The notes: generated by a model from the sequence alone, not told the origin. A stretch of DNA of 64,000 nt from an uncultured Acidimicrobiaceae bacterium (GCA_963841155.1 CAWJBM010000002.1:349885-413884); one strand, 5' to 3'. Shown: positions 1-64,000, numbered from the stretch's first letter. A program made the numbers and translations.

Positions 1-46
1 CAGGTGCTCTCCGGCGGTCGTTCGCCGCCAGAACTGACCGAGCGAG

Positions 47-697
47 CTACCAGTTCGACGATCCCGACAGCCACTGGCGGAGGTACCGGTCACGGCGCTC
101 GGTCCACTCCTCCGCTGTCAGGGCATAGCGGACGTGGTCCTCCCACCGGCCGTCGATCTCCAGGTAACGAAGGGCGATCCCCTCGCCGCGTAGCCAGAGC
201 TTCTGAGCCACCCGGCGGCTCGGACGGTTGCGGGGGATGATCGAGATCTGAACGCGGTGGAGCCCGAGCTCCTCGAACGCAAAGCGGAAAAGCAACACGC
301 AGGCTTCCGGCACGTATCCCCGTCCTGCCTGCGCCTGATCGACCCAGTAGCCGACATAGGCACTCTGAAAAGCCCCCCGCGAGACCGAAGAGAGGTTCAT
401 CTCGCCGACGAATCGCCCCATCGCGAAGATCCCGAAACCGTACCCAGTGCCCAATTGCCTTTCGCGCTCGCGCATGGAGCAGCGAGTGACGAAGCTGGTC
501 CGGTCTTCTGACGGATAAGGCGCACCGGCCGGCCGCGGCTCCCATGGAAGCAGCCAGTCCCGGCAGCGGGAGCGCACCTCGCTCCAGGCTTCGTAGTCGT
601 CTTCGCGCAAGGGACGAAGGCGAACGCGTCGGCCCACCAGCTCCGACGAGACGCCAGAAACTGCCAGTCCGGCCATGTCAGCCCCGCCTTCTGTCAC
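47..697 (-). CDS. GNAT-family N-acetyltransferase (RimJ/RimL-like)
   Basis: 216-aa ORF. The segments VRLRPLREDDYEAWSEVR, GRFVGEMNL and GYWVDQAQAGRGYVPEA resemble ribosomal-protein acetyltransferase-type GNAT proteins. The true start may be an internal Met. Confidence 0.75.
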   Translation of the reverse strand: MTEGGADMAGLAVSGVSSELVGRRVRLRPLREDDYEAWSEVRSRCRDWLLPWEPRPAGAPYPSEDRTSFVTRCSMRERERQLGTGYGFGIFAMGRFVGEMNLSSVSRGAFQSAYVGYWVDQAQAGRGYVPEACVLLFRFAFEELGLHRVQISIIPRNRPSRRVAQKLWLRGEGIALRYLEIDGRWEDHVRYALTAEEWTERRDRYLRQWLSGSSNW

Positions 698-879
698 CCT
701 TGTTCACCTGTATATCGTCGCAGATCTACCAGCCTCACGCGCACAGTTGGCGCACCCAAGTTGGAGACCAGTGAGCACGTGGACTGCGTGGACCAGCTTG
801 CGCGGCCCGCTCTGGGATGATCGGTGGGCCTCGGCGGCGCTAGCGTCGTGGTCGTGCCCCGCTCAGGGAGAGCCGCTCG

Positions 880-1632
880 ATGAGGCGCTGGGTTCAGGCG
901 GTCGACAAGGGCTGGATAGCGGCCTGTTGCGGCCTGGCTCTGCCGATAGCGGTCTCTGCCGCCCTTGTGCCGTTCCGCAGCAACTTCGCGCTGCCCGCCT
1001 CGGCGCTCGTGCTGGTCCTGGTCGTCGTCGCTGTCGGCTCGTTCGGTAGTCGCTTCGCAGGCGTGCTCGCCGCGCTGTCGGCGGCGGCCTGGTTCGACTT
1101 CTTCCTTACCAAGCCTTATGAGACGTTCAACATCACCTACCGGCCCGACCTCCAGACCGAGATCAGCCTGCTGGTGGTGGGCCTAGCGATCACCGAGATC
1201 GCCGCCCGCAGTCGCGGCCACCGGGAGGACGCCTCCGAAGAGGCGAACAACGTGGCCCTCATCCACAACTTCACCGAGATGGTCGCCGCAGGCGAGCCGG
1301 CGCAGTCCGTCGTCGCGCGCGCCGCCGCTGAACTGACATCCCTGCTCGGGCTGAAAGACTGCCGTTTCGAGACCGAGATGTCGGACCGCCACCCAACCCG
1401 CATCGAGCACTTCGGCGTGGTCACGCTGGGCGGGCTGCGTTGGGGCGCCCATCGCACCGGCTTGCCGGGACGGGAAGTCGAGCTCATCGTCCAGTACCGC
1501 GGCAAGACCTTCGGGCGCTTCGTCATGGCCCCGACGCCCGGCTCACCGGTGTCATCCGACCGCCTGCTCGTCGCGGCCTTCATCGCCGATCAGGTGGGCG
1601 CAGCGCTCTCGGACCGGGAGACAAGCTCCTGA
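880..1632 (+). CDS. DUF4118-type membrane sensor domain protein with a GAF-like C-terminal domain and no kinase domain
   Basis: 250-aa ORF. It has three hydrophobic helices followed by FFLTKPYETF, as in the KdpD-type DUF4118 module, then a soluble roughly 130-aa domain. It is divergent from the GNAT gene. Confidence 0.6.
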   Translation: MRRWVQAVDKGWIAACCGLALPIAVSAALVPFRSNFALPASALVLVLVVVAVGSFGSRFAGVLAALSAAAWFDFFLTKPYETFNITYRPDLQTEISLLVVGLAITEIAARSRGHREDASEEANNVALIHNFTEMVAAGEPAQSVVARAAAELTSLLGLKDCRFETEMSDRHPTRIEHFGVVTLGGLRWGAHRTGLPGREVELIVQYRGKTFGRFVMAPTPGSPVSSDRLLVAAFIADQVGAALSDRETSS

Positions 1633-1829
1633 GTACCCTCTCGCGCAAGTACGGTCACGCGAGTCCTCGCCGCCAGGTGACGAGCGACTCCACTCCAGCC
1701 GAAGCGACGGTGGTGGCCAGGGTACGGGCAGGGACCTTTGGCGTCGTCCTCGAAGACAGCTCGTAGGAGACACGCCTCCGTCACGCCGGGCAGGGGTGCC
1801 CACCCGACGGTGCTCGATGAGAGCGATGA

Positions 1830-2290
1830 GACCCGGTGCACGGCCCAGCTTCCGGACCATGTTCTGCGCGCCCGCGACGTCGCGGTGGTGCACGGTGCCT
1901 CAAGCGGGGCCCGGTGCAGACCAGGACCCGGCCACGCTTTGTGGCCACCGCCCCGCAATCGGGGCAGTGCGAGGAGGTGCCGCTCTCCTCGGTGAGCCCG
2001 GCGGCGGTCCCGACCTCCTCCAGCCGGTGGCACAGGGCTCTTGTGGTGTGCACCACGAGCCAGCGGTGCGTCCGGCGGTTCTGCACCGCGCCGGCATCCC
2101 TGTCCCGCACTCCGCCCGGGTCGCCGATGACCACGCTCGAGGCCCTGGCCTGTTCCCGCAAGCCTGCTGCAAGGCGCGCCGCCCGGTTGGAGGCCAGCTT
2201 GACGACCCTCCTGGACCTGGACTCGGCCACCTTTGACGGGCGTGCAGCTTGCGCCACGCACGCGAGCCCGCTCGGCGAGCAGACCCGGGC
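1830..2290 (-). pseudogene. IS200/IS605-family TnpB (OrfB) C-terminal remnant, frameshifted and 5'-truncated
   Basis: One minus-strand frame reads VVIGDPGGVRD...TEESGTSSHCPDCGAV...RVLVCTGP (RuvC-like plus zinc finger). A second frame reads HHRDVAGAQNMVRKLG, the classic HxDxNAAxNI tail. No N-terminal half fits before the ppx stop at 2398. Confidence 0.6.
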
Positions 2291-2397
2291 CTTGCCCCAA
2301 GCGGGGCGCGCTTGGTCGAGATCTTCGCCCCGCGGGCTTCGGAGTCCTCGAGGTGCAGGAACTCCTCGGCCCGAGACCAGGCCTGCGACGCCAGTGA

Positions 2398-3807
2398 TCA
2401 GCCGGCAAGCAGCTCCGCGACGATCCCGTCGAGCAGGTCCGACTCCGATGCCGTCAGCACCTCGAAGCCGAGGACGACCATCGTCTCGGCCAGCACGGCG
2501 GCGCCGCCGACTATCACCTCTGCCCTCTCCGCCTCCAGCGCCGGCCACTGGTGACGGCGCGCGGACGCCACGGCGCCGAGCTCGGCGAGGAGCCGTTCGA
2601 TCGCAGCAAGGGTCAGCCGGGCGTGATGGATTCGGCTCCGGTCGTAGAACAAGAGCCCCTGATCGAGGCGAACGAGCGCGGCCACGGTGCCGGCGACGCC
2701 GATCAGGCGTGCGGCGCCGCCGAGCTCAGGTAGTGCCTCGATCGCTCCGGTCACAAGTCGGCGCACGTGCGTCCTGGCGGCTTCCAGCTCGCTTCGAAGC
2801 GGGGGGTCGTGTTCGAAGAACCGTTCTGTGGCCCGCACGCAGCCGATCTCGAGCGACACGACCTGCAGGGCGGTAGGCAGACCCCCCACCAGCTCTGTCG
2901 ACCCGCCGCCGACGTCGATCACGAGGTAAGCGCCTTCGGCTGGATCGAGGCCCGCCGTCGATCCGAGGTAGGTGAGGCGGCCCTCTTCCTCGCCTTGGAG
3001 TACCTCCGGTACGGTACCGAGGACCTCGGCCACCCGCCGCGCGAACTCGTCGAAGTTCTCGGCGTCACGGCCTGCCGAGGTTGCCGTTGCCCGCGTCCGC
3101 GTGACGCCATGGTCGTCCAACACCTCGCGGAACTCCGCGAGAACCTCGATGGTCCGCTGCATCGCCTCCTCGTCAAGGCGCCTTTCACGGTCGACACCCT
3201 GACCGAGGCGTGTGATCCGCATCAGTCGTTCGAGAGGACGCCCACCGGCGTCGACGACGAGGAGCCGGGTGGAGTTGGTGCCACAGTCGATGGCGGCGAC
3301 TGGTCCGGGAGCACCCGCGGCTGACCGCTCTTGCACCTCGGAAGGAGTGATGCGGTACTGGGAGCGGTCGATGCCGAGCGCGTCACAGGTCCATCGGCCA
3401 ACCGGGTCGGGGCCGCCCGCGAGGTACCAGGCGAGATGGGCGTGGAGGCACTTCACGCCGCGGCCGGTCCCCCCGACGCCGCCCGCCGGCCTCGGCCCCC
3501 GGTGCCCCGTCGGCAGCGCCGCGTCGCGAAGCGCCTCGTACCTCCGGTGCGCGGCCTCGAGCTCGGCGGCGTCGACGGCAGCCTCGGCGGCCCGCGCTCC
3601 GCCCGTTGACTCGAGTCGGCTCACAGACTCCCGCTCCGCCCGGCCCACGAGCCAGTACCGCGTCGGCATGGGCGTGCCGTCCTCGAGCAGCGGGGAGTTC
3701 AGGATGACGACCGGCCTTCCGGCAGAGTCGCGGACGATGACCTCGAAGGCTCCTTGGGGTGCCCTTCCGAGCAGCCCGGCGACTGCCTCCCAGTCGCCCT
3801 GGCTCAC
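2398..3807 (-). CDS. DUF501 domain fused to a Ppx/GppA-family exopolyphosphatase
   Basis: 469-aa ORF. The N-terminal roughly 165 aa (VILNSPLLEDGTPMPTRYWLVG, GVKCLHAHLAWYLAGG) look like DUF501. From AAIDCGTNSTRLLVVD onward it is a Ppx/GppA ASKHA fold (VIDVGGGSTEL). Confidence 0.85.
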   Translation of the reverse strand: MSQGDWEAVAGLLGRAPQGAFEVIVRDSAGRPVVILNSPLLEDGTPMPTRYWLVGRAERESVSRLESTGGARAAEAAVDAAELEAAHRRYEALRDAALPTGHRGPRPAGGVGGTGRGVKCLHAHLAWYLAGGPDPVGRWTCDALGIDRSQYRITPSEVQERSAAGAPGPVAAIDCGTNSTRLLVVDAGGRPLERLMRITRLGQGVDRERRLDEEAMQRTIEVLAEFREVLDDHGVTRTRATATSAGRDAENFDEFARRVAEVLGTVPEVLQGEEEGRLTYLGSTAGLDPAEGAYLVIDVGGGSTELVGGLPTALQVVSLEIGCVRATERFFEHDPPLRSELEAARTHVRRLVTGAIEALPELGGAARLIGVAGTVAALVRLDQGLLFYDRSRIHHARLTLAAIERLLAELGAVASARRHQWPALEAERAEVIVGGAAVLAETMVVLGFEVLTASESDLLDGIVAELLAG

Positions 3808-4587
3808 CGCCGGCGACGGCGCAGCGAGTAAACGACGATCCGCGCGATGAGAAGGATCCCCGCAACTGTCAAGTACGGCGTCAGGCGCCTGATGAACGAT
3901 TCTCTCTTCGCGATGAGGTGGTCGGACTCATCGTAGGGTGGTGGGGAGACCTCGCGGTCGCCGGCCGCGTGACCGGAATCAGCCTCGTCGGAAACGGCCT
4001 CCTCAGCGGCCTCGAGCTTGTCGAAAGCGACCTCGGCATCGATCTCGGCCTCGTAAGAAGCGGCCTCGGCATCGATCTCGGCCTCGGCGGGGGTCTCGAC
4101 GACCGGCTCTGGCTTGGTGGCCTCTGGCTTGGTGGCCTCTGGCGCGGCGAGCACTGTCGACTCCAGGTTGTCGACAAACTCGGCGATGAGCTTGCCGCGA
4201 CACCCCGGCCAAGACGTCGCCGGAGAACTGGGCAAGCTTGCCGGCGATGCTGAGGTCCGTGACGATTTTGACCCTTGTGCCTTTGGCTGACGGGGAGAGA
4301 GCCGCCTTGACCACGGCGGTCGCGTTTGCGTGCCCCCGCAGCTCGCGACCTTCCGCCTTGAGCACGGCCTTGTGCGCGTCGGCGTCGAGCAACTCGAAGC
4401 GGGCGGAGCCCCCGTACGACACCGTGATCGGTCCCACCTTGACCTTCACGACGCCCTGGTACTCGTCGCCTTCCACCTGCCGAAGCCAGATCCCGGGCAG
4501 GCAGGGCGCGATCTTCTCGACGTCGGTGAGCACCACCCAGGCCTCGGCGACTGGCACCGAGACTTCGAATTCGTCGTTCAACTCCAT
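3804..4587 (-). CDS. CoxG-like SRPBCC protein with an acidic linker and C-terminal TM anchor; frame broken near 4196
   Basis: ORF 4003-4587 gives the SRPBCC core (MELNDEFEVSVPVAEAWVVLTD...IAGKLAQFSGDVLAGVS). ORF 3804-4235, in another frame, continues GKLIAEFVDNLES, then PEATKPEATKPE repeats (15-nt unit about 2.5 times at 4107-4143) and a hydrophobic tail followed by RRRRR. Removing one base in tcgcggcaag (4191-4200) would restore VSGKL. Confidence 0.65.
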
Positions 4588-5156
4588 CGGCGCAGGTCCT
4601 CCTGAGTATCGATGTCAACGGTCCTACCCTCGCACGCTACCTCGGTGACGAGCTCGGGGCGACGGTTGGCCAGGGACCGGGCACCCTCGTCACCGCTGAT
4701 GGGAAGCAGCAACCAGATCTCCGCGTCGAGCCGCACCGGGTGCCCACGCCGGCCGTAGTAGGTCGCGAACACGATCGGGCCTCCACGCGCGGCCGCAACG
4801 GTACGCCACGCGTCCGCTGTGAGTCCGGGAAGGTCGCCCAGACCGATCACTGCCGACAAGTGGCCCTGACGAGCGCACCAGTCGAGCGCGACCCTCAGCG
4901 AGGTGGCCTGGCCCAGAGACCAGTCGTCGTTGCGCAGCAGCGTCGCACCATCGGGCACGACCCCGCTCAAGTCGACAGCGCCGCTGACGACGACGAGCTC
5001 GTCAAGGTCAGCCTCGACGGCCGGGGCGATCGCCCACGCGAGCAGTGGCTTGCCGCGTGCTTTGGCGAGCAATTTCGCGCCTGGGCGGGCATCGGGGTCA
5101 TCCTGGTTGAACCGGGTCCCGGCCCCTGCAGCGAGGATCACCGCAGCAACGGACAT
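4578..5156 (-). CDS. MobA-like NTP transferase / molybdenum cofactor cytidylyltransferase (MocA-like)
   Basis: 192-aa ORF with VILAAGAGTRF and LGDLPGL motifs. It sits between coxG-like and xdhC genes. Confidence 0.8.
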   Translation of the reverse strand: MSVAAVILAAGAGTRFNQDDPDARPGAKLLAKARGKPLLAWAIAPAVEADLDELVVVSGAVDLSGVVPDGATLLRNDDWSLGQATSLRVALDWCARQGHLSAVIGLGDLPGLTADAWRTVAAARGGPIVFATYYGRRGHPVRLDAEIWLLLPISGDEGARSLANRRPELVTEVACEGRTVDIDTQEDLRRWS

Positions 5157-5227
5157 CTCCGGCAGCGTAACGGCCGACCCGCCAGGATGGGGCGGCCCAG
5201 GCGGGGGCGGCCGATGCGAGGGGACGG

Positions 5228-6052
5228 TCAGCCCCCGTGGATGGCGCCCGCTGCACTGCGCAGGGGTGTGAGGGCGCCCTCCGCCCGGCCGGTGCGGACC
5301 GCGATGATCTCGGCACAGATCGCCACGGCTGTCTCTTCAGGTGTGCGGGCACCGATGTCGAGACCGATCGGGCTCATGAGGCGCTCTTTCAGCTCCGCCT
5401 CGTCGACACCAGCCTCAACCAGGCGCAGCCATCTCCTCTGGTGGGTCCGCCGTGAGCCCATGGCTCCGAGATAACCGACCCGAGTCCGCAGCGCTCCGAG
5501 GATCGCGGGGACGTCGAACTTCGTGTCGTGCGTGAGCACGCAAACGGCGTCTCGAGGTCCGAGCTGGGATCCGAGCCGGTCCAGGTACCGGTCCGGCCAC
5601 TCGACTGCTACCACGTCGGCCAGCGGGAAGCGGGCCCTCGTAGCAAAGACGGGGCGGGGGTCGCAGACCGTGACCTCGAAGCCAAGCACCTTGCCCACCT
5701 CGACAAGGGCTCTGGTGAAGTCGACGGCGCCGAACACGACCAGCCGCGCCGGAGGAGCGAAGACCTCGAGAAAGACTGAGACCTCTGCCCGACGGGCCTC
5801 TCCGTGCGGGCCGTAGTGCCGGGTCACCATCACACCCCGGTCGAGGGCGGCAAGGGCGTCGCGTCTCGCGATCCGGTCCAGCTCCGGGTCGCCGAGGGTG
5901 CCGAGGCACCGGCCGTCCGGACGGACCACGAGCTTGGCCGCGAGCGCGGTTTGCCCTTGAGCCTCGCCCTCGACAGAAGTGACGGTCGCGAGCACCACGG
6001 GCTCGTCGCCGAGCAGCGCCGAACGAAGCTCGCGATACAGTTCGCCGCTCAC
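5228..6052 (-). CDS. XdhC/CoxI-family Mo-hydroxylase maturation protein (XdhC_CoxI plus Rossmann XdhC_C)
   Basis: The ORF runs to 6109. A GTG at 6052 preceded by gagagg avoids overlap with the upstream gene. LVVFGAVDFTRALVEVGKVLGFEVTVCDPRP is the XdhC Rossmann signature. Confidence 0.8.
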   Translation of the reverse strand: MSGELYRELRSALLGDEPVVLATVTSVEGEAQGQTALAAKLVVRPDGRCLGTLGDPELDRIARRDALAALDRGVMVTRHYGPHGEARRAEVSVFLEVFAPPARLVVFGAVDFTRALVEVGKVLGFEVTVCDPRPVFATRARFPLADVVAVEWPDRYLDRLGSQLGPRDAVCVLTHDTKFDVPAILGALRTRVGYLGAMGSRRTHQRRWLRLVEAGVDEAELKERLMSPIGLDIGARTPEETAVAICAEIIAVRTGRAEGALTPLRSAAGAIHGG

Positions 6053-6068
6053 CAGTTGGCCTCTCTGG

Positions 6069-6383
6069 TCACCAGTCGAGCGGTTCCACGAGAACATGCA
6101 CTGTGCCACCGCACGTCAGCCCGACTGCGAAGGCCTCGTCGTCGGAATAGCCGAACGTGCATACCTTCGGCTTGCCGCTGTCGAGCACGGCCAGCGCCTC
6201 GGCGACCACGGCACCCTCGACGCACCCGCCCGACACCGAGCCCGCGACCTCGCCGTCCTCGCTCACGACCATCGTGGCCCCGGCGTCCCGTGGCCCGGAG
6301 CCTTCGACGCCGACCACTCGCGCGATCGCGACGCGCCGGCCCGCGGCCTGCCATCGGTCGATGTCCGCAATCACTTCCTTCAT
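6069..6383 (-). CDS. Stand-alone XdhC_CoxI-domain protein
   Basis: The 104 codons from ATG 6383 read MKEVIADIDRWQAAGRRVAIARVVGVEGSGPRDAGATMVV...GSVSGGCVE, typical of the XdhC N-terminal domain. The rest of ORF 6069-6818 is Arg/Ser-rich and not protein-like. Confidence 0.7.
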   Translation of the reverse strand: MKEVIADIDRWQAAGRRVAIARVVGVEGSGPRDAGATMVVSEDGEVAGSVSGGCVEGAVVAEALAVLDSGKPKVCTFGYSDDEAFAVGLTCGGTVHVLVEPLDW

Positions 6384-6450
6384 CGAGCCATCACCTCCAG
6401 GAGTGGCGCCCGAGGCTACCGCCCCGCTTCCCTCACGCGGCAGGCATCGA

Positions 6451-8285
<1,835 letters not shown>

Positions 8286-9764
8286 TCACGCCTCGGAGTT
8301 CGCCGCGCGCCACAGGTCGAGGCGAACGGCGGGATCCAACGAGCCGAGGTCGGCCCCGGAGTCCCTTGCGGCCGCCTCGACCACGGCCAGTCTCGCAGCT
8401 AGCCGGTCGAGTGCCTGGCGCACGAGCGACTCGGGGTCCTCGCCCCGGTGCGCGACGAGCCTCGCTTCCTCGGCCAGCAACTCGCCGGCGGCCGCGGCCG
8501 TGTCCGCATCCACACCGGCATCCGGGTCGGTGAGCCGCAGCATGCCTGCCAACGCGACGACGAGAGCTCCGGCATCCAGTCCGGTCGCGGGCCAGCCGAG
8601 CTCCACGCTCGCCAACTTGCGCTCGGCCTTGGCAGCCCTTGCCAAGGCCGGCATGGCGACTGGAATGCCTTCGAACAGGTGCGTGCGCTTCTTCTCGGCC
8701 TGTTTGTTGCGTTCCCAGTTCGCGAGCACGGCGCCCGGCGTGGTCGCCGTCACGTCGCCAAAGACGTGCGGGTGGCGGGCCACGAGCTTGTCGTGGACCT
8801 CACGGGCAACCTCTGCCAGGTTGAACAAGCCCTCTTCCTCGGCGAGCGTCGTGTGGAACAGCACCTGGCACAGGAGGTCCCCCAGCTCCTCTGAGACATG
8901 GGCAACCACTTCGGGTGGGGCGCCGGCCGGATCCCCCCCCAGTAGCTCGATGGCCTCCATGGCCTCGTAGGTCTCCTCGAGCAGGTGCGGCACGAGCGAG
9001 CGGTGGGTCTGCTCACGATCCCACGGGCACCGATCGCGCAGTACCCGCACAAGCTCCGCCAGGCGTGTCAGCTCCCGGGCGATCGGCACCCTGAGCCGCG
9101 GCACGTACAACGACGTCAGGTGATCGGCCTCGAGCGTCCTGTCGATCTCGGACCAGGAGACCTCGACGACGACCTCGTCGGCCAGCCCCAGGTGGTGAAG
9201 GAGGACCGCCGGCCCGGGATCGGCATCCAAGCAGAGCTTGACCGAGGAGAGCACGCCTTGTGACCAGCACTGCCCGACGAGAAGCGGTCCCGCGTCGCCG
9301 GCGGCCTGGACTGCGAAGCTCTCCGCGTCCACCAACCGGACACCCGCCTCGATCGGATCGATGCCGAGCCTTGCCCAGGCGAGCTCGCAGAAGGACAGGC
9401 CCGGGACGACCTCGAGCTCGATCGAGGCCTCGGCCCGGAGAAGCTCGACGGTGCGCTCGGCCACCGCCGGCGACCCGGGAACCGCGTAGGCGACTCTCCC
9501 GTGCTCGGCCGCCCCGGCTAGCACGATGTCGACGATCGACCGGTACACCTCGCCGAAGGTCGCGCCGGTCTCGTAGCAGTGGTCGAGCGCGACCACGTTC
9601 GCGAGCCCGAGCCACGGTGCGGCGGCCGGATGCCGGGACGTCCGCAGGAACCTCACGGGCGCGCCCGAGAGCGCCTCGACGGCTGCCGGCGTGGTGAGCT
9701 CGGGTCCGGCGGGACCGAGGCCGACGGCGATGACGGTCGGGCACCGGTTCGGATCTGCGCTCAT
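8286..9764 (-). CDS. mazG: Tetrapyrrole-methylase-like domain fused to MazG nucleoside triphosphate pyrophosphohydrolase (YabN-type)
   Basis: 492-aa ORF. The N-terminal half resembles a TP_methylase fold. The C-terminal half has MazG motifs (CPWDREQTHRSL, EETYEAMEAI, EELGDLLCQVLFH). Confidence 0.85.
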   Translation of the reverse strand: MSADPNRCPTVIAVGLGPAGPELTTPAAVEALSGAPVRFLRTSRHPAAAPWLGLANVVALDHCYETGATFGEVYRSIVDIVLAGAAEHGRVAYAVPGSPAVAERTVELLRAEASIELEVVPGLSFCELAWARLGIDPIEAGVRLVDAESFAVQAAGDAGPLLVGQCWSQGVLSSVKLCLDADPGPAVLLHHLGLADEVVVEVSWSEIDRTLEADHLTSLYVPRLRVPIARELTRLAELVRVLRDRCPWDREQTHRSLVPHLLEETYEAMEAIELLGGDPAGAPPEVVAHVSEELGDLLCQVLFHTTLAEEEGLFNLAEVAREVHDKLVARHPHVFGDVTATTPGAVLANWERNKQAEKKRTHLFEGIPVAMPALARAAKAERKLASVELGWPATGLDAGALVVALAGMLRLTDPDAGVDADTAAAAGELLAEEARLVAHRGEDPESLVRQALDRLAARLAVVEAAARDSGADLGSLDPAVRLDLWRAANSEA

Positions 9765-9809
9765 CGAGGGTGCTGGTCGAGGCGGACGCCGTGCAGGACA
9801 GACCGCCCG

Positions 9810-10868
9810 TCAGCTCGAGGCTTCTGGCCCGGCGCTGGCGCCCGGGTTGGGCACGATGCGGGCCGGCGGTCCGCTGTTGGGCTGAACCCGGGCGACGCTC
9901 GCCTTGGTGCTCCAGGTGCCGTATTGCGGGTCGACTTCGATCTTGGCCGACCGGATGATGCGGGGCAAGAGATCGTTCAGCGCCCCCTGTTCCTGGGCCA
10001 CCAGGCTGGAGACCAACTGCAGATAAGTCTCCGAGGTCCGTTGGCGCACCAGCAGGAGCAGCCATGCCGAGCTGAAGGAGACGGGGCTCGAGACGCGCCC
10101 CACGCTGAGCGCGGCGATGACTTTGTTGAGCGGAGCGGTGAACTCAGCGTCGGGGATGCACCCGATGGCTCCTCCTTGCGGGGCGGACGAGGTGTCTGTC
10201 GAGTGGGCTCGGGCGAGGGCCGCGAAGCTGGCGCCGCGTAGAATTTGGCCCCGCAAGGACGCGGCCGCCGCCTTGGTGCCGACTTGGATGACCGAGACGC
10301 AGGCCAGCGTCATCTCGGTCCTGTGACGGGCCGCAAGAGCTTCGAGCGAGACGGGGCTGAGCGTGGCGCCTACCAGGTGGGCATCCAGCGCGTCCTCGTC
10401 CGCCTGGAACCCGAGCAGCACCTTGCGGTAGGCCGGGGAGAATGCGGCCACCAGCGAGGCCCCCGATCCCGGGCAGCCGGACGAGGGTGTGAAAGCCGCC
10501 TGGAGCTGTGCGAGGGCGACGGGATCCACGCTCGATGGCTCTGAAAGCCCCAGCCGGACGACATGCTGGTGGACGATTTCGTCCTGAATGAGGATGGAGA
10601 GCACTTCGGCGCCGAAGGCGGAGTTGAAAGTGCCTTCACCGGCGCCGAGGAGCCGGGAGGTGCCACCGGCTTCGATCATGCACCGGTAGCTGGCATTGTC
10701 GGCTATCGCAGACAGTGAATCGCGCAGCTGCTGTTGGGAGATCTCAGAGCCATTGACCACGGCGGCATAGGGAGAGAAACGGACGTTGCACCCGGACAGC
10801 CCGAGCGTCAGGACGCACAGCGCGGCCAGGCCTGCCGGTACGGCGGAAAGTCGCTTCACGGTTCTCAA
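9810..10868 (-). CDS. Lipoprotein peptidyl-prolyl isomerase (SurA-N plus parvulin-like)
   Basis: It has a lipobox (LTLGLSGC) and a parvulin-like segment (GASFAALARAHSTDTSSAPQGGAIGCIP...VGRVSSPV). Confidence 0.7.
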   Translation of the reverse strand: MRTVKRLSAVPAGLAALCVLTLGLSGCNVRFSPYAAVVNGSEISQQQLRDSLSAIADNASYRCMIEAGGTSRLLGAGEGTFNSAFGAEVLSILIQDEIVHQHVVRLGLSEPSSVDPVALAQLQAAFTPSSGCPGSGASLVAAFSPAYRKVLLGFQADEDALDAHLVGATLSPVSLEALAARHRTEMTLACVSVIQVGTKAAAASLRGQILRGASFAALARAHSTDTSSAPQGGAIGCIPDAEFTAPLNKVIAALSVGRVSSPVSFSSAWLLLLVRQRTSETYLQLVSSLVAQEQGALNDLLPRIIRSAKIEVDPQYGTWSTKASVARVQPNSGPPARIVPNPGASAGPEASS

Positions 10869-13800
10869 ATGGTAGGGGCGTGACGCGCGCCGTTGCCAGC
10901 CGCCAGTGCCTTGGCCGCGTCGACAGCCGCAGCATCGGGATCGCGACGGGCGCCCTCACCGCCCTCGGCCGGCACAAGCTCGCTCAGGAGCACGGCCAGC
11001 CGGTCGGCAAGATCGGGTCCTGCGGCAAGCGGCACGATGATCTGGTCGACCTCCTGCTTCACTATCGCCCGGGGATGCAAGCGGCCGAGGCGCACCCTGG
11101 CCGATGCCCGCAGGCGGATCGGCGCAAGGCGAGCGACGGCCTCGCCTGTCCGTCCAGGGCCCCCTCCACCCGGACGGGCGACTGAGGCCGTCACTTCGGT
11201 GACGCCCGTCCGGACGCATTCGGCTCTCAGGCGGCCGACGGCGACGAGAGCTTCCGCCTCCCGAGGCAACGGGCCGTAACGGTCGAGCCATTCCGTGCGC
11301 AGGTCCTCGACCGCAGCGGGATCCCTGACCTCCGCCAGCCTGCGATAGGCCTCGAGACGGAGGTCCTCACGTTCCACGTACTCCGGCGGCAGGAACGCGT
11401 CCACCGGCAGGTCGACGGTGATGTCCACCGGGACTCGGACCGGCTCGCCCTTCAGCTCCGAGACCGCCTCGGCCACGAGCCGGACGTACAGGTCGTAACC
11501 GACCGCCGCGATATGGCCAGACTGGTCCCTGCCGAGCAGGTTCCCGGCGCCCCGGATCTCGAGATCGCGCATCGCGATCTTGAACCCCGATCCGAGCTCG
11601 GTGTGCTCACCGATCGTCCGGAGCCGCTCGTAGGCCTGCTCGCTCAGGACATGGTCCGGAGGAAACAGCAGATAGGCGTACGCACGCCTGCCTGCACGCC
11701 CGACCCTGCCACGCAGCTGGTGAAGCTGGCCGAGACCGAGACGGTCGGCCCGGTCCACCACAAGGGTGTTCACCGAGGGCATGTCTATGCCCGACTCGAT
11801 GATCGTCGTGCAGACCAGCACGTCGTAGCCACCTGCCCAGAAGTCGAGCACGACCTGCTCGAGCGTTCCCTCGTCCATCTGGCCGTGCGCGACGGCGATC
11901 CGGGCGTCGGGGACGAGCGCGCGAAGGTCCGCGGCGACGCGCTCGATGTCGTGCACCCGATTATGGACATAGAAGATCTGGCCCTCGCGCAACAGCTCTC
12001 GCCGGAGCGCCTCGGCTACGGCGCGTTCATCCTGCTCTCCCACGTAGGTGAGGATCGGCTGGCGCTCCGACGGCGGGGTGGTGATCAGCGAGAGGTCTCG
12101 GATGCCTGTCAGGCTCATCTCGAGCGTGCGCGGGATCGGGCTCGCGGTCAGGGTCAGCACGTCGACGCCAATGGTCAGCTGCTTGATCGCCTCCTTGTGG
12201 GAGACCCCGAAGCGTTGCTCCTCGTCGACGACGAGAAGGCCGAGCCTCTTGAACCGCACGTCGGGCGTGAGGAGGCGATGGGTCCCGATCACGACGTCGA
12301 CGGACCCGTCGGCCAGGCCTTCGACGACCTTGCGTGCCTCCGAGACGGTCAGGAAACGGGACAGGACCTCGACTCGAACCGGGTACGGCGCGTACCTGTC
12401 GGAGAACGTCTGGAAGTGCTGCTGCGCGAGAAGCGTCGTCGGCACGAGGATGGCGGCCTGGTAGCCGTCCTGCACCGCCTTGAACACCGCACGCACCGCG
12501 ACTTCGGTCTTCCCGAAGCCGACATCCCCGCAGACGAGCCGGTCCATCGGCAGCGCTCGCTCCATGTCGGCTTTCACGTCGTCGATCGCTTTGAGCTGGT
12601 CCGGGGTCTCCGGATACGAGAAGGCCTGCTCGAGCTCGGTCTGCCAGGGTGTGTCGGGCGCGAACGCGTGGCCCGGGACGCTCTGGCGGCGCCGGTAGAG
12701 CTCGACCAGCTCCCTGGCCACCTCCCGAACAGCAGCTCGCACTCGCGCCTTCTGGCGGGACCACTCCGCCCCTCCCATCCGGTTGAGCGCCGGTGATTCG
12801 CCCCCGGTATAGGGCGTGATCGCGTCGATCTGCTCGGAGGGGAGGTACAACCTGTCCCCGCCGCGGTACTCGAGCTGCAGGTAGTCGCGCTCGGCCCCGC
12901 CCATCGCCCGGGTCACCATGCCGGCGAAACGGGCGACACCGTGCACGTTGTGGACGACGTAGTCGCCTGGAGCCAGGTCGTCGAAGAAACCCTCCGTCGC
13001 GCGTGGTCGCGGCCGAGCCTGACGGTGCGGCCGCCGCCGCCCCGTCACGTCCGGCTCGGCGACGATGGCGAGCTTCGAACCGGGGATGAGGCCTCCGCGG
13101 TCCAAGGGCGCGACGACGATGTGGAGGCCCGGGCGGCGGATCTCGGCATCACGAACGGCCGGTGGCTGGTCGAGGAGGAGGCCACAGGAGAGGCCCTCGC
13201 CTTCGAGCACGGTCGCCATGCGCTCTGCACTGCCACGACCGTCGGCACAGATCACGACCCGGTTGCCGGCGCGAACCAGCTCGCCGAGGCGACGCGCCAG
13301 GCCGGCGGAGTCGCCCAGCAGGGGCGGCCAGCCCGAGGCTTGAAGCGTGACCGTGCGGGAGCTCTCGGCAACAGCAAGCAGCGACGCGACCTTGGCGGTC
13401 GTGTGCAGCAAGAGGCGGTCGAAGCCGAGGTGGAGCCTCGGCATGCCGGTCGTGGCTTCGCTGGCCTGGAGCCCCCAGGTCGTCGCCAGGCTCTCGCTGA
13501 GCGCCACCTCCTCGTCCAAGAGCTCGGCCGCCCGGTCGCGCAGCCGCCGCGGCTCGAGGAGCACAACCCGGCAACGCTCGTCGAGGAGATCGGTGAAGAG
13601 GTGTTCCTCCGCGCTGAGCCACGGCAGCCATGACTCCATGCCGTCGAAGAGCTCCCCGTTCGCGATCCTCGCGAAGTTGTCCCTGGCGAAGGGCGCGTCA
13701 GCAGACAGGAGTCGAGCGCGTTCGCGCACGTCCTTGGTGAGCACGATCTCGCGGCAGCCGAAGAGCTCGACCTGCTCGAGATCGGCGACCGAGCGCTGGC

Positions 13801-14472
13801 CGGCGATCTCAAAGGCCGTCAGCCGCTCGACCTCGTCGCCGAACAGGTCGATCCGGATCGGATGGTTCGCCGTCGATCCGAAGACATCGACGATCCCGCC
13901 CCGGACCGCAAGCTCTCCCCGCGCCTCGACCTGGTACTCACGCCGGTAACCCGCGTGGACCAGGCGTGCCACGAGGTCTTCGGGATCCAGGTCTGCACCC
14001 TGGCGAACCACGACCGGCTCGGCGTCTTCGACCTTGGGGCCGAGCCTTTGCAACAGGGCGCGGATCGGAGCAACGACCAAGAAGGCTGTGGGCTGTGCGC
14101 CGGGGTGCCGCCGGGACGCGGGCCTGGCCGCCGACCCGTGGCGCAGGCGCCACATCGCGGGAGCCTGCGGCCCATGGTCTCGGTCGCGGGCGACACGCGC
14201 TCGAACGGGAGCGTCTCCCATGCCGGTAGCAGCTCGACGGCGTCGGCGCCGAGAAACGGCACGAGATCGTGCACAAGCTGCTCGGCCTCTCGAGCAGTCG
14301 CGGTCGCGACCAGCACCGTCGGCGACGTGCTCAGCTCGGCGAGGGCGGCCAGCACGACCGACCGTGCCGGCTCGCCAACCGCGACGACGGCGTCTTCGAC
14401 ACCGAGGAGATCGGCGATTGCATCCTCGCCGGCAAGCAGACCGGGAAGGGCCCCAAGCGGGCGTGAGCTCAT
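10865..14472 (-). CDS. mfd: Transcription-repair coupling factor Mfd, with an apparent 1-nt frame break at about 14156-14163
   Basis: ORF 13819-14541 carries the UvrB-like N-terminus (likely start ATG 14472, 12 nt after the pth stop) up to WETLPFERVSPATETMGRRL. ORF 10865-14221, in another frame, continues AMWRLR...VVAPIRALLQ and carries the helicase motifs (GDVGFGKTEVA, VVDEEQRFG, QLRGRVGR) and TRG/CTD regions. Confidence 0.9.
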
Positions 14473-14483
14473 CTGCGGTTGGC

Positions 14484-15122
14484 TCACGCCCGAGTGTTGA
14501 ACCGGTTCAACGCCACTTCGGGTCCCTCCGAGAGCAGACACTCGACCGCATCGGCGGCCACCTCGACGGCGACGGAGATCAGGGCCCGGTCGGCACGCGA
14601 GGCACGTTTCAGGACATAATCAGCCCCGCCGGCCGGGCTCGGCGGCTTGCCGACGCCGATGCGGACCCGGGCGAACTCGAGATGGCGGAGATGCGACTGG
14701 ATCGAGCGAAGCCCGTTGTGGCCGGCGGTTCCTCCCCCGAGCTTGACCCGGACGACGCCCGGATCGAGATCCAGCTCGTCGTGAACGATGACCAGCGATC
14801 CGGGCGCGAAGACGAGGCGGCCGCGGCCGCGGCCCCCTTCGCCGGAACCCTGTGCCTCCTCAGAGCCCAGGTACCGCCGGACGAGGACCCTGACTGCGAG
14901 GCCGGAATCGTTCACGTAGGTCTGGGGAACCGCCAGGACGAGAGTCCTCCCACCCATCCGGACGACGGCCGTCTCGGCACCGGAGCCCCGCTCTGCACGC
15001 AACCTTGCCGTATGGCGTCGCGCGACAAGGCGCACGGCCTCGGCGCCGGCGTTGTGGCGGGTCCCCTCGTACTCGGGACCCGGGTTGCCGAGCCCGACGG
15101 CGAGCAGGTCGGCTGACGGCAC
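14484..15122 (-). CDS. pth: Peptidyl-tRNA hydrolase
   Basis: LAVGLGNPGPEYEGTRHNAG and GHNGLRSI motifs, in the conserved position between L25 and mfd. Confidence 0.9.
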   Translation of the reverse strand: MPSADLLAVGLGNPGPEYEGTRHNAGAEAVRLVARRHTARLRAERGSGAETAVVRMGGRTLVLAVPQTYVNDSGLAVRVLVRRYLGSEEAQGSGEGGRGRGRLVFAPGSLVIVHDELDLDPGVVRVKLGGGTAGHNGLRSIQSHLRHLEFARVRIGVGKPPSPAGGADYVLKRASRADRALISVAVEVAADAVECLLSEGPEVALNRFNTRA

Positions 15123-15190
15123 GGGCTCTCGGTCCCCGTTCAGGTCGCGGGAACGAGCGGCACGGATACCTCGGAACAGCTTGCCCGCTC

Positions 15191-15832
15191 TCAGTCCTCG
15201 GCGGAAGCGGCTGGCGGTTCGCCTCCAACAGCCGCTTCGGCTGGCTCGACCTCGGGCTCGACCTCGGGCTCGAGTGCGCGCGGCATGTGCGCGATCGCGA
15301 CGGCGGCCTCGGGATCGACATCGCTCGTAACTCCCTCGGGAAGCCGAATGTCCGATAGCCGCAAGGAGTCACCCACCTCGAGCGAGGAGATGTCGACCTC
15401 GATGACGGCGGGGACGTCGCCGGGCTTGGCCTTGATCTGCAGGCTCAGCATCTCCTGGTCGATGGTGCCCTCGACACGGTGTACGGCCTCGGAGTCGCCG
15501 ATCAGGGCGATGCGGACCTCGGCCGTGACGATCTCGTCGCGCCGCACGACCTGGAAGTCGACGTGGGTCACGGTCTGGCGCACCGGGTGGCGCTGAAGCT
15601 CCTTTGCGATCGCAAGGTGCGTCGTCTTCCCGATCTTCAAGCTGAGCAGCGCGTTGAGGCCCGCTTCGGTCGTCAGCGCGGCACGCAGGTCGCGGGCGCC
15701 GATCGCCACCGGTAGCGGAGCCATGCCGTGCCCGTACACCACGCCGGGGATCTTCCCCGCGGTGCGGAGCCGTCCGCTCGGACGCGTGCCCAGCGGGCGA
15801 CCCGACTCGACCTTGAGTGTGATCTCGGCCAT
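15191..15832 (-). CDS. rplY: 50S ribosomal protein L25 / general stress protein Ctc
   Basis: 213-aa ORF with LRTAGKIPGVVYGHG and THVDFQVV motifs and an acidic C-terminal tail. Confidence 0.9.
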   Translation of the reverse strand: MAEITLKVESGRPLGTRPSGRLRTAGKIPGVVYGHGMAPLPVAIGARDLRAALTTEAGLNALLSLKIGKTTHLAIAKELQRHPVRQTVTHVDFQVVRRDEIVTAEVRIALIGDSEAVHRVEGTIDQEMLSLQIKAKPGDVPAVIEVDISSLEVGDSLRLSDIRLPEGVTSDVDPEAAVAIAHMPRALEPEVEPEVEPAEAAVGGEPPAASAED

Positions 15833-15989
15833 GTGACGCTCCTGCGGAGAAGAGGACGGACTGGTGCAGCTACGGACGCGACCAGACCCGCGGCGCGTTC
15901 TTGCGCTCCAGGACTCCGATTGTAGGCGATCGTGTGAGCCCGCTCGGCCGGCCCGTCGCAGCGGCGCTCCGCAAGGCGCTCACGAAAGC

Positions 15990-16961
15990 TCAGAGGAGGT
16001 TCTGACCGCCGAAGATCTCCGACACCGAAGTGTCTTCGAACACGGCGTCGATGGCGTCCGCGACGATCTTGGCGATCGAGAGCACCTCGAGCTTCGGAAT
16101 CCGGCGGTAGACCGGCAGCGGGAGCGTGTTCGTGACGATCACACGGCTGATCGGTGAGGCGTTGAGCCGGTCGAGCGCGGGATCGGAGAGCAAAGCATGT
16201 GTCGCCATCGCCCACACATCGGTCGCGCCCGCCTCGAGGAGTCGGTAGGCAGCGGCGCAGACGGTGCCGCCGGTGTCGATCAGGTCGTCGATGATCACGC
16301 ACGGCCTGCCCCTCACGTTGCCGACCACGTCCATCGCTTCGACCTCGTTGAAGGACCCGCGGGGGTGCCTCTTGTGCACGAGCGCGAGACCCGTGTTGAG
16401 CAACTGGCTGTAGCGCTCGGCGACCTTCACCCGGCCCGCGTCAGGAGCGATGACGACGAGGTCGTCCGCGCCATGCTGGCGCAGGTAGTCCAGCAGCACC
16501 GGGGCCGCCGTGAGATGGTCGACCGGCACGTCGAAGAAGCCCTGGATCTGGCCCGAATGGAGGTCCACGCTCACGACCCGGTCCACTCCGGCCGCCGACA
16601 GCACGTCCGCGACCAGCTTGGCCGTGATGGGCTCGCGGCCGGTGGCCTTGCGGTCCTGGCGTGAATACCCGTAGTAGGGACAGACCGCGGTGATCCGATG
16701 CGCCGAGGCGCGTTTGGCGGCGTCGACCATGATCAGCTGCTCCATGATGGAGTCGTTCACCGGTCCTGAGTGGGTCTGCACAATGAACATGTCGGCACCG
16801 CGTATCGACGCGTCAAAACGGCAGTGGATCTCGCCGTCGGCGAATCTACGGATGTTGGTCTCGCTCAAGGTGACGCCCAGGCAAGAGGCGATCTCCTCCG
16901 CCAGCTCCGGGTGGGACCGGCCGGTAACCAGCTCCAGCCGCCGTTTCGGCGTCATCTCCAT
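15990..16961 (-). CDS. prs: Ribose-phosphate pyrophosphokinase
   Basis: ATG at 16961 is preceded by AAGGAGG with a 7-nt spacer. RFADGEI, YYGYSRQDRK and IIDDLIDTGGT motifs are present. The upstream part of ORF 15990-17153 is not protein-like. Confidence 0.95.
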   Translation of the reverse strand: MEMTPKRRLELVTGRSHPELAEEIASCLGVTLSETNIRRFADGEIHCRFDASIRGADMFIVQTHSGPVNDSIMEQLIMVDAAKRASAHRITAVCPYYGYSRQDRKATGREPITAKLVADVLSAAGVDRVVSVDLHSGQIQGFFDVPVDHLTAAPVLLDYLRQHGADDLVVIAPDAGRVKVAERYSQLLNTGLALVHKRHPRGSFNEVEAMDVVGNVRGRPCVIIDDLIDTGGTVCAAAYRLLEAGATDVWAMATHALLSDPALDRLNASPISRVIVTNTLPLPVYRRIPKLEVLSIAKIVADAIDAVFEDTSVSEIFGGQNLL

Positions 16962-17050
16962 CGACTGGCCTCCTTTGCGTGCCCAGGGCATGCCATCTGA
17001 ACCCTCTCTAGCCCGCGGCGGGAGCCTAGGACCGAACACGTGTCCCGCGC

Positions 17051-18166
17051 TCAGCTCGTTGCGCCGGACCCCGATGCGGACAACGGCCCGCGCCGCTCGC
17101 CGCTCGCCAATCGTGTCCCCCGCTCGAGCACGACGTAAGGGCCGACCGAGCATTGCTCGCCTATCACCGCGTGCGAAGCGACCGTGTGGCTCAGCACCGC
17201 CCCCGAGCCGACCTCACAGTCGACGAGATGAACCGAAGGTCCGAGCACGGCCCCGCCGCCGACCGTCGTCCGGCCCTCCAGGATCACACCGGGGAGCAGC
17301 GTGACCTCAGCTGCAAGGCGCACGGACGCGTCAAGGTAGGTCTGGCCCGGATCCCACATCGTGACGCCACGGAGCATCCACCGTCTGTTGATGCGTGTCC
17401 TCAACTCCGCCTCGGCAGAAGCGAGCTGGGCCCTGTCGTTGACCTCCATGGCCTCAGCCGGGTCCGGGACGACGACCGTGGTGACCGCGTACCCGGCGTC
17501 GTGGAGGACTGCGACAGTGTCGGTCAGGTAGTACTCGCCGAGCGAGTTGTCGGGCGACAGCCGGCGCAGCGCCGGAGCAAGGACGCCATGGCGGAAGCAG
17601 TAGACGGTCGTGGCGACCTCGTCGATCTGGCGCTCGTGCGCGGTGGCGTCATGCTCGTCGACGATGCGAGCCACGCGTCCGTCCTTGTCGCGGACTATTC
17701 GCGAGTAGCCGTCCGGTCTGGCCAGCCTGGCTGTGAGCAGGGTCGCCGCGCCCGCGCCGGCGCGATGGCCCTCGACGAGCGACGCGAGCGTCGCCCCCAG
17801 CACAAGGGGCGTGTCGCCGGGCAGCACGATGACGTCGCCCTCGTCGAAATCGGCGGCCCCATAGGAGCCGAACAAACCCGTGAGAGCGACTGCGACCGCG
17901 TCGCCGGTGCCGCGCTGTTCGGGCTGCTCGACGAACTCGATCGCGAGGTGCCGGGGAGCTTCGGCCTGGATGGTCTTTGTGACCTCGGTCGCGCCGTGGC
18001 CGACGACTACCACGACCCGTTCCACGGCCAGCTCGCCGAGCGCATCGAGGACGTACAGAACCATCGGACGCCCGCACAGCCGGTGCAGAGGCTTGGGAGT
18101 ACCCGAGCGCATCCGGGTACCTTCACCCGCGGCCAGCACGATGGCCGACAACGGACGACGGTTCAT
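17051..18166 (-). CDS. glmU: GlmU-like UDP-N-acetylglucosamine pyrophosphorylase with a truncated left-handed beta-helix domain
   Basis: ATG 18166 gives MNRRPLSAIVLAAGEGTRMRS...QRGTGDAV (uridyltransferase domain), then LbH turns ending at VGPYVVLERGTRL. That is only 371 codons. The remainder of ORF 17051-18541 is upstream read-through. Confidence 0.85.
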   Translation of the reverse strand: MNRRPLSAIVLAAGEGTRMRSGTPKPLHRLCGRPMVLYVLDALGELAVERVVVVVGHGATEVTKTIQAEAPRHLAIEFVEQPEQRGTGDAVAVALTGLFGSYGAADFDEGDVIVLPGDTPLVLGATLASLVEGHRAGAGAATLLTARLARPDGYSRIVRDKDGRVARIVDEHDATAHERQIDEVATTVYCFRHGVLAPALRRLSPDNSLGEYYLTDTVAVLHDAGYAVTTVVVPDPAEAMEVNDRAQLASAEAELRTRINRRWMLRGVTMWDPGQTYLDASVRLAAEVTLLPGVILEGRTTVGGGAVLGPSVHLVDCEVGSGAVLSHTVASHAVIGEQCSVGPYVVLERGTRLASGERRGPLSASGSGATS

Positions 18167-18229
18167 GGACCTATTGTCCACCTCTTGGAAGACTTCGCCA
18201 GCACTTTCCGAGTCCCAGGGAGCCAGGCC

Positions 18230-19663
18230 GTGAATTTCCGTCCCATCCATCTCAGAACGCTCGAAAGCCAGGTCGCGGAGATCTGGGACGGCGAGGTCAT
18301 GGACGTCCTCTCCTCCTACGTCGCCATCGGTTGCCTCTCGCCTGACTTCGACCCCTTCTGGGCGGACAACGGTGAGATCGGACGCGCTGCCCGGCTGCTC
18401 TCGGCGTGGGCGGCTTCGCGTCCGCTGCCGGGCTGCGCCGTAGAGCTTGTCGAGCGCGAGGGCTTGACTCCCGTCATCATCGCGGACGTGCCGGCCACGC
18501 CCGGCGCCGGGACGCGGCTGGTCACCTTGCTGTACGGCCACCTCGACAAGCAGCCGCCCCTCGGGAGCTGGAGGGAGGGACTTGACCCGTTCGTCGCGGT
18601 GCGCGAAGGCGACCGCCTCTATGGCAGGGGAACCGCCGATGACGGATACTCAATCTTCGCTGCCATCGGCGCGCTCGAGGCCCTCGCGGCCACCGGTACG
18701 CCACACGGCCGGTGTGTCGTCCTCATCGAATCGAGCGAAGAGAGCGGGAGCCCGCATCTAGGCCCGTACCTCGACGAGGTGAGGGCTCGCATTGCCGGAT
18801 CAGGCCCCGGGCTGGTCATCTGCCTGGACTCTGGATGCGCCACCTACGACCGGCTCTGGAACACGATCTCGCTCCGTGGCTCGCTCGTGGTCTCCATCAG
18901 CGTCGAGGTGCTCTCCGAGGGAGTTCACAGTGGGATGGCGGGCGGTGTGGTGCCCTCGTCGTTCCGCCTGCTTCGCCAGCTGCTTTCCCGCATCGAGGAC
19001 GAGGCGACGGGCGACATCCTCGTTCCGGAGTGTCACGCCGAGCCGCCGGCCCGGTATCGGGCGGCGGCCGAGACGATGGCCGCCGAGCTCGGGGATGCCG
19101 CCGTCGGCGACTTCCCGACCGTTCCCTCACTCGTGTTGTCCGGCCAGACTGCCGCCGACCGGCTCCTTCGTGTCACCTGGATGCCCTCGCTGGCTGTCAT
19201 CGGGATCGACGGCGTGCCTTCAGTGAGCGACGGCGGCAACGTGCTGCGACCCTTCACGACCGCGAAGCTCTCGCTTCGCCTGCCTCCGCCTCTGGACCCG
19301 GACCGGGCCGGCGAAGCCGTGGTCCGTACCCTGTCGGAGGACCCACCGCAAGGGGCAAGGGTGAAGGTGGACCTGACGAGCGCGGCGAGGGGTTTCGACG
19401 CACCTCCGCAGGCGGAGTGGCTGGCTCGGGCCACCGACGAGGCGTCGGAGGCGTTGTTCGGACGGCGGGCGGGAGCGATGAGCGAGGGTGGGACGATCCC
19501 GTTTCTGGCCGAGCTCGCGTCGCGGTTCGAGGACGCCCAGTTCCTCATCACTGGCGTGCTCGGGCCTGAGAGCAACGCCCATGGCCCGAACGAGATGCTG
19601 GACCTCGCGACAGCTCGGCGTCTCACCGCCGCGGTCGCACACGTGCTCGCATCCGCGCCCTGA
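18230..19663 (+). CDS. M20-family dipeptidase/peptidase
   Basis: LLYGHLDKQPP, YGRGTADDGYSIFAA and ESSEESGSPHL are M20 metal-site motifs. GTG 18230 or ATG 18299 is the likely start. The first 1 kb of ORF 17153-19663 is antisense to glmU. Confidence 0.8.
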   Translation: MNFRPIHLRTLESQVAEIWDGEVMDVLSSYVAIGCLSPDFDPFWADNGEIGRAARLLSAWAASRPLPGCAVELVEREGLTPVIIADVPATPGAGTRLVTLLYGHLDKQPPLGSWREGLDPFVAVREGDRLYGRGTADDGYSIFAAIGALEALAATGTPHGRCVVLIESSEESGSPHLGPYLDEVRARIAGSGPGLVICLDSGCATYDRLWNTISLRGSLVVSISVEVLSEGVHSGMAGGVVPSSFRLLRQLLSRIEDEATGDILVPECHAEPPARYRAAAETMAAELGDAAVGDFPTVPSLVLSGQTAADRLLRVTWMPSLAVIGIDGVPSVSDGGNVLRPFTTAKLSLRLPPPLDPDRAGEAVVRTLSEDPPQGARVKVDLTSAARGFDAPPQAEWLARATDEASEALFGRRAGAMSEGGTIPFLAELASRFEDAQFLITGVLGPESNAHGPNEMLDLATARRLTAAVAHVLASAP

Positions 19664-19733
19664 GCTCAGGCCCGAGGTCTTCGGTCGCCCCACGCGCCCG
19701 ACCGGCCCGACCAAAGCCCCGCCTGGTACTCGG

Positions 19734-20114
19734 CTAGATGCCCGGCTCGGGACTCAGGACCGGCCTGCACTCCGAGCCGGCCGCGCGCTCAGGGCTCGCT
19801 GCAAGCGAGCGGTGCAGCACGGCAGAGACCGGCCGTACCGCAATCTGCTCGCCGGAAACACTCGCCGTGCCGTCGAGGATGAGGCTGAAGCCCCCGTCCT
19901 CGATCGCCGGCCACAGCAATGTGACGTGCGGACGCGTCGACGCGTTCGAGCGCGATCGGACGCCGCCGGACAACTTGAGATCGCCGTGATCCCAGGCGAC
20001 ACGCACCGAAACCGCGTGCGGACGACCGTCGTCCGACACGGTCAGCAGGTACGGAGTGTCCCCGTACTTGGCCGCCTCAGAACGCAGCTGCTCGAGCCCG
20101 ACCGGAACGGTCAT
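19734..20114 (-). CDS. Pyridoxamine 5'-phosphate oxidase-fold (PPOX-class) protein
   Basis: Small split-barrel-like protein (YLLTVSDDGRPHAVSV...). ATG 20114 avoids overlap with the upstream membrane gene. Confidence 0.55.
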   Translation of the reverse strand: MTVPVGLEQLRSEAAKYGDTPYLLTVSDDGRPHAVSVRVAWDHGDLKLSGGVRSRSNASTRPHVTLLWPAIEDGGFSLILDGTASVSGEQIAVRPVSAVLHRSLAASPERAAGSECRPVLSPEPGI

Positions 20115-20154
20115 GGCCGTGATCGTAGGGCGTTGTGAATGTCCGCCGACCCGG

Positions 20155-21177
20155 TCAGGCATCAATCAGGAGGAGCTCCCGGGCCGCCGTGTAGCTCCGC
20201 CGGGCGCTGAGCGCAGCCCAGGCGGTGACGATCGAGATCGCCACGAGGCAGGCCGAGATGAGCGGCCACTCGGCGGCGATCGAGGTCTGCATCGAGATCC
20301 AGGGATGAATGCCGGGACCGGAACCGATCAGGTCTGCTCGCGGGATCGGCGGTTGGTGTGTGACACCGATGCCCCACGCAATCACCGCGACCGCCACGAT
20401 GAACAAGACGATGGCCGTGAGCTGCGCAAGCCACACGCCCCCGCGGAGGTCGCTCACGTGCAGATCCGCGTTGCGGGCCGCGAGCACCACGCAGAAGATG
20501 CTGAGCAGCCCCGCGACCCCGACCACGTCCCAAGCGACCGAGACGACTGAAGCGGCCAGCGGGTGGCCGCCGTGAGCGACCGTCGTCGAGCCGCTGGCCA
20601 AGCCGCCGATGACGGTGACGGTGGGCATGAGCCTGATCCGCAGGAGGTTCAGCCCGATCTCGACGACACCGGCTGCCAGCGGGGCAGTTGTGAGCAGCAG
20701 CCACCGCCGGCCTGCCCGTCCCCTCGGTGCGCGGTCGGCCAAGCGTCCGACCAGTCCCCACCCTGTGAGAAGGAGCAGGAGGATGACAACGCTTGCCCAT
20801 TGGATGCCCGTCATCGCGTCGGCCGCGACGCGTCCACCTGGGCTCAAGGCTGTATGGGGTCCCGCCCACATGGAATACCTGAACGAGTGCTGCTCGATCG
20901 CCACGGTGAGCAGGAGGACGGCCAGGGCCGGAACCGTCGCCCAAAGGATCGAGGCACGCGTGCGATCCCGCCAAGCCCCGACAGTTTGCGGCATCCCTGC
21001 GGGGCGCAGCCTGACCCGCACCGCGCCGGCGGCGAGGTTCACGACGGCTCGACGCAGGGGCCGGCCGTCGTGGACGAGATCCTCGAGGAACCTCTCTTGG
21101 TCCTCGCGGTAACGTTCGCGCCACCAGCCTGGGTAGGCAGCCAGAGCGCACCGGGCGGCAAGCGGCAAGCCGGTCAC
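20155..21177 (-). CDS. Multi-pass membrane protein co-transcribed with the PadR regulator
   Basis: GTG 21177 overlaps the PadR stop (GTGA at 21174-21177). It has at least 6 hydrophobic helices. No family recognised. Confidence 0.6.
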   Translation of the reverse strand: MTGLPLAARCALAAYPGWWRERYREDQERFLEDLVHDGRPLRRAVVNLAAGAVRVRLRPAGMPQTVGAWRDRTRASILWATVPALAVLLLTVAIEQHSFRYSMWAGPHTALSPGGRVAADAMTGIQWASVVILLLLLTGWGLVGRLADRAPRGRAGRRWLLLTTAPLAAGVVEIGLNLLRIRLMPTVTVIGGLASGSTTVAHGGHPLAASVVSVAWDVVGVAGLLSIFCVVLAARNADLHVSDLRGGVWLAQLTAIVLFIVAVAVIAWGIGVTHQPPIPRADLIGSGPGIHPWISMQTSIAAEWPLISACLVAISIVTAWAALSARRSYTAARELLLIDA

Positions 21178-21524
21178 GCCGGGGCTCCCGCTGGGCCTTC
21201 GGACAGGCGGCGCCTCGTCGCTTCGAGCCGCGTCGAACCAGCCGAGGTCACACGCTCGAGCTCGGAAACCTGCGCTTCGAGCGCGGTCGCGCCCGCGGCA
21301 GTCAGCCGGTAGGGGTGGCGCCGGTCCTCCGGTTCGAGCGCCTCGACGAGGCCCCGTTCCTCGAGACGGGCGAGACATCCGAACACCGTCCCTGGGCCGA
21401 TCGTCACGCCTGAGAAGTCCTCGACGTCCTTCATCAGCGCGTATCCGTGCTTCGCGCCGCCTGCGAGGGAGGACAGGACGAGGAGGGAAGGATCAGGTTT
21501 CGGAAAGAGCCGGCGACCGTACAT
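21174..21524 (-). CDS. PadR-family transcriptional regulator
   Basis: LVLSSLAGGAKHGYALMKDVEDFSG...GPGTVFGCLARLEERGLVE is a PadR winged-helix signature. Start taken as ATG 21524. Confidence 0.85.
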   Translation of the reverse strand: MYGRRLFPKPDPSLLVLSSLAGGAKHGYALMKDVEDFSGVTIGPGTVFGCLARLEERGLVEALEPEDRRHPYRLTAAGATALEAQVSELERVTSAGSTRLEATRRRLSEGPAGAPA

Positions 21525-21620
21525 GTCGCTCCATGATATATCACGACACGTAATAGTCAAGAGGAACGCTAGGTCACAGGCCCGCTCGGGATTCGAGCCT
21601 GTGCCCGGTCTCCATTCGAG

Positions 21621-23390
21621 TCAGGGAAAGACGACGACTCGATTTCGCCCCTGGCGCTTGGCCTCGTACATCGCGGCGTCGGCGGCGGAGACCAATGACC
21701 CCTCGCCCATGAGCTCCTCGGAGAGCTGTGCCACGCCGATCGAGACGCGCACCGGCAACCCGCCCGTCAACGAGTTCAAGTCAAGCGTCGCGATGCGGCT
21801 CCGGAGGACCTCGGCGACCTGCAACGCCGCCTGGAGGTCCGTGTCAGGAAGGAGTGCGACGAATTCCTCGCCTCCGTAGCGAGCCAGCAGGTCACGCCGC
21901 CGGAGACGATCCCGAAGTCCCCGCCCCACGCGCTGTAGCACCGCATCGCCCGCGGCGTGACCGAACGCGTCGTTGATGTCCTTGAAATGGTCGATGTCGA
22001 TGAACAGCACGGCGCACAATGCGGCATCGCGGCGCGCACGGCCGATGGCGCGGACCACGGCGTCGTCGAGCGCGCGCCGGTTCGCGAGCCCGGTCAACGG
22101 GTCGGTCAACGCCTCGGTCCTCACTTGTTCGTAACTGCGCGCGTGGGCGACAGCCACGGCGCACTGGTCGGCGAAGAACTCGATGGCCTGAACGTGGGCG
22201 CTGTCGGGGAGCAGCCCGTTCACTGGCTCGTCAACTGAGATGAGACCGAGCACCTGACCGTCGGTGTCTGTGATCTGCACCGTCAGCATGTCGTCCTGGT
22301 GCCATCGGCCATCTGCCCGCTCTTCGTCGACGGTTGGCGTGTTCAACTTGTCCTCGAGCTCCGGCGGCATCCTGAACCTGCGGTGGTCGAAGAAGTACGA
22401 GCGACTCAGCAGCATCTCCGGCTGCATGATCGGAGCGAACTCCTCAAGGGTCACTCTGCTCGCCCGCAGCTGTCTGGTTTCGGACTCGGTGAGCCCGAAG
22501 GTCGCGCCGACCTCGAGAACGTCGTCGGGCATCCGCAGGTAGATCGCCGCGCGACCGAAGCCTCCCGCAGTCGTCACCGCCCGCGCGATCTCGCTCAGCA
22601 CTTCGTCCAACGAGTAGTAACCGCGGACCTGCGCGCTCGCAGCCAGGAGGTCCGCGAGTTGGCGGCGCTGCGCCTCCGCCACCGCGACCGCGGCACGCTC
22701 CACGGCTCGGCCACGAACTATCTCGAGGCCAACGACAGTGAGCTCGGCCAGAGTCTCGAGCAAGAGGCCCCGTCGTGGCGCGGACAAGTCGCCGTTCAGC
22801 GGATCAGCCGGATGCAGCAGCCCGCACGGCTCGCCGTCCGCGCTGATCAAAGGCGCGAACAACAGCGGGCCAGGCTGCCGGGTACCCGGCGTGAGCGATG
22901 TGCCAGCCGGGAGCGTGGCGGCAATCACGTCGGGCCGATCGTGCACAGGATGTCCTGGTGGGACCCAGCAAACGGCACCAATGGCCACCGAAGCGTCTCG
23001 CAGCGCCTCGAAGCCTGACGCGCTGAGCACGCGGCTGCGAAGCGCGCGGTCCTCCTCCACACTCAACCCCGATGTCGCCGAGTACCGAAAAGCACCGTCG
23101 TCGCCTCTGATCGCGATCGCGCAAACGCCGCAATCGAGCATGTGGCGCGCGGTGGTGTTGACCAGATCGAACAGCTCGGCTTCGCCGGAGATCCTGCCGA
23201 GCGCGCGGGTCAGGCGAAGGACCTCCCGCAATCCTGCCGCGGCCTCGTCCAGACCCCCGGCCTCATGGCGAGGACCGGCCGGTCGATCCCCGGTCATGAC
23301 AGCAGCCGTTGCGTGCTCATCGCCCCGCGATCTTGAGGAGCATGAGGTGTATTCCAGCACCTCCGGGAGGCCCGTGCCGGGTTGAAGCAC
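21621..23390 (-). CDS. GAF-GAF-GGDEF diguanylate cyclase
   Basis: C-terminal DPLTGLANRR...RYGGEEFVALLP...SIGVA (GGEEF active site), preceded by two GAF-like regions. An alternative start is ATG 23297. Confidence 0.85.
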   Translation of the reverse strand: MLQPGTGLPEVLEYTSCSSRSRGDEHATAAVMTGDRPAGPRHEAGGLDEAAAGLREVLRLTRALGRISGEAELFDLVNTTARHMLDCGVCAIAIRGDDGAFRYSATSGLSVEEDRALRSRVLSASGFEALRDASVAIGAVCWVPPGHPVHDRPDVIAATLPAGTSLTPGTRQPGPLLFAPLISADGEPCGLLHPADPLNGDLSAPRRGLLLETLAELTVVGLEIVRGRAVERAAVAVAEAQRRQLADLLAASAQVRGYYSLDEVLSEIARAVTTAGGFGRAAIYLRMPDDVLEVGATFGLTESETRQLRASRVTLEEFAPIMQPEMLLSRSYFFDHRRFRMPPELEDKLNTPTVDEERADGRWHQDDMLTVQITDTDGQVLGLISVDEPVNGLLPDSAHVQAIEFFADQCAVAVAHARSYEQVRTEALTDPLTGLANRRALDDAVVRAIGRARRDAALCAVLFIDIDHFKDINDAFGHAAGDAVLQRVGRGLRDRLRRRDLLARYGGEEFVALLPDTDLQAALQVAEVLRSRIATLDLNSLTGGLPVRVSIGVAQLSEELMGEGSLVSAADAAMYEAKRQGRNRVVVFP

Positions 23391-23713
23391 CCGGCGGTTG
23401 TTTCGGTTCGGGCAGGGGTTTCGCTTCGACGGCGTTCCGCAAGGCGTCCGCCGCGTGTGCGAGCTTGCGCCCCAGCGGAGGGTTCGGCTCCAGGCCGGGC
23501 GGTGGCTTCTCGAGCTCGGCGGCCCGCGCGTACCGCGACTGCCTGAAGACCCACGGCGTGTCCATGCCCGGCCGGTCTTCCTCCGGCGACACGACCCAGA
23601 CCACGCTCGACACGACGAAGCCGTCTGTCAACACCGCGCTCGCCGCCTGCGCAAGTCTCCGGCCGCAACTCGCTCCACGATCAAGCGGGGCCACGACGAC
23701 GGCTGCGAGTTGA
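23309..23713 (+). CDS. Possible Cys-motif small protein (fragment?)
   Basis: The plus frame contains the repeated pattern F.KASAACASLRPSGG / ARAYRDCLKTHGVSMP / VNTALAACASLRP, which I recall from small secreted actinobacterial proteins. It has no signal peptide. An equally long antisense ORF shares wobble positions, so composition cannot discriminate between them. Confidence 0.3.
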   Translation: MRAHRPAILRSMRCIPAPPGGPCRVEAPGGCFGSGRGFASTAFRKASAACASLRPSGGFGSRPGGGFSSSAARAYRDCLKTHGVSMPGRSSSGDTTQTTLDTTKPSVNTALAACASLRPQLAPRSSGATTTAAS

Positions 23714-23744
23714 TGGCCGCCGTACCTCGCCTGACATGGCGAGC

Positions 23745-24350
23745 TCAGGTTCGGCGTCGGAGCTGGCCGCGGTCGAGCCACTTGTCGACGGTCACCGGAG
23801 TCCACGAACCAAGCCGGTCGAGCATCGACACGGGGTCGGGATCGATCAAGACCATGTCGCGGTGCTCGGGGCGAAGGAAGCGCTGTCGGGTGGCCAGCTC
23901 GAACAGCTCGAACAGCGGGTCGAAGAAACCAGCGACGTTGAGGACGCCGCAGGGCTTGGAGTGAATGCCGAGCTGGGACCACGAAAGCACTTCGAAGAAC
24001 TCGTCCAGGGTCCCGAATCCGCCCGGCAGCATGATGAAGGCGTCGGACTGGTCGGCCATCGCCGCCTTGCGCTCGTGCATCGTCGTGACGACCTGGAGCG
24101 TAGTCAGGCCCAGGTGGGCGACCTCCTTCTCCTCGAGTGCTCGCGTTATCACTCCGTGCACGTCGCCGCCCTCAGCCAGCGCTGCGTCGGCGAGCACGCC
24201 CATCAGCCCGACGCGCCCGCCTCCGTAGATCAGCCGGATTTCACGACGGGCCAACAGACGCCCCAATGACTCGGCCGCTTCGGCAAATTCTGGATCGACC
24301 CCAGAGCTCGACGCACAGTAGACACCGACAGAAGAGAGATTCCGCGGCAC
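23745..24350 (-). CDS. LOG-family (TIGR00730) nucleotide 5'-monophosphate nucleosidase
   Basis: VGVYCASS, IYGGGRVGLMG and PGGFGTLDEFFE motifs. Confidence 0.85.
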   Translation of the reverse strand: MPRNLSSVGVYCASSSGVDPEFAEAAESLGRLLARREIRLIYGGGRVGLMGVLADAALAEGGDVHGVITRALEEKEVAHLGLTTLQVVTTMHERKAAMADQSDAFIMLPGGFGTLDEFFEVLSWSQLGIHSKPCGVLNVAGFFDPLFELFELATRQRFLRPEHRDMVLIDPDPVSMLDRLGSWTPVTVDKWLDRGQLRRRT

Positions 24351-24540
24351 GATCGTCTCCAGGCGCGAGCTCGTCAGGGTCAGAACAACGATAGGTGCTC
24401 ACCGACAAGAGCGCTCCAGCTTGTCAACCTTGACGGCGTCCAGTGGGCGAAGACATCTCAGGGTCTCCATGAGACCCGGGCCGATTCGGGCCGAGCTCTC
24501 GCCTAAGGTTGCATAGGCACCGTGAGAAACCGGGGGGAAC

Positions 24541-27249
24541 GTGATGAAACACCGGTCTGCGGCTTTGTTCGCGGGCGTGCTCGTCGCCTCTTCGTCGACT
24601 GTGGTCTGGTCAGCCCCCTCGCGGGCACAGTCGCCTCTCCCGTCCGCAGTCACCGTGTTGCGGGCGAGCGCGAGTCCTCCGCCTCCAGCGCACTCGGTTG
24701 CGCTCGGGCCGCTGTCGCCCTCGGTGGAGCTTCACATCGACGTCACGCTGAAACTGCCGGACCCGTCGGCCGTGACCTCCTTCATCGCCTCTCTGTCCGA
24801 CCGGCGCTCGGTGAACTTCCACCACTTCCTCCGCCGGGGACAGTTCGGTCAGGTCTTCGGGCCGCCGCCATCGGAAGTGACTGCAGTCGACGCAGTGCTC
24901 CGCTCCGACGGGCTCCACCCTGGACAGGTGACCTCGGACCGGCTCTCGATCCCGGTGACGGCCCCGGCCTCGGTACTCGACCGCGCCTTTCACGTGAGTC
25001 TCGCGAGCTACCGGCTGCCGAGCGGGCGCGCCGCGTTCACGACCCTGTCGCCGCCGAGCGTCTCGGCCGCCGTGGCGCCGGACATCCAGGGGGTCATCGG
25101 CCTGAGCGATCTCTATCAACCCCAGAGCCTGCTTTCGCGTTCGCGTGTCGCACGATCCGCCCCTGCTTCTTCAGGAGAAGCTCATCAGGCGACGGCAGGT
25201 CCGATGCCGTGCGCGCCAGCCACCAACGCAGCCAACATTGACGGGAGCTACACGGCCGACCGGTTGGCGTCCTACTACGGCATGACGCCCCTCTACTCCC
25301 TCGGCGACTTCGGCCAGGGCGTCAACATCGCCCTCGTCGAGTTCGAGCCGGACTTGCGGACCGACATCGATGCCTACCAGGCGTGCTTTGGGACGAAAGC
25401 CACCGTGAACTACATCCCGGTCGACGGCGGCGCCGGTTCTGGCGACGGCGGCGGCGAGTCGGCTCTCGACATCGAGGACGCCATCGGCCTTGCCCCTCGT
25501 GCGACGATCGACGTCTACCAGGCGCCGGAATGGGACGAGTCGGCTGAGGGGGACGGGGGCCAGTACGTGTACGACCTCTACTCGGCCATCGTGAACGACG
25601 ACACAGATCAGGTCGTCTCGACCTCCTGGGGGTCCTGCGAACTGGACGCCGACTCGTCACTGATCAGTTCAGAACAGAGCCTCTTCAGCCAGGCCGCCAC
25701 GCAGGGCCAGACGGTTTTCGCCGCTGCAGGAGACTACGGCTCGACCGACTGCTTTTCCGATTCGGGATCGCGCAACGAGTTCTCACTCTCCGTCGACGAT
25801 CCCGCCAGCCAGCCCTACGTGATCGGGGTCGGTGGCACGTCGATCGGCACCGACTCCCAGACAGTCTGGAATGACTCGACTGGGGCCGGCGGAGGCGGGG
25901 CGTCCGCCGTATGGTGCATGCCCGCCTACCAGGACCAGTCAGGCGTCACGGGGATCATCGGTCCCTACTCGGTGCCCGACCCGAACGAGTGCACAACGGG
26001 CTGGGAGCGCGAAGTACCCGACGTCTCGGCCGACGCCGATCCGGAAACCGGGTACGTCACCTACTGGAACGGGTCCTGGCAGGCAGGTGAAGGGGGTACG
26101 AGCGCCGGCGCACCGCTGTGGGCCGCCGCCGCCGCCCTTGTGGACTCTTCGCCGTTCTGCGCCGACTACGGCTCAAAGGACGCCACGGGGACGCTGTTTC
26201 GGAGTCTGTACTCCATTGCTGACAGCGGCCACTACTCCGACGCGATCTACGACGTGACGAATGGGAACAACGTCTACCCGCCTTCGGGCTACTCGGGAGA
26301 TCTCTACCCGGCGACGCCGGGTTACGACATGGCAAGCGGGTTGGGGACGCCCCTGGTCGCCTATCCCGGCAACTACCTCCCCGGACTGGCCGCTCAGGTG
26401 TGCTTTGCATACGGCACCAAGCTCGAGACGACGACCATCACGGGTGTCTCGCCGAACGAGGGGCCGACCAGCGGCTCGACACCGGTGACCATCACCGGTT
26501 CGGGCTTCCTCCCCATCGCAGGAGCGGACCGGCTCGAGGTCGGTAGGAAGTGGGTCACTGTTTCCTGCACGACCACGGTTCGCTGCACCGGCACCCTCCC
26601 GGCGACCAGGGCGGGGACGGACAACCTCGTGATGTCGGTCGAGGACCTGACGCTCAGTCCGCTCGCCGTGGCTGACCGGTTCACCTTCGTGGCCGTGGCG
26701 CCGACGGTCACCGGCCTCACGCCCACGGCCGGGCCCACAAAGGGCGGCACGAAGGTGACGATCCGGGGAAGCAGCTTCTTCGGGACATTGATAGTGCACT
26801 TCGGGGCGAGGCCGGCCACGCTGTTCCGCGTGGTCTCCTCCTCTGAGATCGTCGTCATCTCGCCGCCCGGCTCGGGCACCGCCTATGTCACGGTGTCGGC
26901 AACCGGGCTCTCCAGCACGACGACGGCCGCGGGCAGGTACACCTTCGTGGCCGCGCCGAGGGTCACCGGCCTCACGCCGAGGGCCGGGCCCACCAAGGGC
27001 GGCACGAAGGTGACGATCCGGGGAAGCGGGTTCGTCGGGACGTTGACGGTGCACTTCGGGACGAGGCCGGCCACGCTGTTCCGAGTGGTCTCCTCCTCTG
27101 AGATCGTCGTCATCTCGCCGCCCGGCTCGGGCACCGCCTACGTCACGGTGTCGGCAACCGGGGGCTCCAGCACGACGACGGCCGCGGCCAGGTACCACTA
27201 CCAGAGCGCCTCGCTCACGGCGCGCCCTGGCCGTGGGCTCGCGCCCTAG
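24541..27249 (+). CDS. Secreted S53 (sedolisin/kumamolisin-like) peptidase with three C-terminal IPT/TIG domains
   Basis: Signal peptide (MMKHRSAALFAGVLVASSSTVVWSAPSRAQ), a pro-kumamolisin-like activation domain, ESALDIEDAIGLAP and GGTSAGAPLWAA catalytic motifs, then three ITG/VTG..P..GPT.GGT.VTI.GSGF modules. Confidence 0.85.
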   Translation: MMKHRSAALFAGVLVASSSTVVWSAPSRAQSPLPSAVTVLRASASPPPPAHSVALGPLSPSVELHIDVTLKLPDPSAVTSFIASLSDRRSVNFHHFLRRGQFGQVFGPPPSEVTAVDAVLRSDGLHPGQVTSDRLSIPVTAPASVLDRAFHVSLASYRLPSGRAAFTTLSPPSVSAAVAPDIQGVIGLSDLYQPQSLLSRSRVARSAPASSGEAHQATAGPMPCAPATNAANIDGSYTADRLASYYGMTPLYSLGDFGQGVNIALVEFEPDLRTDIDAYQACFGTKATVNYIPVDGGAGSGDGGGESALDIEDAIGLAPRATIDVYQAPEWDESAEGDGGQYVYDLYSAIVNDDTDQVVSTSWGSCELDADSSLISSEQSLFSQAATQGQTVFAAAGDYGSTDCFSDSGSRNEFSLSVDDPASQPYVIGVGGTSIGTDSQTVWNDSTGAGGGGASAVWCMPAYQDQSGVTGIIGPYSVPDPNECTTGWEREVPDVSADADPETGYVTYWNGSWQAGEGGTSAGAPLWAAAAALVDSSPFCADYGSKDATGTLFRSLYSIADSGHYSDAIYDVTNGNNVYPPSGYSGDLYPATPGYDMASGLGTPLVAYPGNYLPGLAAQVCFAYGTKLETTTITGVSPNEGPTSGSTPVTITGSGFLPIAGADRLEVGRKWVTVSCTTTVRCTGTLPATRAGTDNLVMSVEDLTLSPLAVADRFTFVAVAPTVTGLTPTAGPTKGGTKVTIRGSSFFGTLIVHFGARPATLFRVVSSSEIVVISPPGSGTAYVTVSATGLSSTTTAAGRYTFVAAPRVTGLTPRAGPTKGGTKVTIRGSGFVGTLTVHFGTRPATLFRVVSSSEIVVISPPGSGTAYVTVSATGGSSTTTAAARYHYQSASLTARPGRGLAP
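26680..27195 (+). repeat. Tandem duplication (about 255-258 nt unit, 2 copies) encoding the last two IPT domains
   Basis: Copy 1 spans 26680-26937 and copy 2 spans 26938-27195. By-eye alignment shows only about 17 substitutions plus one codon indel across about 235 aligned nt. Confidence 0.9.
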
Positions 27250-27339
27250 GGCACCCGCCAGGACCCGGGGTTCCCGTGGCCGGGCGAGAACTGCCCGATC
27301 TCCGAGGCGGCACGCCCAGCGCGACAGGGCCTGGGGCGT

Positions 27340-28476
27340 GTGGCCGATGACCGACGTCGAGGTAAGGGTCTCGGTCGAATTCGCGCCGGCCTGACCGGGC
27401 CATGGCCCGACGAGACCACCGAACAAGCCACGACACGGGGTCGTCCACGGCCGCTGCCCACCCACTATCTTCGTTTCACTGTGGACGACTCCACCGACGC
27501 GAGCACTGCTCCGAGCGCCACGGCGGACAAGAGGCCGCCCTCCATAGAGCGCATCCAGCGGCTGGAGAGGCTGGAGCGGGAGCGCCTGGATGAGAAGGCT
27601 CGCAAGCAAGAGCGACGAAGCCAGACCATCGCCGGTGTCAAGCCGTCGGGCGGGCGCCACGACCTCGTCGATCAAATCGAGCGAGTCACGAAGTACCCGA
27701 CCGCCCTCCTGGGGATCGCCTGGCTGGTCATCGGGATCATCGTCCTCACGAACGACGTCAATGGCTCGGCCTCCATAGCCCTGGTCTGCACCCTCTTCGT
27801 GCTCTGGGCCGTCCTGCTCGTGGAGTACACGGTGCGTCTGGTCGTCACCCCGGACGTTCGCGGATACCTCAAGCGCCGCTGGGTTGAGCCGGCGACCGTG
27901 GTGGTGCCCCCCCTCCAGGGCTGGCACCTCATCGGGATCGAGAAGACGAGCCTCCTCTTGTACGAGGGGGAGATGCGCGTGGAGGCCATCCTCAAGCACC
28001 ACAGCCTCTTCCGCGTGCTCATCGCCGCCGCCGCAACCCTCCTCCTCGGGGCCTGGCTGGTGCTGCTCTTCGAGGACAACGCCAAGGGGAGCAACATCCA
28101 CGACTACCCCAACGCCCTCTGGTGGGCCATCGTCACGGTGACCACCGTGGGCTACGGGGACCGGTACCCAGTGTCCGACGGCGGCCGTGTGGTGGCCGCG
28201 GTCCTCATGCTGGTGGGGATCGGCCTCATCGGCGTGCTGACCGCCACGGTCGCTTCGGTGTTCATCAAGGAGCACACCGACGCCAGCAAGGACGAGTTCA
28301 GGAAGGGCCATGCCGACCTTGGCCAGCAGCTGGCCGTGATCAGCGATCGGCTGGCCGATGTCGAGCGCCGGCTCGGTGCCACCCCGTCCGAGGTGAACGC
28401 CGTCGAGGCGGCGGCAGACGCAAAGGCCGCGGCGGACGGGCCGATCGAGCCAGATCAGGGAGCATCGCCCTCCTGA
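27340..28476 (+). CDS. Voltage-gated-type potassium channel (ion transport family)
   Basis: Selectivity filter TVTTVGYGD and multiple TM helices with an S4-like R-rich helix. The start is uncertain (ATG 27340 or GTG 27481). Confidence 0.8.
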   Translation: MADDRRRGKGLGRIRAGLTGPWPDETTEQATTRGRPRPLPTHYLRFTVDDSTDASTAPSATADKRPPSIERIQRLERLERERLDEKARKQERRSQTIAGVKPSGGRHDLVDQIERVTKYPTALLGIAWLVIGIIVLTNDVNGSASIALVCTLFVLWAVLLVEYTVRLVVTPDVRGYLKRRWVEPATVVVPPLQGWHLIGIEKTSLLLYEGEMRVEAILKHHSLFRVLIAAAATLLLGAWLVLLFEDNAKGSNIHDYPNALWWAIVTVTTVGYGDRYPVSDGGRVVAAVLMLVGIGLIGVLTATVASVFIKEHTDASKDEFRKGHADLGQQLAVISDRLADVERRLGATPSEVNAVEAAADAKAAADGPIEPDQGASPS

Positions 28477-28495
28477 GCGTGAGAACATCGCCCCC

Positions 28496-29488
28496 ATGAA
28501 GGGGACCCTCACACAAGACGGCAAGGCCGTAGACGCCACCCGGCAGGAAATTGAACGGGCAGCCGCCGGGGGCGCATTCTTCTGGCTCGATCTCGACGTC
28601 CACAACCCGGGGCCCGACGACGACATCACGGGGCTGCTGATCAACACCTTCCACTTCCACCCCGTGGCCGTGACGGCGGCAGACCAGTTCGGCCAACGGG
28701 CCCGCATCGACGACTACGACGACTTCGTCCACATCGTCACCTTTGGCATGACTGCCGACGGGAAGAACATGGCCGAGGTGCACTGTTTCATCACCGAGAA
28801 GTTCATCATCAGCCTCCACCAGGGCGACTGCCCGGCGCTGGCAACGGTGCACGACCGCCTCGGCAACCACAGCTTCCCGGAGGCGGCCGCGCCGCAGGTT
28901 GCCGTCTTCTACCTGATCATGGACAGCCTGATCGACTCCTTCTTCCCCGTGCTGTCGGACTTCGACGACTCGATCGACGGTCTCGAAGGCGCAATCTTGA
29001 AGAACCCGACCGAACAGCAGCTGGGAACCCTGTTCGACATGAAGCGGCAGATCATGGCCATCCGCAAGGTCATCACGCCCCAGCGCGACATGATCTCCAG
29101 CCTGAATGGCGGCATGGTGGCCATTCCCGGGATGACCGACCAGAGCTCGGCCTACTTCCGCAACCTCTACGACCACCTCATCCGCATCAGCGACATGGTG
29201 GACGGCTACCGCGACCTGATCGGGGGCGCCATGGACACGCACCTCTCGATGGTGTCCAACCGGCTGAACGTGGTCATGAAGCAGCTGGCCATCATCGCCA
29301 CCATATTCATGCCCCTGGGATACCTCACCGGGTTCTTCGGGCAGAACTTCGCCTGGCTCACAGGTCATCTGCAGTCAAACTTCCCCTACTTCATCTTCCT
29401 CGGCATCGGCTCCGAGTTGGTCGCGATCGTGCTCTTGATGATCCTGTTCAAGCGGCGCGGTTGGCTGGGCGCCGGCCCCACGGCCTGA
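28496..29488 (+). CDS. corA: CorA-family divalent cation transporter (GQN variant of the GMN motif)
   Basis: 330-aa ORF with a cytoplasmic CorA-like domain and two C-terminal TM helices flanking YLTGFFGQNFAWL. Confidence 0.8.
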   Translation: MKGTLTQDGKAVDATRQEIERAAAGGAFFWLDLDVHNPGPDDDITGLLINTFHFHPVAVTAADQFGQRARIDDYDDFVHIVTFGMTADGKNMAEVHCFITEKFIISLHQGDCPALATVHDRLGNHSFPEAAAPQVAVFYLIMDSLIDSFFPVLSDFDDSIDGLEGAILKNPTEQQLGTLFDMKRQIMAIRKVITPQRDMISSLNGGMVAIPGMTDQSSAYFRNLYDHLIRISDMVDGYRDLIGGAMDTHLSMVSNRLNVVMKQLAIIATIFMPLGYLTGFFGQNFAWLTGHLQSNFPYFIFLGIGSELVAIVLLMILFKRRGWLGAGPTA

Positions 29489-29633
29489 GCGGGCCTGACC
29501 GCACAAGCGGCTGCTCAGCCGCCGCCATGCTCGGCTTTCGCGTTGCGCGGGGGATCCGGCCTGCACTGGCGTGGAGCAGGCCCCAACTGGCGGCAGCTGA
29601 CGCCGCCTCGTCACAGAAGTCCTTCGCCGGGTT

Positions 29634-30240
29634 GTGATCACGGGTGCTGCCGGCTCCATCGGCCTCGCGGTCGCTCCCCTGCCAGCCGGGCGCTGGCACC
29701 TGGAGCTGGCCGACCGGGCGCCGCTTCGCAGCGGTCTCGGACCCCGAGGCGTCCTGGGAGGCGTTGCGCCCAGCCAATGTGATCGGGACCTACCAAGTTG
29801 TGCAGGCCGCCGTGCACTGCCGCGTCCGCCGGCTCGTGCTCGCAAGCAGCTTACGGGCTGTGTCGGGGTATCCGGAGGGAGTTCAGCTGCGCGCCGACGA
29901 TGCGCCGCGACCTGCGAGTATCTACGGCACGACGAAGGCCTGGGCCGAGGCGCTCGGTGCTTGGGTGGCGTCGACGTCGGCGACTTCCGTGGTTGCGTTA
30001 CGGATCGGCCACTTCGCCCTTCAGTCACCGGCTGGCACCGGCGCTACGGCTCGTGACATCGCCGCCCGGTTGAGCCCGCGAGACTGCGGCGAGCTGTTGC
30101 GTTGCCCTGTCGAGGCTGAGGGGATCCGTTTCGCGGTCGCCAGCGGTGTCTCGCCCAACCGGTACCGGGCCGCTGATGTCTCCGACGCCGCCAATACCAT
30201 CGGTTGCCGACCGAACGAGGACGCGTGGACATGCGTCTGA
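29634..30240 (+). pseudogene. NAD-dependent epimerase/dehydratase (uronate-dehydrogenase-like) pseudogene
   Basis: VITGAAGSIG (Rossmann) lies in the frame of 29634. The rest (WEALRPANVIGTYQVVQAA...ASS...YGTTKAW...LRIG) lies in the frame of 29644. About 30 residues expected between the two parts are missing. Confidence 0.55.
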
Positions 30241-30993
30241 CGGTCGAACCTCCGGGGAGCCGACAGCACAGAGCAGCACAGGCACCATGACCCGAGGCGG
30301 CCCGGCGTCCCGGGCCGCCTCGAACAGTCCGTCCCCTGTCATCGGCCCGGGGAGTTCGGCGAAGGCGCGCCCGTTGTCGCGCTCTGCCCGGCGTGAGCAC
30401 GCAGGTCGTCGACAGAACCGCCGTAACTCGTCGGTCGTTGGAGCACCTCGGGTGAACCGGCATTGGATCACCTTCCGATCGTTCCCCGGGGCCCGCGGCG
30501 AGGTAGGCTGGCCTGGGTACGGGCCAGGCGGCGTAGGGGAGGGCGCCTGCGCCGTCTGGCCCGGGTACGGGCCAGACGGGTGGGACGAGACGCCAAGCGG
30601 TGCCGGTCTTCGATCGTCCTCTGCTCGGTGAGCTCGGTGGCTTCCTCGCGGAGTGCAAAAGGGAACCGGGCGAAGGCGCGGGCGTCGTAGACGAGTGGCC
30701 TGGTGTCAACTAACCTGTCGACCAGTGCCAGGGTCCCAGTCGGCGAAGGTGCCCTCCCTTGCGCCGGCTGGGCCCACTCGCCCAGGGCCCGAAGGACCAG
30801 TATGCCCCTTTGGGCGGGCTGTGTGAGCGGAAAGAGACAGTCACGGTGACGGCGAGCCGTCGATTCATCGAGACAGCGATCCGGGCCCGATCGCTTCGTT
30901 GAAACCGAGCCGAAGCCGGCTTCTGCGGAATCTGCCCCAACAGACAGCAGCCCGCCTCGTGAACAGCAGCAGCATCAAGAGAGGAGCCTGATC

Positions 30994-32448
30994 ATGCCTG
31001 ATCGTCGCATACTCACGACTGAATCCGGTGCACCCGTTGCCGACAACCAGAACTCCCAGACCGCAGGACCTGGCGGCCCGGTACTGTTGCAGGACCAGCA
31101 CCTCCTCGAGAAACTTGCCCGGTTCAACCGGGAGCGGATCCCGGAGCGAGTCGTGCACGCCAGAGGCTCGGGCGCCTATGGGCACTTCGAGGTCGCCCGC
31201 GACATGTCCGCCTACACCAAGGCGAGGGTGTTCAGCGGGGTCGGAACTCGCTGCGAGACTTTTGTGCGGTTCTCGACGGTCGCCGGCAGCCGGGGCGCAG
31301 CCGAGGCAGTCCGTGACCCGCGTGGGTTCGCGGTCAAGCTCTACACACCTGACGGCAATTACGACCTTGTGGGCAACAACACGCCGATCTTCTTCATCCG
31401 GGATCCGTTGAAGTTCCCCGACTTCATCCACTCCCAGAAGGCGGACCCGTTCACCAACCGCCAGGAGCCGGAGAACGTCTGGGACTTCTTCTCGCATTCG
31501 CCGGAGGCGACGCACATGTTCACCTGGCTGTTCGGTGATCGGGGCATCCCGGCCAACTATCGGCAGATGGACGGCTTCGGGTCGCACGCCTTCTCCTGGA
31601 CCAATGCCCAAGACGATCAGTTCTACGTGAAGTACCACTTCAAGACCGATCAGGGCATCGCGACTCTCACGACCGAGGAGGCGGCGGTGCTCGCGGGTGC
31701 GAACCCCGAGTCTCACAACACCGATCTCCTCGAGGCAATCGAACGTGGCGACTGCCCCTCCTGGACGCTCAAGGTACAAGTCATGCCTGCCGCTCAGGCC
31801 GCCGACTACCGCATCAACCCGTTCGACCTCACCAAGGTGTGGCCCCACGCCGACTACCCACTGATCGAGGTCGGCAAGCTCGTGCTCGATCGAAATGCCG
31901 ACAACTACTTCGCGGAGGTCGAGCAGTCCGCGTTCGACCCCGGCAACTTCGTTCCTGGCATCGGTCCCTCGCCCGACAAGATGCTCCAGGGCCGCCTGTT
32001 CGCGTACGGTGACGCGCATCGCTATCGGCTCGGCATCAACCACACCCGGATCCCGGTCAACGCCCCGCACGCCACAAAGGCCGACAATTACGGCCGCGAC
32101 GGCGCCATGCAGGTCGAGGCCAACGGCGGCCGATCAAAGAACTACGAGCCGAACAGCTTCGACGGCCCGGTTCAGACCAACGAGCCGAACTATGCCGGAC
32201 TTCCCGCAACAGGCGTCTCTGGCACCTACCAGTGGGACAGGCGCGAGACGGACGACTTCGAGCAGGCCGGCGCGCTCTACCGACTGATCGATGACGCGGC
32301 CAGACAACGCCTCGCCGACAACATTGCGGACGGTCTCGCACAGGTGAACAACCGCGAGATCGTCGAACGGTCCGTCTCCTACTTCCGCAGAGCCGATACC
32401 GACTATGGAGATCGCGTCGAACGGGCGATCGCCGCGCGTCGCGCCTGA
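30994..32448 (+). CDS. katA: Monofunctional haem catalase (small-subunit type)
   Basis: FNRERIPERVVHARGSGAYG, RFSTVAG and the proximal Tyr region RLFAYGDAHRYRLG are present. AGAGGAG RBS before the ATG. Confidence 0.95.
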   Translation: MPDRRILTTESGAPVADNQNSQTAGPGGPVLLQDQHLLEKLARFNRERIPERVVHARGSGAYGHFEVARDMSAYTKARVFSGVGTRCETFVRFSTVAGSRGAAEAVRDPRGFAVKLYTPDGNYDLVGNNTPIFFIRDPLKFPDFIHSQKADPFTNRQEPENVWDFFSHSPEATHMFTWLFGDRGIPANYRQMDGFGSHAFSWTNAQDDQFYVKYHFKTDQGIATLTTEEAAVLAGANPESHNTDLLEAIERGDCPSWTLKVQVMPAAQAADYRINPFDLTKVWPHADYPLIEVGKLVLDRNADNYFAEVEQSAFDPGNFVPGIGPSPDKMLQGRLFAYGDAHRYRLGINHTRIPVNAPHATKADNYGRDGAMQVEANGGRSKNYEPNSFDGPVQTNEPNYAGLPATGVSGTYQWDRRETDDFEQAGALYRLIDDAARQRLADNIADGLAQVNNREIVERSVSYFRRADTDYGDRVERAIAARRA

Positions 32449-32828
32449 AAGGGATCGAACCCTCACCTCGCCTCACAGAGTCTCCAGTTGGGCTTGCGAG
32501 CAGGGCGTCGGGTCTTCCGCCGGACGCTCGTGGACGGTGCCGGATGGGTTGCGAAGCCCAACCTCGGGTGACTGCTGGGCGGGAGTCCCGAGCGTGGGCT
32601 CAGCCTGTACCGGTCGGATCACTGGCGACTTGGCACCCTCCTCAGCTGCCAATCACCGCGAACGGCCGAATCCGCCGTTCCGCCGGGCCGGGGCAGGGTG
32701 GGGCGCGCAGCGGCAGGGACGGCGAGCACAAATCAGGAAGACGGGCTTCTTGCAGCTCCAGCTAGCATCGGCACGGTAGGGATGACTCCCATTTATCGAG
32801 ACCTCGGGACCAAGGAAGAGAAACGGGC

Positions 32829-33221
32829 ATGGAGAAGAGCGGGTCGCAGAAGGGCAAGTCTCCTTCTCAGCTAATAGACGCGAGAATCGAGGAGCTAGGC
32901 GACTGGCGGGGCAGGATGCTCAGCCGGCTCCGTGCCTTGGTCAAGGAAGCCGATCCCGAGGTGGTCGAGGAGTGGAAGTGGAGAGGGGTTCCGGTCTGGT
33001 ACCACGACGGAATGATCTGCACAGGCGAGACTTACAAGACCGTCGTGAAGATGACCTTCGCCAAAGGGGCGGCTCTGAAGGATCCTTCGGGCCTCTTCAA
33101 CTCCAGTCTTGACGGGAACACAAGGCGTGCCATCGACTTCCACGAGGGCGAGAAGATAGACGAGGAGGCGTTGAAGACTCTCGTTCGCGCCGCCGTTACC
33201 CTGAACAGGTCCAGAGCGTAA
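32829..33221 (+). CDS. DUF1801 (YdhG-like) domain protein
   Basis: 130-aa ORF. ARIEELGDWRGRMLSRLRALV...EEWKWRGVPVW...KMTFAKGA matches my recollection of DUF1801. Confidence 0.75.
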   Translation: MEKSGSQKGKSPSQLIDARIEELGDWRGRMLSRLRALVKEADPEVVEEWKWRGVPVWYHDGMICTGETYKTVVKMTFAKGAALKDPSGLFNSSLDGNTRRAIDFHEGEKIDEEALKTLVRAAVTLNRSRA

Positions 33222-33324
33222 AGTCAATCCACGGAATCGAACAATTCCCGTGGGATCAGGCTAGAAGCCACCGTCTCGGTTCCATTGGCGAGTCAGGTGA
33301 CAGAGTCGCAGTCCCGCTACAGGT

Positions 33325-33608
33325 TCACCGCCGGCGAGTACATAGTGCTCGCCAACTACGCGTACGACCTGCCGAAGCGGGCGCTGAACCTGTAACCCCA
33401 CTCGCTGGCGGCCCGCGCCAGCTCCCGCACCACCACCCGACGGCGTGCACTCGCCGTGCGAACGCGGCGCAGTCGTCCCGCACTGGGCAGCCCGCGCACA
33501 CGGCTTTGCCGAGAAGCTCCGCCGGGTCGCCCACGACCTGGGGAACTTCGAGCACCATCGGCTACGACTGTTGCGCCACTCAGGGGTGCGATTGGACACT
33601 CGGCCCAC
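33325..33608 (-). pseudogene. WhiB-like remnant
   Basis: GKAVCAGCPVRDDCAAFA is the WhiB CxxCPVRxxC core. The upstream Cys and the downstream GVWGG/ERR segment are not in frame and not recognisable. Confidence 0.35.
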
Positions 33609-33663
33609 TGCTCGAATCAGGGGCCGTCACGCACCCGGTCGCGTAGAGCCCTTCTTGCACTTA

Positions 33664-34614
33664 CTAAGGAGTGAGGTGCTGTGCCAGGAACGCCAGCGAG
33701 GGAGGCTCCTGCGCGAGAAAGAACGGGCTCGTGTGACAGCCCCCGGAGAACTCCACGACTGCTCCGGGGGGCAAGGCCCTGGCCAATGTCTCCACTCCTG
33801 GGCGGAAAGGGTCCGAGTCTCCCGAGGCAACCCGAACAGGTATGCCGGTCAACGCGCCCGTGTGCGTGACGGCATCGTCGATGGCAAAGTCCGCAGCGGA
33901 GGCGTACGCGTCGGCATTGGCTCCCCGCGCCTGGGCGTAGCTGGTCCAGATCGCTGGGCTGATCGCGGCGACTGCGGCAATGAGGTGCGGGTACTTCTCA
34001 GCGAACAGGATCGCACCGTAGCCGCCCATCGAGATGCCCATCGTCCCGATCCGATGCGGTGGCCGCCCCAAGCCGAGGCGCTGGCAAAGCGGGATCAGCT
34101 CGTCGATGACCATCGCCATCGGATTGTCGGCCGGATGCGGGTTCCAGTAGCCACCACCGCCGTCCACGGTCACCATAGCCATCGGGGCAAGCGGCTCGTG
34201 ACCGATGTGGAGGGCCATCGCCTGGGCCGGCGTCATGCCGACAACGGCATCTGTGTGGTTCCCCCCGAATCCGTGGAGCATCACCACGAGCGACAGCCTG
34301 CTGCCTCGGCGATGTTCGGGCGGATAGGCGATCGTGTACCCAACTGTTCGATTGCGAGCGTGAGAGTAGAAGGAGCTCGAGACCGACGGGCCCAGGGACG
34401 AGAAGCTCAGCGGCGGGCTCGGCACCGAACATCTTCCCTCGAGCTGGTTGAGCACCTGTTGTCCGGGGAGGATCCCGTGCGATACGAGCTCCAGGCCAGC
34501 AGCTCCAACGGCTGCGACCGCCGCGATCCCGCCCAGGCCATGGACAAGGAAACGTCGCCGGTCAAGCCCCGGTCGGGATGCCCCGTCGGGTCGAGTGCCG
34601 TCGGGACCAATCAT
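33664..34614 (-). CDS. Tat-exported alpha/beta hydrolase (putative esterase family)
   Basis: Twin-arginine signal (RRRFLVHGLGGIAAVAAVGAAG). GISMGGYGA nucleophile elbow and HGFGGN. Confidence 0.8.
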   Translation of the reverse strand: MIGPDGTRPDGASRPGLDRRRFLVHGLGGIAAVAAVGAAGLELVSHGILPGQQVLNQLEGRCSVPSPPLSFSSLGPSVSSSFYSHARNRTVGYTIAYPPEHRRGSRLSLVVMLHGFGGNHTDAVVGMTPAQAMALHIGHEPLAPMAMVTVDGGGGYWNPHPADNPMAMVIDELIPLCQRLGLGRPPHRIGTMGISMGGYGAILFAEKYPHLIAAVAAISPAIWTSYAQARGANADAYASAADFAIDDAVTHTGALTGIPVRVASGDSDPFRPGVETLARALPPGAVVEFSGGCHTSPFFLAQEPPSLAFLAQHLTP

Positions 34615-34976
34615 GGGTGCATCCGATCCGGTGGCGACGGCCGGTCGCTCAATCGAGGAAGCCGACCGGAAATGTCCGTCATGTGGAAGGCCCCATCGAC
34701 GAAGAAGGGCAACGCCGGGCCGACCAGCCTCTCGGATTTGGTCGGGCGGACGACACGTTCTTGGAGCGCAGCCCTGCGCGGCCGAGGCGCCGAGTCAGTA
34801 GGTCTGATGGATTGGCCGCATCCGAAGTAGCCAATCGCCGTGACAAGCGCGCACGTGGCCGCTCGATCACCTAGGGCGGCTTAGTCGATCGGGGCGGCCA
34901 CTGTCAGCACTCATGGCCGGGTCCTGGCAGGCGGTTGCCGATGCCTCCCGGCACACAGGTAACCCCCCCGTGTCTG

Positions 34977-36279
34977 TCAGGCCGTGCGGGAGAAAAGCTC
35001 ACGGAGCTGAACCCGCCGACCTGTGCGAAGGATGGCTCTCCGGTAGACGCTGGACGCAAGCCTCGCCATGCCGACGGTGCACACAATGCTCACGGCTGCC
35101 GAGGCGGCGAACTCCCACCAGGTGACAGCTCCGAGGCCTACGAGAACGGGCATGGCGAACGGCGCCGTCGGCGGTAAGTAGGCCAGTACCTTGAAGAAGG
35201 TTGACGGGCTCCCCGAGCCCGCTGCGATGAGGGCCATGACGTAGCCGAAGATGATCGGGAGGCTGAGGGGAACGGCCAGGCTCTGTACCTGGTCCTGGCG
35301 TTCGGCCATGGAGCCCGCGGCGGCGTAGACCCAGCAGTAGAAGGCGTAGCCGAGAACCAACCACACCAGCGTGCTGACGAGCACCAGAGGTGCCGTACCG
35401 CGCAGGAGATCGGAACCCACCGCCTCTGCCAGGCCGAGGGCGAACGCCACGACGAGGGCTGCCTGGGCGAAAGCCACCAATCCGATCCCGAGCACCTTGC
35501 CCGCCAGGAGCTGGACGGGGCGCATGGCGGCCAGAAGCACCTCTACGACCCGGCTGGACTTCTCCTCCATGACCCCTATCAGGATCCAGGTGTTGTATTG
35601 CGTGAGCATTATGAACACGAGAATCAGGCCCACTGTCGAGGTGGTCTGGGTAGCCCCCTTGGCAGTCCCCGGTTGGAGGCTCTTGACGGGGAGCGCCTTG
35701 GCACCAGCCAGCTCGGCGGCTTGCGTGGCGGAGAGACCGGCTGACTCGACTGCCTCGGCCAGACCGAGGTTCTTGGAGACGGAAAGCACGAGCTGAGCCG
35801 TTGTCGAAGTGACGGCGGATCCGATCGCTTTGTCCACTATGAGCTCCCGGCCGTCGACGATCGCCAGGTCGATCCGTCCAGAGCGCAGATCGCGATGGGC
35901 GGCATCCGCGTCCGCCTCGGGAACAAGGTGAACCGTGATGCCGACGCTCGTGGCGGAGGCGACAACCGCCTCCCGCAAGGGAGCAGGAAAGGCACCGACG
36001 ACACCGACGCGCTCGAGGGCGCGACTTTCCGCTGTTGAGGACTGGAACGACAATTGCCCCCGCTACCACCAGCAGGATGAGCAGTGTCCCGACCCGAAAG
36101 ACCTTGCCGCGGACTCGCTCTCTCACTTCCCGGGCCGCCACCAAGCCGACATCGCCCTTGAGGAGTGCCAATCCCGCTGGAGCCCGAGACTGGTTGCGGT
36201 TTGATCGACGCCGGCGACGGAGCCAGACCCGCAGCGCCACGACCACGGCCAGGATGACCAGGATGATGGGCCCGTTCAC
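34977..36279 (-). CDS. ABC-2 type (NatB/YhaP-like) permease, frame broken near 36020
   Basis: GTG 36279 overlaps the ATPase stop (GTGA) and gives MNGPIILV...REVRERVRGKVFRVGTLLILLVVAGAIVVPVLNSGKS. The ORF from 36053, in another frame, continues RALERVGVVG..., with an extracytoplasmic domain and 5 TM helices. Confidence 0.75.
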
Positions 36280-37172
36280 GCGAGGGCCTCCCGGAAGACC
36301 TCCGACAACCGTCGGCGCTCGAAGACGAACTCTGTGACCCGACCTGCTCCCATAGCGGCCCTGAGTACCGAATCGCTGTCAACCCGCTCGTCGAGCACGA
36401 GTCGCGCGGCGCCCCCATCGACCTCGGACACGGTGACTCCGGCGATGTTGCAGGCCCACGACGCGTCTCGGTCCCCCGCCACCCGCACCACCAGCCGGCG
36501 CGCGCCGCTCGTCGCCAGGTCGTCCACCTTTCCGGTCACGACCAGGCGACCGTGATCGATGATCGTGACCGCCTCGCAGAGGTCCTCGACCTGGTCCAGC
36601 TGGTGGCTCGAGAACAGGACGCAGCACCCCGCCCGAGCCTGCTCGACAAGCACATCGCCGATGGCGTCGATCCCGGTTGGGTCCAACCCGGCCAGGGGCT
36701 CATCGAGGATGAGCAGTTCAGGACCGTGTACCAACGCGGCGGCAAGCTGTACCCGCTGCTGGTTCCCATGGGAGAGCGCTTCCACCTTGCTGCCCGCCCT
36801 ATCTGCGACGCCGAGCCGCTCCAGCCACGCCTTTGTCGCGGCGGCGGCGTCGTGTGCGCTCATCGCGTGCAGTCTCCCGAGATACTCGAGCTGCTCGCCC
36901 ACCAGCATGGCCGGGTACAGCCCTCGCTCCTCTGGCATGTACCCGAAACGGCGCCGCTCCGCTTGGCCGACAGCGGCACCGTTCCACTTGACTCTCCCGG
37001 CATCCAGATCGGTCAGGCCGAAGACGGCGCGCATCGTGGTCGTCTTCCCGGCCCCATTTGGGCCCAGGAAGCCCACTACCTGGCCGGCGGGGACCGAGAA
37101 GGAGAGACCGTCGAGAGCGGTGAGAGCCCCGTAGCGACGGGTCAGCCCTTCGAGCTCCAGGAGGCCTTCCAC
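36276..37172 (-). CDS. ABC transporter ATP-binding protein
   Basis: Walker A GPNGAGKTT, signature LSHGNQQRV, Walker B LLILDEP. Confidence 0.9.
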   Translation of the reverse strand: MEGLLELEGLTRRYGALTALDGLSFSVPAGQVVGFLGPNGAGKTTTMRAVFGLTDLDAGRVKWNGAAVGQAERRRFGYMPEERGLYPAMLVGEQLEYLGRLHAMSAHDAAAATKAWLERLGVADRAGSKVEALSHGNQQRVQLAAALVHGPELLILDEPLAGLDPTGIDAIGDVLVEQARAGCCVLFSSHQLDQVEDLCEAVTIIDHGRLVVTGKVDDLATSGARRLVVRVAGDRDASWACNIAGVTVSEVDGGAARLVLDERVDSDSVLRAAMGAGRVTEFVFERRRLSEVFREALA

Positions 37173-37622
37173 CGCCTCAGGCTACGTGCCGCTGCGCCGC
37201 TGGCCGAACCAAGATCAACCGCGTGGACACCCACTGGCGTGGAGCGAAGAGCCGAGGACTCTGCCTGGTGATAGGTCGCCGGCCCGCAACGGCTCGTCGA
37301 AGCTGCCGCAGCCGTCGATACTTCCGCCGACACACCACCAACCTCCTTGCGGCTCTCCAAGGTGGGTGCTGCCCCGACTGGCTGGCACTCAGCGCGACGG
37401 GAGAACCGGCGCGGCACCTCCGCAGCTCAACAGAGAAACTCCCCACAACGTGCGCCTGCTTCTGCGTCGCGCGTGGAACGCGCCCCTTTGTGACATTCGG
37501 CCCTGACGGCCGGTGCGCTGAAGGCACAGGATGGCCGATGCGTGGCCACACCGGAGCCGGCCGAGCACGTGCGCAGGCCCTGTGCAGGAATAGAGTCTCA
37601 GGGGGACTAGCGAGGAGGGTCG

Positions 37623-38153
37623 ATGAAGGCGAAATGCATCGTGGTAATAGGGCTGATGGTCTTCGCGGCGGGTTGTTCGAGTCCCAAGCCGGCCGCGACT
37701 CCGTCGACGTCGACGTCGACATCAACAACTGTCGCTCCGGCTTCAACCTCGACGACCGTCAGTCCGACTTCGACCACGGCGGTCTCGTCGAAAGAGGCGT
37801 CCCAGCAGTTCCTGGCGGCGGCCACGGTCGCCAAGGCCGCGTACGACACGTGGAGGGCCGCGATCAAGGGCCTGACCACGGTCAGCCCCGCGATTGCTCC
37901 TTGTGACACCTACGCAGGTGAGCTGACGACCTTCGACGACGCGATATCGCGCATCGACGTCACCGGCAAGACGGAAACCGACATTCGGACCTTGGTCGCC
38001 GATGACAGTGTCGTCATCAAGAACCTGGAAGCCGTGAAGACAGAAACCGTGGCCCAAATCAAGGAGGACGAGGCTCAACTCATAGCCACTGGGGAGACGG
38101 CAATAAGCGCTGGCGACGTAGTCCGGAGCGACCTCGGCCTGCCGCCGAGTTGA
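37623..38153 (+). CDS. Hypothetical lipoprotein
   Basis: GAGGAGGG RBS before the ATG, lipobox VFAAGC, and a Ser/Thr/Pro linker followed by a helical domain. Confidence 0.65.
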   Translation: MKAKCIVVIGLMVFAAGCSSPKPAATPSTSTSTSTTVAPASTSTTVSPTSTTAVSSKEASQQFLAAATVAKAAYDTWRAAIKGLTTVSPAIAPCDTYAGELTTFDDAISRIDVTGKTETDIRTLVADDSVVIKNLEAVKTETVAQIKEDEAQLIATGETAISAGDVVRSDLGLPPS

Positions 38154-38681
38154 GTTTGGCCAGCCCCACGCGACCAGGCTGGTAGCAAGGCGCGCAGGGC
38201 GAGTTCGGCCCGGCTCGGACCTGAACCAAACGACTAACACCTGCCAGCCTCGTCCTCACGTGGGCGAACATCCCGGGCCACCACAGGAGCCGGCCGTACT
38301 GTCGACGGTGAGCACCGTGCCCGGCGAACGAGCGCCGGGGGCTGAGGTAAGCAGCCAAAGCAACCAAGGGCACAGCACTTTGAACCGCTGCAGACCACCG
38401 TCCAACCGGCATCCTCCGCGAAAACGGCCGATTCGCGGTCCCGAGCCTGCTGATCCGTGGCGGAGTTCCAGACATCCAGCCCGTGTGACGTCATCCACGT
38501 GGGCAGCTCAGCTCGAGTTGCTCTTCCAGTATTGCCCGTCGTCCCCAGTCTTGTTCGCGTGCCCGAGATCAGTGGCAAAGCAGTGGCAAGAAACCAGGTT
38601 CCTCGCTGCTCAACCGGGACAAGCCAGAGCTCGAGGCAGCATCGGGACCGACATGTTCGTCGCAGTCAGTACGATCCGTCC

Positions 38682-41495
38682 GTGCCGCAAGGGACGGGCG
38701 ACTCGCCCGACGCTCGGAGTTACGTGCGCGACCCAATCACTTCCTACGACGCGGTCCCGACCGAGGAGCGCCATGCCGCACTGCGTCGGGACATCCGTCT
38801 CGTCGCTTCCCTCCTCGGTGAGGAACTCGCCCGCATCGAAGGTTTGGAGTTCCTGGAGCTCGTCGGTCAGATTCGAGCGGTGGCCAAGCTCGAGTGCTCA
38901 GAGAGCGAGCAGGCGCGAAGCGGTGGCCTCGCCGAGCAGCTTCCGAACATTCCAATACGCACGGCTCTTCTCCTCGCGCGGGCGTTCGCCGCCTACTTCC
39001 AACTTGCCAATGTCACCGAGCAGGTCCACCGCGCGGCGGAGATCAGCCAGGCTCGGAGGGCGGAGCGAACCTGGTTGCGGGACACCCTCAACCGAATCGC
39101 GGAGCACCGGATCGACCGAGAACGCGTCGGAGCGACCCTTGCACGCCTCGAATTCCGTCCCGTGTTCACGGCACACCCGACCGAGTCGGCGCGCCGTTCG
39201 GTCCTGTCGAAACTCCTCGACGTCGCGCACCTCGTGCAAGCGCTTGGAGCCGAACCGACATCCGCGGAGGAGAGACGACTCGTCGGCCGACTTCGGGAAA
39301 CGATATTGCTGCTATGGCAAACGAGTGAGCTCCGCATCGGTCGCCTGCGACCCGAGGACGAGGCTCAGAACGTTCTCTACTACCTGTCCCAACTCTATGA
39401 CAGCGCCGTGCCGACGCTCTTGGAGGACCTCGACGACGAGCTCGCGCAGCACGGCATAGTCCTTGGGTTCTCAGCTTCCCCCCTTCGCTTTGGCTCTTGG
39501 GTAGGCGGCGATCGCGACGGCAACCCGTCGGTGACTGCGGCCATCACGACAGAAGTGTTGCTCGTTCAACACGAGCTCGGATTCCACAAGCTCGTCGGGC
39601 TCGTCGACCAACTGACGCAGGCGCTCTCGAACTCGACGGCGATCGTCGACATCTCGGGCGAGCTGTTGGCCAGCTTGGAAGCAGACCGCGTCTCGCTCCC
39701 TTATGTCTACGACCGTTACATAAGCCTCGACGCGGAGGAGCCATATCGCCTGAAGTGCTCCTACATTCGCCAGCGGCTCCTCAATACCCGGGCACGCCTA
39801 GCAGCAAGCACTGTGCACGTGCCTGGTGAAGATTATCTGGACGTGGACGAACTCATCGACGAGCTCCGGCTCTTGCGTGATTCCCTCGCAGCAAATCGTG
39901 GCGAGGCAATCGCCGACGGGCTTCTTCGCCGCATCGGTCGGCTCGTCAGGACCTTCGGCTTCCGCGTCGCAACCCTCGACATCCGCGAGAACGCTGAGGC
40001 GCACCACAAAGCCCTCGGCGAGCTCTTCGACCGCCTCGGAGAGCTCGGGAGACCGTATCGGGAGCTTGACCGCTCCGAACGCAGCACGGTGTTGCGAACC
40101 GAGTTGAGTAGCTCACGGCCTCTCGGAGCGTCCCGGTTCGCGCTCTCGCCACCCGCTGCAAAGACCTATGCGACCTTCGAATCGATGGCGGCCGCGCTTG
40201 ACCGCTTCGGTGATGGAGTGATCGAGAGCTATGTCATATCGATGACCGAAGGGGTCGACGATGTCCTCGCGACTGTCGTACTTGCACGTGAGGCCGGGCT
40301 TATCGATTGCCGTGCGGGCTGTGCACGGATAGGTTTTGTCCCGCTTTTCGAGCGGGTGGCCGAGCTGCGCGGCTCAGGCGCCCTACTCGACGAACTTCTC
40401 TCGAATCCGAGCTATCGGGCCGTCGTCGCGTCACGCGGAGACATCCAAGAGGTCATGCTCGGTTACTCCGATTCGAACAAGGACGCCGGCATAACGACCT
40501 CCCAGTGGGAGATCTACAAGGCGCAGGGCGTTCTGCGAGACGTCGCACATCGCCACGGCGTCACACTCCGACTGTTCCACGGTCGTGGAGGGACGGTCGG
40601 ACGAGGCGGTGGGCCGTCAGCCGAGGCGATCCTCGCTCAGCCGGAGCGAACGGTGGATGCGTTCCTGAAGGTTACCGAGCAAGGGGAGGTCATCTCCGAC
40701 AAGTACAACCTCGCAGAGCTTGCGCGGGAGAATCTCGAGGCGAGCCTCGCCGCGGTGATTGAGTCGAGTCTCGTCCACGGCTCATCGCTTCGTTCCGATA
40801 CCACGTCCGATCGCTGGCACAAGGTGATGGAAGCCGTCTCCTCGGTCGCCGAGCGTGCTTATCGTGAACTGCTAGGGAACGCGGGCTTGGCCCAGTACTT
40901 CATGTCTTCGACGCCAGTTGCCGAACTCGACAACTTGAATCTCGGCTCACGCCCCGCATACCGCCCTGAATCGGGATCAGACCTAGCAGCGCTTCGGGCT
41001 ATCCCCTGGGTGTTCGGCTGGACCCAATCCCGCCAGATCATCCCGGGTTGGTTCGGCGTTGGATCCGGACTCGCGGCGGCGCGCGATGGTGGCGCGGGAC
41101 CAACTCTCGACGAAATGTACGCGGAATGGCCCTTCCTTAGGACGTTTGTCGGCAACGTCGAGATGACCCTCGCGAAGACTGACATGGATATCGCACGAAT
41201 GTATGTCAAATCGCTCGTCGAGCCGGGACAACATGGGATCTTCCAGGAGATCGCCGACGAGCACGCTCGTACGGTCGCCGAGATTCTCAATCTGACAGGC
41301 GAATCCAGTTTGATCGAGGCGAGGCCGCTCCTCCGGCGAACTCTCGCGGTGCGCGCCGACTATCTCCGGCCGGTCCACTACCTCCAGGTCGAGCTGCTCG
41401 GAAGGCATCGGTCTGGTTCCGAGGAACCGGAGTTGCGACGTGCGCTGCTCATCACGGTCAACGCGATCGCCGCCGGGCTGCGCAATACCGGCTGA
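38682..41495 (+). CDS. ppc: Phosphoenolpyruvate carboxylase
   Basis: VFTAHPTE, GYSDSNKDAG, FHGRGGTVGRGGGP and a C-terminal GLRNTG. The ORF opens at 38457, but GTG 38682 gives a typical length of about 937 aa. Confidence 0.95.
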   Translation: MPQGTGDSPDARSYVRDPITSYDAVPTEERHAALRRDIRLVASLLGEELARIEGLEFLELVGQIRAVAKLECSESEQARSGGLAEQLPNIPIRTALLLARAFAAYFQLANVTEQVHRAAEISQARRAERTWLRDTLNRIAEHRIDRERVGATLARLEFRPVFTAHPTESARRSVLSKLLDVAHLVQALGAEPTSAEERRLVGRLRETILLLWQTSELRIGRLRPEDEAQNVLYYLSQLYDSAVPTLLEDLDDELAQHGIVLGFSASPLRFGSWVGGDRDGNPSVTAAITTEVLLVQHELGFHKLVGLVDQLTQALSNSTAIVDISGELLASLEADRVSLPYVYDRYISLDAEEPYRLKCSYIRQRLLNTRARLAASTVHVPGEDYLDVDELIDELRLLRDSLAANRGEAIADGLLRRIGRLVRTFGFRVATLDIRENAEAHHKALGELFDRLGELGRPYRELDRSERSTVLRTELSSSRPLGASRFALSPPAAKTYATFESMAAALDRFGDGVIESYVISMTEGVDDVLATVVLAREAGLIDCRAGCARIGFVPLFERVAELRGSGALLDELLSNPSYRAVVASRGDIQEVMLGYSDSNKDAGITTSQWEIYKAQGVLRDVAHRHGVTLRLFHGRGGTVGRGGGPSAEAILAQPERTVDAFLKVTEQGEVISDKYNLAELARENLEASLAAVIESSLVHGSSLRSDTTSDRWHKVMEAVSSVAERAYRELLGNAGLAQYFMSSTPVAELDNLNLGSRPAYRPESGSDLAALRAIPWVFGWTQSRQIIPGWFGVGSGLAAARDGGAGPTLDEMYAEWPFLRTFVGNVEMTLAKTDMDIARMYVKSLVEPGQHGIFQEIADEHARTVAEILNLTGESSLIEARPLLRRTLAVRADYLRPVHYLQVELLGRHRSGSEEPELRRALLITVNAIAAGLRNTG

Positions 41496-41576
41496 CACAT
41501 CGATCGCCGCCCTTCCCGGACACAGCTTGCCTGAACCGGGTGCCGCCAAAGAGAGAGCGGTCGGCAATACTGGGGT

Positions 41577-42953
41577 ATGGCTTCCTTTCGCGATCTGTTG
41601 ACCGGTGCGGCATCACGCGCCGCTGACCACCGTGAGCAGGTGGATGAGCGTCCGGTGTTCCCCAGCTGCGTCGACCTCGATGCCGTGCGGACCAGTCTGG
41701 GTTCGATGGGCGATGGCCCGACGCCGGCAGCGGTGGTGATCGACGAGTTGGCCAACGCGGTCGAGCCGGCTCTCGTCTGCACTACCGGTCCCCGCTACTT
41801 CGGCTTCGTGGTCGGCGGCGCGCTCGAGGCAGCAACGGCGGCGGACGTGCTGACCAGTGGATGGGACCAGCCTGCCTTCAACGCGGTCACTTCACCGGCA
41901 GCCGCGGTGGTCGAGGATGTCGCCGGCGGTTGGTTGAAGGAGCTGCTGGGCTTACCGGCTGGTGCGTCGTTCGGCTTCGTCACTGGTGGACAGGGCGCCA
42001 ATACGGTGGCGCTCGCCGCGGCCCGTCACCATGTCTTGGCCAACGCTGGCTGGGACGTTGAGCAGCATGGGCTTCTCGGCGGTCCGCCGGTACGGGTGGT
42101 TGCCAACGGCGAGCGGCACGCCACAATCGACCGGGCCCTGCGCGTGTTGGGACTGGGCGCAGGGACCCTTGAACCGGTGGCCACTGACCTCCAGGGGGCG
42201 ATCGACATCACCAGCCTCGAACACGTCCTCGCCAGCGGTCCGGACGGTCCGATGATCGTCTGCCTCCAAGCCGGAAACGTGAACAGTGGCGCCTTCGACG
42301 ACATCGCCGCCGCGACCACGGCAGCCCACGACCACGGGGCGTGGGTCCACGTCGACGGTGCCTTCGGATTGTGGGCGGCGGCCAACCCAACGACGCGCCA
42401 CCTCACTGCCGGAATCGAGACCGCCGACTCGTGGGCGACCGACGGTCACAAGTGGCTCAATGTCCCTTACGACAGCGGTTACGCCTTCTGCGCCCATCCC
42501 GATGCACACTCTGCCGCCCTGTCCTACACCGCCACCTACTTGACCGGGCAGGGCCAGGGCGGGATACGGGCTCCCGGTGACTACGTGCTCGAGTCGTCGC
42601 GGCGTGCCCGCGGCTTCGCCACCTGGGCGGCCCTGCGCCAGCTTGGCCGCACTGGCGTCGCCGAGCTCGTTGAACGGTGCTGCTCCCTAGCTCGCCGCTT
42701 TGCCGAGCAGCTCAGTGCCATCGACAACGCCACGATCGTCAACGACGTCGTGCTGAATCAGGTCCTCGTCGGCTTCGGCGACGACGAACGGACCGACCGG
42801 GTCATCGAGAGCGTGCAACGCTCGGGTGAGTGCTGGATGGGCGCCACAACCTGGCACGGCCAGCGTCTCATGCGGATCTCGGTATCGAGCTGGCGCACAA
42901 CAGAGGCCGACGTCGACCGCTCGGTCACTGCCATCCTGACAGCAACGCGGTAG
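41577..42953 (+). CDS. PLP-dependent (group II) decarboxylase
   Basis: 458-aa ORF with DGHKWLNVPYDSG (PLP-lysine region) and HVDGAFG. Confidence 0.85.
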   Translation: MASFRDLLTGAASRAADHREQVDERPVFPSCVDLDAVRTSLGSMGDGPTPAAVVIDELANAVEPALVCTTGPRYFGFVVGGALEAATAADVLTSGWDQPAFNAVTSPAAAVVEDVAGGWLKELLGLPAGASFGFVTGGQGANTVALAAARHHVLANAGWDVEQHGLLGGPPVRVVANGERHATIDRALRVLGLGAGTLEPVATDLQGAIDITSLEHVLASGPDGPMIVCLQAGNVNSGAFDDIAAATTAAHDHGAWVHVDGAFGLWAAANPTTRHLTAGIETADSWATDGHKWLNVPYDSGYAFCAHPDAHSAALSYTATYLTGQGQGGIRAPGDYVLESSRRARGFATWAALRQLGRTGVAELVERCCSLARRFAEQLSAIDNATIVNDVVLNQVLVGFGDDERTDRVIESVQRSGECWMGATTWHGQRLMRISVSSWRTTEADVDRSVTAILTATR

Positions 42954-43540
42954 CACCCAGCTGAAACAAAGACGGTGACCCACCCGCGCTGTCGAAGCAA
43001 TGGCCAATGGCGCCTCGGTGCGTCCCCGAGTTGCCGCCCTGCCGGTGCATCAACTTCCGCGAGCGCGACGGTCGCTGTTTGGCTCGTCGTGAGCACGTGA
43101 CCGCTCGCTGAAAGCGTCGGGGCGTGGAGCCAGCACAGGGGGCAGGTGGCCCGTGCCGTACCTCGGACCGGTCGCGTAAGGCTTCCGGCGTTCAGATCTC
43201 CAGATTGCTCGGCCGCCAACACTTCCCTGACCCGAGCCCACGAAGCTGGGAGCAGCAAAGGGAGGCCCGTGAGCCCGACGTCGCGTTTGTGGGTCCGTCC
43301 GTTGGGCCCTGCCCGCCTAGTTTGATTCCCACAGCGCCGTCTATCATCTCGTTCGCCTCGGAGGGCTTGCACCGCGGTGATTCTTGAGCGGTCACCCTGG
43401 CCGCGCCCTTGTCCGAACGCCAGCGAAGCGAGATCGGCCAAGTTTCAACGGGCCGAGGGCACGACGCTGATGCCGTGGCTCGCACCGGGAGATGGAGCGC
43501 GAGACCTACGCAGGCAACCGAGACGCCCCGAACGCAACCG

Positions 43541-44140
43541 CTAGGTGGAATGACCAAGCCGCGTCCACTCAATCTCCGGCTGTGGGAGATGTCCCAGTCC
43601 GTGGTTGTCGCTCGCGTACAGGTAGGCGCTGCGTTCGTAGACGAGCATGCACATGGTCCTTGAGGCACACGAGACCTGAAATTCTGCCTCGGGGTGCGTC
43701 GCGGCGATCAGAGGTCGCGGCGTCGACCAGCGCGTGCCGATCCATGTGCGTCCCGTTCCATTCAAAAGGGCAACCGCGCAGAAATCGTTGCTGGAACAGG
43801 ACACATCCTCGGCCTAGCTTGGTCCGGCGCTTCCGGTCCCTCGCCATGCTTTGCTAGTCCAGACCCAAAGCGAGACGCCGAATCCTCCGCCGATCCCTGC
43901 GCAGAACGAACGCGATGTGCACGACAGCTGTTGGAAGCCCAAGACTGCCGACTTCGGGGCAGGCGTCCCCGTGGTGCTCCATGACTTGCCGTCCCAGGAG
44001 ATTGTCCAAGTACCCGCGGACGCGTCCATACAGAAATCAGAACTGGCGCACTAGACAGTGCCGCCGCTATCGATGCCCGTCGTCATCGCCTGGACCAGCC
44101 GCCACGACGACCCATTCCAGACGGCCGAGCCGAGCCGAAG
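43541..44140 (-). pseudogene. Degenerate repeat protein (W.G..W ... [VL]SC.S..FC.A units) with in-frame stops
   Basis: A single minus-strand frame reads WNGSSWRLVQAMTTGIDSGGTV*CASSDFCMDASAGTWTISWDGKSWS...LSCTSRSFCAGIGG...GPS*AEDVSCSSNDFCAVALLNGTGRTWIGTRWS...VSCASRTMCML. It has two in-frame TAG codons. A further unit (FFMAVGDSFG) lies upstream in another frame. Confidence 0.5.
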
Positions 44141-44218
44141 CTGTCCCCAACCGCCATGAAGAAGTCAGGTCCGGTGCATGAGATCGCTCGAACATTGACT
44201 CGATCTGGGCTTTTGCGG

Positions 44219-44291
44219 TGGGCCGCCCGGGGCTCGAACCCGGCACCTTGGGATTAAAAGTCCCCTGCTCTACCTGATGAGCTAGCGGCCC
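44219..44291 (-). tRNA. tRNA-Lys (anticodon UUU)
   Basis: The reverse complement, GGGCCGCTAGCTCATCAGGTAGAGCAGGGGACTTTTAATCCCAAGGTGCCGGGTTCGAGCCCCGGGCGGCCCA, folds as a cloverleaf. The anticodon loop is CTTTTAA and the T-loop is GGTTCGAGCC. CCA is not encoded. Confidence 0.9.
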
Positions 44292-44541
44292 TTCCTGGCA
44301 GCCATTCCGATGCCGTCCTGGTCACGTCCTGTGACTGCGGCAACCATCCTTGCATGCGTTGAACGGGGAAGGCAGCGGCGCAGCGACCGGTCAGACAGGC
44401 GCCCGCCCTCACCTGAGAGCGTGACCTCGCGGCCTGTCGACTCGGGGATCAGACTGGCCGGTCACAGCGACACTGCCTTCACCGCCTGGGAACACTGACA
44501 CCGAAGTTGGGCTGCCTCTACGACAACATCGCAACCACGTT

Positions 44542-44859
44542 GTGATCTCGAACGGGACAGCGGGTCATGGCAGTGGCATTCTCCTTACGGCGCGCGTCAA
44601 GGGCGGCGACGCCTACAACAACCTCGTTACCGGGAACGAGATCGACGGTAACGGCCCCGGAGACGTCACGATCCACAAGCACTACGGGCTCTCGAACCTG
44701 TCGGGCGACCTGATCATGAACAAGTGGATCGGCACCGACAACGTCTCCGGTGAGCCCGCGAACGGGTTGACGACCGGCGTCTTCGTCGGAGGTGACCCAC
44801 TGTCGTTCCTGCCGATCGGGTCGCGTCTAATTCCTGGTGCAAATGAGCAACGGGCATAG
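44542..44859 (+). pseudogene. Right-handed beta-helix repeat protein fragment
   Basis: 105-aa ORF with NNLVTGNEIDGNGPG-type parallel beta-helix repeats and no N-terminal or C-terminal context. The upstream frames (44400-44540) contain related debris (DSGIRLAGHSD). Confidence 0.35.
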
Positions 44860-44914
44860 GTTCCTTCAGAAGCTTCCAAACTCAGAAGGAGGACCTACAC
44901 CCGTGGCATAACGA

Positions 44915-45230
44915 GTGTCGCCCAGTGAGCGCGTTCGCGCAGACCTCGAGGCGCTGTTCAGCTCCGATCGGGACCTTTCCGTCATCTTGGAACAAGTCGG
45001 ACGCCTGACCGTCCGCCTCCTCATGCAGCAGGCGATCGAGTCCGAGGTCGACACGTTCTTGGGGCGACGGCCCTATGAACGACGAAGTTAGGAGACCCCG
45101 GTCGGATCGCGCAACGGCTGGCAACCGCCCGTCGCCATCAAGACGACGATGGGACCGGTCGAGCTCGACAACTCCGCCCCGGGTTCGAGACGGTCACTTT
45201 GGAATCGCGTTTCCGTCAGCCGGCTGTGAT
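44915..45230 (+). mobile_element. IS256-family transposase N-terminal remnant
   Basis: It reads LLMQQAIESEVDTFLGRRPYERRS*ETPVGSRNGWQPPVAIKTTMGPVEL, then after a frameshift PRVRDGHFGIAFPS. This matches the IS256-family pattern (yeR...RNGyr...T..G.v.l.iPr.RdG.F). It has an in-frame TAG, a frameshift, and is truncated at the fur-like gene. Confidence 0.7.
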
Positions 45231-45680
45231 ATCCCCCGGGTCTTCGGTTTCCGCTTGGCATGCCGCGCATAGCCCGATCACCGCAAAGTGATGCGGGTCG
45301 ATCGCGAACCCGAACTCAGCTATGGCGCGTCGTCTGAGGTCGGTGAAGAACCCTTCCGCAATCTCGACGTGGGCATCGCACTTCTGACAAACCAGGTGGC
45401 CGTGCGTTGCGCTCGCAAGGTGATAGGACGCAGGCCCGTGCCCGAGATGGGAGTGCGTGACCACACCGAGGCGCTCGAGCTCCTCCAGGTTCCGGTACAC
45501 GGTCGAGATGGAGACGTCGGGTGCGCGAGCCTGAATCTCCGCCGCGAGCTCCTCGGCCGTTCGATGCCCACCAGCCTCGAACAGGGAACGGACAAGAAGG
45601 CGACGTGGCGTGGTCACGCGATCTCCAGCTGAGCGCAAGAGGGAAAGGACTTCCTCTTCCTCGTCTCCCGACGAACTCAA
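45216..45680 (-). CDS. Fur-family transcriptional regulator
   Basis: TPRRLLVRSLFEAGGHRTAEEL...TVYRNLEELERLGVV...HGHLVCQKCD...CAAC motifs. TTG 45680 with AGGAGG 7 nt upstream is the likely start. The longer ORF to 45848 would overlap the DivIVA-like gene. Confidence 0.8.
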   Translation of the reverse strand: MSSSGDEEEEVLSLLRSAGDRVTTPRRLLVRSLFEAGGHRTAEELAAEIQARAPDVSISTVYRNLEELERLGVVTHSHLGHGPASYHLASATHGHLVCQKCDAHVEIAEGFFTDLRRRAIAEFGFAIDPHHFAVIGLCAACQAETEDPGDITAG

Positions 45681-45753
45681 GTCGAAGCCTCCTGGCTTAC
45701 CTGCAACCACGAACGGCGAGGTGCGTCCGGGCGTGCCGTCCGTGAGTCGCGAC

Positions 45754-46809
45754 TCAGGTCCAACCTTCTTGCTCGGCGTCGAACAGGCCGGTGTGCCTCC
45801 TCCTCGGACGGATCGTCTCCGGGAGGTCTGTCTCAGGTGCTTCGCCATCGAACAGACTTTCGGGCCGGCGTGCCGGGGACGAAGGCCGCTCCGCTGTCGG
45901 TTCCGCCTCGGCCCGGGTCACCCTGTCGCCGATCATTGACGCGTCATTTCTTTCGTACTTGGACGAAGGCCCGCCGGCAGCGCCGACGGCATGTCGCCCC
46001 ACCGGCTCCTCGGCGCTGTAGACGGCGCCGGCCTGCTGGTGAGACGACACGGCCGGCACGGGAGCACCCGGCCCGCCCAAAGCGCGATCGGGACGTGCGT
46101 CGGTATCGTCCTCGGGCGGAAGCGTCGCACTGCCGTCGGTCGCCGCGGGAGACGCCGCCGCAACGGCCACTCCCGGCGCAGGACGTCCGAGCGGGCTGCG
46201 AACCATCTCCTCGACGACTGCCTGGACGGTGGTCTGCAAACGGGCCAGCTCGGCGATGGCCTCCTGACGCTGGTCGTAGAGGTAGGTGATCTGCGACACG
46301 GCACGTTCCCGGTCCTGCTCAATGCGCTGCAGGTAGGCGTGGCGACGACGCTCGGTCTCGTCCCGGATCGCGAGGGCACGTCTTGTGGCTTGGTCGACGA
46401 CATCGGCAGCCTCGCGACTCGCCACCTCGCGTATCTCACTCACCTCCTCCGCGACGGTCTCGCGAAGCTCGCTCACCTCGCGTTCGGCCTCCTGGCGGAG
46501 GGTGTAGGCCCCCTCCCACGCCTCTTGAAGAATGCGCTGAACGCGCTCACCGAGAGTGTCCAGCGAAGGCGGCTGAGCGGTACGGGTTTCACTCTCGTAG
46601 ACGGCGACACGACGGTGTAGCTCGCGGAGTTGTCCCACCGCTGCTGCGAGCCGGCGTTCCGACTCAGAGGCGCGGCGGAGCGCCTCGTCCAGCCGGCGCT
46701 GCTGGTCTGCCACGTAGCGGTCGACCTGCTCCGGGTCGTAACCGCGCCGGTAAACATTGAAGATCGGTGTCGCCACCCGCTGTTCCGCGACTGCCTCGTT
46801 CTCGTCCAT
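45754..46809 (-). CDS. DivIVA-domain protein
   Basis: FNVYRRGYDPEQVDRYV is the DivIVA-domain signature. It is followed by long coiled-coil segments and a disordered tail. Confidence 0.8.
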   Translation of the reverse strand: MDENEAVAEQRVATPIFNVYRRGYDPEQVDRYVADQQRRLDEALRRASESERRLAAAVGQLRELHRRVAVYESETRTAQPPSLDTLGERVQRILQEAWEGAYTLRQEAEREVSELRETVAEEVSEIREVASREAADVVDQATRRALAIRDETERRRHAYLQRIEQDRERAVSQITYLYDQRQEAIAELARLQTTVQAVVEEMVRSPLGRPAPGVAVAAASPAATDGSATLPPEDDTDARPDRALGGPGAPVPAVSSHQQAGAVYSAEEPVGRHAVGAAGGPSSKYERNDASMIGDRVTRAEAEPTAERPSSPARRPESLFDGEAPETDLPETIRPRRRHTGLFDAEQEGWT

Positions 46810-46996
46810 GATCCCTCCACACTCTCTCAGCGGATGCTACTGAGCCACCAGCTCAAGAGCGGGGATCCTTCGGTGGGCGAACACGGCGCTGACAGCGACG
46901 GCGACCGCTCCTCGACGCCGACCTCCACACAGGGCAGACTGAGGCCGACCGCCGGACAACCGCCGGAGCGCAACGAGACCAGAAGGGGGTTTCTCA

Positions 46997-47752
46997 ATGA
47001 AGGCCGACGTAAAGGGATCCACGCTACCGGTGCTCGAGTTGATCCTCGATCCCGGCGAAGCTGTCGTCTCGACCCATGGCGATCTCGCCTGGATGTCCGC
47101 GAACATGCAGCTCAGTCAAACCATGAACACAGGTGGCGGTGGCGGGCTCATGGCGGGTCTGAAGCGTGTCGCCGGCGGGACCGGGATCTTCCTGACTCGC
47201 TACGAGCCCACCGGCGGCCCGGGAATGTTGGTTCTCGCCGCAAAGCTTCCCGGGCGGATCTTCCCCGTCGAAATCGCGCCGGGATCGGAGTACATCGTCC
47301 ACCGCCATGGTTGGCTGTGCGGCACGCCAGGTGTCCAGCCGACGATCGCGTTGCAACAAACCTTCGGCGGCGCCGTCTTCGGCGGCGAAGGTTTCATCCT
47401 CCAGCGCCTCGAGGGGCAGGGAACTGCCTGGCTCGAGCTCTCCGGGGAGATCTCGACCTACGAGCTGGCTGCAGGGCAAAGCCTCTGTGTGCATCCCGGT
47501 CACGTCGGGGCGTTCCACGCGACCGTGAGCTTCCAGACGACGCGCTTGCCCGGGATCCAGAACCGCATGTTCGGGAAGGACGGACATCACATCGTCGTGC
47601 TCACGGGCCCGGGCAGCGTCTGGCTCCAGAGCATGCCGCTGCCGATCCTCGCTCACGCGCTCGCGCCTTACCTCGGCGACCACAACGAGAGCGCGGCGGG
47701 AGCCGGCGTCGCCGGCGGCGTGCTCGGAGGAATGCTCGGCCGGAAGCTCTGA
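46997..47752 (+). CDS. AIM24/TIGR00266 (DUF124) family protein
   Basis: 251-aa ORF. GSTLPVLELILDPGEAVVSTHGDLAWMS...GEGFILQRLEGQGTAWLELSGE is typical of the family. Confidence 0.8.
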   Translation: MKADVKGSTLPVLELILDPGEAVVSTHGDLAWMSANMQLSQTMNTGGGGGLMAGLKRVAGGTGIFLTRYEPTGGPGMLVLAAKLPGRIFPVEIAPGSEYIVHRHGWLCGTPGVQPTIALQQTFGGAVFGGEGFILQRLEGQGTAWLELSGEISTYELAAGQSLCVHPGHVGAFHATVSFQTTRLPGIQNRMFGKDGHHIVVLTGPGSVWLQSMPLPILAHALAPYLGDHNESAAGAGVAGGVLGGMLGRKL

Positions 47753-47762
47753 CACCCCGGCA

Positions 47763-49181
47763 ATGCCCCTCACCGTTGGCCCGCTCACCGACCTCGTCGA
47801 GGCACCGACGCTTGGACGCGTGCTTCACGAGTCGCTCCGCAGAGGGGGTGACTTCGCGGAGATCTTCGCCGAGGACTGCTCGAGCTCTTCGATCTTCCTC
47901 GACGACAGCAAGGTCGAGGAGCTGTCCAGCGGGCGCGACCGCGGCGCCGGGATCAGGGTCGTCGTAGGCGAGACAACGGGATTCGCCCACACCGCTGACC
48001 TGTCGGAGAAGGGTCTGCTGACTGCAGCCGAGGCGGCCGCAGCTGTCGCCCGGGAAGGTGGAGCCGGTGTCCGCGAGGCTCCGCTCTCGAGGAGAGCACC
48101 AGAGCCGCACCAGGTGACGACGTACCCGAGCACGGTGCCGAAGTCGGCCAAAGTCGACTTGCTGCTTCTCGCGGACGACACCGCCCGCTCGGCGGGGGGA
48201 GCCATCGTCCAGGTAAGTGCCGGCTACGGCGACAGCCGGCGTCGCATCCTGGTCGCGAACTCGGACGGCCTGCTGGCAAGTGACGACCGCGTCCGAACCC
48301 GGTTGTTCGTGACCTGTGTCGCGTCCGGTGACGGCGGTTTGCAAACCGGCTCCCACAGCCTCGCGTACACGCTCGGCTTCGAGATGTTCGATGACCACCC
48401 CGTGGAGGAGGTCGCGAGACAGGCAGCCCGTAGGGCCATCACCAAGCTCGATGCCCGCCCCGCCCCGTCGGGCGTGCTGCCCGTGGTCCTGAAGAGCGGG
48501 ACCGGCGGGATCATCTTTCACGAGGCGTGCGGACACGGCCTCGAGGCTGACCACATCTTGAAGGACAGCTCCGTGTACACCGGCCGCCTGGGTCAGGTGG
48601 TCGCCAGCCGAGGCGTCACACTCGTCGACGACGGTTCGCTCGGCCCGAACTGGGGCAGCCTTGCGATAGACGACGAGGGCCGCCCCACGCAACGCAACGT
48701 GCTCATCCAAGACGGAGTTCTCACCGACTACATGTGGGATTACCTCCGCGCTCGCAAGGAGGGACGGACCTCGTCGGGAAACGGCCGGCGCCAGAGCTAC
48801 CAGGACCTGCCCATGGTCCGCATGACCAACACGTTTCTCCTGGCCGGCAACGAGGACCCGGACGAGATCGTGTCGCAGACACCGCACGGGGTCTACGTCG
48901 CGCAGCTGGGTGGAGGGCAGGTCAACACAGCGACCGGAGACTTCGTCTTCGGGATGACCGAGGCCTATCTGATCGAGGACGGCCGCATCACCGAGCCGCT
49001 CCGCAACGCCAACCTGATCGGCAACGGCCCGGATGTGCTCTCCAAGATCGACGCCATCGGCGACGACTTCGAGATGTGGCCCGGAACTTGCGGCAAGGAC
49101 GGCCAGAACGTGTCCGTCGGATGCGGACAGCCGACCCTGCGCGTGACAGGCATCACGATCGGCGGCACCGCAAGTGCCTGA
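47763..49181 (+). CDS. tldD: TldD-family metalloprotease
   Basis: 472-aa ORF with HEACGHGLEAD. Paired with the following pmbA-like gene (8-nt overlap). Confidence 0.9.
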   Translation: MPLTVGPLTDLVEAPTLGRVLHESLRRGGDFAEIFAEDCSSSSIFLDDSKVEELSSGRDRGAGIRVVVGETTGFAHTADLSEKGLLTAAEAAAAVAREGGAGVREAPLSRRAPEPHQVTTYPSTVPKSAKVDLLLLADDTARSAGGAIVQVSAGYGDSRRRILVANSDGLLASDDRVRTRLFVTCVASGDGGLQTGSHSLAYTLGFEMFDDHPVEEVARQAARRAITKLDARPAPSGVLPVVLKSGTGGIIFHEACGHGLEADHILKDSSVYTGRLGQVVASRGVTLVDDGSLGPNWGSLAIDDEGRPTQRNVLIQDGVLTDYMWDYLRARKEGRTSSGNGRRQSYQDLPMVRMTNTFLLAGNEDPDEIVSQTPHGVYVAQLGGGQVNTATGDFVFGMTEAYLIEDGRITEPLRNANLIGNGPDVLSKIDAIGDDFEMWPGTCGKDGQNVSVGCGQPTLRVTGITIGGTASA

Positions 49182-50517
49182 GCTCCTCGGGTTGGCACGC
49201 CGGGTCGCCGAACGGGCGACTGTCGGTGAGGAGGTCGAGGTCTATGTCGCCCGCGGCCGGGAGACCTCGATCCGGGTCTTCGAGGGCGCCATCGAGCAGC
49301 TCACGGCCGCTGAGTCGGCCGGCGTGGGCGTGCGGGTGATTTCGGCAGGAAGACAGGGCTTCTCCTACGTGGGCGAGCTCGACGGGTTCGCCGCACTGGA
49401 GGCACTTCGCGAGGCCCGCGACAATGCCACGTTCGCCACGGTCGACGAGCATGCCGGGCTCGCCTCGCCCGACGGCGTGGAACCGCCGGTGCTCGATCTC
49501 TGGCGGCAGGAGCTCGTCTCGTTCCCGACCGACGACAAGGTCGCACTTGCCCTCGATCTCGAGCGCCGCGTTCGAGCCGGAGACCCGCGAATACGCCAAG
49601 TCGTCTCCGCCGACTACCTCGACGGCCTCGGTGAAGAGGCGATCGCGACCTCTCGTGGGATCGAGGTGACGAGTCGGAGCACGGGCTGCTATCTCTTCGT
49701 CCAGGCCGTCGCCGGCGATGGCGACGACACCCAGACAGGCTTCGGCTACTCGGTGGGCCGCGCTCCGGCCGATCTCGATATCGAGGCCGCTGCTGTAGAT
49801 GCCGTCGACCGCGCGACGCGTCTTCTCGGGGCGAAGAAGGCCAGGAGCGCGAAGCTGACCGCCGTCCTCGACCGCCGGGTGACGGCCACGCTGCTCGGGA
49901 TCCTCTCCGGCACGCTGTCGGGTGAGGAGGTCGCAAAGGGTCGCTCCCTTTTCACAGGGCGCATGGGCGAACAGGTCGGCGTCGACGAGCTGACCCTCAT
50001 CGACGACCCGACGAACCCGCTCGCCTACGGCGCCTCCCAGCACGACGCAGAGGGATTGGCGTGCCGGTGCAACTCGCTGATCGAAGGAGGCGAGCTGAAA
50101 GGTTTCCTCTACAACACCTATGCGGGACGCCTCGCCGGCACGTCCTCGACCGGCTCAGCAGTCAGAGGCGGGTTCCGGACAACCCCAGGTGTCGGCGCGC
50201 GGGCTCTGTCACTCCAGCCCGGGAGACACGACCAGGCCGAGATCATCGCAGAGGTCAGCGAGGGCTTCCTCGTCCAGTCGATAACCGGTGTCCACTCGGG
50301 GGTCAACCCCGTGAGCGGTGACTTCTCCGTCGGCGCCGAGGGTCTGATGATCCGTGGCGGTGAGCTCGCGGAACCGGTCCGCGAGGTGACGATCGCTTCG
50401 ACGATTCAACGAATGCTGCAGCATATTGTGGCCGTCGGGTCCGACGTCGAATGGCTGCCCGGCGCGGCCACCGGTGTGACGCTCGCCATCGACGACATCG
50501 CCATGAGCGGCTCGTGA
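49174..50517 (+). CDS. pmbA: PmbA/TldE-family protein
   Basis: 447-aa ORF with a TldD/PmbA-fold C-terminus (GVHSGVNPVSGDFSVGAEG). Confidence 0.9.
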   Translation: MPELLGLARRVAERATVGEEVEVYVARGRETSIRVFEGAIEQLTAAESAGVGVRVISAGRQGFSYVGELDGFAALEALREARDNATFATVDEHAGLASPDGVEPPVLDLWRQELVSFPTDDKVALALDLERRVRAGDPRIRQVVSADYLDGLGEEAIATSRGIEVTSRSTGCYLFVQAVAGDGDDTQTGFGYSVGRAPADLDIEAAAVDAVDRATRLLGAKKARSAKLTAVLDRRVTATLLGILSGTLSGEEVAKGRSLFTGRMGEQVGVDELTLIDDPTNPLAYGASQHDAEGLACRCNSLIEGGELKGFLYNTYAGRLAGTSSTGSAVRGGFRTTPGVGARALSLQPGRHDQAEIIAEVSEGFLVQSITGVHSGVNPVSGDFSVGAEGLMIRGGELAEPVREVTIASTIQRMLQHIVAVGSDVEWLPGAATGVTLAIDDIAMSGS

Positions 50518-50542
50518 GTTGGACCAGAACCAACCGCGTCGC

Positions 50543-50923
50543 TCAGGAAGCTGCCTCAGCTCTCGAGGGGCTCGAGTCGGACGACCCCGCCGACGGCGAA
50601 GCAGCGGGTGTACCTGGCGCGAGAGTCTTTGAAGGTGCCGAGCCATCGGTAGCCGCTTGCTTGGCCGAGTCAGCGCTCGACGGAGTGGCCGTGGCCTCGG
50701 ACCCGACGCTTGAGGCGGCAGCGGCCGGCCTCGAACTGGACCGTCCCGCTCGGCTGTCGTTCTTGTAGAAGCCACTTCCCTTGAACACGATCCCAATGTT
50801 CCCGAACACCTTCTTGAGGTCGCCGCCACAGTTGGGGCATTCGGTCAGGGCGTCGTCCTTGAACGACTGCACGACCTCGAGATGCTCTCTACATGACTTG
50901 CACGAGTACTCGTAGGTCGGCAT
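50543..50923 (-). CDS. FmdB-family zinc-ribbon regulatory protein
   Basis: MPTYEYSCKSCREHLEVVQSFKDDALTECPNCGG...KVF, then a low-complexity tail. Start at ATG 50923. Confidence 0.85.
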   Translation of the reverse strand: MPTYEYSCKSCREHLEVVQSFKDDALTECPNCGGDLKKVFGNIGIVFKGSGFYKNDSRAGRSSSRPAAAASSVGSEATATPSSADSAKQAATDGSAPSKTLAPGTPAASPSAGSSDSSPSRAEAAS

Positions 50924-51049
50924 GGATCCCTTCTGTCCTTCGCCTCGGCCAACCTCACCGTCCCGCCGACGGTCTGGCGTTGGCACTCCCGCTTCGTGAG
51001 TGCCAAGTATATCGTGGCTCTACGGCTGGACTACCCGGGGAGGAGCATC

Positions 51050-52315
51050 ATGGACCGAGACAGTGTTGAGGAACTTGTCTCCCTCGAAGCGGTTCAGCGG
51101 CTCGTGCTCAGTTCGTGCCTGCCGCTCGGCCCGATTGAGATCGGGCTCAGCGACGCACTCGGCTTCGTCCTCGCCGAGGACGTGCGAGCTCTCGAGGACC
51201 TTCCTCCGTTCGCGAACACTGCGATGGACGGTTACGCAGTGCGTGCGGACGACACAGCCGGTGCGCCCGTAGAGCTTGCGGTCATCGGCGTCCTCCCAGC
51301 CGGGGCGGCGCCCACGCAGGCCGTCGGACCTGGAACGGCGGTCCAGATCATGACGGGAGCTCCCATGCCTCCCGGTGCCGACGGGATCGCCATCGTCGAG
51401 CGGACCGAGCCGGGCTCGTCAGACTCCAAGGTTCGAATCCTCGATCAAGTCTCACCGGGCGCCTACGTCCGCCCAGCCGGCAGTGACCTGCACCGCGGTG
51501 ATCTGGCCGTCGCCGCCGGCACGGTGATCGGCCCAGCCCATATCGGCTTGCTGGCAAGCGTCGACGCGACACGGATCACGGTCCACGCACGGCCGAACGT
51601 CGGCGTCCTTTCGACCGGGGACGAGCTCGTGGGCGGCACGGTGCCGCTCGAGTTGGGGCAGATCCGGGACTCCAACCGGCAAGGTCTCCTCGCGTCCTTG
51701 CAGCGGGACGGCTTCGTCGGCATCGACCTCGGTGTTCGCCCCGACGACGAGGAGGCGATCTCGGCAGGGATTCGAGAGGGGGTCGAGCGCTGCGATGCGC
51801 TTCTCACCTCCGGTGGGGTGAGCATGGGCGAATTCGACTTCGTGAAGGTCGCCCTGGAGAGACTGGTAGCCGAGGTCGGGGGGCAGGTCCACCAATTCAA
51901 GCTCGCAATCAAGCCCGCGAAGCCGCTGTCGTTTGCCGCCGTTGCCACGCCCGGTGGACGTTCGGTCCCCGTATTCGGTCTGCCGGGCAACCCCGTCTCC
52001 TCGATGGTCAGCTATCAGGTCGTGGCTCTGCCAGCGCTGAGGAAGCTCGCGGGCCACCACTCGCCGCTCCCCCGCCGGATCCTGGCGGTCACGGCCGATG
52101 ACCTCGAGCGGCGTCCGGACGGGAAGCTACATCTGCTGCGTGTCATCGCCGCTATGGGCGCGGACGGCCACATCATCGTCCGTTCGGCGGGCGGCCAGGG
52201 GTCTCACCAGCTCGCGGCCCTGGCAGCCTCCAACGCCCTGGCGCTGGTGCCCAATGGACCCGGTGTCACCACTGGAGCTGACGTCCAAATCCTGCTTACT
52301 GGCCCGCTCGAGTAG
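51050..52315 (+). CDS. moeA: Molybdopterin molybdenumtransferase MoeA
   Basis: GGAGGAG RBS before ATG 51050. PPFANTAMDGYAV, VLSTGDEL and TSGGVSMGEFD motifs. Confidence 0.9.
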   Translation: MDRDSVEELVSLEAVQRLVLSSCLPLGPIEIGLSDALGFVLAEDVRALEDLPPFANTAMDGYAVRADDTAGAPVELAVIGVLPAGAAPTQAVGPGTAVQIMTGAPMPPGADGIAIVERTEPGSSDSKVRILDQVSPGAYVRPAGSDLHRGDLAVAAGTVIGPAHIGLLASVDATRITVHARPNVGVLSTGDELVGGTVPLELGQIRDSNRQGLLASLQRDGFVGIDLGVRPDDEEAISAGIREGVERCDALLTSGGVSMGEFDFVKVALERLVAEVGGQVHQFKLAIKPAKPLSFAAVATPGGRSVPVFGLPGNPVSSMVSYQVVALPALRKLAGHHSPLPRRILAVTADDLERRPDGKLHLLRVIAAMGADGHIIVRSAGGQGSHQLAALAASNALALVPNGPGVTTGADVQILLTGPLE

Positions 52316-52425
52316 CGTCAGGGGCAAGCGCACGGGACGCCGCGCCCAGCGCCGGGATCAGGACGTGCCCTGAGGTTGGCGGCGATCAAGGCACTCCCTC
52401 GGCTCACCACGTAGACTGCTATCCC

Positions 52426-52950
52426 ATGCCGAACCGAGGACTGACCCATGTCGACCCCCTTGGCCGGGCTCGAATGGTGGATGTCACTCCGAAGGAGGCG
52501 ACTCACCGCCGGGCGCTTGCCCGCTGCAAGGTCAGGATGCTTCCCGAGACGACGGTGAAGATTGCGAGCAATGCGATCAACAAGGGCGACGTCCTCGGCG
52601 CGGCACGGATCGCCGGAATTCAAGGGGCGAAGCGCACTGCCGACCTCATCCCGCTCTGCCACCCGTTGCTCGTCGGTTCTGTCTCCTTGAACTTCACGAT
52701 CGGAGACGACTTCGTCGAGGTCGAGACACAAGTTGAGGCCGTCGACCGGACTGGCGTCGAGATGGAAGCCCTGACAGCTTGCGCGGTCGCCGCTCTCACG
52801 ATCTATGACATGTGCAAGTCCGCCGACCGCAGCATGGTGGTGGAGGAGCTCTGTCTCTGGGAGAAGACTGGAGGCCGCTCAGGGGTGTGGCGCCGGGCAA
52901 ATGAGCCCGGGGAGGACAACATCCACCATTTGGCTGAGACCGTTGATTAG
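52426..52950 (+). CDS. moaC: Cyclic pyranopterin monophosphate synthase MoaC
   Basis: LTHVD..G.ARMVDV, KGDVLGAARIAGI, LIPLCHPL and GVEMEALTA motifs. Confidence 0.9.
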   Translation: MPNRGLTHVDPLGRARMVDVTPKEATHRRALARCKVRMLPETTVKIASNAINKGDVLGAARIAGIQGAKRTADLIPLCHPLLVGSVSLNFTIGDDFVEVETQVEAVDRTGVEMEALTACAVAALTIYDMCKSADRSMVVEELCLWEKTGGRSGVWRRANEPGEDNIHHLAETVD

Positions 52951-52983
52951 CCTTTTCAACAAAGTGAGGGTGGTCCCGGGAGC

Positions 52984-53643
52984 GTGAGGCTTGTGGTCAT
53001 AGCTGTGCTGGCAGTCATCTGGGTCGTCGCTCTGACTCCGATGATGCTACGCAAGCTCTCCGATCGCCGGTTCTCCACCTCGGTCGATTCCTTCCACCGC
53101 CAGCTCGGGGGTATGCGACGCGCGTACCCGCGACTGGCAGCAAGTGCTGCCGACCCGGAAATGGCACTTTACATGGCGCCGACGGCAGACACTGGTGTCC
53201 GAGCGTCATATGTGGCGCCTTCAAGGATGCCGCGATTTGAAGCCTCTGAAGGGCGCTCGCGACGTCCTGCGCCGCAGTCGGCACGCCGGCGCCGCGTTCT
53301 GCTGATCCTTGTCGCGACGACGCTTGGTTTCTTCTTGCTCGGCATGATCCCGGCCTTGAAGGTTCTCTGGGGCTTCTCGCTGCTGACGTTCGGTGCCGCG
53401 GCCGGTTACTTGGCACTGCTCATCCACATTCATAGGCGCGCCGTGGAACGCGAGACCAAGGTCGTCGACATCCGCGTTCGCCGCGGCGAACCGAGTGTTG
53501 GTGTGCCGGTGACTGCCACCGTTCCCGCTGCCGTCGTACCCGCTTGCCGGAACGCTCCAGAAGAGGTGGTCTGGGCCGACGACGAATGGCTCGGCTCGGC
53601 CTTCGAGTTCGACTATGACGAGATCGTGGCCGCCGGTCGCTGA
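52984..53643 (+). CDS. Hypothetical membrane protein
   Basis: 219-aa ORF with an N-terminal TM helix, SVDSFHRQL, and two central TM helices. No family recognised. Confidence 0.55.
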   Translation: MRLVVIAVLAVIWVVALTPMMLRKLSDRRFSTSVDSFHRQLGGMRRAYPRLAASAADPEMALYMAPTADTGVRASYVAPSRMPRFEASEGRSRRPAPQSARRRRVLLILVATTLGFFLLGMIPALKVLWGFSLLTFGAAAGYLALLIHIHRRAVERETKVVDIRVRRGEPSVGVPVTATVPAAVVPACRNAPEEVVWADDEWLGSAFEFDYDEIVAAGR

Positions 53644-53785
53644 CTGGTTGGCCCCCGCAAAGTCGTCGAGTCACGCGTCGCCCGTTTGCGAGTGCTTGGC
53701 GCTGCTCCGCTAACCTGAATCGTCGGCCGGACGTGGCCGGGCGCTCCAAAGGAAGCCCTTCCTCTGGTCCAGCACCGGCCGCCTC

Positions 53786-53858
53786 GGGGGTGTAGCTCAG
53801 CTGGTAGAGCGCCACGTTCGCAACGTGGAAGTCGGCGGTTCGAGTCCGCTCACCTCCA
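53786..53858 (+). tRNA. tRNA-Ala (anticodon CGC)
   Basis: GGGGGTGTAGCTCAGCTGGTAGAGCGCCACGTTCGCAACGTGGAAGTCGGCGGTTCGAGTCCGCTCACCTCCA. The anticodon loop is TTCGCAA and a G3:U70 pair is present. Confidence 0.9.
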
Positions 53859-53897
53859 CCGGCATTCCTGCACTTCAGTGGCTTGTCCTGAACATCG

Positions 53898-55178
53898 TTA
53901 GCTCTCAGTATCCTCGTTCATCGCGCGTTCATCGCGCGGAGCAGACATAAACCGGTTGCCAAGGCTATCGGCCGCGGCCTGGTCAGCTTCAGAAACAGCC
54001 TGCGCGTAAAGAGCCAGCGTCGTTCGCGGATCGGAGTGTCCCATGCGAATCTGCGTGGTCTTCAGGTCCGTGCGATCCTGCACGAGCGCCGTGGCCATCG
54101 CCCGCCGAAGGTCGTGGAAGCCCAGCTTCGGAAGCCCCGCAGCCTCGCGAGCTGGCACCCAGACGCGATTGCGCCAGTTGGAGTAGCGGAGCGGTCCTCC
54201 TTCGGGCGAAACAAACACGAGTGCGTCGGGATCGTCGCCGGATAGTCCCCTACCGCTCAAGTGAGCTGCCAACATGTCTCGCAGCGCCGGTGGCAGAGAG
54301 ATGGTTCGACGAGATGCTGCCGACTTCGGTCCATCAGATACGGGGCGGCCCCGGGAATCTCGTGTGATGGTCTCGTTGACCGACACAGAACCGTTGACCA
54401 GGTCGATCCGTCCCACACGCAGCGCCGCGACTTCGGAGAACCGCAGGCCCAGCACTGCGCCAAGGTAGACCATCGGCCGGTATCTCTGGTCCATCGCTTC
54501 TACCAGTCGAGCGAGATCGTCAGGCAAGGGCATCGACCGTTCGAGTGGCTGTACGGCCGGAAGTTTCACGTTCCGACACGGACTGCGTCCGATTCGGTCG
54601 GTCATCTCTGCGTAGGCGCACAACGACCTCAGAACGCCGTACCCGCGCCTAACTGTCCTCGGTGCCAAACGTGCGGAAAGCTGATTGACCAGCGATTGAA
54701 CGTCGGTCTGCATGATCGAGTCGATTCGACGATCACCAAGCTCAGGAAAGATGTGGGTATTGAGGTGATACTCATCGGTGGCTCGCGTGTCGTCGCGCTT
54801 TGCCGGGTTAGAAGCCATCCATTCAGCACCCAGCTCTCTTACCGTTACGCGACCGCGCCCTGGATCGAGCATTACCCCGCGGAGCCGATCAACCTCGATC
54901 GTAGAGGCATAGGCGTCTGCCTCCTTCTTGCTCGCAAACGTGCGAGTGACCACACGAGCGCCGATCCGGGTTCGGACGTCGTAACGGTTACTGACATCCG
55001 ACAGCTGCTTCCTGTAAGCGGCCGCCGCCTGACGTCCCTCGTCCGTGTTGCGGAAGGTCCTGCTGACGCGGCGATCACCATCTCGGCCGCTGACTCGATA
55101 AACGATCTGCGCCACAGCTAAGAGGCTACGTCGCGGGTGTAGAGCTTCCTGACCGGCAACCAGCCCGGGCGCACACAC
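53898..55178 (-). CDS. Tyrosine-type site-specific integrase
   Basis: Catalytic pattern LRFSE...HDLRRAMAT...GHSD...LYAQ, with an N-terminal arm-binding-like domain. The gene ends about 40 nt from the tRNA-Ala 3' end. Confidence 0.9.
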   Translation of the reverse strand: MCAPGLVAGQEALHPRRSLLAVAQIVYRVSGRDGDRRVSRTFRNTDEGRQAAAAYRKQLSDVSNRYDVRTRIGARVVTRTFASKKEADAYASTIEVDRLRGVMLDPGRGRVTVRELGAEWMASNPAKRDDTRATDEYHLNTHIFPELGDRRIDSIMQTDVQSLVNQLSARLAPRTVRRGYGVLRSLCAYAEMTDRIGRSPCRNVKLPAVQPLERSMPLPDDLARLVEAMDQRYRPMVYLGAVLGLRFSEVAALRVGRIDLVNGSVSVNETITRDSRGRPVSDGPKSAASRRTISLPPALRDMLAAHLSGRGLSGDDPDALVFVSPEGGPLRYSNWRNRVWVPAREAAGLPKLGFHDLRRAMATALVQDRTDLKTTQIRMGHSDPRTTLALYAQAVSEADQAAADSLGNRFMSAPRDERAMNEDTES

Positions 55179-55226
55179 GAGACACTACAGACCGCTTTCA
55201 CCGGGCCTCGGTGGTGGCGTGCCGCT

Positions 55227-55526
55227 TCAGGTGCTCGTCGGCGCCCCGGGGGCTGTTCCCTTCGGCCACACGGCAACCCCTCCGTTACTCCAACTAGTCA
55301 GGTAGTCCATCGGGTCGTAGCCAATCATCCGCGGCCGGTTGAGCAGGCAGTCCAGGGACTCCGGCGTGCAGACGATCTTGCCGTTGCGACCGCCCTTACG
55401 GATGATCGTGCCCAACTTGATCCACGGCCCGTCAAATGAGCTGCGCACATCCCAGACTTCGAGCGACTCGGAGCCCTGCGGGATAGGGGGCGGCGTCTCG
55501 CGCAAGCGCGGCGGGGTGTCGGTCAC
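55227..55526 (-). CDS. Hypothetical protein (island-borne)
   Basis: 99-aa ORF directly upstream of the integrase on the same strand. No family recognised. Confidence 0.4.
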   Translation of the reverse strand: MTDTPPRLRETPPPIPQGSESLEVWDVRSSFDGPWIKLGTIIRKGGRNGKIVCTPESLDCLLNRPRMIGYDPMDYLTSWSNGGVAVWPKGTAPGAPTST

Positions 55527-55750
55527 GGCGTGATCACCGTCCCGTCAGGCTTGGTGATGGTGATGTCGCCCTTGCTCCAGACGAACCTCGAATCCGGGTC
55601 GGGCTTCTCGGCGTTGTCAGCCGGAACTTCGGCGGTAGCGGCCGACAGCCGCTCCGCGCCAAGCTCAGCAGGCGTCTTAGCCTCGATTATTCGCGCGATA
55701 GCGGCATGAGGCTGCCAGTATCCGCGTAAAAGGCCTCCTCAGCTGGGAGA

Positions 55751-57169
55751 ATGGCTGTGTTCCAAAGCAGTTATCCAGCCCAGGAGGAGGCCTCCTTGAA
55801 GGTGCATCGTAGCCGTTCGGTCCGCCGGGTCGAGGTAACCACCGACGGGCGCAACCTCGTCTCGCACGCGGGCACCGCGTTGTTGTGCGAACTGGCCGAT
55901 CGCACAGGGTTGACACACGGGTTGTCCGAGGCGATGGCCGACTGCGGCATCTCGTGGAACACCCACGACCCGGGCGTCGTGCTCACTCACCTCGCCGTCG
56001 CCATCGCCGACGGGGCCGACTGCCTCAAAGACATCGACGCACTTCGCAAGCAGTCCGAGCTGTTCGGAGAGGTCGCGTCGATCTCGACCGCGTGGAGGGC
56101 GGTGAAGGCCACGGCGTCGCTCGAGCTGCGCCAGATCCCAAGGGCCGTGGCAAAGTCACGGGAGATCGTCTGGGCCGCAGCGCCACCAGGCGACATCACG
56201 ATCGACTTCGACGCCACGCTTGTCACTGCGTTCTCCGACAAGCAGGACGCCGCACCGACCTACAAGCACGGTTATGGCTTTTACCCACTCGGCGCCTGGT
56301 GCGACACGACCGTAGAGCCGCTCGGGGCGATGCTCCGTCCGGGTAACGCCGGCTCGAACGACGCCGACGATCACCTCGAGTTGTTGGACCAGGTGATCGG
56401 TGCCCTCCCGCCGGAGTACCAGGTAGGTCACCAGCCCGGCGACGACCCGGGCCTTCTCCGACACCACATCCTTGTGAGGGCCGACTCGGCCGGGGCGACC
56501 CATGACTTTGTCTCTGGCCTTGTGGAGGCCAACATCGAGTACTCGATCGGCCACCCTGTCGACGCAGGCGTACGAGAGGCCTTGTTGTTGTTCCAAGAAG
56601 AGGACTGGGTCGAAGCGCTCGAGGCGGACGGGACCGACCGGGACGGAGCATGGGTGGCCGAGCTCACAGATCTCATGGACTTGTCCACCTGGGGTGAGGA
56701 CGCACGGCTCATCTGCCGGCGAGAACGCCCTCACCCCGGGGCCCAGCTCAGCTTGTTCGACACCTCGGAGGGTTTCCGGCACACGTGTTTCATCACGAAC
56801 GCGAGTGCCCTCGAGATCGACGCCGCGGCACTCGAGCTTCGCCACCGCGGCCATGCCCGCGTCGAGGACAGGGTCCGGTGCTGGAAGGACTGCGGGTTAC
56901 AGAACCTGCCGTTCGCGAGCTTCACCCAGAACCTTGCCTGGGTGGCCACCAGTCTCATCGCCGGGGCGCTTATCGCCTGGGCGCAGATGACCTTCCTCGA
57001 CGGCGAGCTCGCAAAGGCCGAGCCGAAGACGATCCGCTACCGGCTGTTGCACGTCGCCGCCGTCCTCGTGCGCCGTGGGCACCGGCTCATCTTGCGCCTG
57101 GACGAGACATGGCCGTGGGCAGCACCGCTCAGGCGAGCATTCCTGAAGTTGCGGACCGCGTTCCCCTGA
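55751..57169 (+). mobile_element. IS1380-family transposase (element ends not defined)
   Basis: 472-aa ORF. DGRNLVSHAGTALL, DFDATLV...KQDAAPTYKHGYGFYPL, RADSAG and LELRHRGHARVEDRVRCWKDCGL match my recollection of IS1380-type DDE transposases. Confidence 0.85.
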
Positions 57170-57413
57170 CGAACAGGGTCCCGGCGCCCGACCCGGCAAC
57201 GGTGAGTCTCCCGAGGGCGTGACATCCGACAAGAGCACGAAACTCTGACTCGTCGCGCCCTGCCACGACCGGGCGCCCTCACTGTCACCCCATCGTCACG
57301 ACTCGACCGCTCGCCGTCAGCTTCCCGAGGCAAGATGAATTCTCGAGGCTAACCAGCGACCCAAGAACTACGAAGCTGGAAACGCCCTGGCTTTCTGTTA
57401 CAAGAGCGAGCGC

Positions 57414-57959
57414 TTGCCACGCGACGACCAACTGCTCTCGAATCTCGACCGGCTGATCACGATCATCGGCCACGTTGAGGACTCCGGCCTGAAGTTCGAT
57501 CCGGAACTCGAGCCGCTTCATCTGCTTTTCAAATGGAACGTCTCTCGAGAGCCCAACACCATTGGCCGCCACAAGCAGATCGCCGACGAGAATGGGTCGG
57601 TGTGGTGGGGACGGTTCGGCACTACTGCCTCCCCGGGCATGGGAGCTGGACACCTTGCTGATCTCCGTCATCAGCTTGAGGACGAAGTCCCGACCTACGC
57701 CTTCTTGTACCGACGTGGTGAGATCTGGCGAACGACCCTTCTTGAGATCAGCAACGACGCGAGCGATGTTGATTCCGAACGGCTCCCGACCTACTACCGC
57801 GCTGACGAGTGCAATCTGTTCGCGGGCTCTCTGATTTCGTTCCGCTACCGGGCGACTGGGCGGACAGCCACCTTGTGCCAGCCGCAAATGGAGATCCGGA
57901 GAAACTTGAGGGAAGCCTGTCGACCAGACGACTCCACTGTTTGTTTACGAGCGGTTTGA
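57414..57959 (+). CDS. Uncharacterised N-terminal module of McrB (probable DNA-modification reader), out of frame with the AAA+ core
   Basis: 181-codon ORF (TTG start) that ends 22 nt before the mcrB core. A protein-like reading path crosses three frames between 57810 and 57990. Confidence 0.5.
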   Translation: MPRDDQLLSNLDRLITIIGHVEDSGLKFDPELEPLHLLFKWNVSREPNTIGRHKQIADENGSVWWGRFGTTASPGMGAGHLADLRHQLEDEVPTYAFLYRRGEIWRTTLLEISNDASDVDSERLPTYYRADECNLFAGSLISFRYRATGRTATLCQPQMEIRRNLREACRPDDSTVCLRAV

Positions 57960-57981
57960 TCCCGGTGCGCCCGAGGTTCCT

Positions 57982-58869
57982 GTGCAGTATCCGCCTCCAA
58001 GGCACCAAGAGGTGGTCTCTCTTACTCCCGAGCCGCCGCCGCTGACGATCGACTGGCTATGCGATCGGACAGGTTGGAGTAAGGAACGGCTGGAAGAGCT
58101 GATCTGTTCGCTTCAAGACGCGAGTCCTCAGATCATTCTGGCTGGGCCACCAGGGACTGGGAAGACGTCGATCGCGATGTGCCTTGCTCGCTACCTCACA
58201 GACGATCGGTCGCTCGCACGCCAGCTGGTCCAATTTCATCCGAGTTACGGCTACGAAGAATTCGTGGAAGGGCTCCGTCCTGTTGTGGAGCACGGCGGAG
58301 TCCAGTTCAAGCGAGTCGATGGCGTCATCAAGAAGATGGCAGAGGAGATCGCGAAGTCTGGTGAACCACGAGTGCTGGTGATCGACGAGATGAACCGTGC
58401 GAACCTGCCCCGAGTTTTCGGAGAGCTGATGCTCCTGCTCGAGTACCGCGACGAGCCCATCGACTTGATGTACTCGTCCGACTTCTCACTTCCGCCGAAC
58501 CTGATGATCATCGGCACTATGAATACCGCTGATCGCAGCATCCGGAGCCTTGATGTGGCGCTCAGGAGGCGATTCGATGTTTTCGAGTGTCCGCCGGACG
58601 CGTCAATCCTCGAGTGGTACTTCGGGACGCACGTCAACGAGATCCCTGGCTTGATCGAGGGCTTCGAACAGCTGAATGCTGACCTGGCGGAGCAATTGGA
58701 CCGCCACCACCTCGTCGGACACAGCTTTTTCATGGAGGACCCGTTCAACGCTCAAGTCCTGCGACGGGTCTGGGAGCGGCAGATCTTCCCCTTGCTCGAG
58801 GAGTACTTCTTCGATCAGCCGGACCTCGCGTCAGGCTTCAGCCTGGAGAAGTACTGGCCCCAGACGTGA
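57982..58869 (+). CDS. mcrB: McrB-type AAA+ GTPase (5-methylcytosine-specific restriction subunit B core)
   Basis: GPPGTGKT, LVIDEMNRA, GTMNTADRS and VALRRRF motifs. Confidence 0.9.
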   Translation: MQYPPPRHQEVVSLTPEPPPLTIDWLCDRTGWSKERLEELICSLQDASPQIILAGPPGTGKTSIAMCLARYLTDDRSLARQLVQFHPSYGYEEFVEGLRPVVEHGGVQFKRVDGVIKKMAEEIAKSGEPRVLVIDEMNRANLPRVFGELMLLLEYRDEPIDLMYSSDFSLPPNLMIIGTMNTADRSIRSLDVALRRRFDVFECPPDASILEWYFGTHVNEIPGLIEGFEQLNADLAEQLDRHHLVGHSFFMEDPFNAQVLRRVWERQIFPLLEEYFFDQPDLASGFSLEKYWPQT

Positions 58870-60122
58870 CGATGCGAACCAAGTTCCTGACTGAGTCGCA
58901 TACGGCCGAGATGGAGCTGAGCGCGCTTGAGGCCCGTGCCCTTGAGCTTGCCGGCAAGCGGCTTGCGTCGACCAAGACTTGGTGGGGATCCGACGAGGCC
59001 CCGGCCGGCGACGACCGAACCGTCATCCGCTGCAAGCCACGTGGTCCCGGCCGCTACGCGGTGTCGGTCCGGGACGCCGTTGGAGTTGTAGCCGTCGGTG
59101 ATCTCCAGATCATCGTTCAGCCAAAGATTGCCTCGGAACATCTCTTTTACCTGCTAGCGGCATCGAAGGAGATACCTCGACTGGATAAGGGAGCCGCCGA
59201 ACTCGCCTCAAGCGCAAACCTGTGGGATCTGGTCGCGCTCTGGTTCGTCGATGCCCTCGAAGGAGTGATTCGCCGCGACCTCATTCGCGACTATCGCGAG
59301 GAGACGGCACAACTGAGTGCGGTACGAGGACGGGTCGTGCCCCTCGCCACCGCTCGGGCCTTCTACGGCGGGAGTCTTAAGCCAACCTGTGTCTATGAGG
59401 AGTTCGACAACGACAACTCCCTGAACCGAGTCTTGAAGGCGGCCGCGGCGTCGGTCGCCCGCAGCAGGCTGCTAGAGGCAGGTCTGCGCAGGCGAGCGGT
59501 TGGAACGCTCGCGCAGATGGCTGATGTCACCGATCTGCGGGTCGGCGACCTGGAAGTCTCTCCTGATCTGCGGACTGCCTATTACCGAGACGCTTGGAAG
59601 CTGGCGCGCCAGGTGCTAGCGGGTCAAGGCATCGAGATGCTCTCGGGCGAGATGCTTGCGTGGACCTTCTTGATCCGGACGCCAGATCTTGTTGAAGAGG
59701 ACATTCGAAACTTGCTGCAAGAGGCTCTTCGTCCCGCTTGGCATCTTGAGAAGGAGGGACGCCAACTCATCGGAGCCCCGATCACACTCAACCCAGACCT
59801 TGTCTTCGAGCACGGCCGGCTAGTCGGGGACGTCAAGTACAAGCTCTTGAGTGCCTGGAACCAGAGCGACCTCTACCAGGCGATTGCATTCGCCACCGGC
59901 TATCGGGCCTCCGGCGCGCTTGTCATCTCCTTCTTGACTGACCCCCAGCAGACCAAACTGCCAGACCTGATCGTCGGCAACCTCCCGGTGACGCCTCTTA
60001 CCTGGATGGCTTCGGGTGAGGTCACTCCTCAGCAAGCCTGCGGCACGCTCGTAGAGCAGGTCGAGCGGTGGTTGGAGACACGGCTCGGTACCGAGAGTGC
60101 GCTTCACCAGATCATTGCCTAG
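58866..60122 (+). CDS. mcrC: McrC-type nuclease subunit
   Basis: GTG 58866 overlaps the mcrB stop (GTGA). The C-terminal PD-(D/E)xK-like motif NPDLVFEHGRLVGDVKYK is present. 418 aa. Confidence 0.85.
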   Translation: MTMRTKFLTESHTAEMELSALEARALELAGKRLASTKTWWGSDEAPAGDDRTVIRCKPRGPGRYAVSVRDAVGVVAVGDLQIIVQPKIASEHLFYLLAASKEIPRLDKGAAELASSANLWDLVALWFVDALEGVIRRDLIRDYREETAQLSAVRGRVVPLATARAFYGGSLKPTCVYEEFDNDNSLNRVLKAAAASVARSRLLEAGLRRRAVGTLAQMADVTDLRVGDLEVSPDLRTAYYRDAWKLARQVLAGQGIEMLSGEMLAWTFLIRTPDLVEEDIRNLLQEALRPAWHLEKEGRQLIGAPITLNPDLVFEHGRLVGDVKYKLLSAWNQSDLYQAIAFATGYRASGALVISFLTDPQQTKLPDLIVGNLPVTPLTWMASGEVTPQQACGTLVEQVERWLETRLGTESALHQIIA

Positions 60123-60199
60123 GCGCCGTTGGGACGAGTCAGATCAACGAGGAGGAGGGCCACCTCCCGTACGACGATGTCGATGCCCTTGAGCGTCCA

Positions 60200-60553
60200 T
60201 CATTGTTTGAGAGGGTTCCCCCGAGAGCGCTCGATGGAGTAGCGGCCCGCGTTCGACTCCATCTTCGCGACCAGCGCATCGCTGAGCGACACGCCGAGCA
60301 CGTCCGCCAGGCGCAGAAGATAGCCAAAAACATCGGCCAGCTCTTCTTCGATGTGCTTCCGTGTGGCTGAATCAGCCACGGCAGCCGCGCACTGATCGGG
60401 CTCGAGCCACTGGAAGATCTCCGCTAGTTCCCCCAGCTCGCCCGTCAGCGCCATGACCAGGTTCTTTGGTGTGTGGTACCGCTCCCACTGCCGATCTGCA
60501 GCGAACTTCCTCAGGGCTTCGGTCAACTCGAGAATCGACCGTTCCTCACTCAT
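60200..60553 (-). CDS. Small MazG-like nucleotide pyrophosphohydrolase
   Basis: 117 codons from ATG 60553. FAADRQWERYHTPKNLVMALTGELGELAEIFQW and EEELADVFGYLLRLAD are all-alpha NTP-PPase (MazG-like) motifs. Confidence 0.85.
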   Translation of the reverse strand: MSEERSILELTEALRKFAADRQWERYHTPKNLVMALTGELGELAEIFQWLEPDQCAAAVADSATRKHIEEELADVFGYLLRLADVLGVSLSDALVAKMESNAGRYSIERSRGNPLKQ

Positions 60554-60677
60554 GGGGACATTCTGTGTTCGGGTCGGTGGGACGCACAAGCGAGTTTGCC
60601 GACTGGACGTCGCTCAGGCGCAAGGCGGCGGCCGATCATCACGGTTCGAATCCGTGCTTTCGACCCCAGAGTTCGCC

Positions 60678-61433
60678 ATGCTTGGAAGAGTGCGGCGACG
60701 AAAGAGGAAGCGTGCTTCGCGACCGTGGCTGTTCCGAGAGGCCCGGCAGAAGCGCTCCGCTGCCTGGCACAGAACATGGCGCTTCATGGCTGTGGCACTT
60801 CTCGTCGTTGTGCTGTGCTGCGCCGTTTACGGCGTCATCTGGTGGCGGCAACAGTTCGACGTGGGTTTCTTCGTCGGTTGCCTTGGAACGCTTTTCGTCG
60901 GAGGCAGCGTTTTCGTCTTCTTGATCGCAGAGGGCTCCCTCTTGGCCCGTCTGGCGCGACTGCACGAACAGTGGGCGTGCAACGTGATCGAGACCAATGA
61001 GGGCGTCTACGCGACCGTGAGGAACATCGAGTTTGACGGCTTCGATGTCGACTGCGTTGTCATCGCTCAGGCAGGAGTGTTCGCGTTCGAGGTGAAGTCG
61101 ATGCTCGGGGTGAGGCCAGCGAACCAACTTATCCCGTCAATGGAGGCTCACTACGCCGAGCAAGCTCGCTGCGCCGCCAAGAAGACCCGACTCTTGCTCA
61201 AGAGCAAGGATATTCAGATCGACGTCCAGCCTGCGGTGATATTGATCGGACCTGGTGTACCCGAGTCTCTGCCCTCCTACCGCAAGGATGCTGACGGTGT
61301 GAGATGGGTCACGGTGCGCAACTGTGACAAGTGGCTCCCCAGGCTGCGCAACGGGGATCTGGGAGCTGATTGCGCGGATCTCTGTGAAACAGCCCTCCAG
61401 GATTACGTGGTCGCCTACCGCCCTGACGAATAA
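60678..61433 (+). CDS. NERD-domain membrane protein
   Basis: ATG 60678. Arg/Lys-rich N-terminus, two TM helices, then FDGFDVDCVVIAQAGVFAFEVKS (NERD signature D..vi...gvf.iE.K). Confidence 0.75.
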   Translation: MLGRVRRRKRKRASRPWLFREARQKRSAAWHRTWRFMAVALLVVVLCCAVYGVIWWRQQFDVGFFVGCLGTLFVGGSVFVFLIAEGSLLARLARLHEQWACNVIETNEGVYATVRNIEFDGFDVDCVVIAQAGVFAFEVKSMLGVRPANQLIPSMEAHYAEQARCAAKKTRLLLKSKDIQIDVQPAVILIGPGVPESLPSYRKDADGVRWVTVRNCDKWLPRLRNGDLGADCADLCETALQDYVVAYRPDE

Positions 61434-61538
61434 GCGATCCGAGTTGTCTTCTTTAGCTGGGAAGCTCTAGAACTCATTCTGGCTGGTCGGACCGACAAAG
61501 ATGCTCGCCAGTTCGCCGAAGACGACGTCGAGGTCAGC

Positions 61539-61546
61539 AGCAATGT
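61539..61546. repeat. Left copy of the 8-bp target-site duplication AGCAATGT
   Basis: Read directly from the sequence, immediately before the left IR. Confidence 0.9.
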
Positions 61547-62983
61547 GGCTCTTCTCAATGAACTGGGGCGCGTGAACAACTGACCGCGCTCCGATAGGTA
61601 TCCACCGGCGCGGCCAGGGGCCCCGCCATTCTCGTGGTTGTTCGACGACCGAGAGAACTGGAGGACCCCTGACAATGGGCGACGGTACCGAATTCGATGA
61701 CGCGCTGTTGGGACTGCGCGGGTTCCGGGTGGTGGCGGTGACCGAAGACGGCGATGAGCTGCTCGTCGGCGTCGAGACGATCCGCCGGGCGGCCGGGTGT
61801 CCGAGCTGTGGCGTGATCGCCAGAACCAAGGACCGCCTCCGGGTGATCATCAGAGACCTGCCGGCCTTCGACCGGCGCGTGCGCCTCGTGTGGTCCAAGC
61901 GACGGTTCTCTTGCCCGGAGCCGGACTGCCCGGTCCAGACCTGGACCGAACACTGCGACGAGCTCCCCGACCGCCGCGTGCTGTCCGCGCGTGCGGGACG
62001 TGAGTGCACGCGAGCGGTTGGCGAAGAAGCGCGTTCAGTCGCCTCGCTCGCACGTTGGCTCGGTGTCTCCTGGGCGACGGTGATGACGGCCGTGCGCGAC
62101 TACGGGACACCGCTTGTGGACGACCCGGGCCGGGTCGAGGAGGTGAGCTCGCTCGGCATCGACGAGACGGCGTTTCTGAAGGCGAACGCCGAGCACCCGA
62201 CGATGTACGTCACCGGTCTTGTCGACCTCGAGCAACGAGTGCTCATCGACATGATCGAGGGAAACCGGGCGATCGACGTCTCGCGTTGGCTCTCGAGCAA
62301 GGACGAGGCCTTCCTGGCCGGCATTACGACCGTCGCCTGCGACCTGCACGAGGGCTACCGGTCCGGGCTGCACCCGCATCTCGACCATGCCCGCCAGGTG
62401 GCCGATCCGTTCCACGTGGTGGCAGCCGAGAACCGCTGCGTCGATGAGGTGCGCCGCAGGGTGCAAAACGAGCTGTTGGGACATCGCGGTCGAAAGGATG
62501 ACCCGCTCTACAAGATCCGCCGGGTGCTGCTCACCGGTTCGGAGCGCCTCAACCAGACAGGCGTAGACCGCATGGCTCTTGGTCTTCGTCTCGGCGATCC
62601 CGACGACGAAGTCCTCGGAGCGTGGCTCGCCAAGGAGTACCTGCGCGACGTCTATCTCACCGCTGATCCGAACGAGGCCGCAGTGCTCTTGGACCGGGTG
62701 ATCGCAGGTTGCCTCGCGGATGAGGTCGATGAGATCGTCTCTCTCGGCAACACCTTGAAGCACTGGCGCACCCAGATCCTCGCTCACCATCTCACCGGCG
62801 CTTCGAACGGGCCGACCGAGGCGATGAACCTGCTCGTCAAGAAGATCAGGCGTTGCGGGCACGGCTTCAAGAGTTTTGGGAACTACCGCCTACGCGTCCT
62901 TTTGCACTGCGGTGGGATCCAATGGAAGGCTCATCCGGCTACGACAATGCGGGCTCGCTCACCCCAGTTGGTCGCGTAGAGCC
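61547..62983 (+). mobile_element. ISL3-family insertion sequence (complete, 1437 bp)
   Basis: Terminal inverted repeats GGCTCTTCTCAATGAACTGGGGCGCG (61547-) and the reverse complement of 62952-62983, GGCTCTACGCGACCAACTGGGGTGAG, match at 22 of 31 positions by eye. They are flanked by an identical 8-bp direct repeat, AGCAATGT. Confidence 0.9.
61675..62979 (+). CDS. ISL3-family transposase
   Basis: 434-aa ORF with an N-terminal zinc finger (CPSCG...CPEPDC), plus GIDETAF, DLHEGYR and NGPTEAMN motifs. Confidence 0.9.
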   Translation: MGDGTEFDDALLGLRGFRVVAVTEDGDELLVGVETIRRAAGCPSCGVIARTKDRLRVIIRDLPAFDRRVRLVWSKRRFSCPEPDCPVQTWTEHCDELPDRRVLSARAGRECTRAVGEEARSVASLARWLGVSWATVMTAVRDYGTPLVDDPGRVEEVSSLGIDETAFLKANAEHPTMYVTGLVDLEQRVLIDMIEGNRAIDVSRWLSSKDEAFLAGITTVACDLHEGYRSGLHPHLDHARQVADPFHVVAAENRCVDEVRRRVQNELLGHRGRKDDPLYKIRRVLLTGSERLNQTGVDRMALGLRLGDPDDEVLGAWLAKEYLRDVYLTADPNEAAVLLDRVIAGCLADEVDEIVSLGNTLKHWRTQILAHHLTGASNGPTEAMNLLVKKIRRCGHGFKSFGNYRLRVLLHCGGIQWKAHPATTMRARSPQLVA

Positions 62984-62991
62984 AGCAATGT
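62984..62991. repeat. Right copy of the 8-bp target-site duplication AGCAATGT
   Basis: Read directly from the sequence, immediately after the right IR. Confidence 0.9.
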
Positions 62992-63298
62992 CCATCGCCT
63001 GGACGAGGTAGCTCCGTTGTTCAGGCGTCAGGGCAGGCGCCGTGCCGTCGCTCATCTGTTCGAGCGCGCCGAGCAGGGCACGAAGCAAGTCGACCGTGCT
63101 GGCGTGAAGCTCGAGGCGAAGGAGCGGGTCGTCGATGACCCAGAGTACGCCCCAACGAGTCTCGTGGCCTGCTGCGCCCACTCAATTCTCCGAGCGCTAG
63201 CCGTGTTGACCTCGCTTCACGCTGCTGAGTTGGTGATTGCCACTCTGTGGGTAGACCGCTGCGGCTTGTGCGCACTTCGGGCTGAAGAGACTGTAGAC

Positions 63299-64000
63299 CT
63301 ACCTTGCCAGTAGTCCCCGCAGTCGGTCCCGCATGATGGCCCGTCGCTTCTTGAAGAAGGTAAGCACGTCCGCTGTAATACCGGGTGGAAGATCTTGTAG
63401 GTCATGAAAGCGGAGGTATTCCTCGCGCTTCACTGCTGGGTGAATGGAATGAGCATAGACTAGAGGGTGCTTCTTCGATTTCTCTAGGTTTAGCTCTCCA
63501 CGTAAGAGTTGAAGATTGGGGAGTTGATCACGCTGAATGAAGATGACGGCTATCTGCTCACCATTGAGTCCCGCCCGACGAAGGCGAGCCTCTGTCAACA
63601 GCCCGCGCGGAAAGACGTGATCCTGATGGTATTGCTCGGTCAGGTCTACGCCCGGGTAGAGGAGAGACAAGAGGAGCATCGCGGGTCGGTGGCCCCAACG
63701 TGTGTCCAAGAGGACCTCGATCTCCTCGTCAGAGAACGTGAGCGGCTTCTTCGAGCGGCTGAGCACATTGTCAATGTCCTCAAGGGGAAACCCTTTACCC
63801 TCGTTCTCCTGAAAGATCCTTCTAATCTCCGTTAGAATGCCGTCGACTGCACCCGTCCAAAACGATCCCTTCAGCAGGGACCTGATCACGAAGCTACGCA
63901 CACGCTCACGATCGCTATAGTGAGCATGTAGTCCGACGTAGTTCTCCCGCAGCTGTCGGGACCTGATGTAGTACGCGACCGGAATGATGACGTTCTCCGC
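63299..64000 (-). CDS. DUF1524 (GmrSD-type HNH-like) C-terminal part of a DUF262/DUF1524-family protein; 5' end lies beyond the window
   Basis: The frame stays open to the window edge (AENVIIPVAYYIRSRQLRENY...). YHQDHVFPRG...NLQLLRGELNLEKSKK fits the DUF1524 H..(H/D)..P ... N..L....N..K pattern. G+C is low (31/60 at 63421). Confidence 0.7.
   Translation of the reverse strand, partial: AENVIIPVAYYIRSRQLRENYVGLHAHYSDRERVRSFVIRSLLKGSFWTGAVDGILTEIRRIFQENEGKGFPLEDIDNVLSRSKKPLTFSDEEIEVLLDTRWGHRPAMLLLSLLYPGVDLTEQYHQDHVFPRGLLTEARLRRAGLNGEQIAVIFIQRDQLPNLQLLRGELNLEKSKKHPLVYAHSIHPAVKREEYLRFHDLQDLPPGITADVLTFFKKRRAIMRDRLRGLLAR

What the first reader, a model, noticed from the sequence alone, without database searches (positions are those of the whole stretch)
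53786..64000. tRNA-Ala-anchored, lower-GC integrative island stacked with anti-foreign-DNA genes
A tyrosine integrase (53898-55178, minus strand) ends about 40 nt after the 3' end of tRNA-Ala(CGC). This is the classic layout of an element integrated into a tRNA gene. The following 9 kb carries two unrelated IS elements (IS1380- and ISL3-family), a McrBC system, a MazG-like/NERD pair and a DUF1524 (GmrSD-type) gene. That amounts to at least two type IV restriction-style modules plus unassigned genes packed together. G+C counted by eye in single 60-nt lines falls from 41/60 (line 12001, core) to 35/60 (58441) and 31/60 (63421). The distal border of the island is outside the window.
Basis: partly seen in the sequence, partly recalled or inferred. 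Interest (0 to 1): 0.7.

Follow-up and report, generated by a model that had tools for sequence, protein, structure and literature searches.

The report
tRNA-Ala integrated, decaying phage-defence island
This is an ordinary 14.2-kb mobile island that a tyrosine integrase inserted into the 3' half of a tRNA-Ala gene of an Acidimicrobiales bacterium, and its anti-phage genes are already partly broken by two insertion sequences and by frameshifts.

Summary

The island reading is also confirmed. A near-identical public contig (L018, 99.98%) extends the window by 6.5 kb. It carries a 43-bp exact direct repeat of tRNA positions 32-74, 14,236 bp downstream of the copy in the tRNA (attR, about 4.1 kb past the window end). 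Another strain (L001, 99.9% identical on both flanks) lacks the whole island precisely between these repeats. A third variant has the same integrase with different cargo. G+C is 0.62 in the island against 0.672±0.022 in the core.

One correction is needed: the cargo is eroding. mcrB has lost its 5' end at the IS1380 junction, and two 1-nt frameshifts separate its PUA-like reader from the GTPase domain. In L018 the GmrSD gene also carries a frameshift.

This is a new member of a well-known kind, of modest interest.

In passing: the DNA abutting attR is a ~3-kb transposon with a Tn5-fold transposase that has no Pfam match. Its family sits directly after the 3' ends of five different tRNA species.

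The parts
53786..53860 (+). tRNA-Ala(CGC), the integration target. Its 3' part is rebuilt by the island (attL).
   Evidence: ARAGORN; Rfam RF00005 at 69.2 bits. Homology with the empty-site contig L001 stops exactly at 53860.
53817..53859 (+). attL core: the 43-bp exact direct repeat (tRNA positions 32-74, from the anticodon loop to the 3' end). The second copy (attR) lies at window-equivalent 68053-68095, outside the window.
   Evidence: two exact copies in L018, 14,236 bp apart. No other copy in the window.
53898..55178 (-). Tyrosine integrase, 426 aa as the longest ORF (the true start may be later). Apparently intact: GLRFSE, PKSAAS, HDLR, GHS and LALY read by eye as the R-K-HxxR-H-Y set.
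   Evidence: Pfam and PHROGs. PDB integrase 3nkh at 1.6e-11. Best annotated relative is the Micromonospora pMLP1 intM (30.6% identity, 2e-36). Sequence.
55227..55526 (-). 99-aa ORF of unknown function next to int, in the position of an excisionase or regulator. Unproven.
   Evidence: No hit in Pfam, PADLOC, PHROGs or NCBIfam. Called as a gene in L002, L006 and L018.
55677..57352 (+). IS1380-family insertion sequence, 1,676 bp. Transposase at 55751-57169. 16-nt terminal inverted repeats, no target duplication. Its right end abuts the truncated mcrB.
   Evidence: Pfam DDE_Tnp_1_4 at 4.6e-62. Inverted repeats 55677-55692 / 57337-57352. Flanks. Short-read contigs break inside it.
57353..57824 (+). 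5'-truncated PUA-like reader domain of the former mcrB gene. Called ORF 57414-57959; its last ~44 codons are out of frame.
   Evidence: Pfam Pua-like at 1.6e-6. 258 representatives hit, all through query residues ~1-137, mostly inside 450-1000-aa proteins. tblastn of the fused homolog P0138 residues 10-167 starts at the IS boundary.
57827..57928 (+). Linker remnant of mcrB, readable only in a third frame, between the two 1-nt frameshifts (about 57825 and about 57920).
   Evidence: P0138 residues 169-202 align here at 68% identity in frame 1. Three-frame reading. The 638 nt from 57353 to 57990 are identical in four other assemblies.
57982..58869 (+). McrB AAA+ GTPase module left as a 295-aa ORF without a DNA-reading domain. 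GAGG lies 6 nt upstream of the GTG. Walker A is GPPGTGKT and the signature is MNTADRS.
   Evidence: AAA_5 at 7e-21. NCBIfam McrB at 1.1e-39, model positions 195-445 only. P0138 residues 197-505 at 57% identity.
58866..60122 (+). McrC, 416-418 aa, intact. A PD...DVK nuclease motif near the C-terminus was read by eye.
   Evidence: Pfam McrBC at 6.6e-33, profile positions 3-310 of 318. NCBIfam McrC at 1.3e-17. Called as 416 aa in L017-L023.
60200..60553 (-). MazG-like nucleotide pyrophosphohydrolase, 117 aa.
   Evidence: Pfam MazG-like at 3.7e-11. PHROG pyrophosphatase. The exact 117-aa product is on record in 8 contigs.
60678..61433 (+). NERD-domain protein (251 or 215 aa) with two N-terminal hydrophobic helices, divergent from MazG-like.
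   Evidence: Pfam NERD at 1.7e-5. The exact product is on record. The pair is conserved at 84% nucleotide identity in L016 and is also present in L030-32, but MazG is absent beside the 45-50% homologs.
61547..62983 (+). ISL3-family insertion sequence, 1,437 bp. Transposase at 61675-62979. A simple insertion with an 8-bp target duplication AGCAATGT (61539-61546 and 62984-62991).
   Evidence: Pfam DDE_Tnp_ISL3 at 3.2e-48. 30-nt inverted repeats. Flanks. Homology to L016 resumes at 62989.
63299..64000 (-). C-terminal 233 codons of a BrxU/GmrSD-type (PADLOC HEC-05) type IV restriction gene, cut by the window end. In L018 the gene runs to window-equivalent 65015.
   Evidence: PADLOC HEC-05 at 6.4e-55. 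Motif DHVFP. L018 gives an N part (DGQQR, profile positions 20-260) and a C part (277-593), separated by a +1 frameshift.

Best explanation
The region from 53861 to the window end is the proximal 10.1 kb of a 14.2-kb integrative genomic island in an Acidimicrobiales chromosome.

**How it integrated.** A tyrosine integrase encoded at the island's edge recombined an island-borne attP with the 3' 43-44 bp of tRNA-Ala(CGC), from the anticodon loop to the acceptor end. This rebuilt the tRNA at attL and left a partial tRNA copy at attR, about 4.1 kb beyond the window.

**What it carries.** The cargo is a small defence island:
- a McrBC-type system whose McrB once had a PUA-like reader of modified DNA;
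- a BrxU/GmrSD-type enzyme;
- a MazG-like/NERD gene pair;
- outside the window, a 124-aa ORF and a TY-Chap3-domain protein.

**Its present state.** After arrival the island was hit by an IS1380-family and an ISL3-family element and is decaying. mcrB lost its 5' end at the IS1380 junction, and two 1-nt deletions disconnect reader and GTPase. The GmrSD gene is frameshifted in the sister contig.

**Shown and inferred.**
- Shown: gene content, the att repeats, the empty site, the composition and the lesions.
- Inferred: the integrase mechanism, with crossover in the anticodon-loop region as described for tRNA-targeting integrases (from memory: Williams 2002). Also inferred are the anti-phage roles and the loss of McrBC function.
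For: - Gene identities.
- Extension contig: L018 is 99.978% identical to the window over 13,801 bp, with three substitutions and no indels.
- att repeat: 43-bp exact repeat, copies 14,236 bp apart.
- Empty site: L001 matches the window to exactly 53860 and matches L018 from attR onward at 99.9%.
- Same integrase with other cargo in L003-5.
- G+C 0.62 against 0.672+-0.022; GC3.
- mcrB lesions: the PUA-like domain is normally internal to 450-1000-aa proteins. The fused homolog P0138 aligns in three successive frames, and the alignment starts at the IS boundary. The sequence is identical in four other assemblies.
- ISL3 has an 8-bp target duplication.
- HEC-05 carries a +1 frameshift in L018, whereas relatives encode an intact 571-aa protein.
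- HEC-05 corresponds to BrxU, a tested defence against modified-DNA phages (bioRxiv 10.1101/2024.01.29.577857).
Against: - attR, the HEC-05 frameshift and the last two genes come from L018, not from the window's own contig.
- No circular or attP junction was found; identical integrases were seen only in the integrated state.
- No recognisable excisionase was found. The 99-aa ORF has no hits.
- IS1380 has no target duplication, so the size of the loss at its junction is unknown.
- A 295-aa McrB ORF with its own Shine-Dalgarno-like GAGG and an intact McrC remain, so residual activity is not excluded.
- The GC shift is modest. Four core 1-kb windows are also below 0.64.
Confidence: 0.9

Rival explanations
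1. The McrBC module is not dead but works as a three-part variant. A free PUA-like reader protein, a short McrB GTPase and McrC would be expressed from an outward-reading promoter of the IS1380 element.
For: - The frame is open from the IS boundary through the PUA-like domain.
- The 295-aa McrB ORF has a GAGG 6 nt before its GTG.
- McrC is intact.
- Homolog P0137 (251 aa) ends just after the linker, so free reader proteins may exist.
- L016 encodes a separate MrcB_N protein next to an AAA_5/McrC-like pair.
- From memory: some IS1380-family elements such as ISEcp1 drive neighbouring genes.
Against: - Most homologs carry the domain inside long proteins (450-1000 aa), with about 340 residues following it in many of them.
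- The 34-codon linker that is 68% identical to P0138 is readable only in a frame that neither ORF uses.
- The N-terminus is missing, and no start codon lies across the IS.
- From memory: E. coli McrB-S, which lacks the N-domain, does not bind DNA.
- No sequence variation among strains is available to test selection.
Confidence: 0.1
2. The island is a degraded prophage, phage satellite or integrative conjugative/mobilisable element rather than a simple integrase-plus-cargo island.
For: The integrase belongs to the phage-integrase family. Its nearest annotated relatives are integrases of actinobacteriophages and of pMLP1.
Against: In the 14.2 kb, only the integrase and the MazG-like protein hit PHROGs. 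There are no capsid, terminase, replication, relaxase or conjugation genes. The element is too small for these.
Confidence: 0.05
3. The presence/absence polymorphism reflects deletion of an ancestral chromosomal segment by homologous recombination between fortuitous repeats, not site-specific integration.
For: Direction cannot be read from two states alone. No attP form was seen.
Against: - The repeat is exactly the anticodon-loop-to-3'-end segment of the tRNA.
- It lies next to an intact integrase in the usual orientation.
- The segment has deviant G+C.
- The same integrase carries other cargo at the same tRNA in L003-5.
Confidence: 0.03

Closest known systems
tRNA-integrated genomic islands and integrative elements with a tyrosine integrase (P4-type islands; actinomycete elements such as Micromonospora pMLP1 and pSAM2-type AICEs)
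   Same: - The integrase gene sits directly beside the tRNA 3' end.
- The att core equals the 3' part of the tRNA, and the tRNA is regenerated.
- A partial tRNA copy marks the far end.
- An empty site exists in a sister strain.
- G+C is lower than in the chromosome.
- The pMLP1 integrase is the best annotated relative (30.6% identity).
   Different: - There are no replication or transfer genes.
- The cargo is only defence genes and IS elements.
- The host is an uncultured Acidimicrobiales lineage.
- Excision was not shown.
E. coli McrBC (type IV, modification-dependent restriction)
   Same: An AAA+ GTPase with McrB motifs and a McrC partner, with overlapping genes.
   Different: In this copy it is cut off from the GTPase by two frameshifts and truncated at an IS junction.
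BrxU / GmrSD (PADLOC HEC-05)
   Same: Full-length match to the HEC-05 profile, with DGQQR in the DUF262 part and DHVFP (BrxU: DHIYP) in the DUF1524 part.
   Different: It is not embedded in BREX or Hma. In L018 it is split by a +1 frameshift. Only the C-terminal 233 codons lie in the window.
Defence islands carried on integrative mobile elements at chromosomal hotspots
   Same: Several unrelated defence genes are packed behind one integrase. The cargo at one hotspot varies among near-identical strains.
   Different: Small (14 kb) and visibly eroding. Related, larger versions with intact genes exist elsewhere (L016, L030-32).

Membership tests
tRNA-integrated genomic island (tyrosine-integrase element) | Integrase gene adjacent to the 3' end of a tRNA gene | tested here: met
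   a 37-nt gap, with the two genes convergent.
tRNA-integrated genomic island (tyrosine-integrase element) | Direct repeat of the tRNA 3' segment at the distal border (attL/attR) | tested here: met
   A 43-bp exact repeat, copies 14,236 bp apart, in L018, which is 99.978% identical to the window. It is not in the window itself.
tRNA-integrated genomic island (tyrosine-integrase element) | Unoccupied site in a close relative | tested here: met
   L001 is 99.95% and 99.88% identical on the two flanks and lacks the island exactly between the repeats.
tRNA-integrated genomic island (tyrosine-integrase element) | Composition deviating from the chromosome | tested here: met
   0.620 against 0.672 (sd 0.022); cargo 0.58-0.60. 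GC3 is lower. The shift is modest.
tRNA-integrated genomic island (tyrosine-integrase element) | Excision or a circular attP form | tested here: inconclusive
   Only integrated contexts of the identical integrase are on record. Needs reads or PCR.
McrBC type IV restriction system | McrB: N-terminal DNA-reading domain fused to the AAA+ GTPase | tested here: not met
   Reader and GTPase lie in different frames, with the linker in a third. The 5' end is lost at the IS1380 junction.
McrBC type IV restriction system | AAA+ GTPase module with McrB signature | tested here: met
   AAA_5 at 7e-21 and NCBIfam McrB at 1e-39. Motifs were read by eye.
McrBC type IV restriction system | McrC nuclease partner | tested here: met
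   Pfam McrBC at 6.6e-33. The catalytic motif was read by eye only.
GmrSD / BrxU (HEC-05) | DUF1524 His-Me nuclease motif (D-H-x-x-P) | tested here: met
   DHVFP in the window ORF. PADLOC HEC-05 at 6.4e-55. Pfam DUF1524 itself gave no hit.
GmrSD / BrxU (HEC-05) | DUF262 NTPase domain with DGQQR, in one polypeptide with DUF1524 | tested here: inconclusive
   DGQQR is present in L018, but the gene is split by a +1 frameshift there. This part lies outside the window.
ISL3 family insertion sequence | ISL3 DDE transposase, terminal inverted repeats, 8-bp target duplication | tested here: met
   The 8-bp duplication as a family trait is from memory.
IS1380 family insertion sequence | DDE_Tnp_1_4 transposase, short terminal inverted repeats, short target duplication | tested here: inconclusive
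   Transposase and 16-nt inverted repeats were found. No target duplication was found.
MazG-like + NERD as a two-gene defence system | Conserved pairing across distant homologs | tested here: not met
   The pairing is seen only in relatives at 83-87% identity (L016, L030-32). NERD homologs at 45-50% lack a MazG neighbour. No PADLOC model matches.

The most novel reading that the evidence does not exclude
The tRNA-Ala(CGC) 3' end may be a double landing pad. Besides the integrase island, the DNA abutting attR is a ~3.05-kb transposon (L001 11438-14483, directly after the tRNA in the empty-site strain).

- Its 502-aa transposase has a Tn5-like fold and an IS4-type Y-x2-R-x3-E-x6-K motif, but matches no Pfam or PDB sequence.
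- The family has more than 6,400 protein clusters.
- Elements of this family have conserved ends that lie 1-20 nt after the 3' ends of five different tRNA species.

This would be an undescribed family of tRNA-flank-specific DDE transposons.

A lesser option within the island itself is that the MazG-like/membrane-NERD pair is a new defence module.
Probability: 0.35. Interest if true: 0.55.

Novelty: new member of a known kind. Interest (0 to 1): 0.3.

Why it matters
The island itself is a textbook case, and its value is mainly as a clean worked example. In an uncultured Acidimicrobiales population the same tRNA-Ala site occurs empty, filled with this island, or filled with another cargo behind the same integrase. 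Defence genes on the island are being inactivated by IS elements and frameshifts. This fits the view that defence systems turn over quickly on mobile elements.

Annotation pipelines would count McrBC and GmrSD here as active systems, and at least the first is not intact.

The neighbouring tRNA-flank transposon family could matter more for mobile-element biology, if it is new.

Tried and rejected
1. Exact look-up of the 418-aa McrC found nothing. Gene callers use the ATG two codons later, giving 416 aa.
2. The HEC-05 fragment search gave no identical protein, so the window could not be extended that way. Its best hit, P0001, led to a related island, L016.
3. L001 was at first doubted as an empty site, because homologs of its first gene sit beside various tRNAs. 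This was resolved when L018 showed the island inserted between the tRNA and that gene.
4. L017 diverges from the window after the ISL3 element. Its ISL3 copy is 13.6% different from 97 nt inside the element onward. This is probably a join through another ISL3 copy, so it was not used as evidence.
5. pN/pS between strains could not be computed, because the cargo is 100% identical.
6. No tRNA direct repeats were found around the tRNA-flank transposons, so they are not integrase-type islands.
7. hhalign of the 502-aa family against the IS1380 transposase, and PDB sequence searches, were negative. Only the fold search worked.
8. The MazG/NERD pairing is not conserved at a distance.
9. The Rfam scan found only the tRNA. 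The promoter and terminator scan was not above chance.
10. Integrase contexts gave no attP junction.
11. Literature searches for a MazG+NERD system, DUF6788 or tRNA-flank IS elements found nothing relevant.

Full report
**1. Observation**

- tRNA-Ala(CGC) lies at 53786-53860.
- A 426-aa tyrosine integrase ORF on the minus strand (53898-55178) ends 37 nt after the tRNA. The catalytic residues can be read in its sequence (by eye).
- Downstream lie an IS1380-type transposase (55751-57169), a McrB-type AAA+ ORF (57982-58869) and McrC (58866-60122).
- Next come a MazG-like gene (minus strand, 60200-60553 with the likely ATG), a NERD protein (60678-61433 with the start on record) and an ISL3 transposase (61675-62979).
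- Last is a minus-strand ORF running off the window (63302-64000). It matches the PADLOC HEC-05 profile at 6.4e-55 and carries DHVFP.
- HEC-05 is the BrxU/GmrSD-like family (10.1101/2024.01.29.577857).

Computed properly, the core (1-53785) has G+C 0.672, with 1-kb windows showing sd 0.022 and a minimum of 0.618. The island part has 0.620. The non-IS cargo has 0.58-0.60, while both IS elements are host-like at about 0.655. GC3 is 0.65-0.75 for island genes, against 0.77±0.045 for nine neighbouring core genes.

**2. Is it an island?**

Looking up the adjacent MoaC protein returned six near-identical metagenomic contigs. BLAST against the window sorted them into three groups.

- L002 and L006 carry the same integrase and break inside the IS1380 element.
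- L003-L005 are 98% identical up to 55148, inside the integrase 5' end. They then carry different genes, a 65-aa ORF and an HTH_17 protein.
- L001 is 99.95% identical up to exactly 53860, the last tRNA base, and is unrelated afterwards.

Looking up the MazG-like protein returned L018, a stretch of a 166-kb contig. It is 99.978% identical to window 50200-64000, with three substitutions and no indels. It extends 6,553 bp beyond the window.

In L018 the sequence TTCGCAACGTGGAAGTCGGCGGTTCGAGTCCGCTCACCTCCAC occurs twice, 14,236 bp apart. This sequence is tRNA positions 32-74, from the first base of the anticodon loop to the 3' end. One copy lies in the tRNA (window 53817-53859). The other lies at window-equivalent 68053-68095. 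From that second copy onward, L018 is 99.88% identical to the DNA that directly follows the tRNA in L001.

L001 is therefore the unoccupied site, and the island is bounded by attL and attR.

The host is an uncultured Acidimicrobiales lineage, judging from the record titles of related loci.

**3. Complete gene map (window plus L018)**

In order: attL/tRNA, int, a 99-aa ORF, the IS1380 element (55677-57352), the PUA-like/mcrB remnants, mcrC, MazG-like, NERD, the ISL3 element (61547-62983), the HEC-05 gene (63299 to about 65015), a 124-aa ORF, a 551-aa protein with a TY-Chap3 domain, about 480 bp, and attR.

No phage structural, replication, relaxase or conjugation genes are present.

- The ISL3 element has 30-nt imperfect inverted repeats and a perfect 8-bp target duplication AGCAATGT, so it is a simple insertion.
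- The IS1380 element has 16-nt inverted repeats but no target duplication.

**4. State of the defence genes**

*mcrB.* The 181-aa 'PUA-like' ORF (57414-57959) was searched against 1.8 billion representative proteins. It gave 258 hits, and all matched query residues ~1-137 only. Most hits are proteins of 450-1000 aa, many of them with about 340 residues following the domain.

The closest fused homolog, P0138 (508 aa, PUA-like plus McrB GTPase), aligns to the window in three consecutive frames:

- residues 10-167 at 57351-57824;
- residues 169-202 at 57827-57928 (68% identity);
- residues 197-505 at 57910-58863.

Reading the three frames shows two 1-nt losses, near TTCGCGGGC (about 57825) and near CTGTCGACCAG (about 57920). 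The homology starts exactly at the IS1380 right end. The DNA on the other side of the IS contains no start codon or matching N-terminus.

So mcrB has lost its 5' end at the IS1380 junction, and two frameshifts disconnect its reader from its GTPase. The same 638 nt are found unchanged in four other assemblies, from NCBI, ENA and two Logan runs. The lesions are therefore unlikely to be consensus errors.

A 295-aa GTPase ORF with a GAGG upstream of its GTG remains, as does an intact mcrC. Residual function is possible but unlikely (inference).

*HEC-05.* In L018 the gene is split at ...AACCGCGGC-A-GGCACC..., a +1 insertion that is not in a homopolymer. Related islands encode an intact 571-aa protein. 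Whether the window's own genome shares this lesion is unknown.

*Intact genes.* The integrase, mcrC, MazG-like, NERD, the 124-aa ORF and the TY-Chap3 protein appear intact.

**5. MazG-like/NERD**

The divergent pair recurs with HEC-05 and a TY-Chap3 protein in L016 and L030-L032. L016 shares the pair at 84% nucleotide identity with the window, and the NERD proteins of L030-32 are 83-87% identical to the window's. These loci are larger islands that also hold HIT, a 348-aa gene, PemK, Vsr/Dcm and an Mrr-helicase.

More distant NERD homologs (45-50% identity) have no MazG neighbour, and no PADLOC model matches either protein. I therefore treat them as co-resident cargo, not as a demonstrated system.

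**6. Mechanism**

- Shown: integrase next to the tRNA, a 43-bp core, a regenerated tRNA, and the empty site.
- Inferred: site-specific recombination between attP and the tRNA 3' half, with crossover in the anticodon-loop region, as described for tRNA-targeting integrase subfamilies (Williams 2002, from memory).
- Not shown: excision. Identical integrases are on record only in the integrated context.

The nearest annotated integrase is intM of the Micromonospora element pMLP1 (30.6% identity).

**7. Comparison and novelty**

This is a new member of a very well-known kind: a tRNA-integrated, integrase-borne defence island. Three points are mildly notable.

- Three occupancy states of one att site coexist in near-identical strains.
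- The cargo is visibly decaying.
- The McrB reader is a PUA-like domain.

Interest is modest, at 0.3.

**8. Noticed in passing**

The gene abutting attR (L001 11580-13058; the 502-aa P0016) has no Pfam, PADLOC, PHROGs, NCBIfam or PDB sequence match. Yet it has more than 6,400 homolog clusters of about 500 aa, all listed as 'hypothetical'.

- Invariant residues include D143, D242 and Y410-x2-R413-x3-E417-x6-K424.
- An AlphaFold model (pLDDT 81) matches the Tn5 transposase (prob 0.99, TM about 0.4) and the P-element transposase.
- With a 297-aa ORF and a DUF6788 ORF, it lies between 24-nt imperfect inverted repeats (L001 11438-14483).
- The element end carries TCTTCACRTTTG twice. In six loci it lies 1-20 nt after the 3' end of tRNA-Ala(CGC), Arg(CCT), Gly(TCC), Gly(GCC) or Val(CAC). 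The far end (GAGGTCTTCACGTTTG) is conserved about 3.0-3.2 kb away.
- No tRNA direct repeats accompany these elements.

This looks like a tRNA-flank-specific DDE transposon family. I could not check it against ISfinder, and literature searches found nothing.

Noticed in passing
L001 11438-14483 (= L018 1-2457; begins about 4.1 kb past the window end, directly after attR): A ~3.05-kb transposon-like element with three ORFs: a 502-aa protein with a Tn5-like fold and an IS4-type YREK motif but no Pfam or PDB sequence hit, a 297-aa ORF and a DUF6788 ORF. It has 24-nt inverted repeats. The family has more than 6,400 clusters. In six loci its end, carrying TCTTCACRTTTG twice, lies 1-20 nt after the 3' ends of five different tRNA species.
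   Followed up: partly
L003, L004, L005 (window-equivalent 42426-55148, then divergent): Near-identical strains carry the same integrase (98% nucleotide identity up to its 5' end) at the same tRNA-Ala, followed by different genes: a 65-aa ORF and an HTH_17/excisionase-like 88-aa ORF. Their contigs end soon after.
   Followed up: partly
L017 4400-10208 (window-equivalent 61547 onward): This contig is identical to the window up to 97 nt inside the ISL3 element. It then has a 13.6%-diverged ISL3 copy and an unrelated right flank (87-, 262- and 161-aa ORFs, GntR, ABC ATPase). This could be a chimeric assembly or an ISL3-mediated rearrangement.
   Followed up: partly
L016 1-20603; L030 1-12533: Larger related defence islands share the MazG-like/NERD pair, HEC-05 (intact, 571 aa, in L030-32) and a TY-Chap3 protein. 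They also hold HIT, a 348-aa gene, PemK toxin, Vsr plus a Dcm-type methylase and an Mrr_cat-helicase. L016 additionally has an AAA_5/McrC-like pair with a separately encoded MrcB_N protein.
   Followed up: partly
L014 about 11463-11500: The transposon end is preceded by TCCACC, which resembles a tRNA 3' end, although no tRNA is detected in the locus. This may be another attR-like partial tRNA left by an island, as in L018.
   Followed up: no
L018 about 2452-2458 compared with L001 11436-11441: The six bases between the att core and the transposon end differ: GCCGAG in L018 and CCGGAG in L001. The flanks are otherwise 99.9% identical.
   Followed up: no
window 39001-41000 and 44001-45000: Core 1-kb windows with G+C of 0.618-0.630, as low as parts of the island. 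The second lies beside tRNA-Lys(TTT) at 44217-44291 on the minus strand. No integrase was called there in the related contigs.
   Followed up: no
window 52984-53643 and 60453-61433: Both ORFs give weak sub-threshold Pfam FA_desaturase hits (4e-4 and 3e-3). In the NERD ORF the hit (residues 97-158) falls on the hydrophobic N-terminal helices seen in its translation. The cause in 52984-53643, which related contigs list as GlpR (faint), was not examined. Both hits are probably spurious.
   Followed up: no
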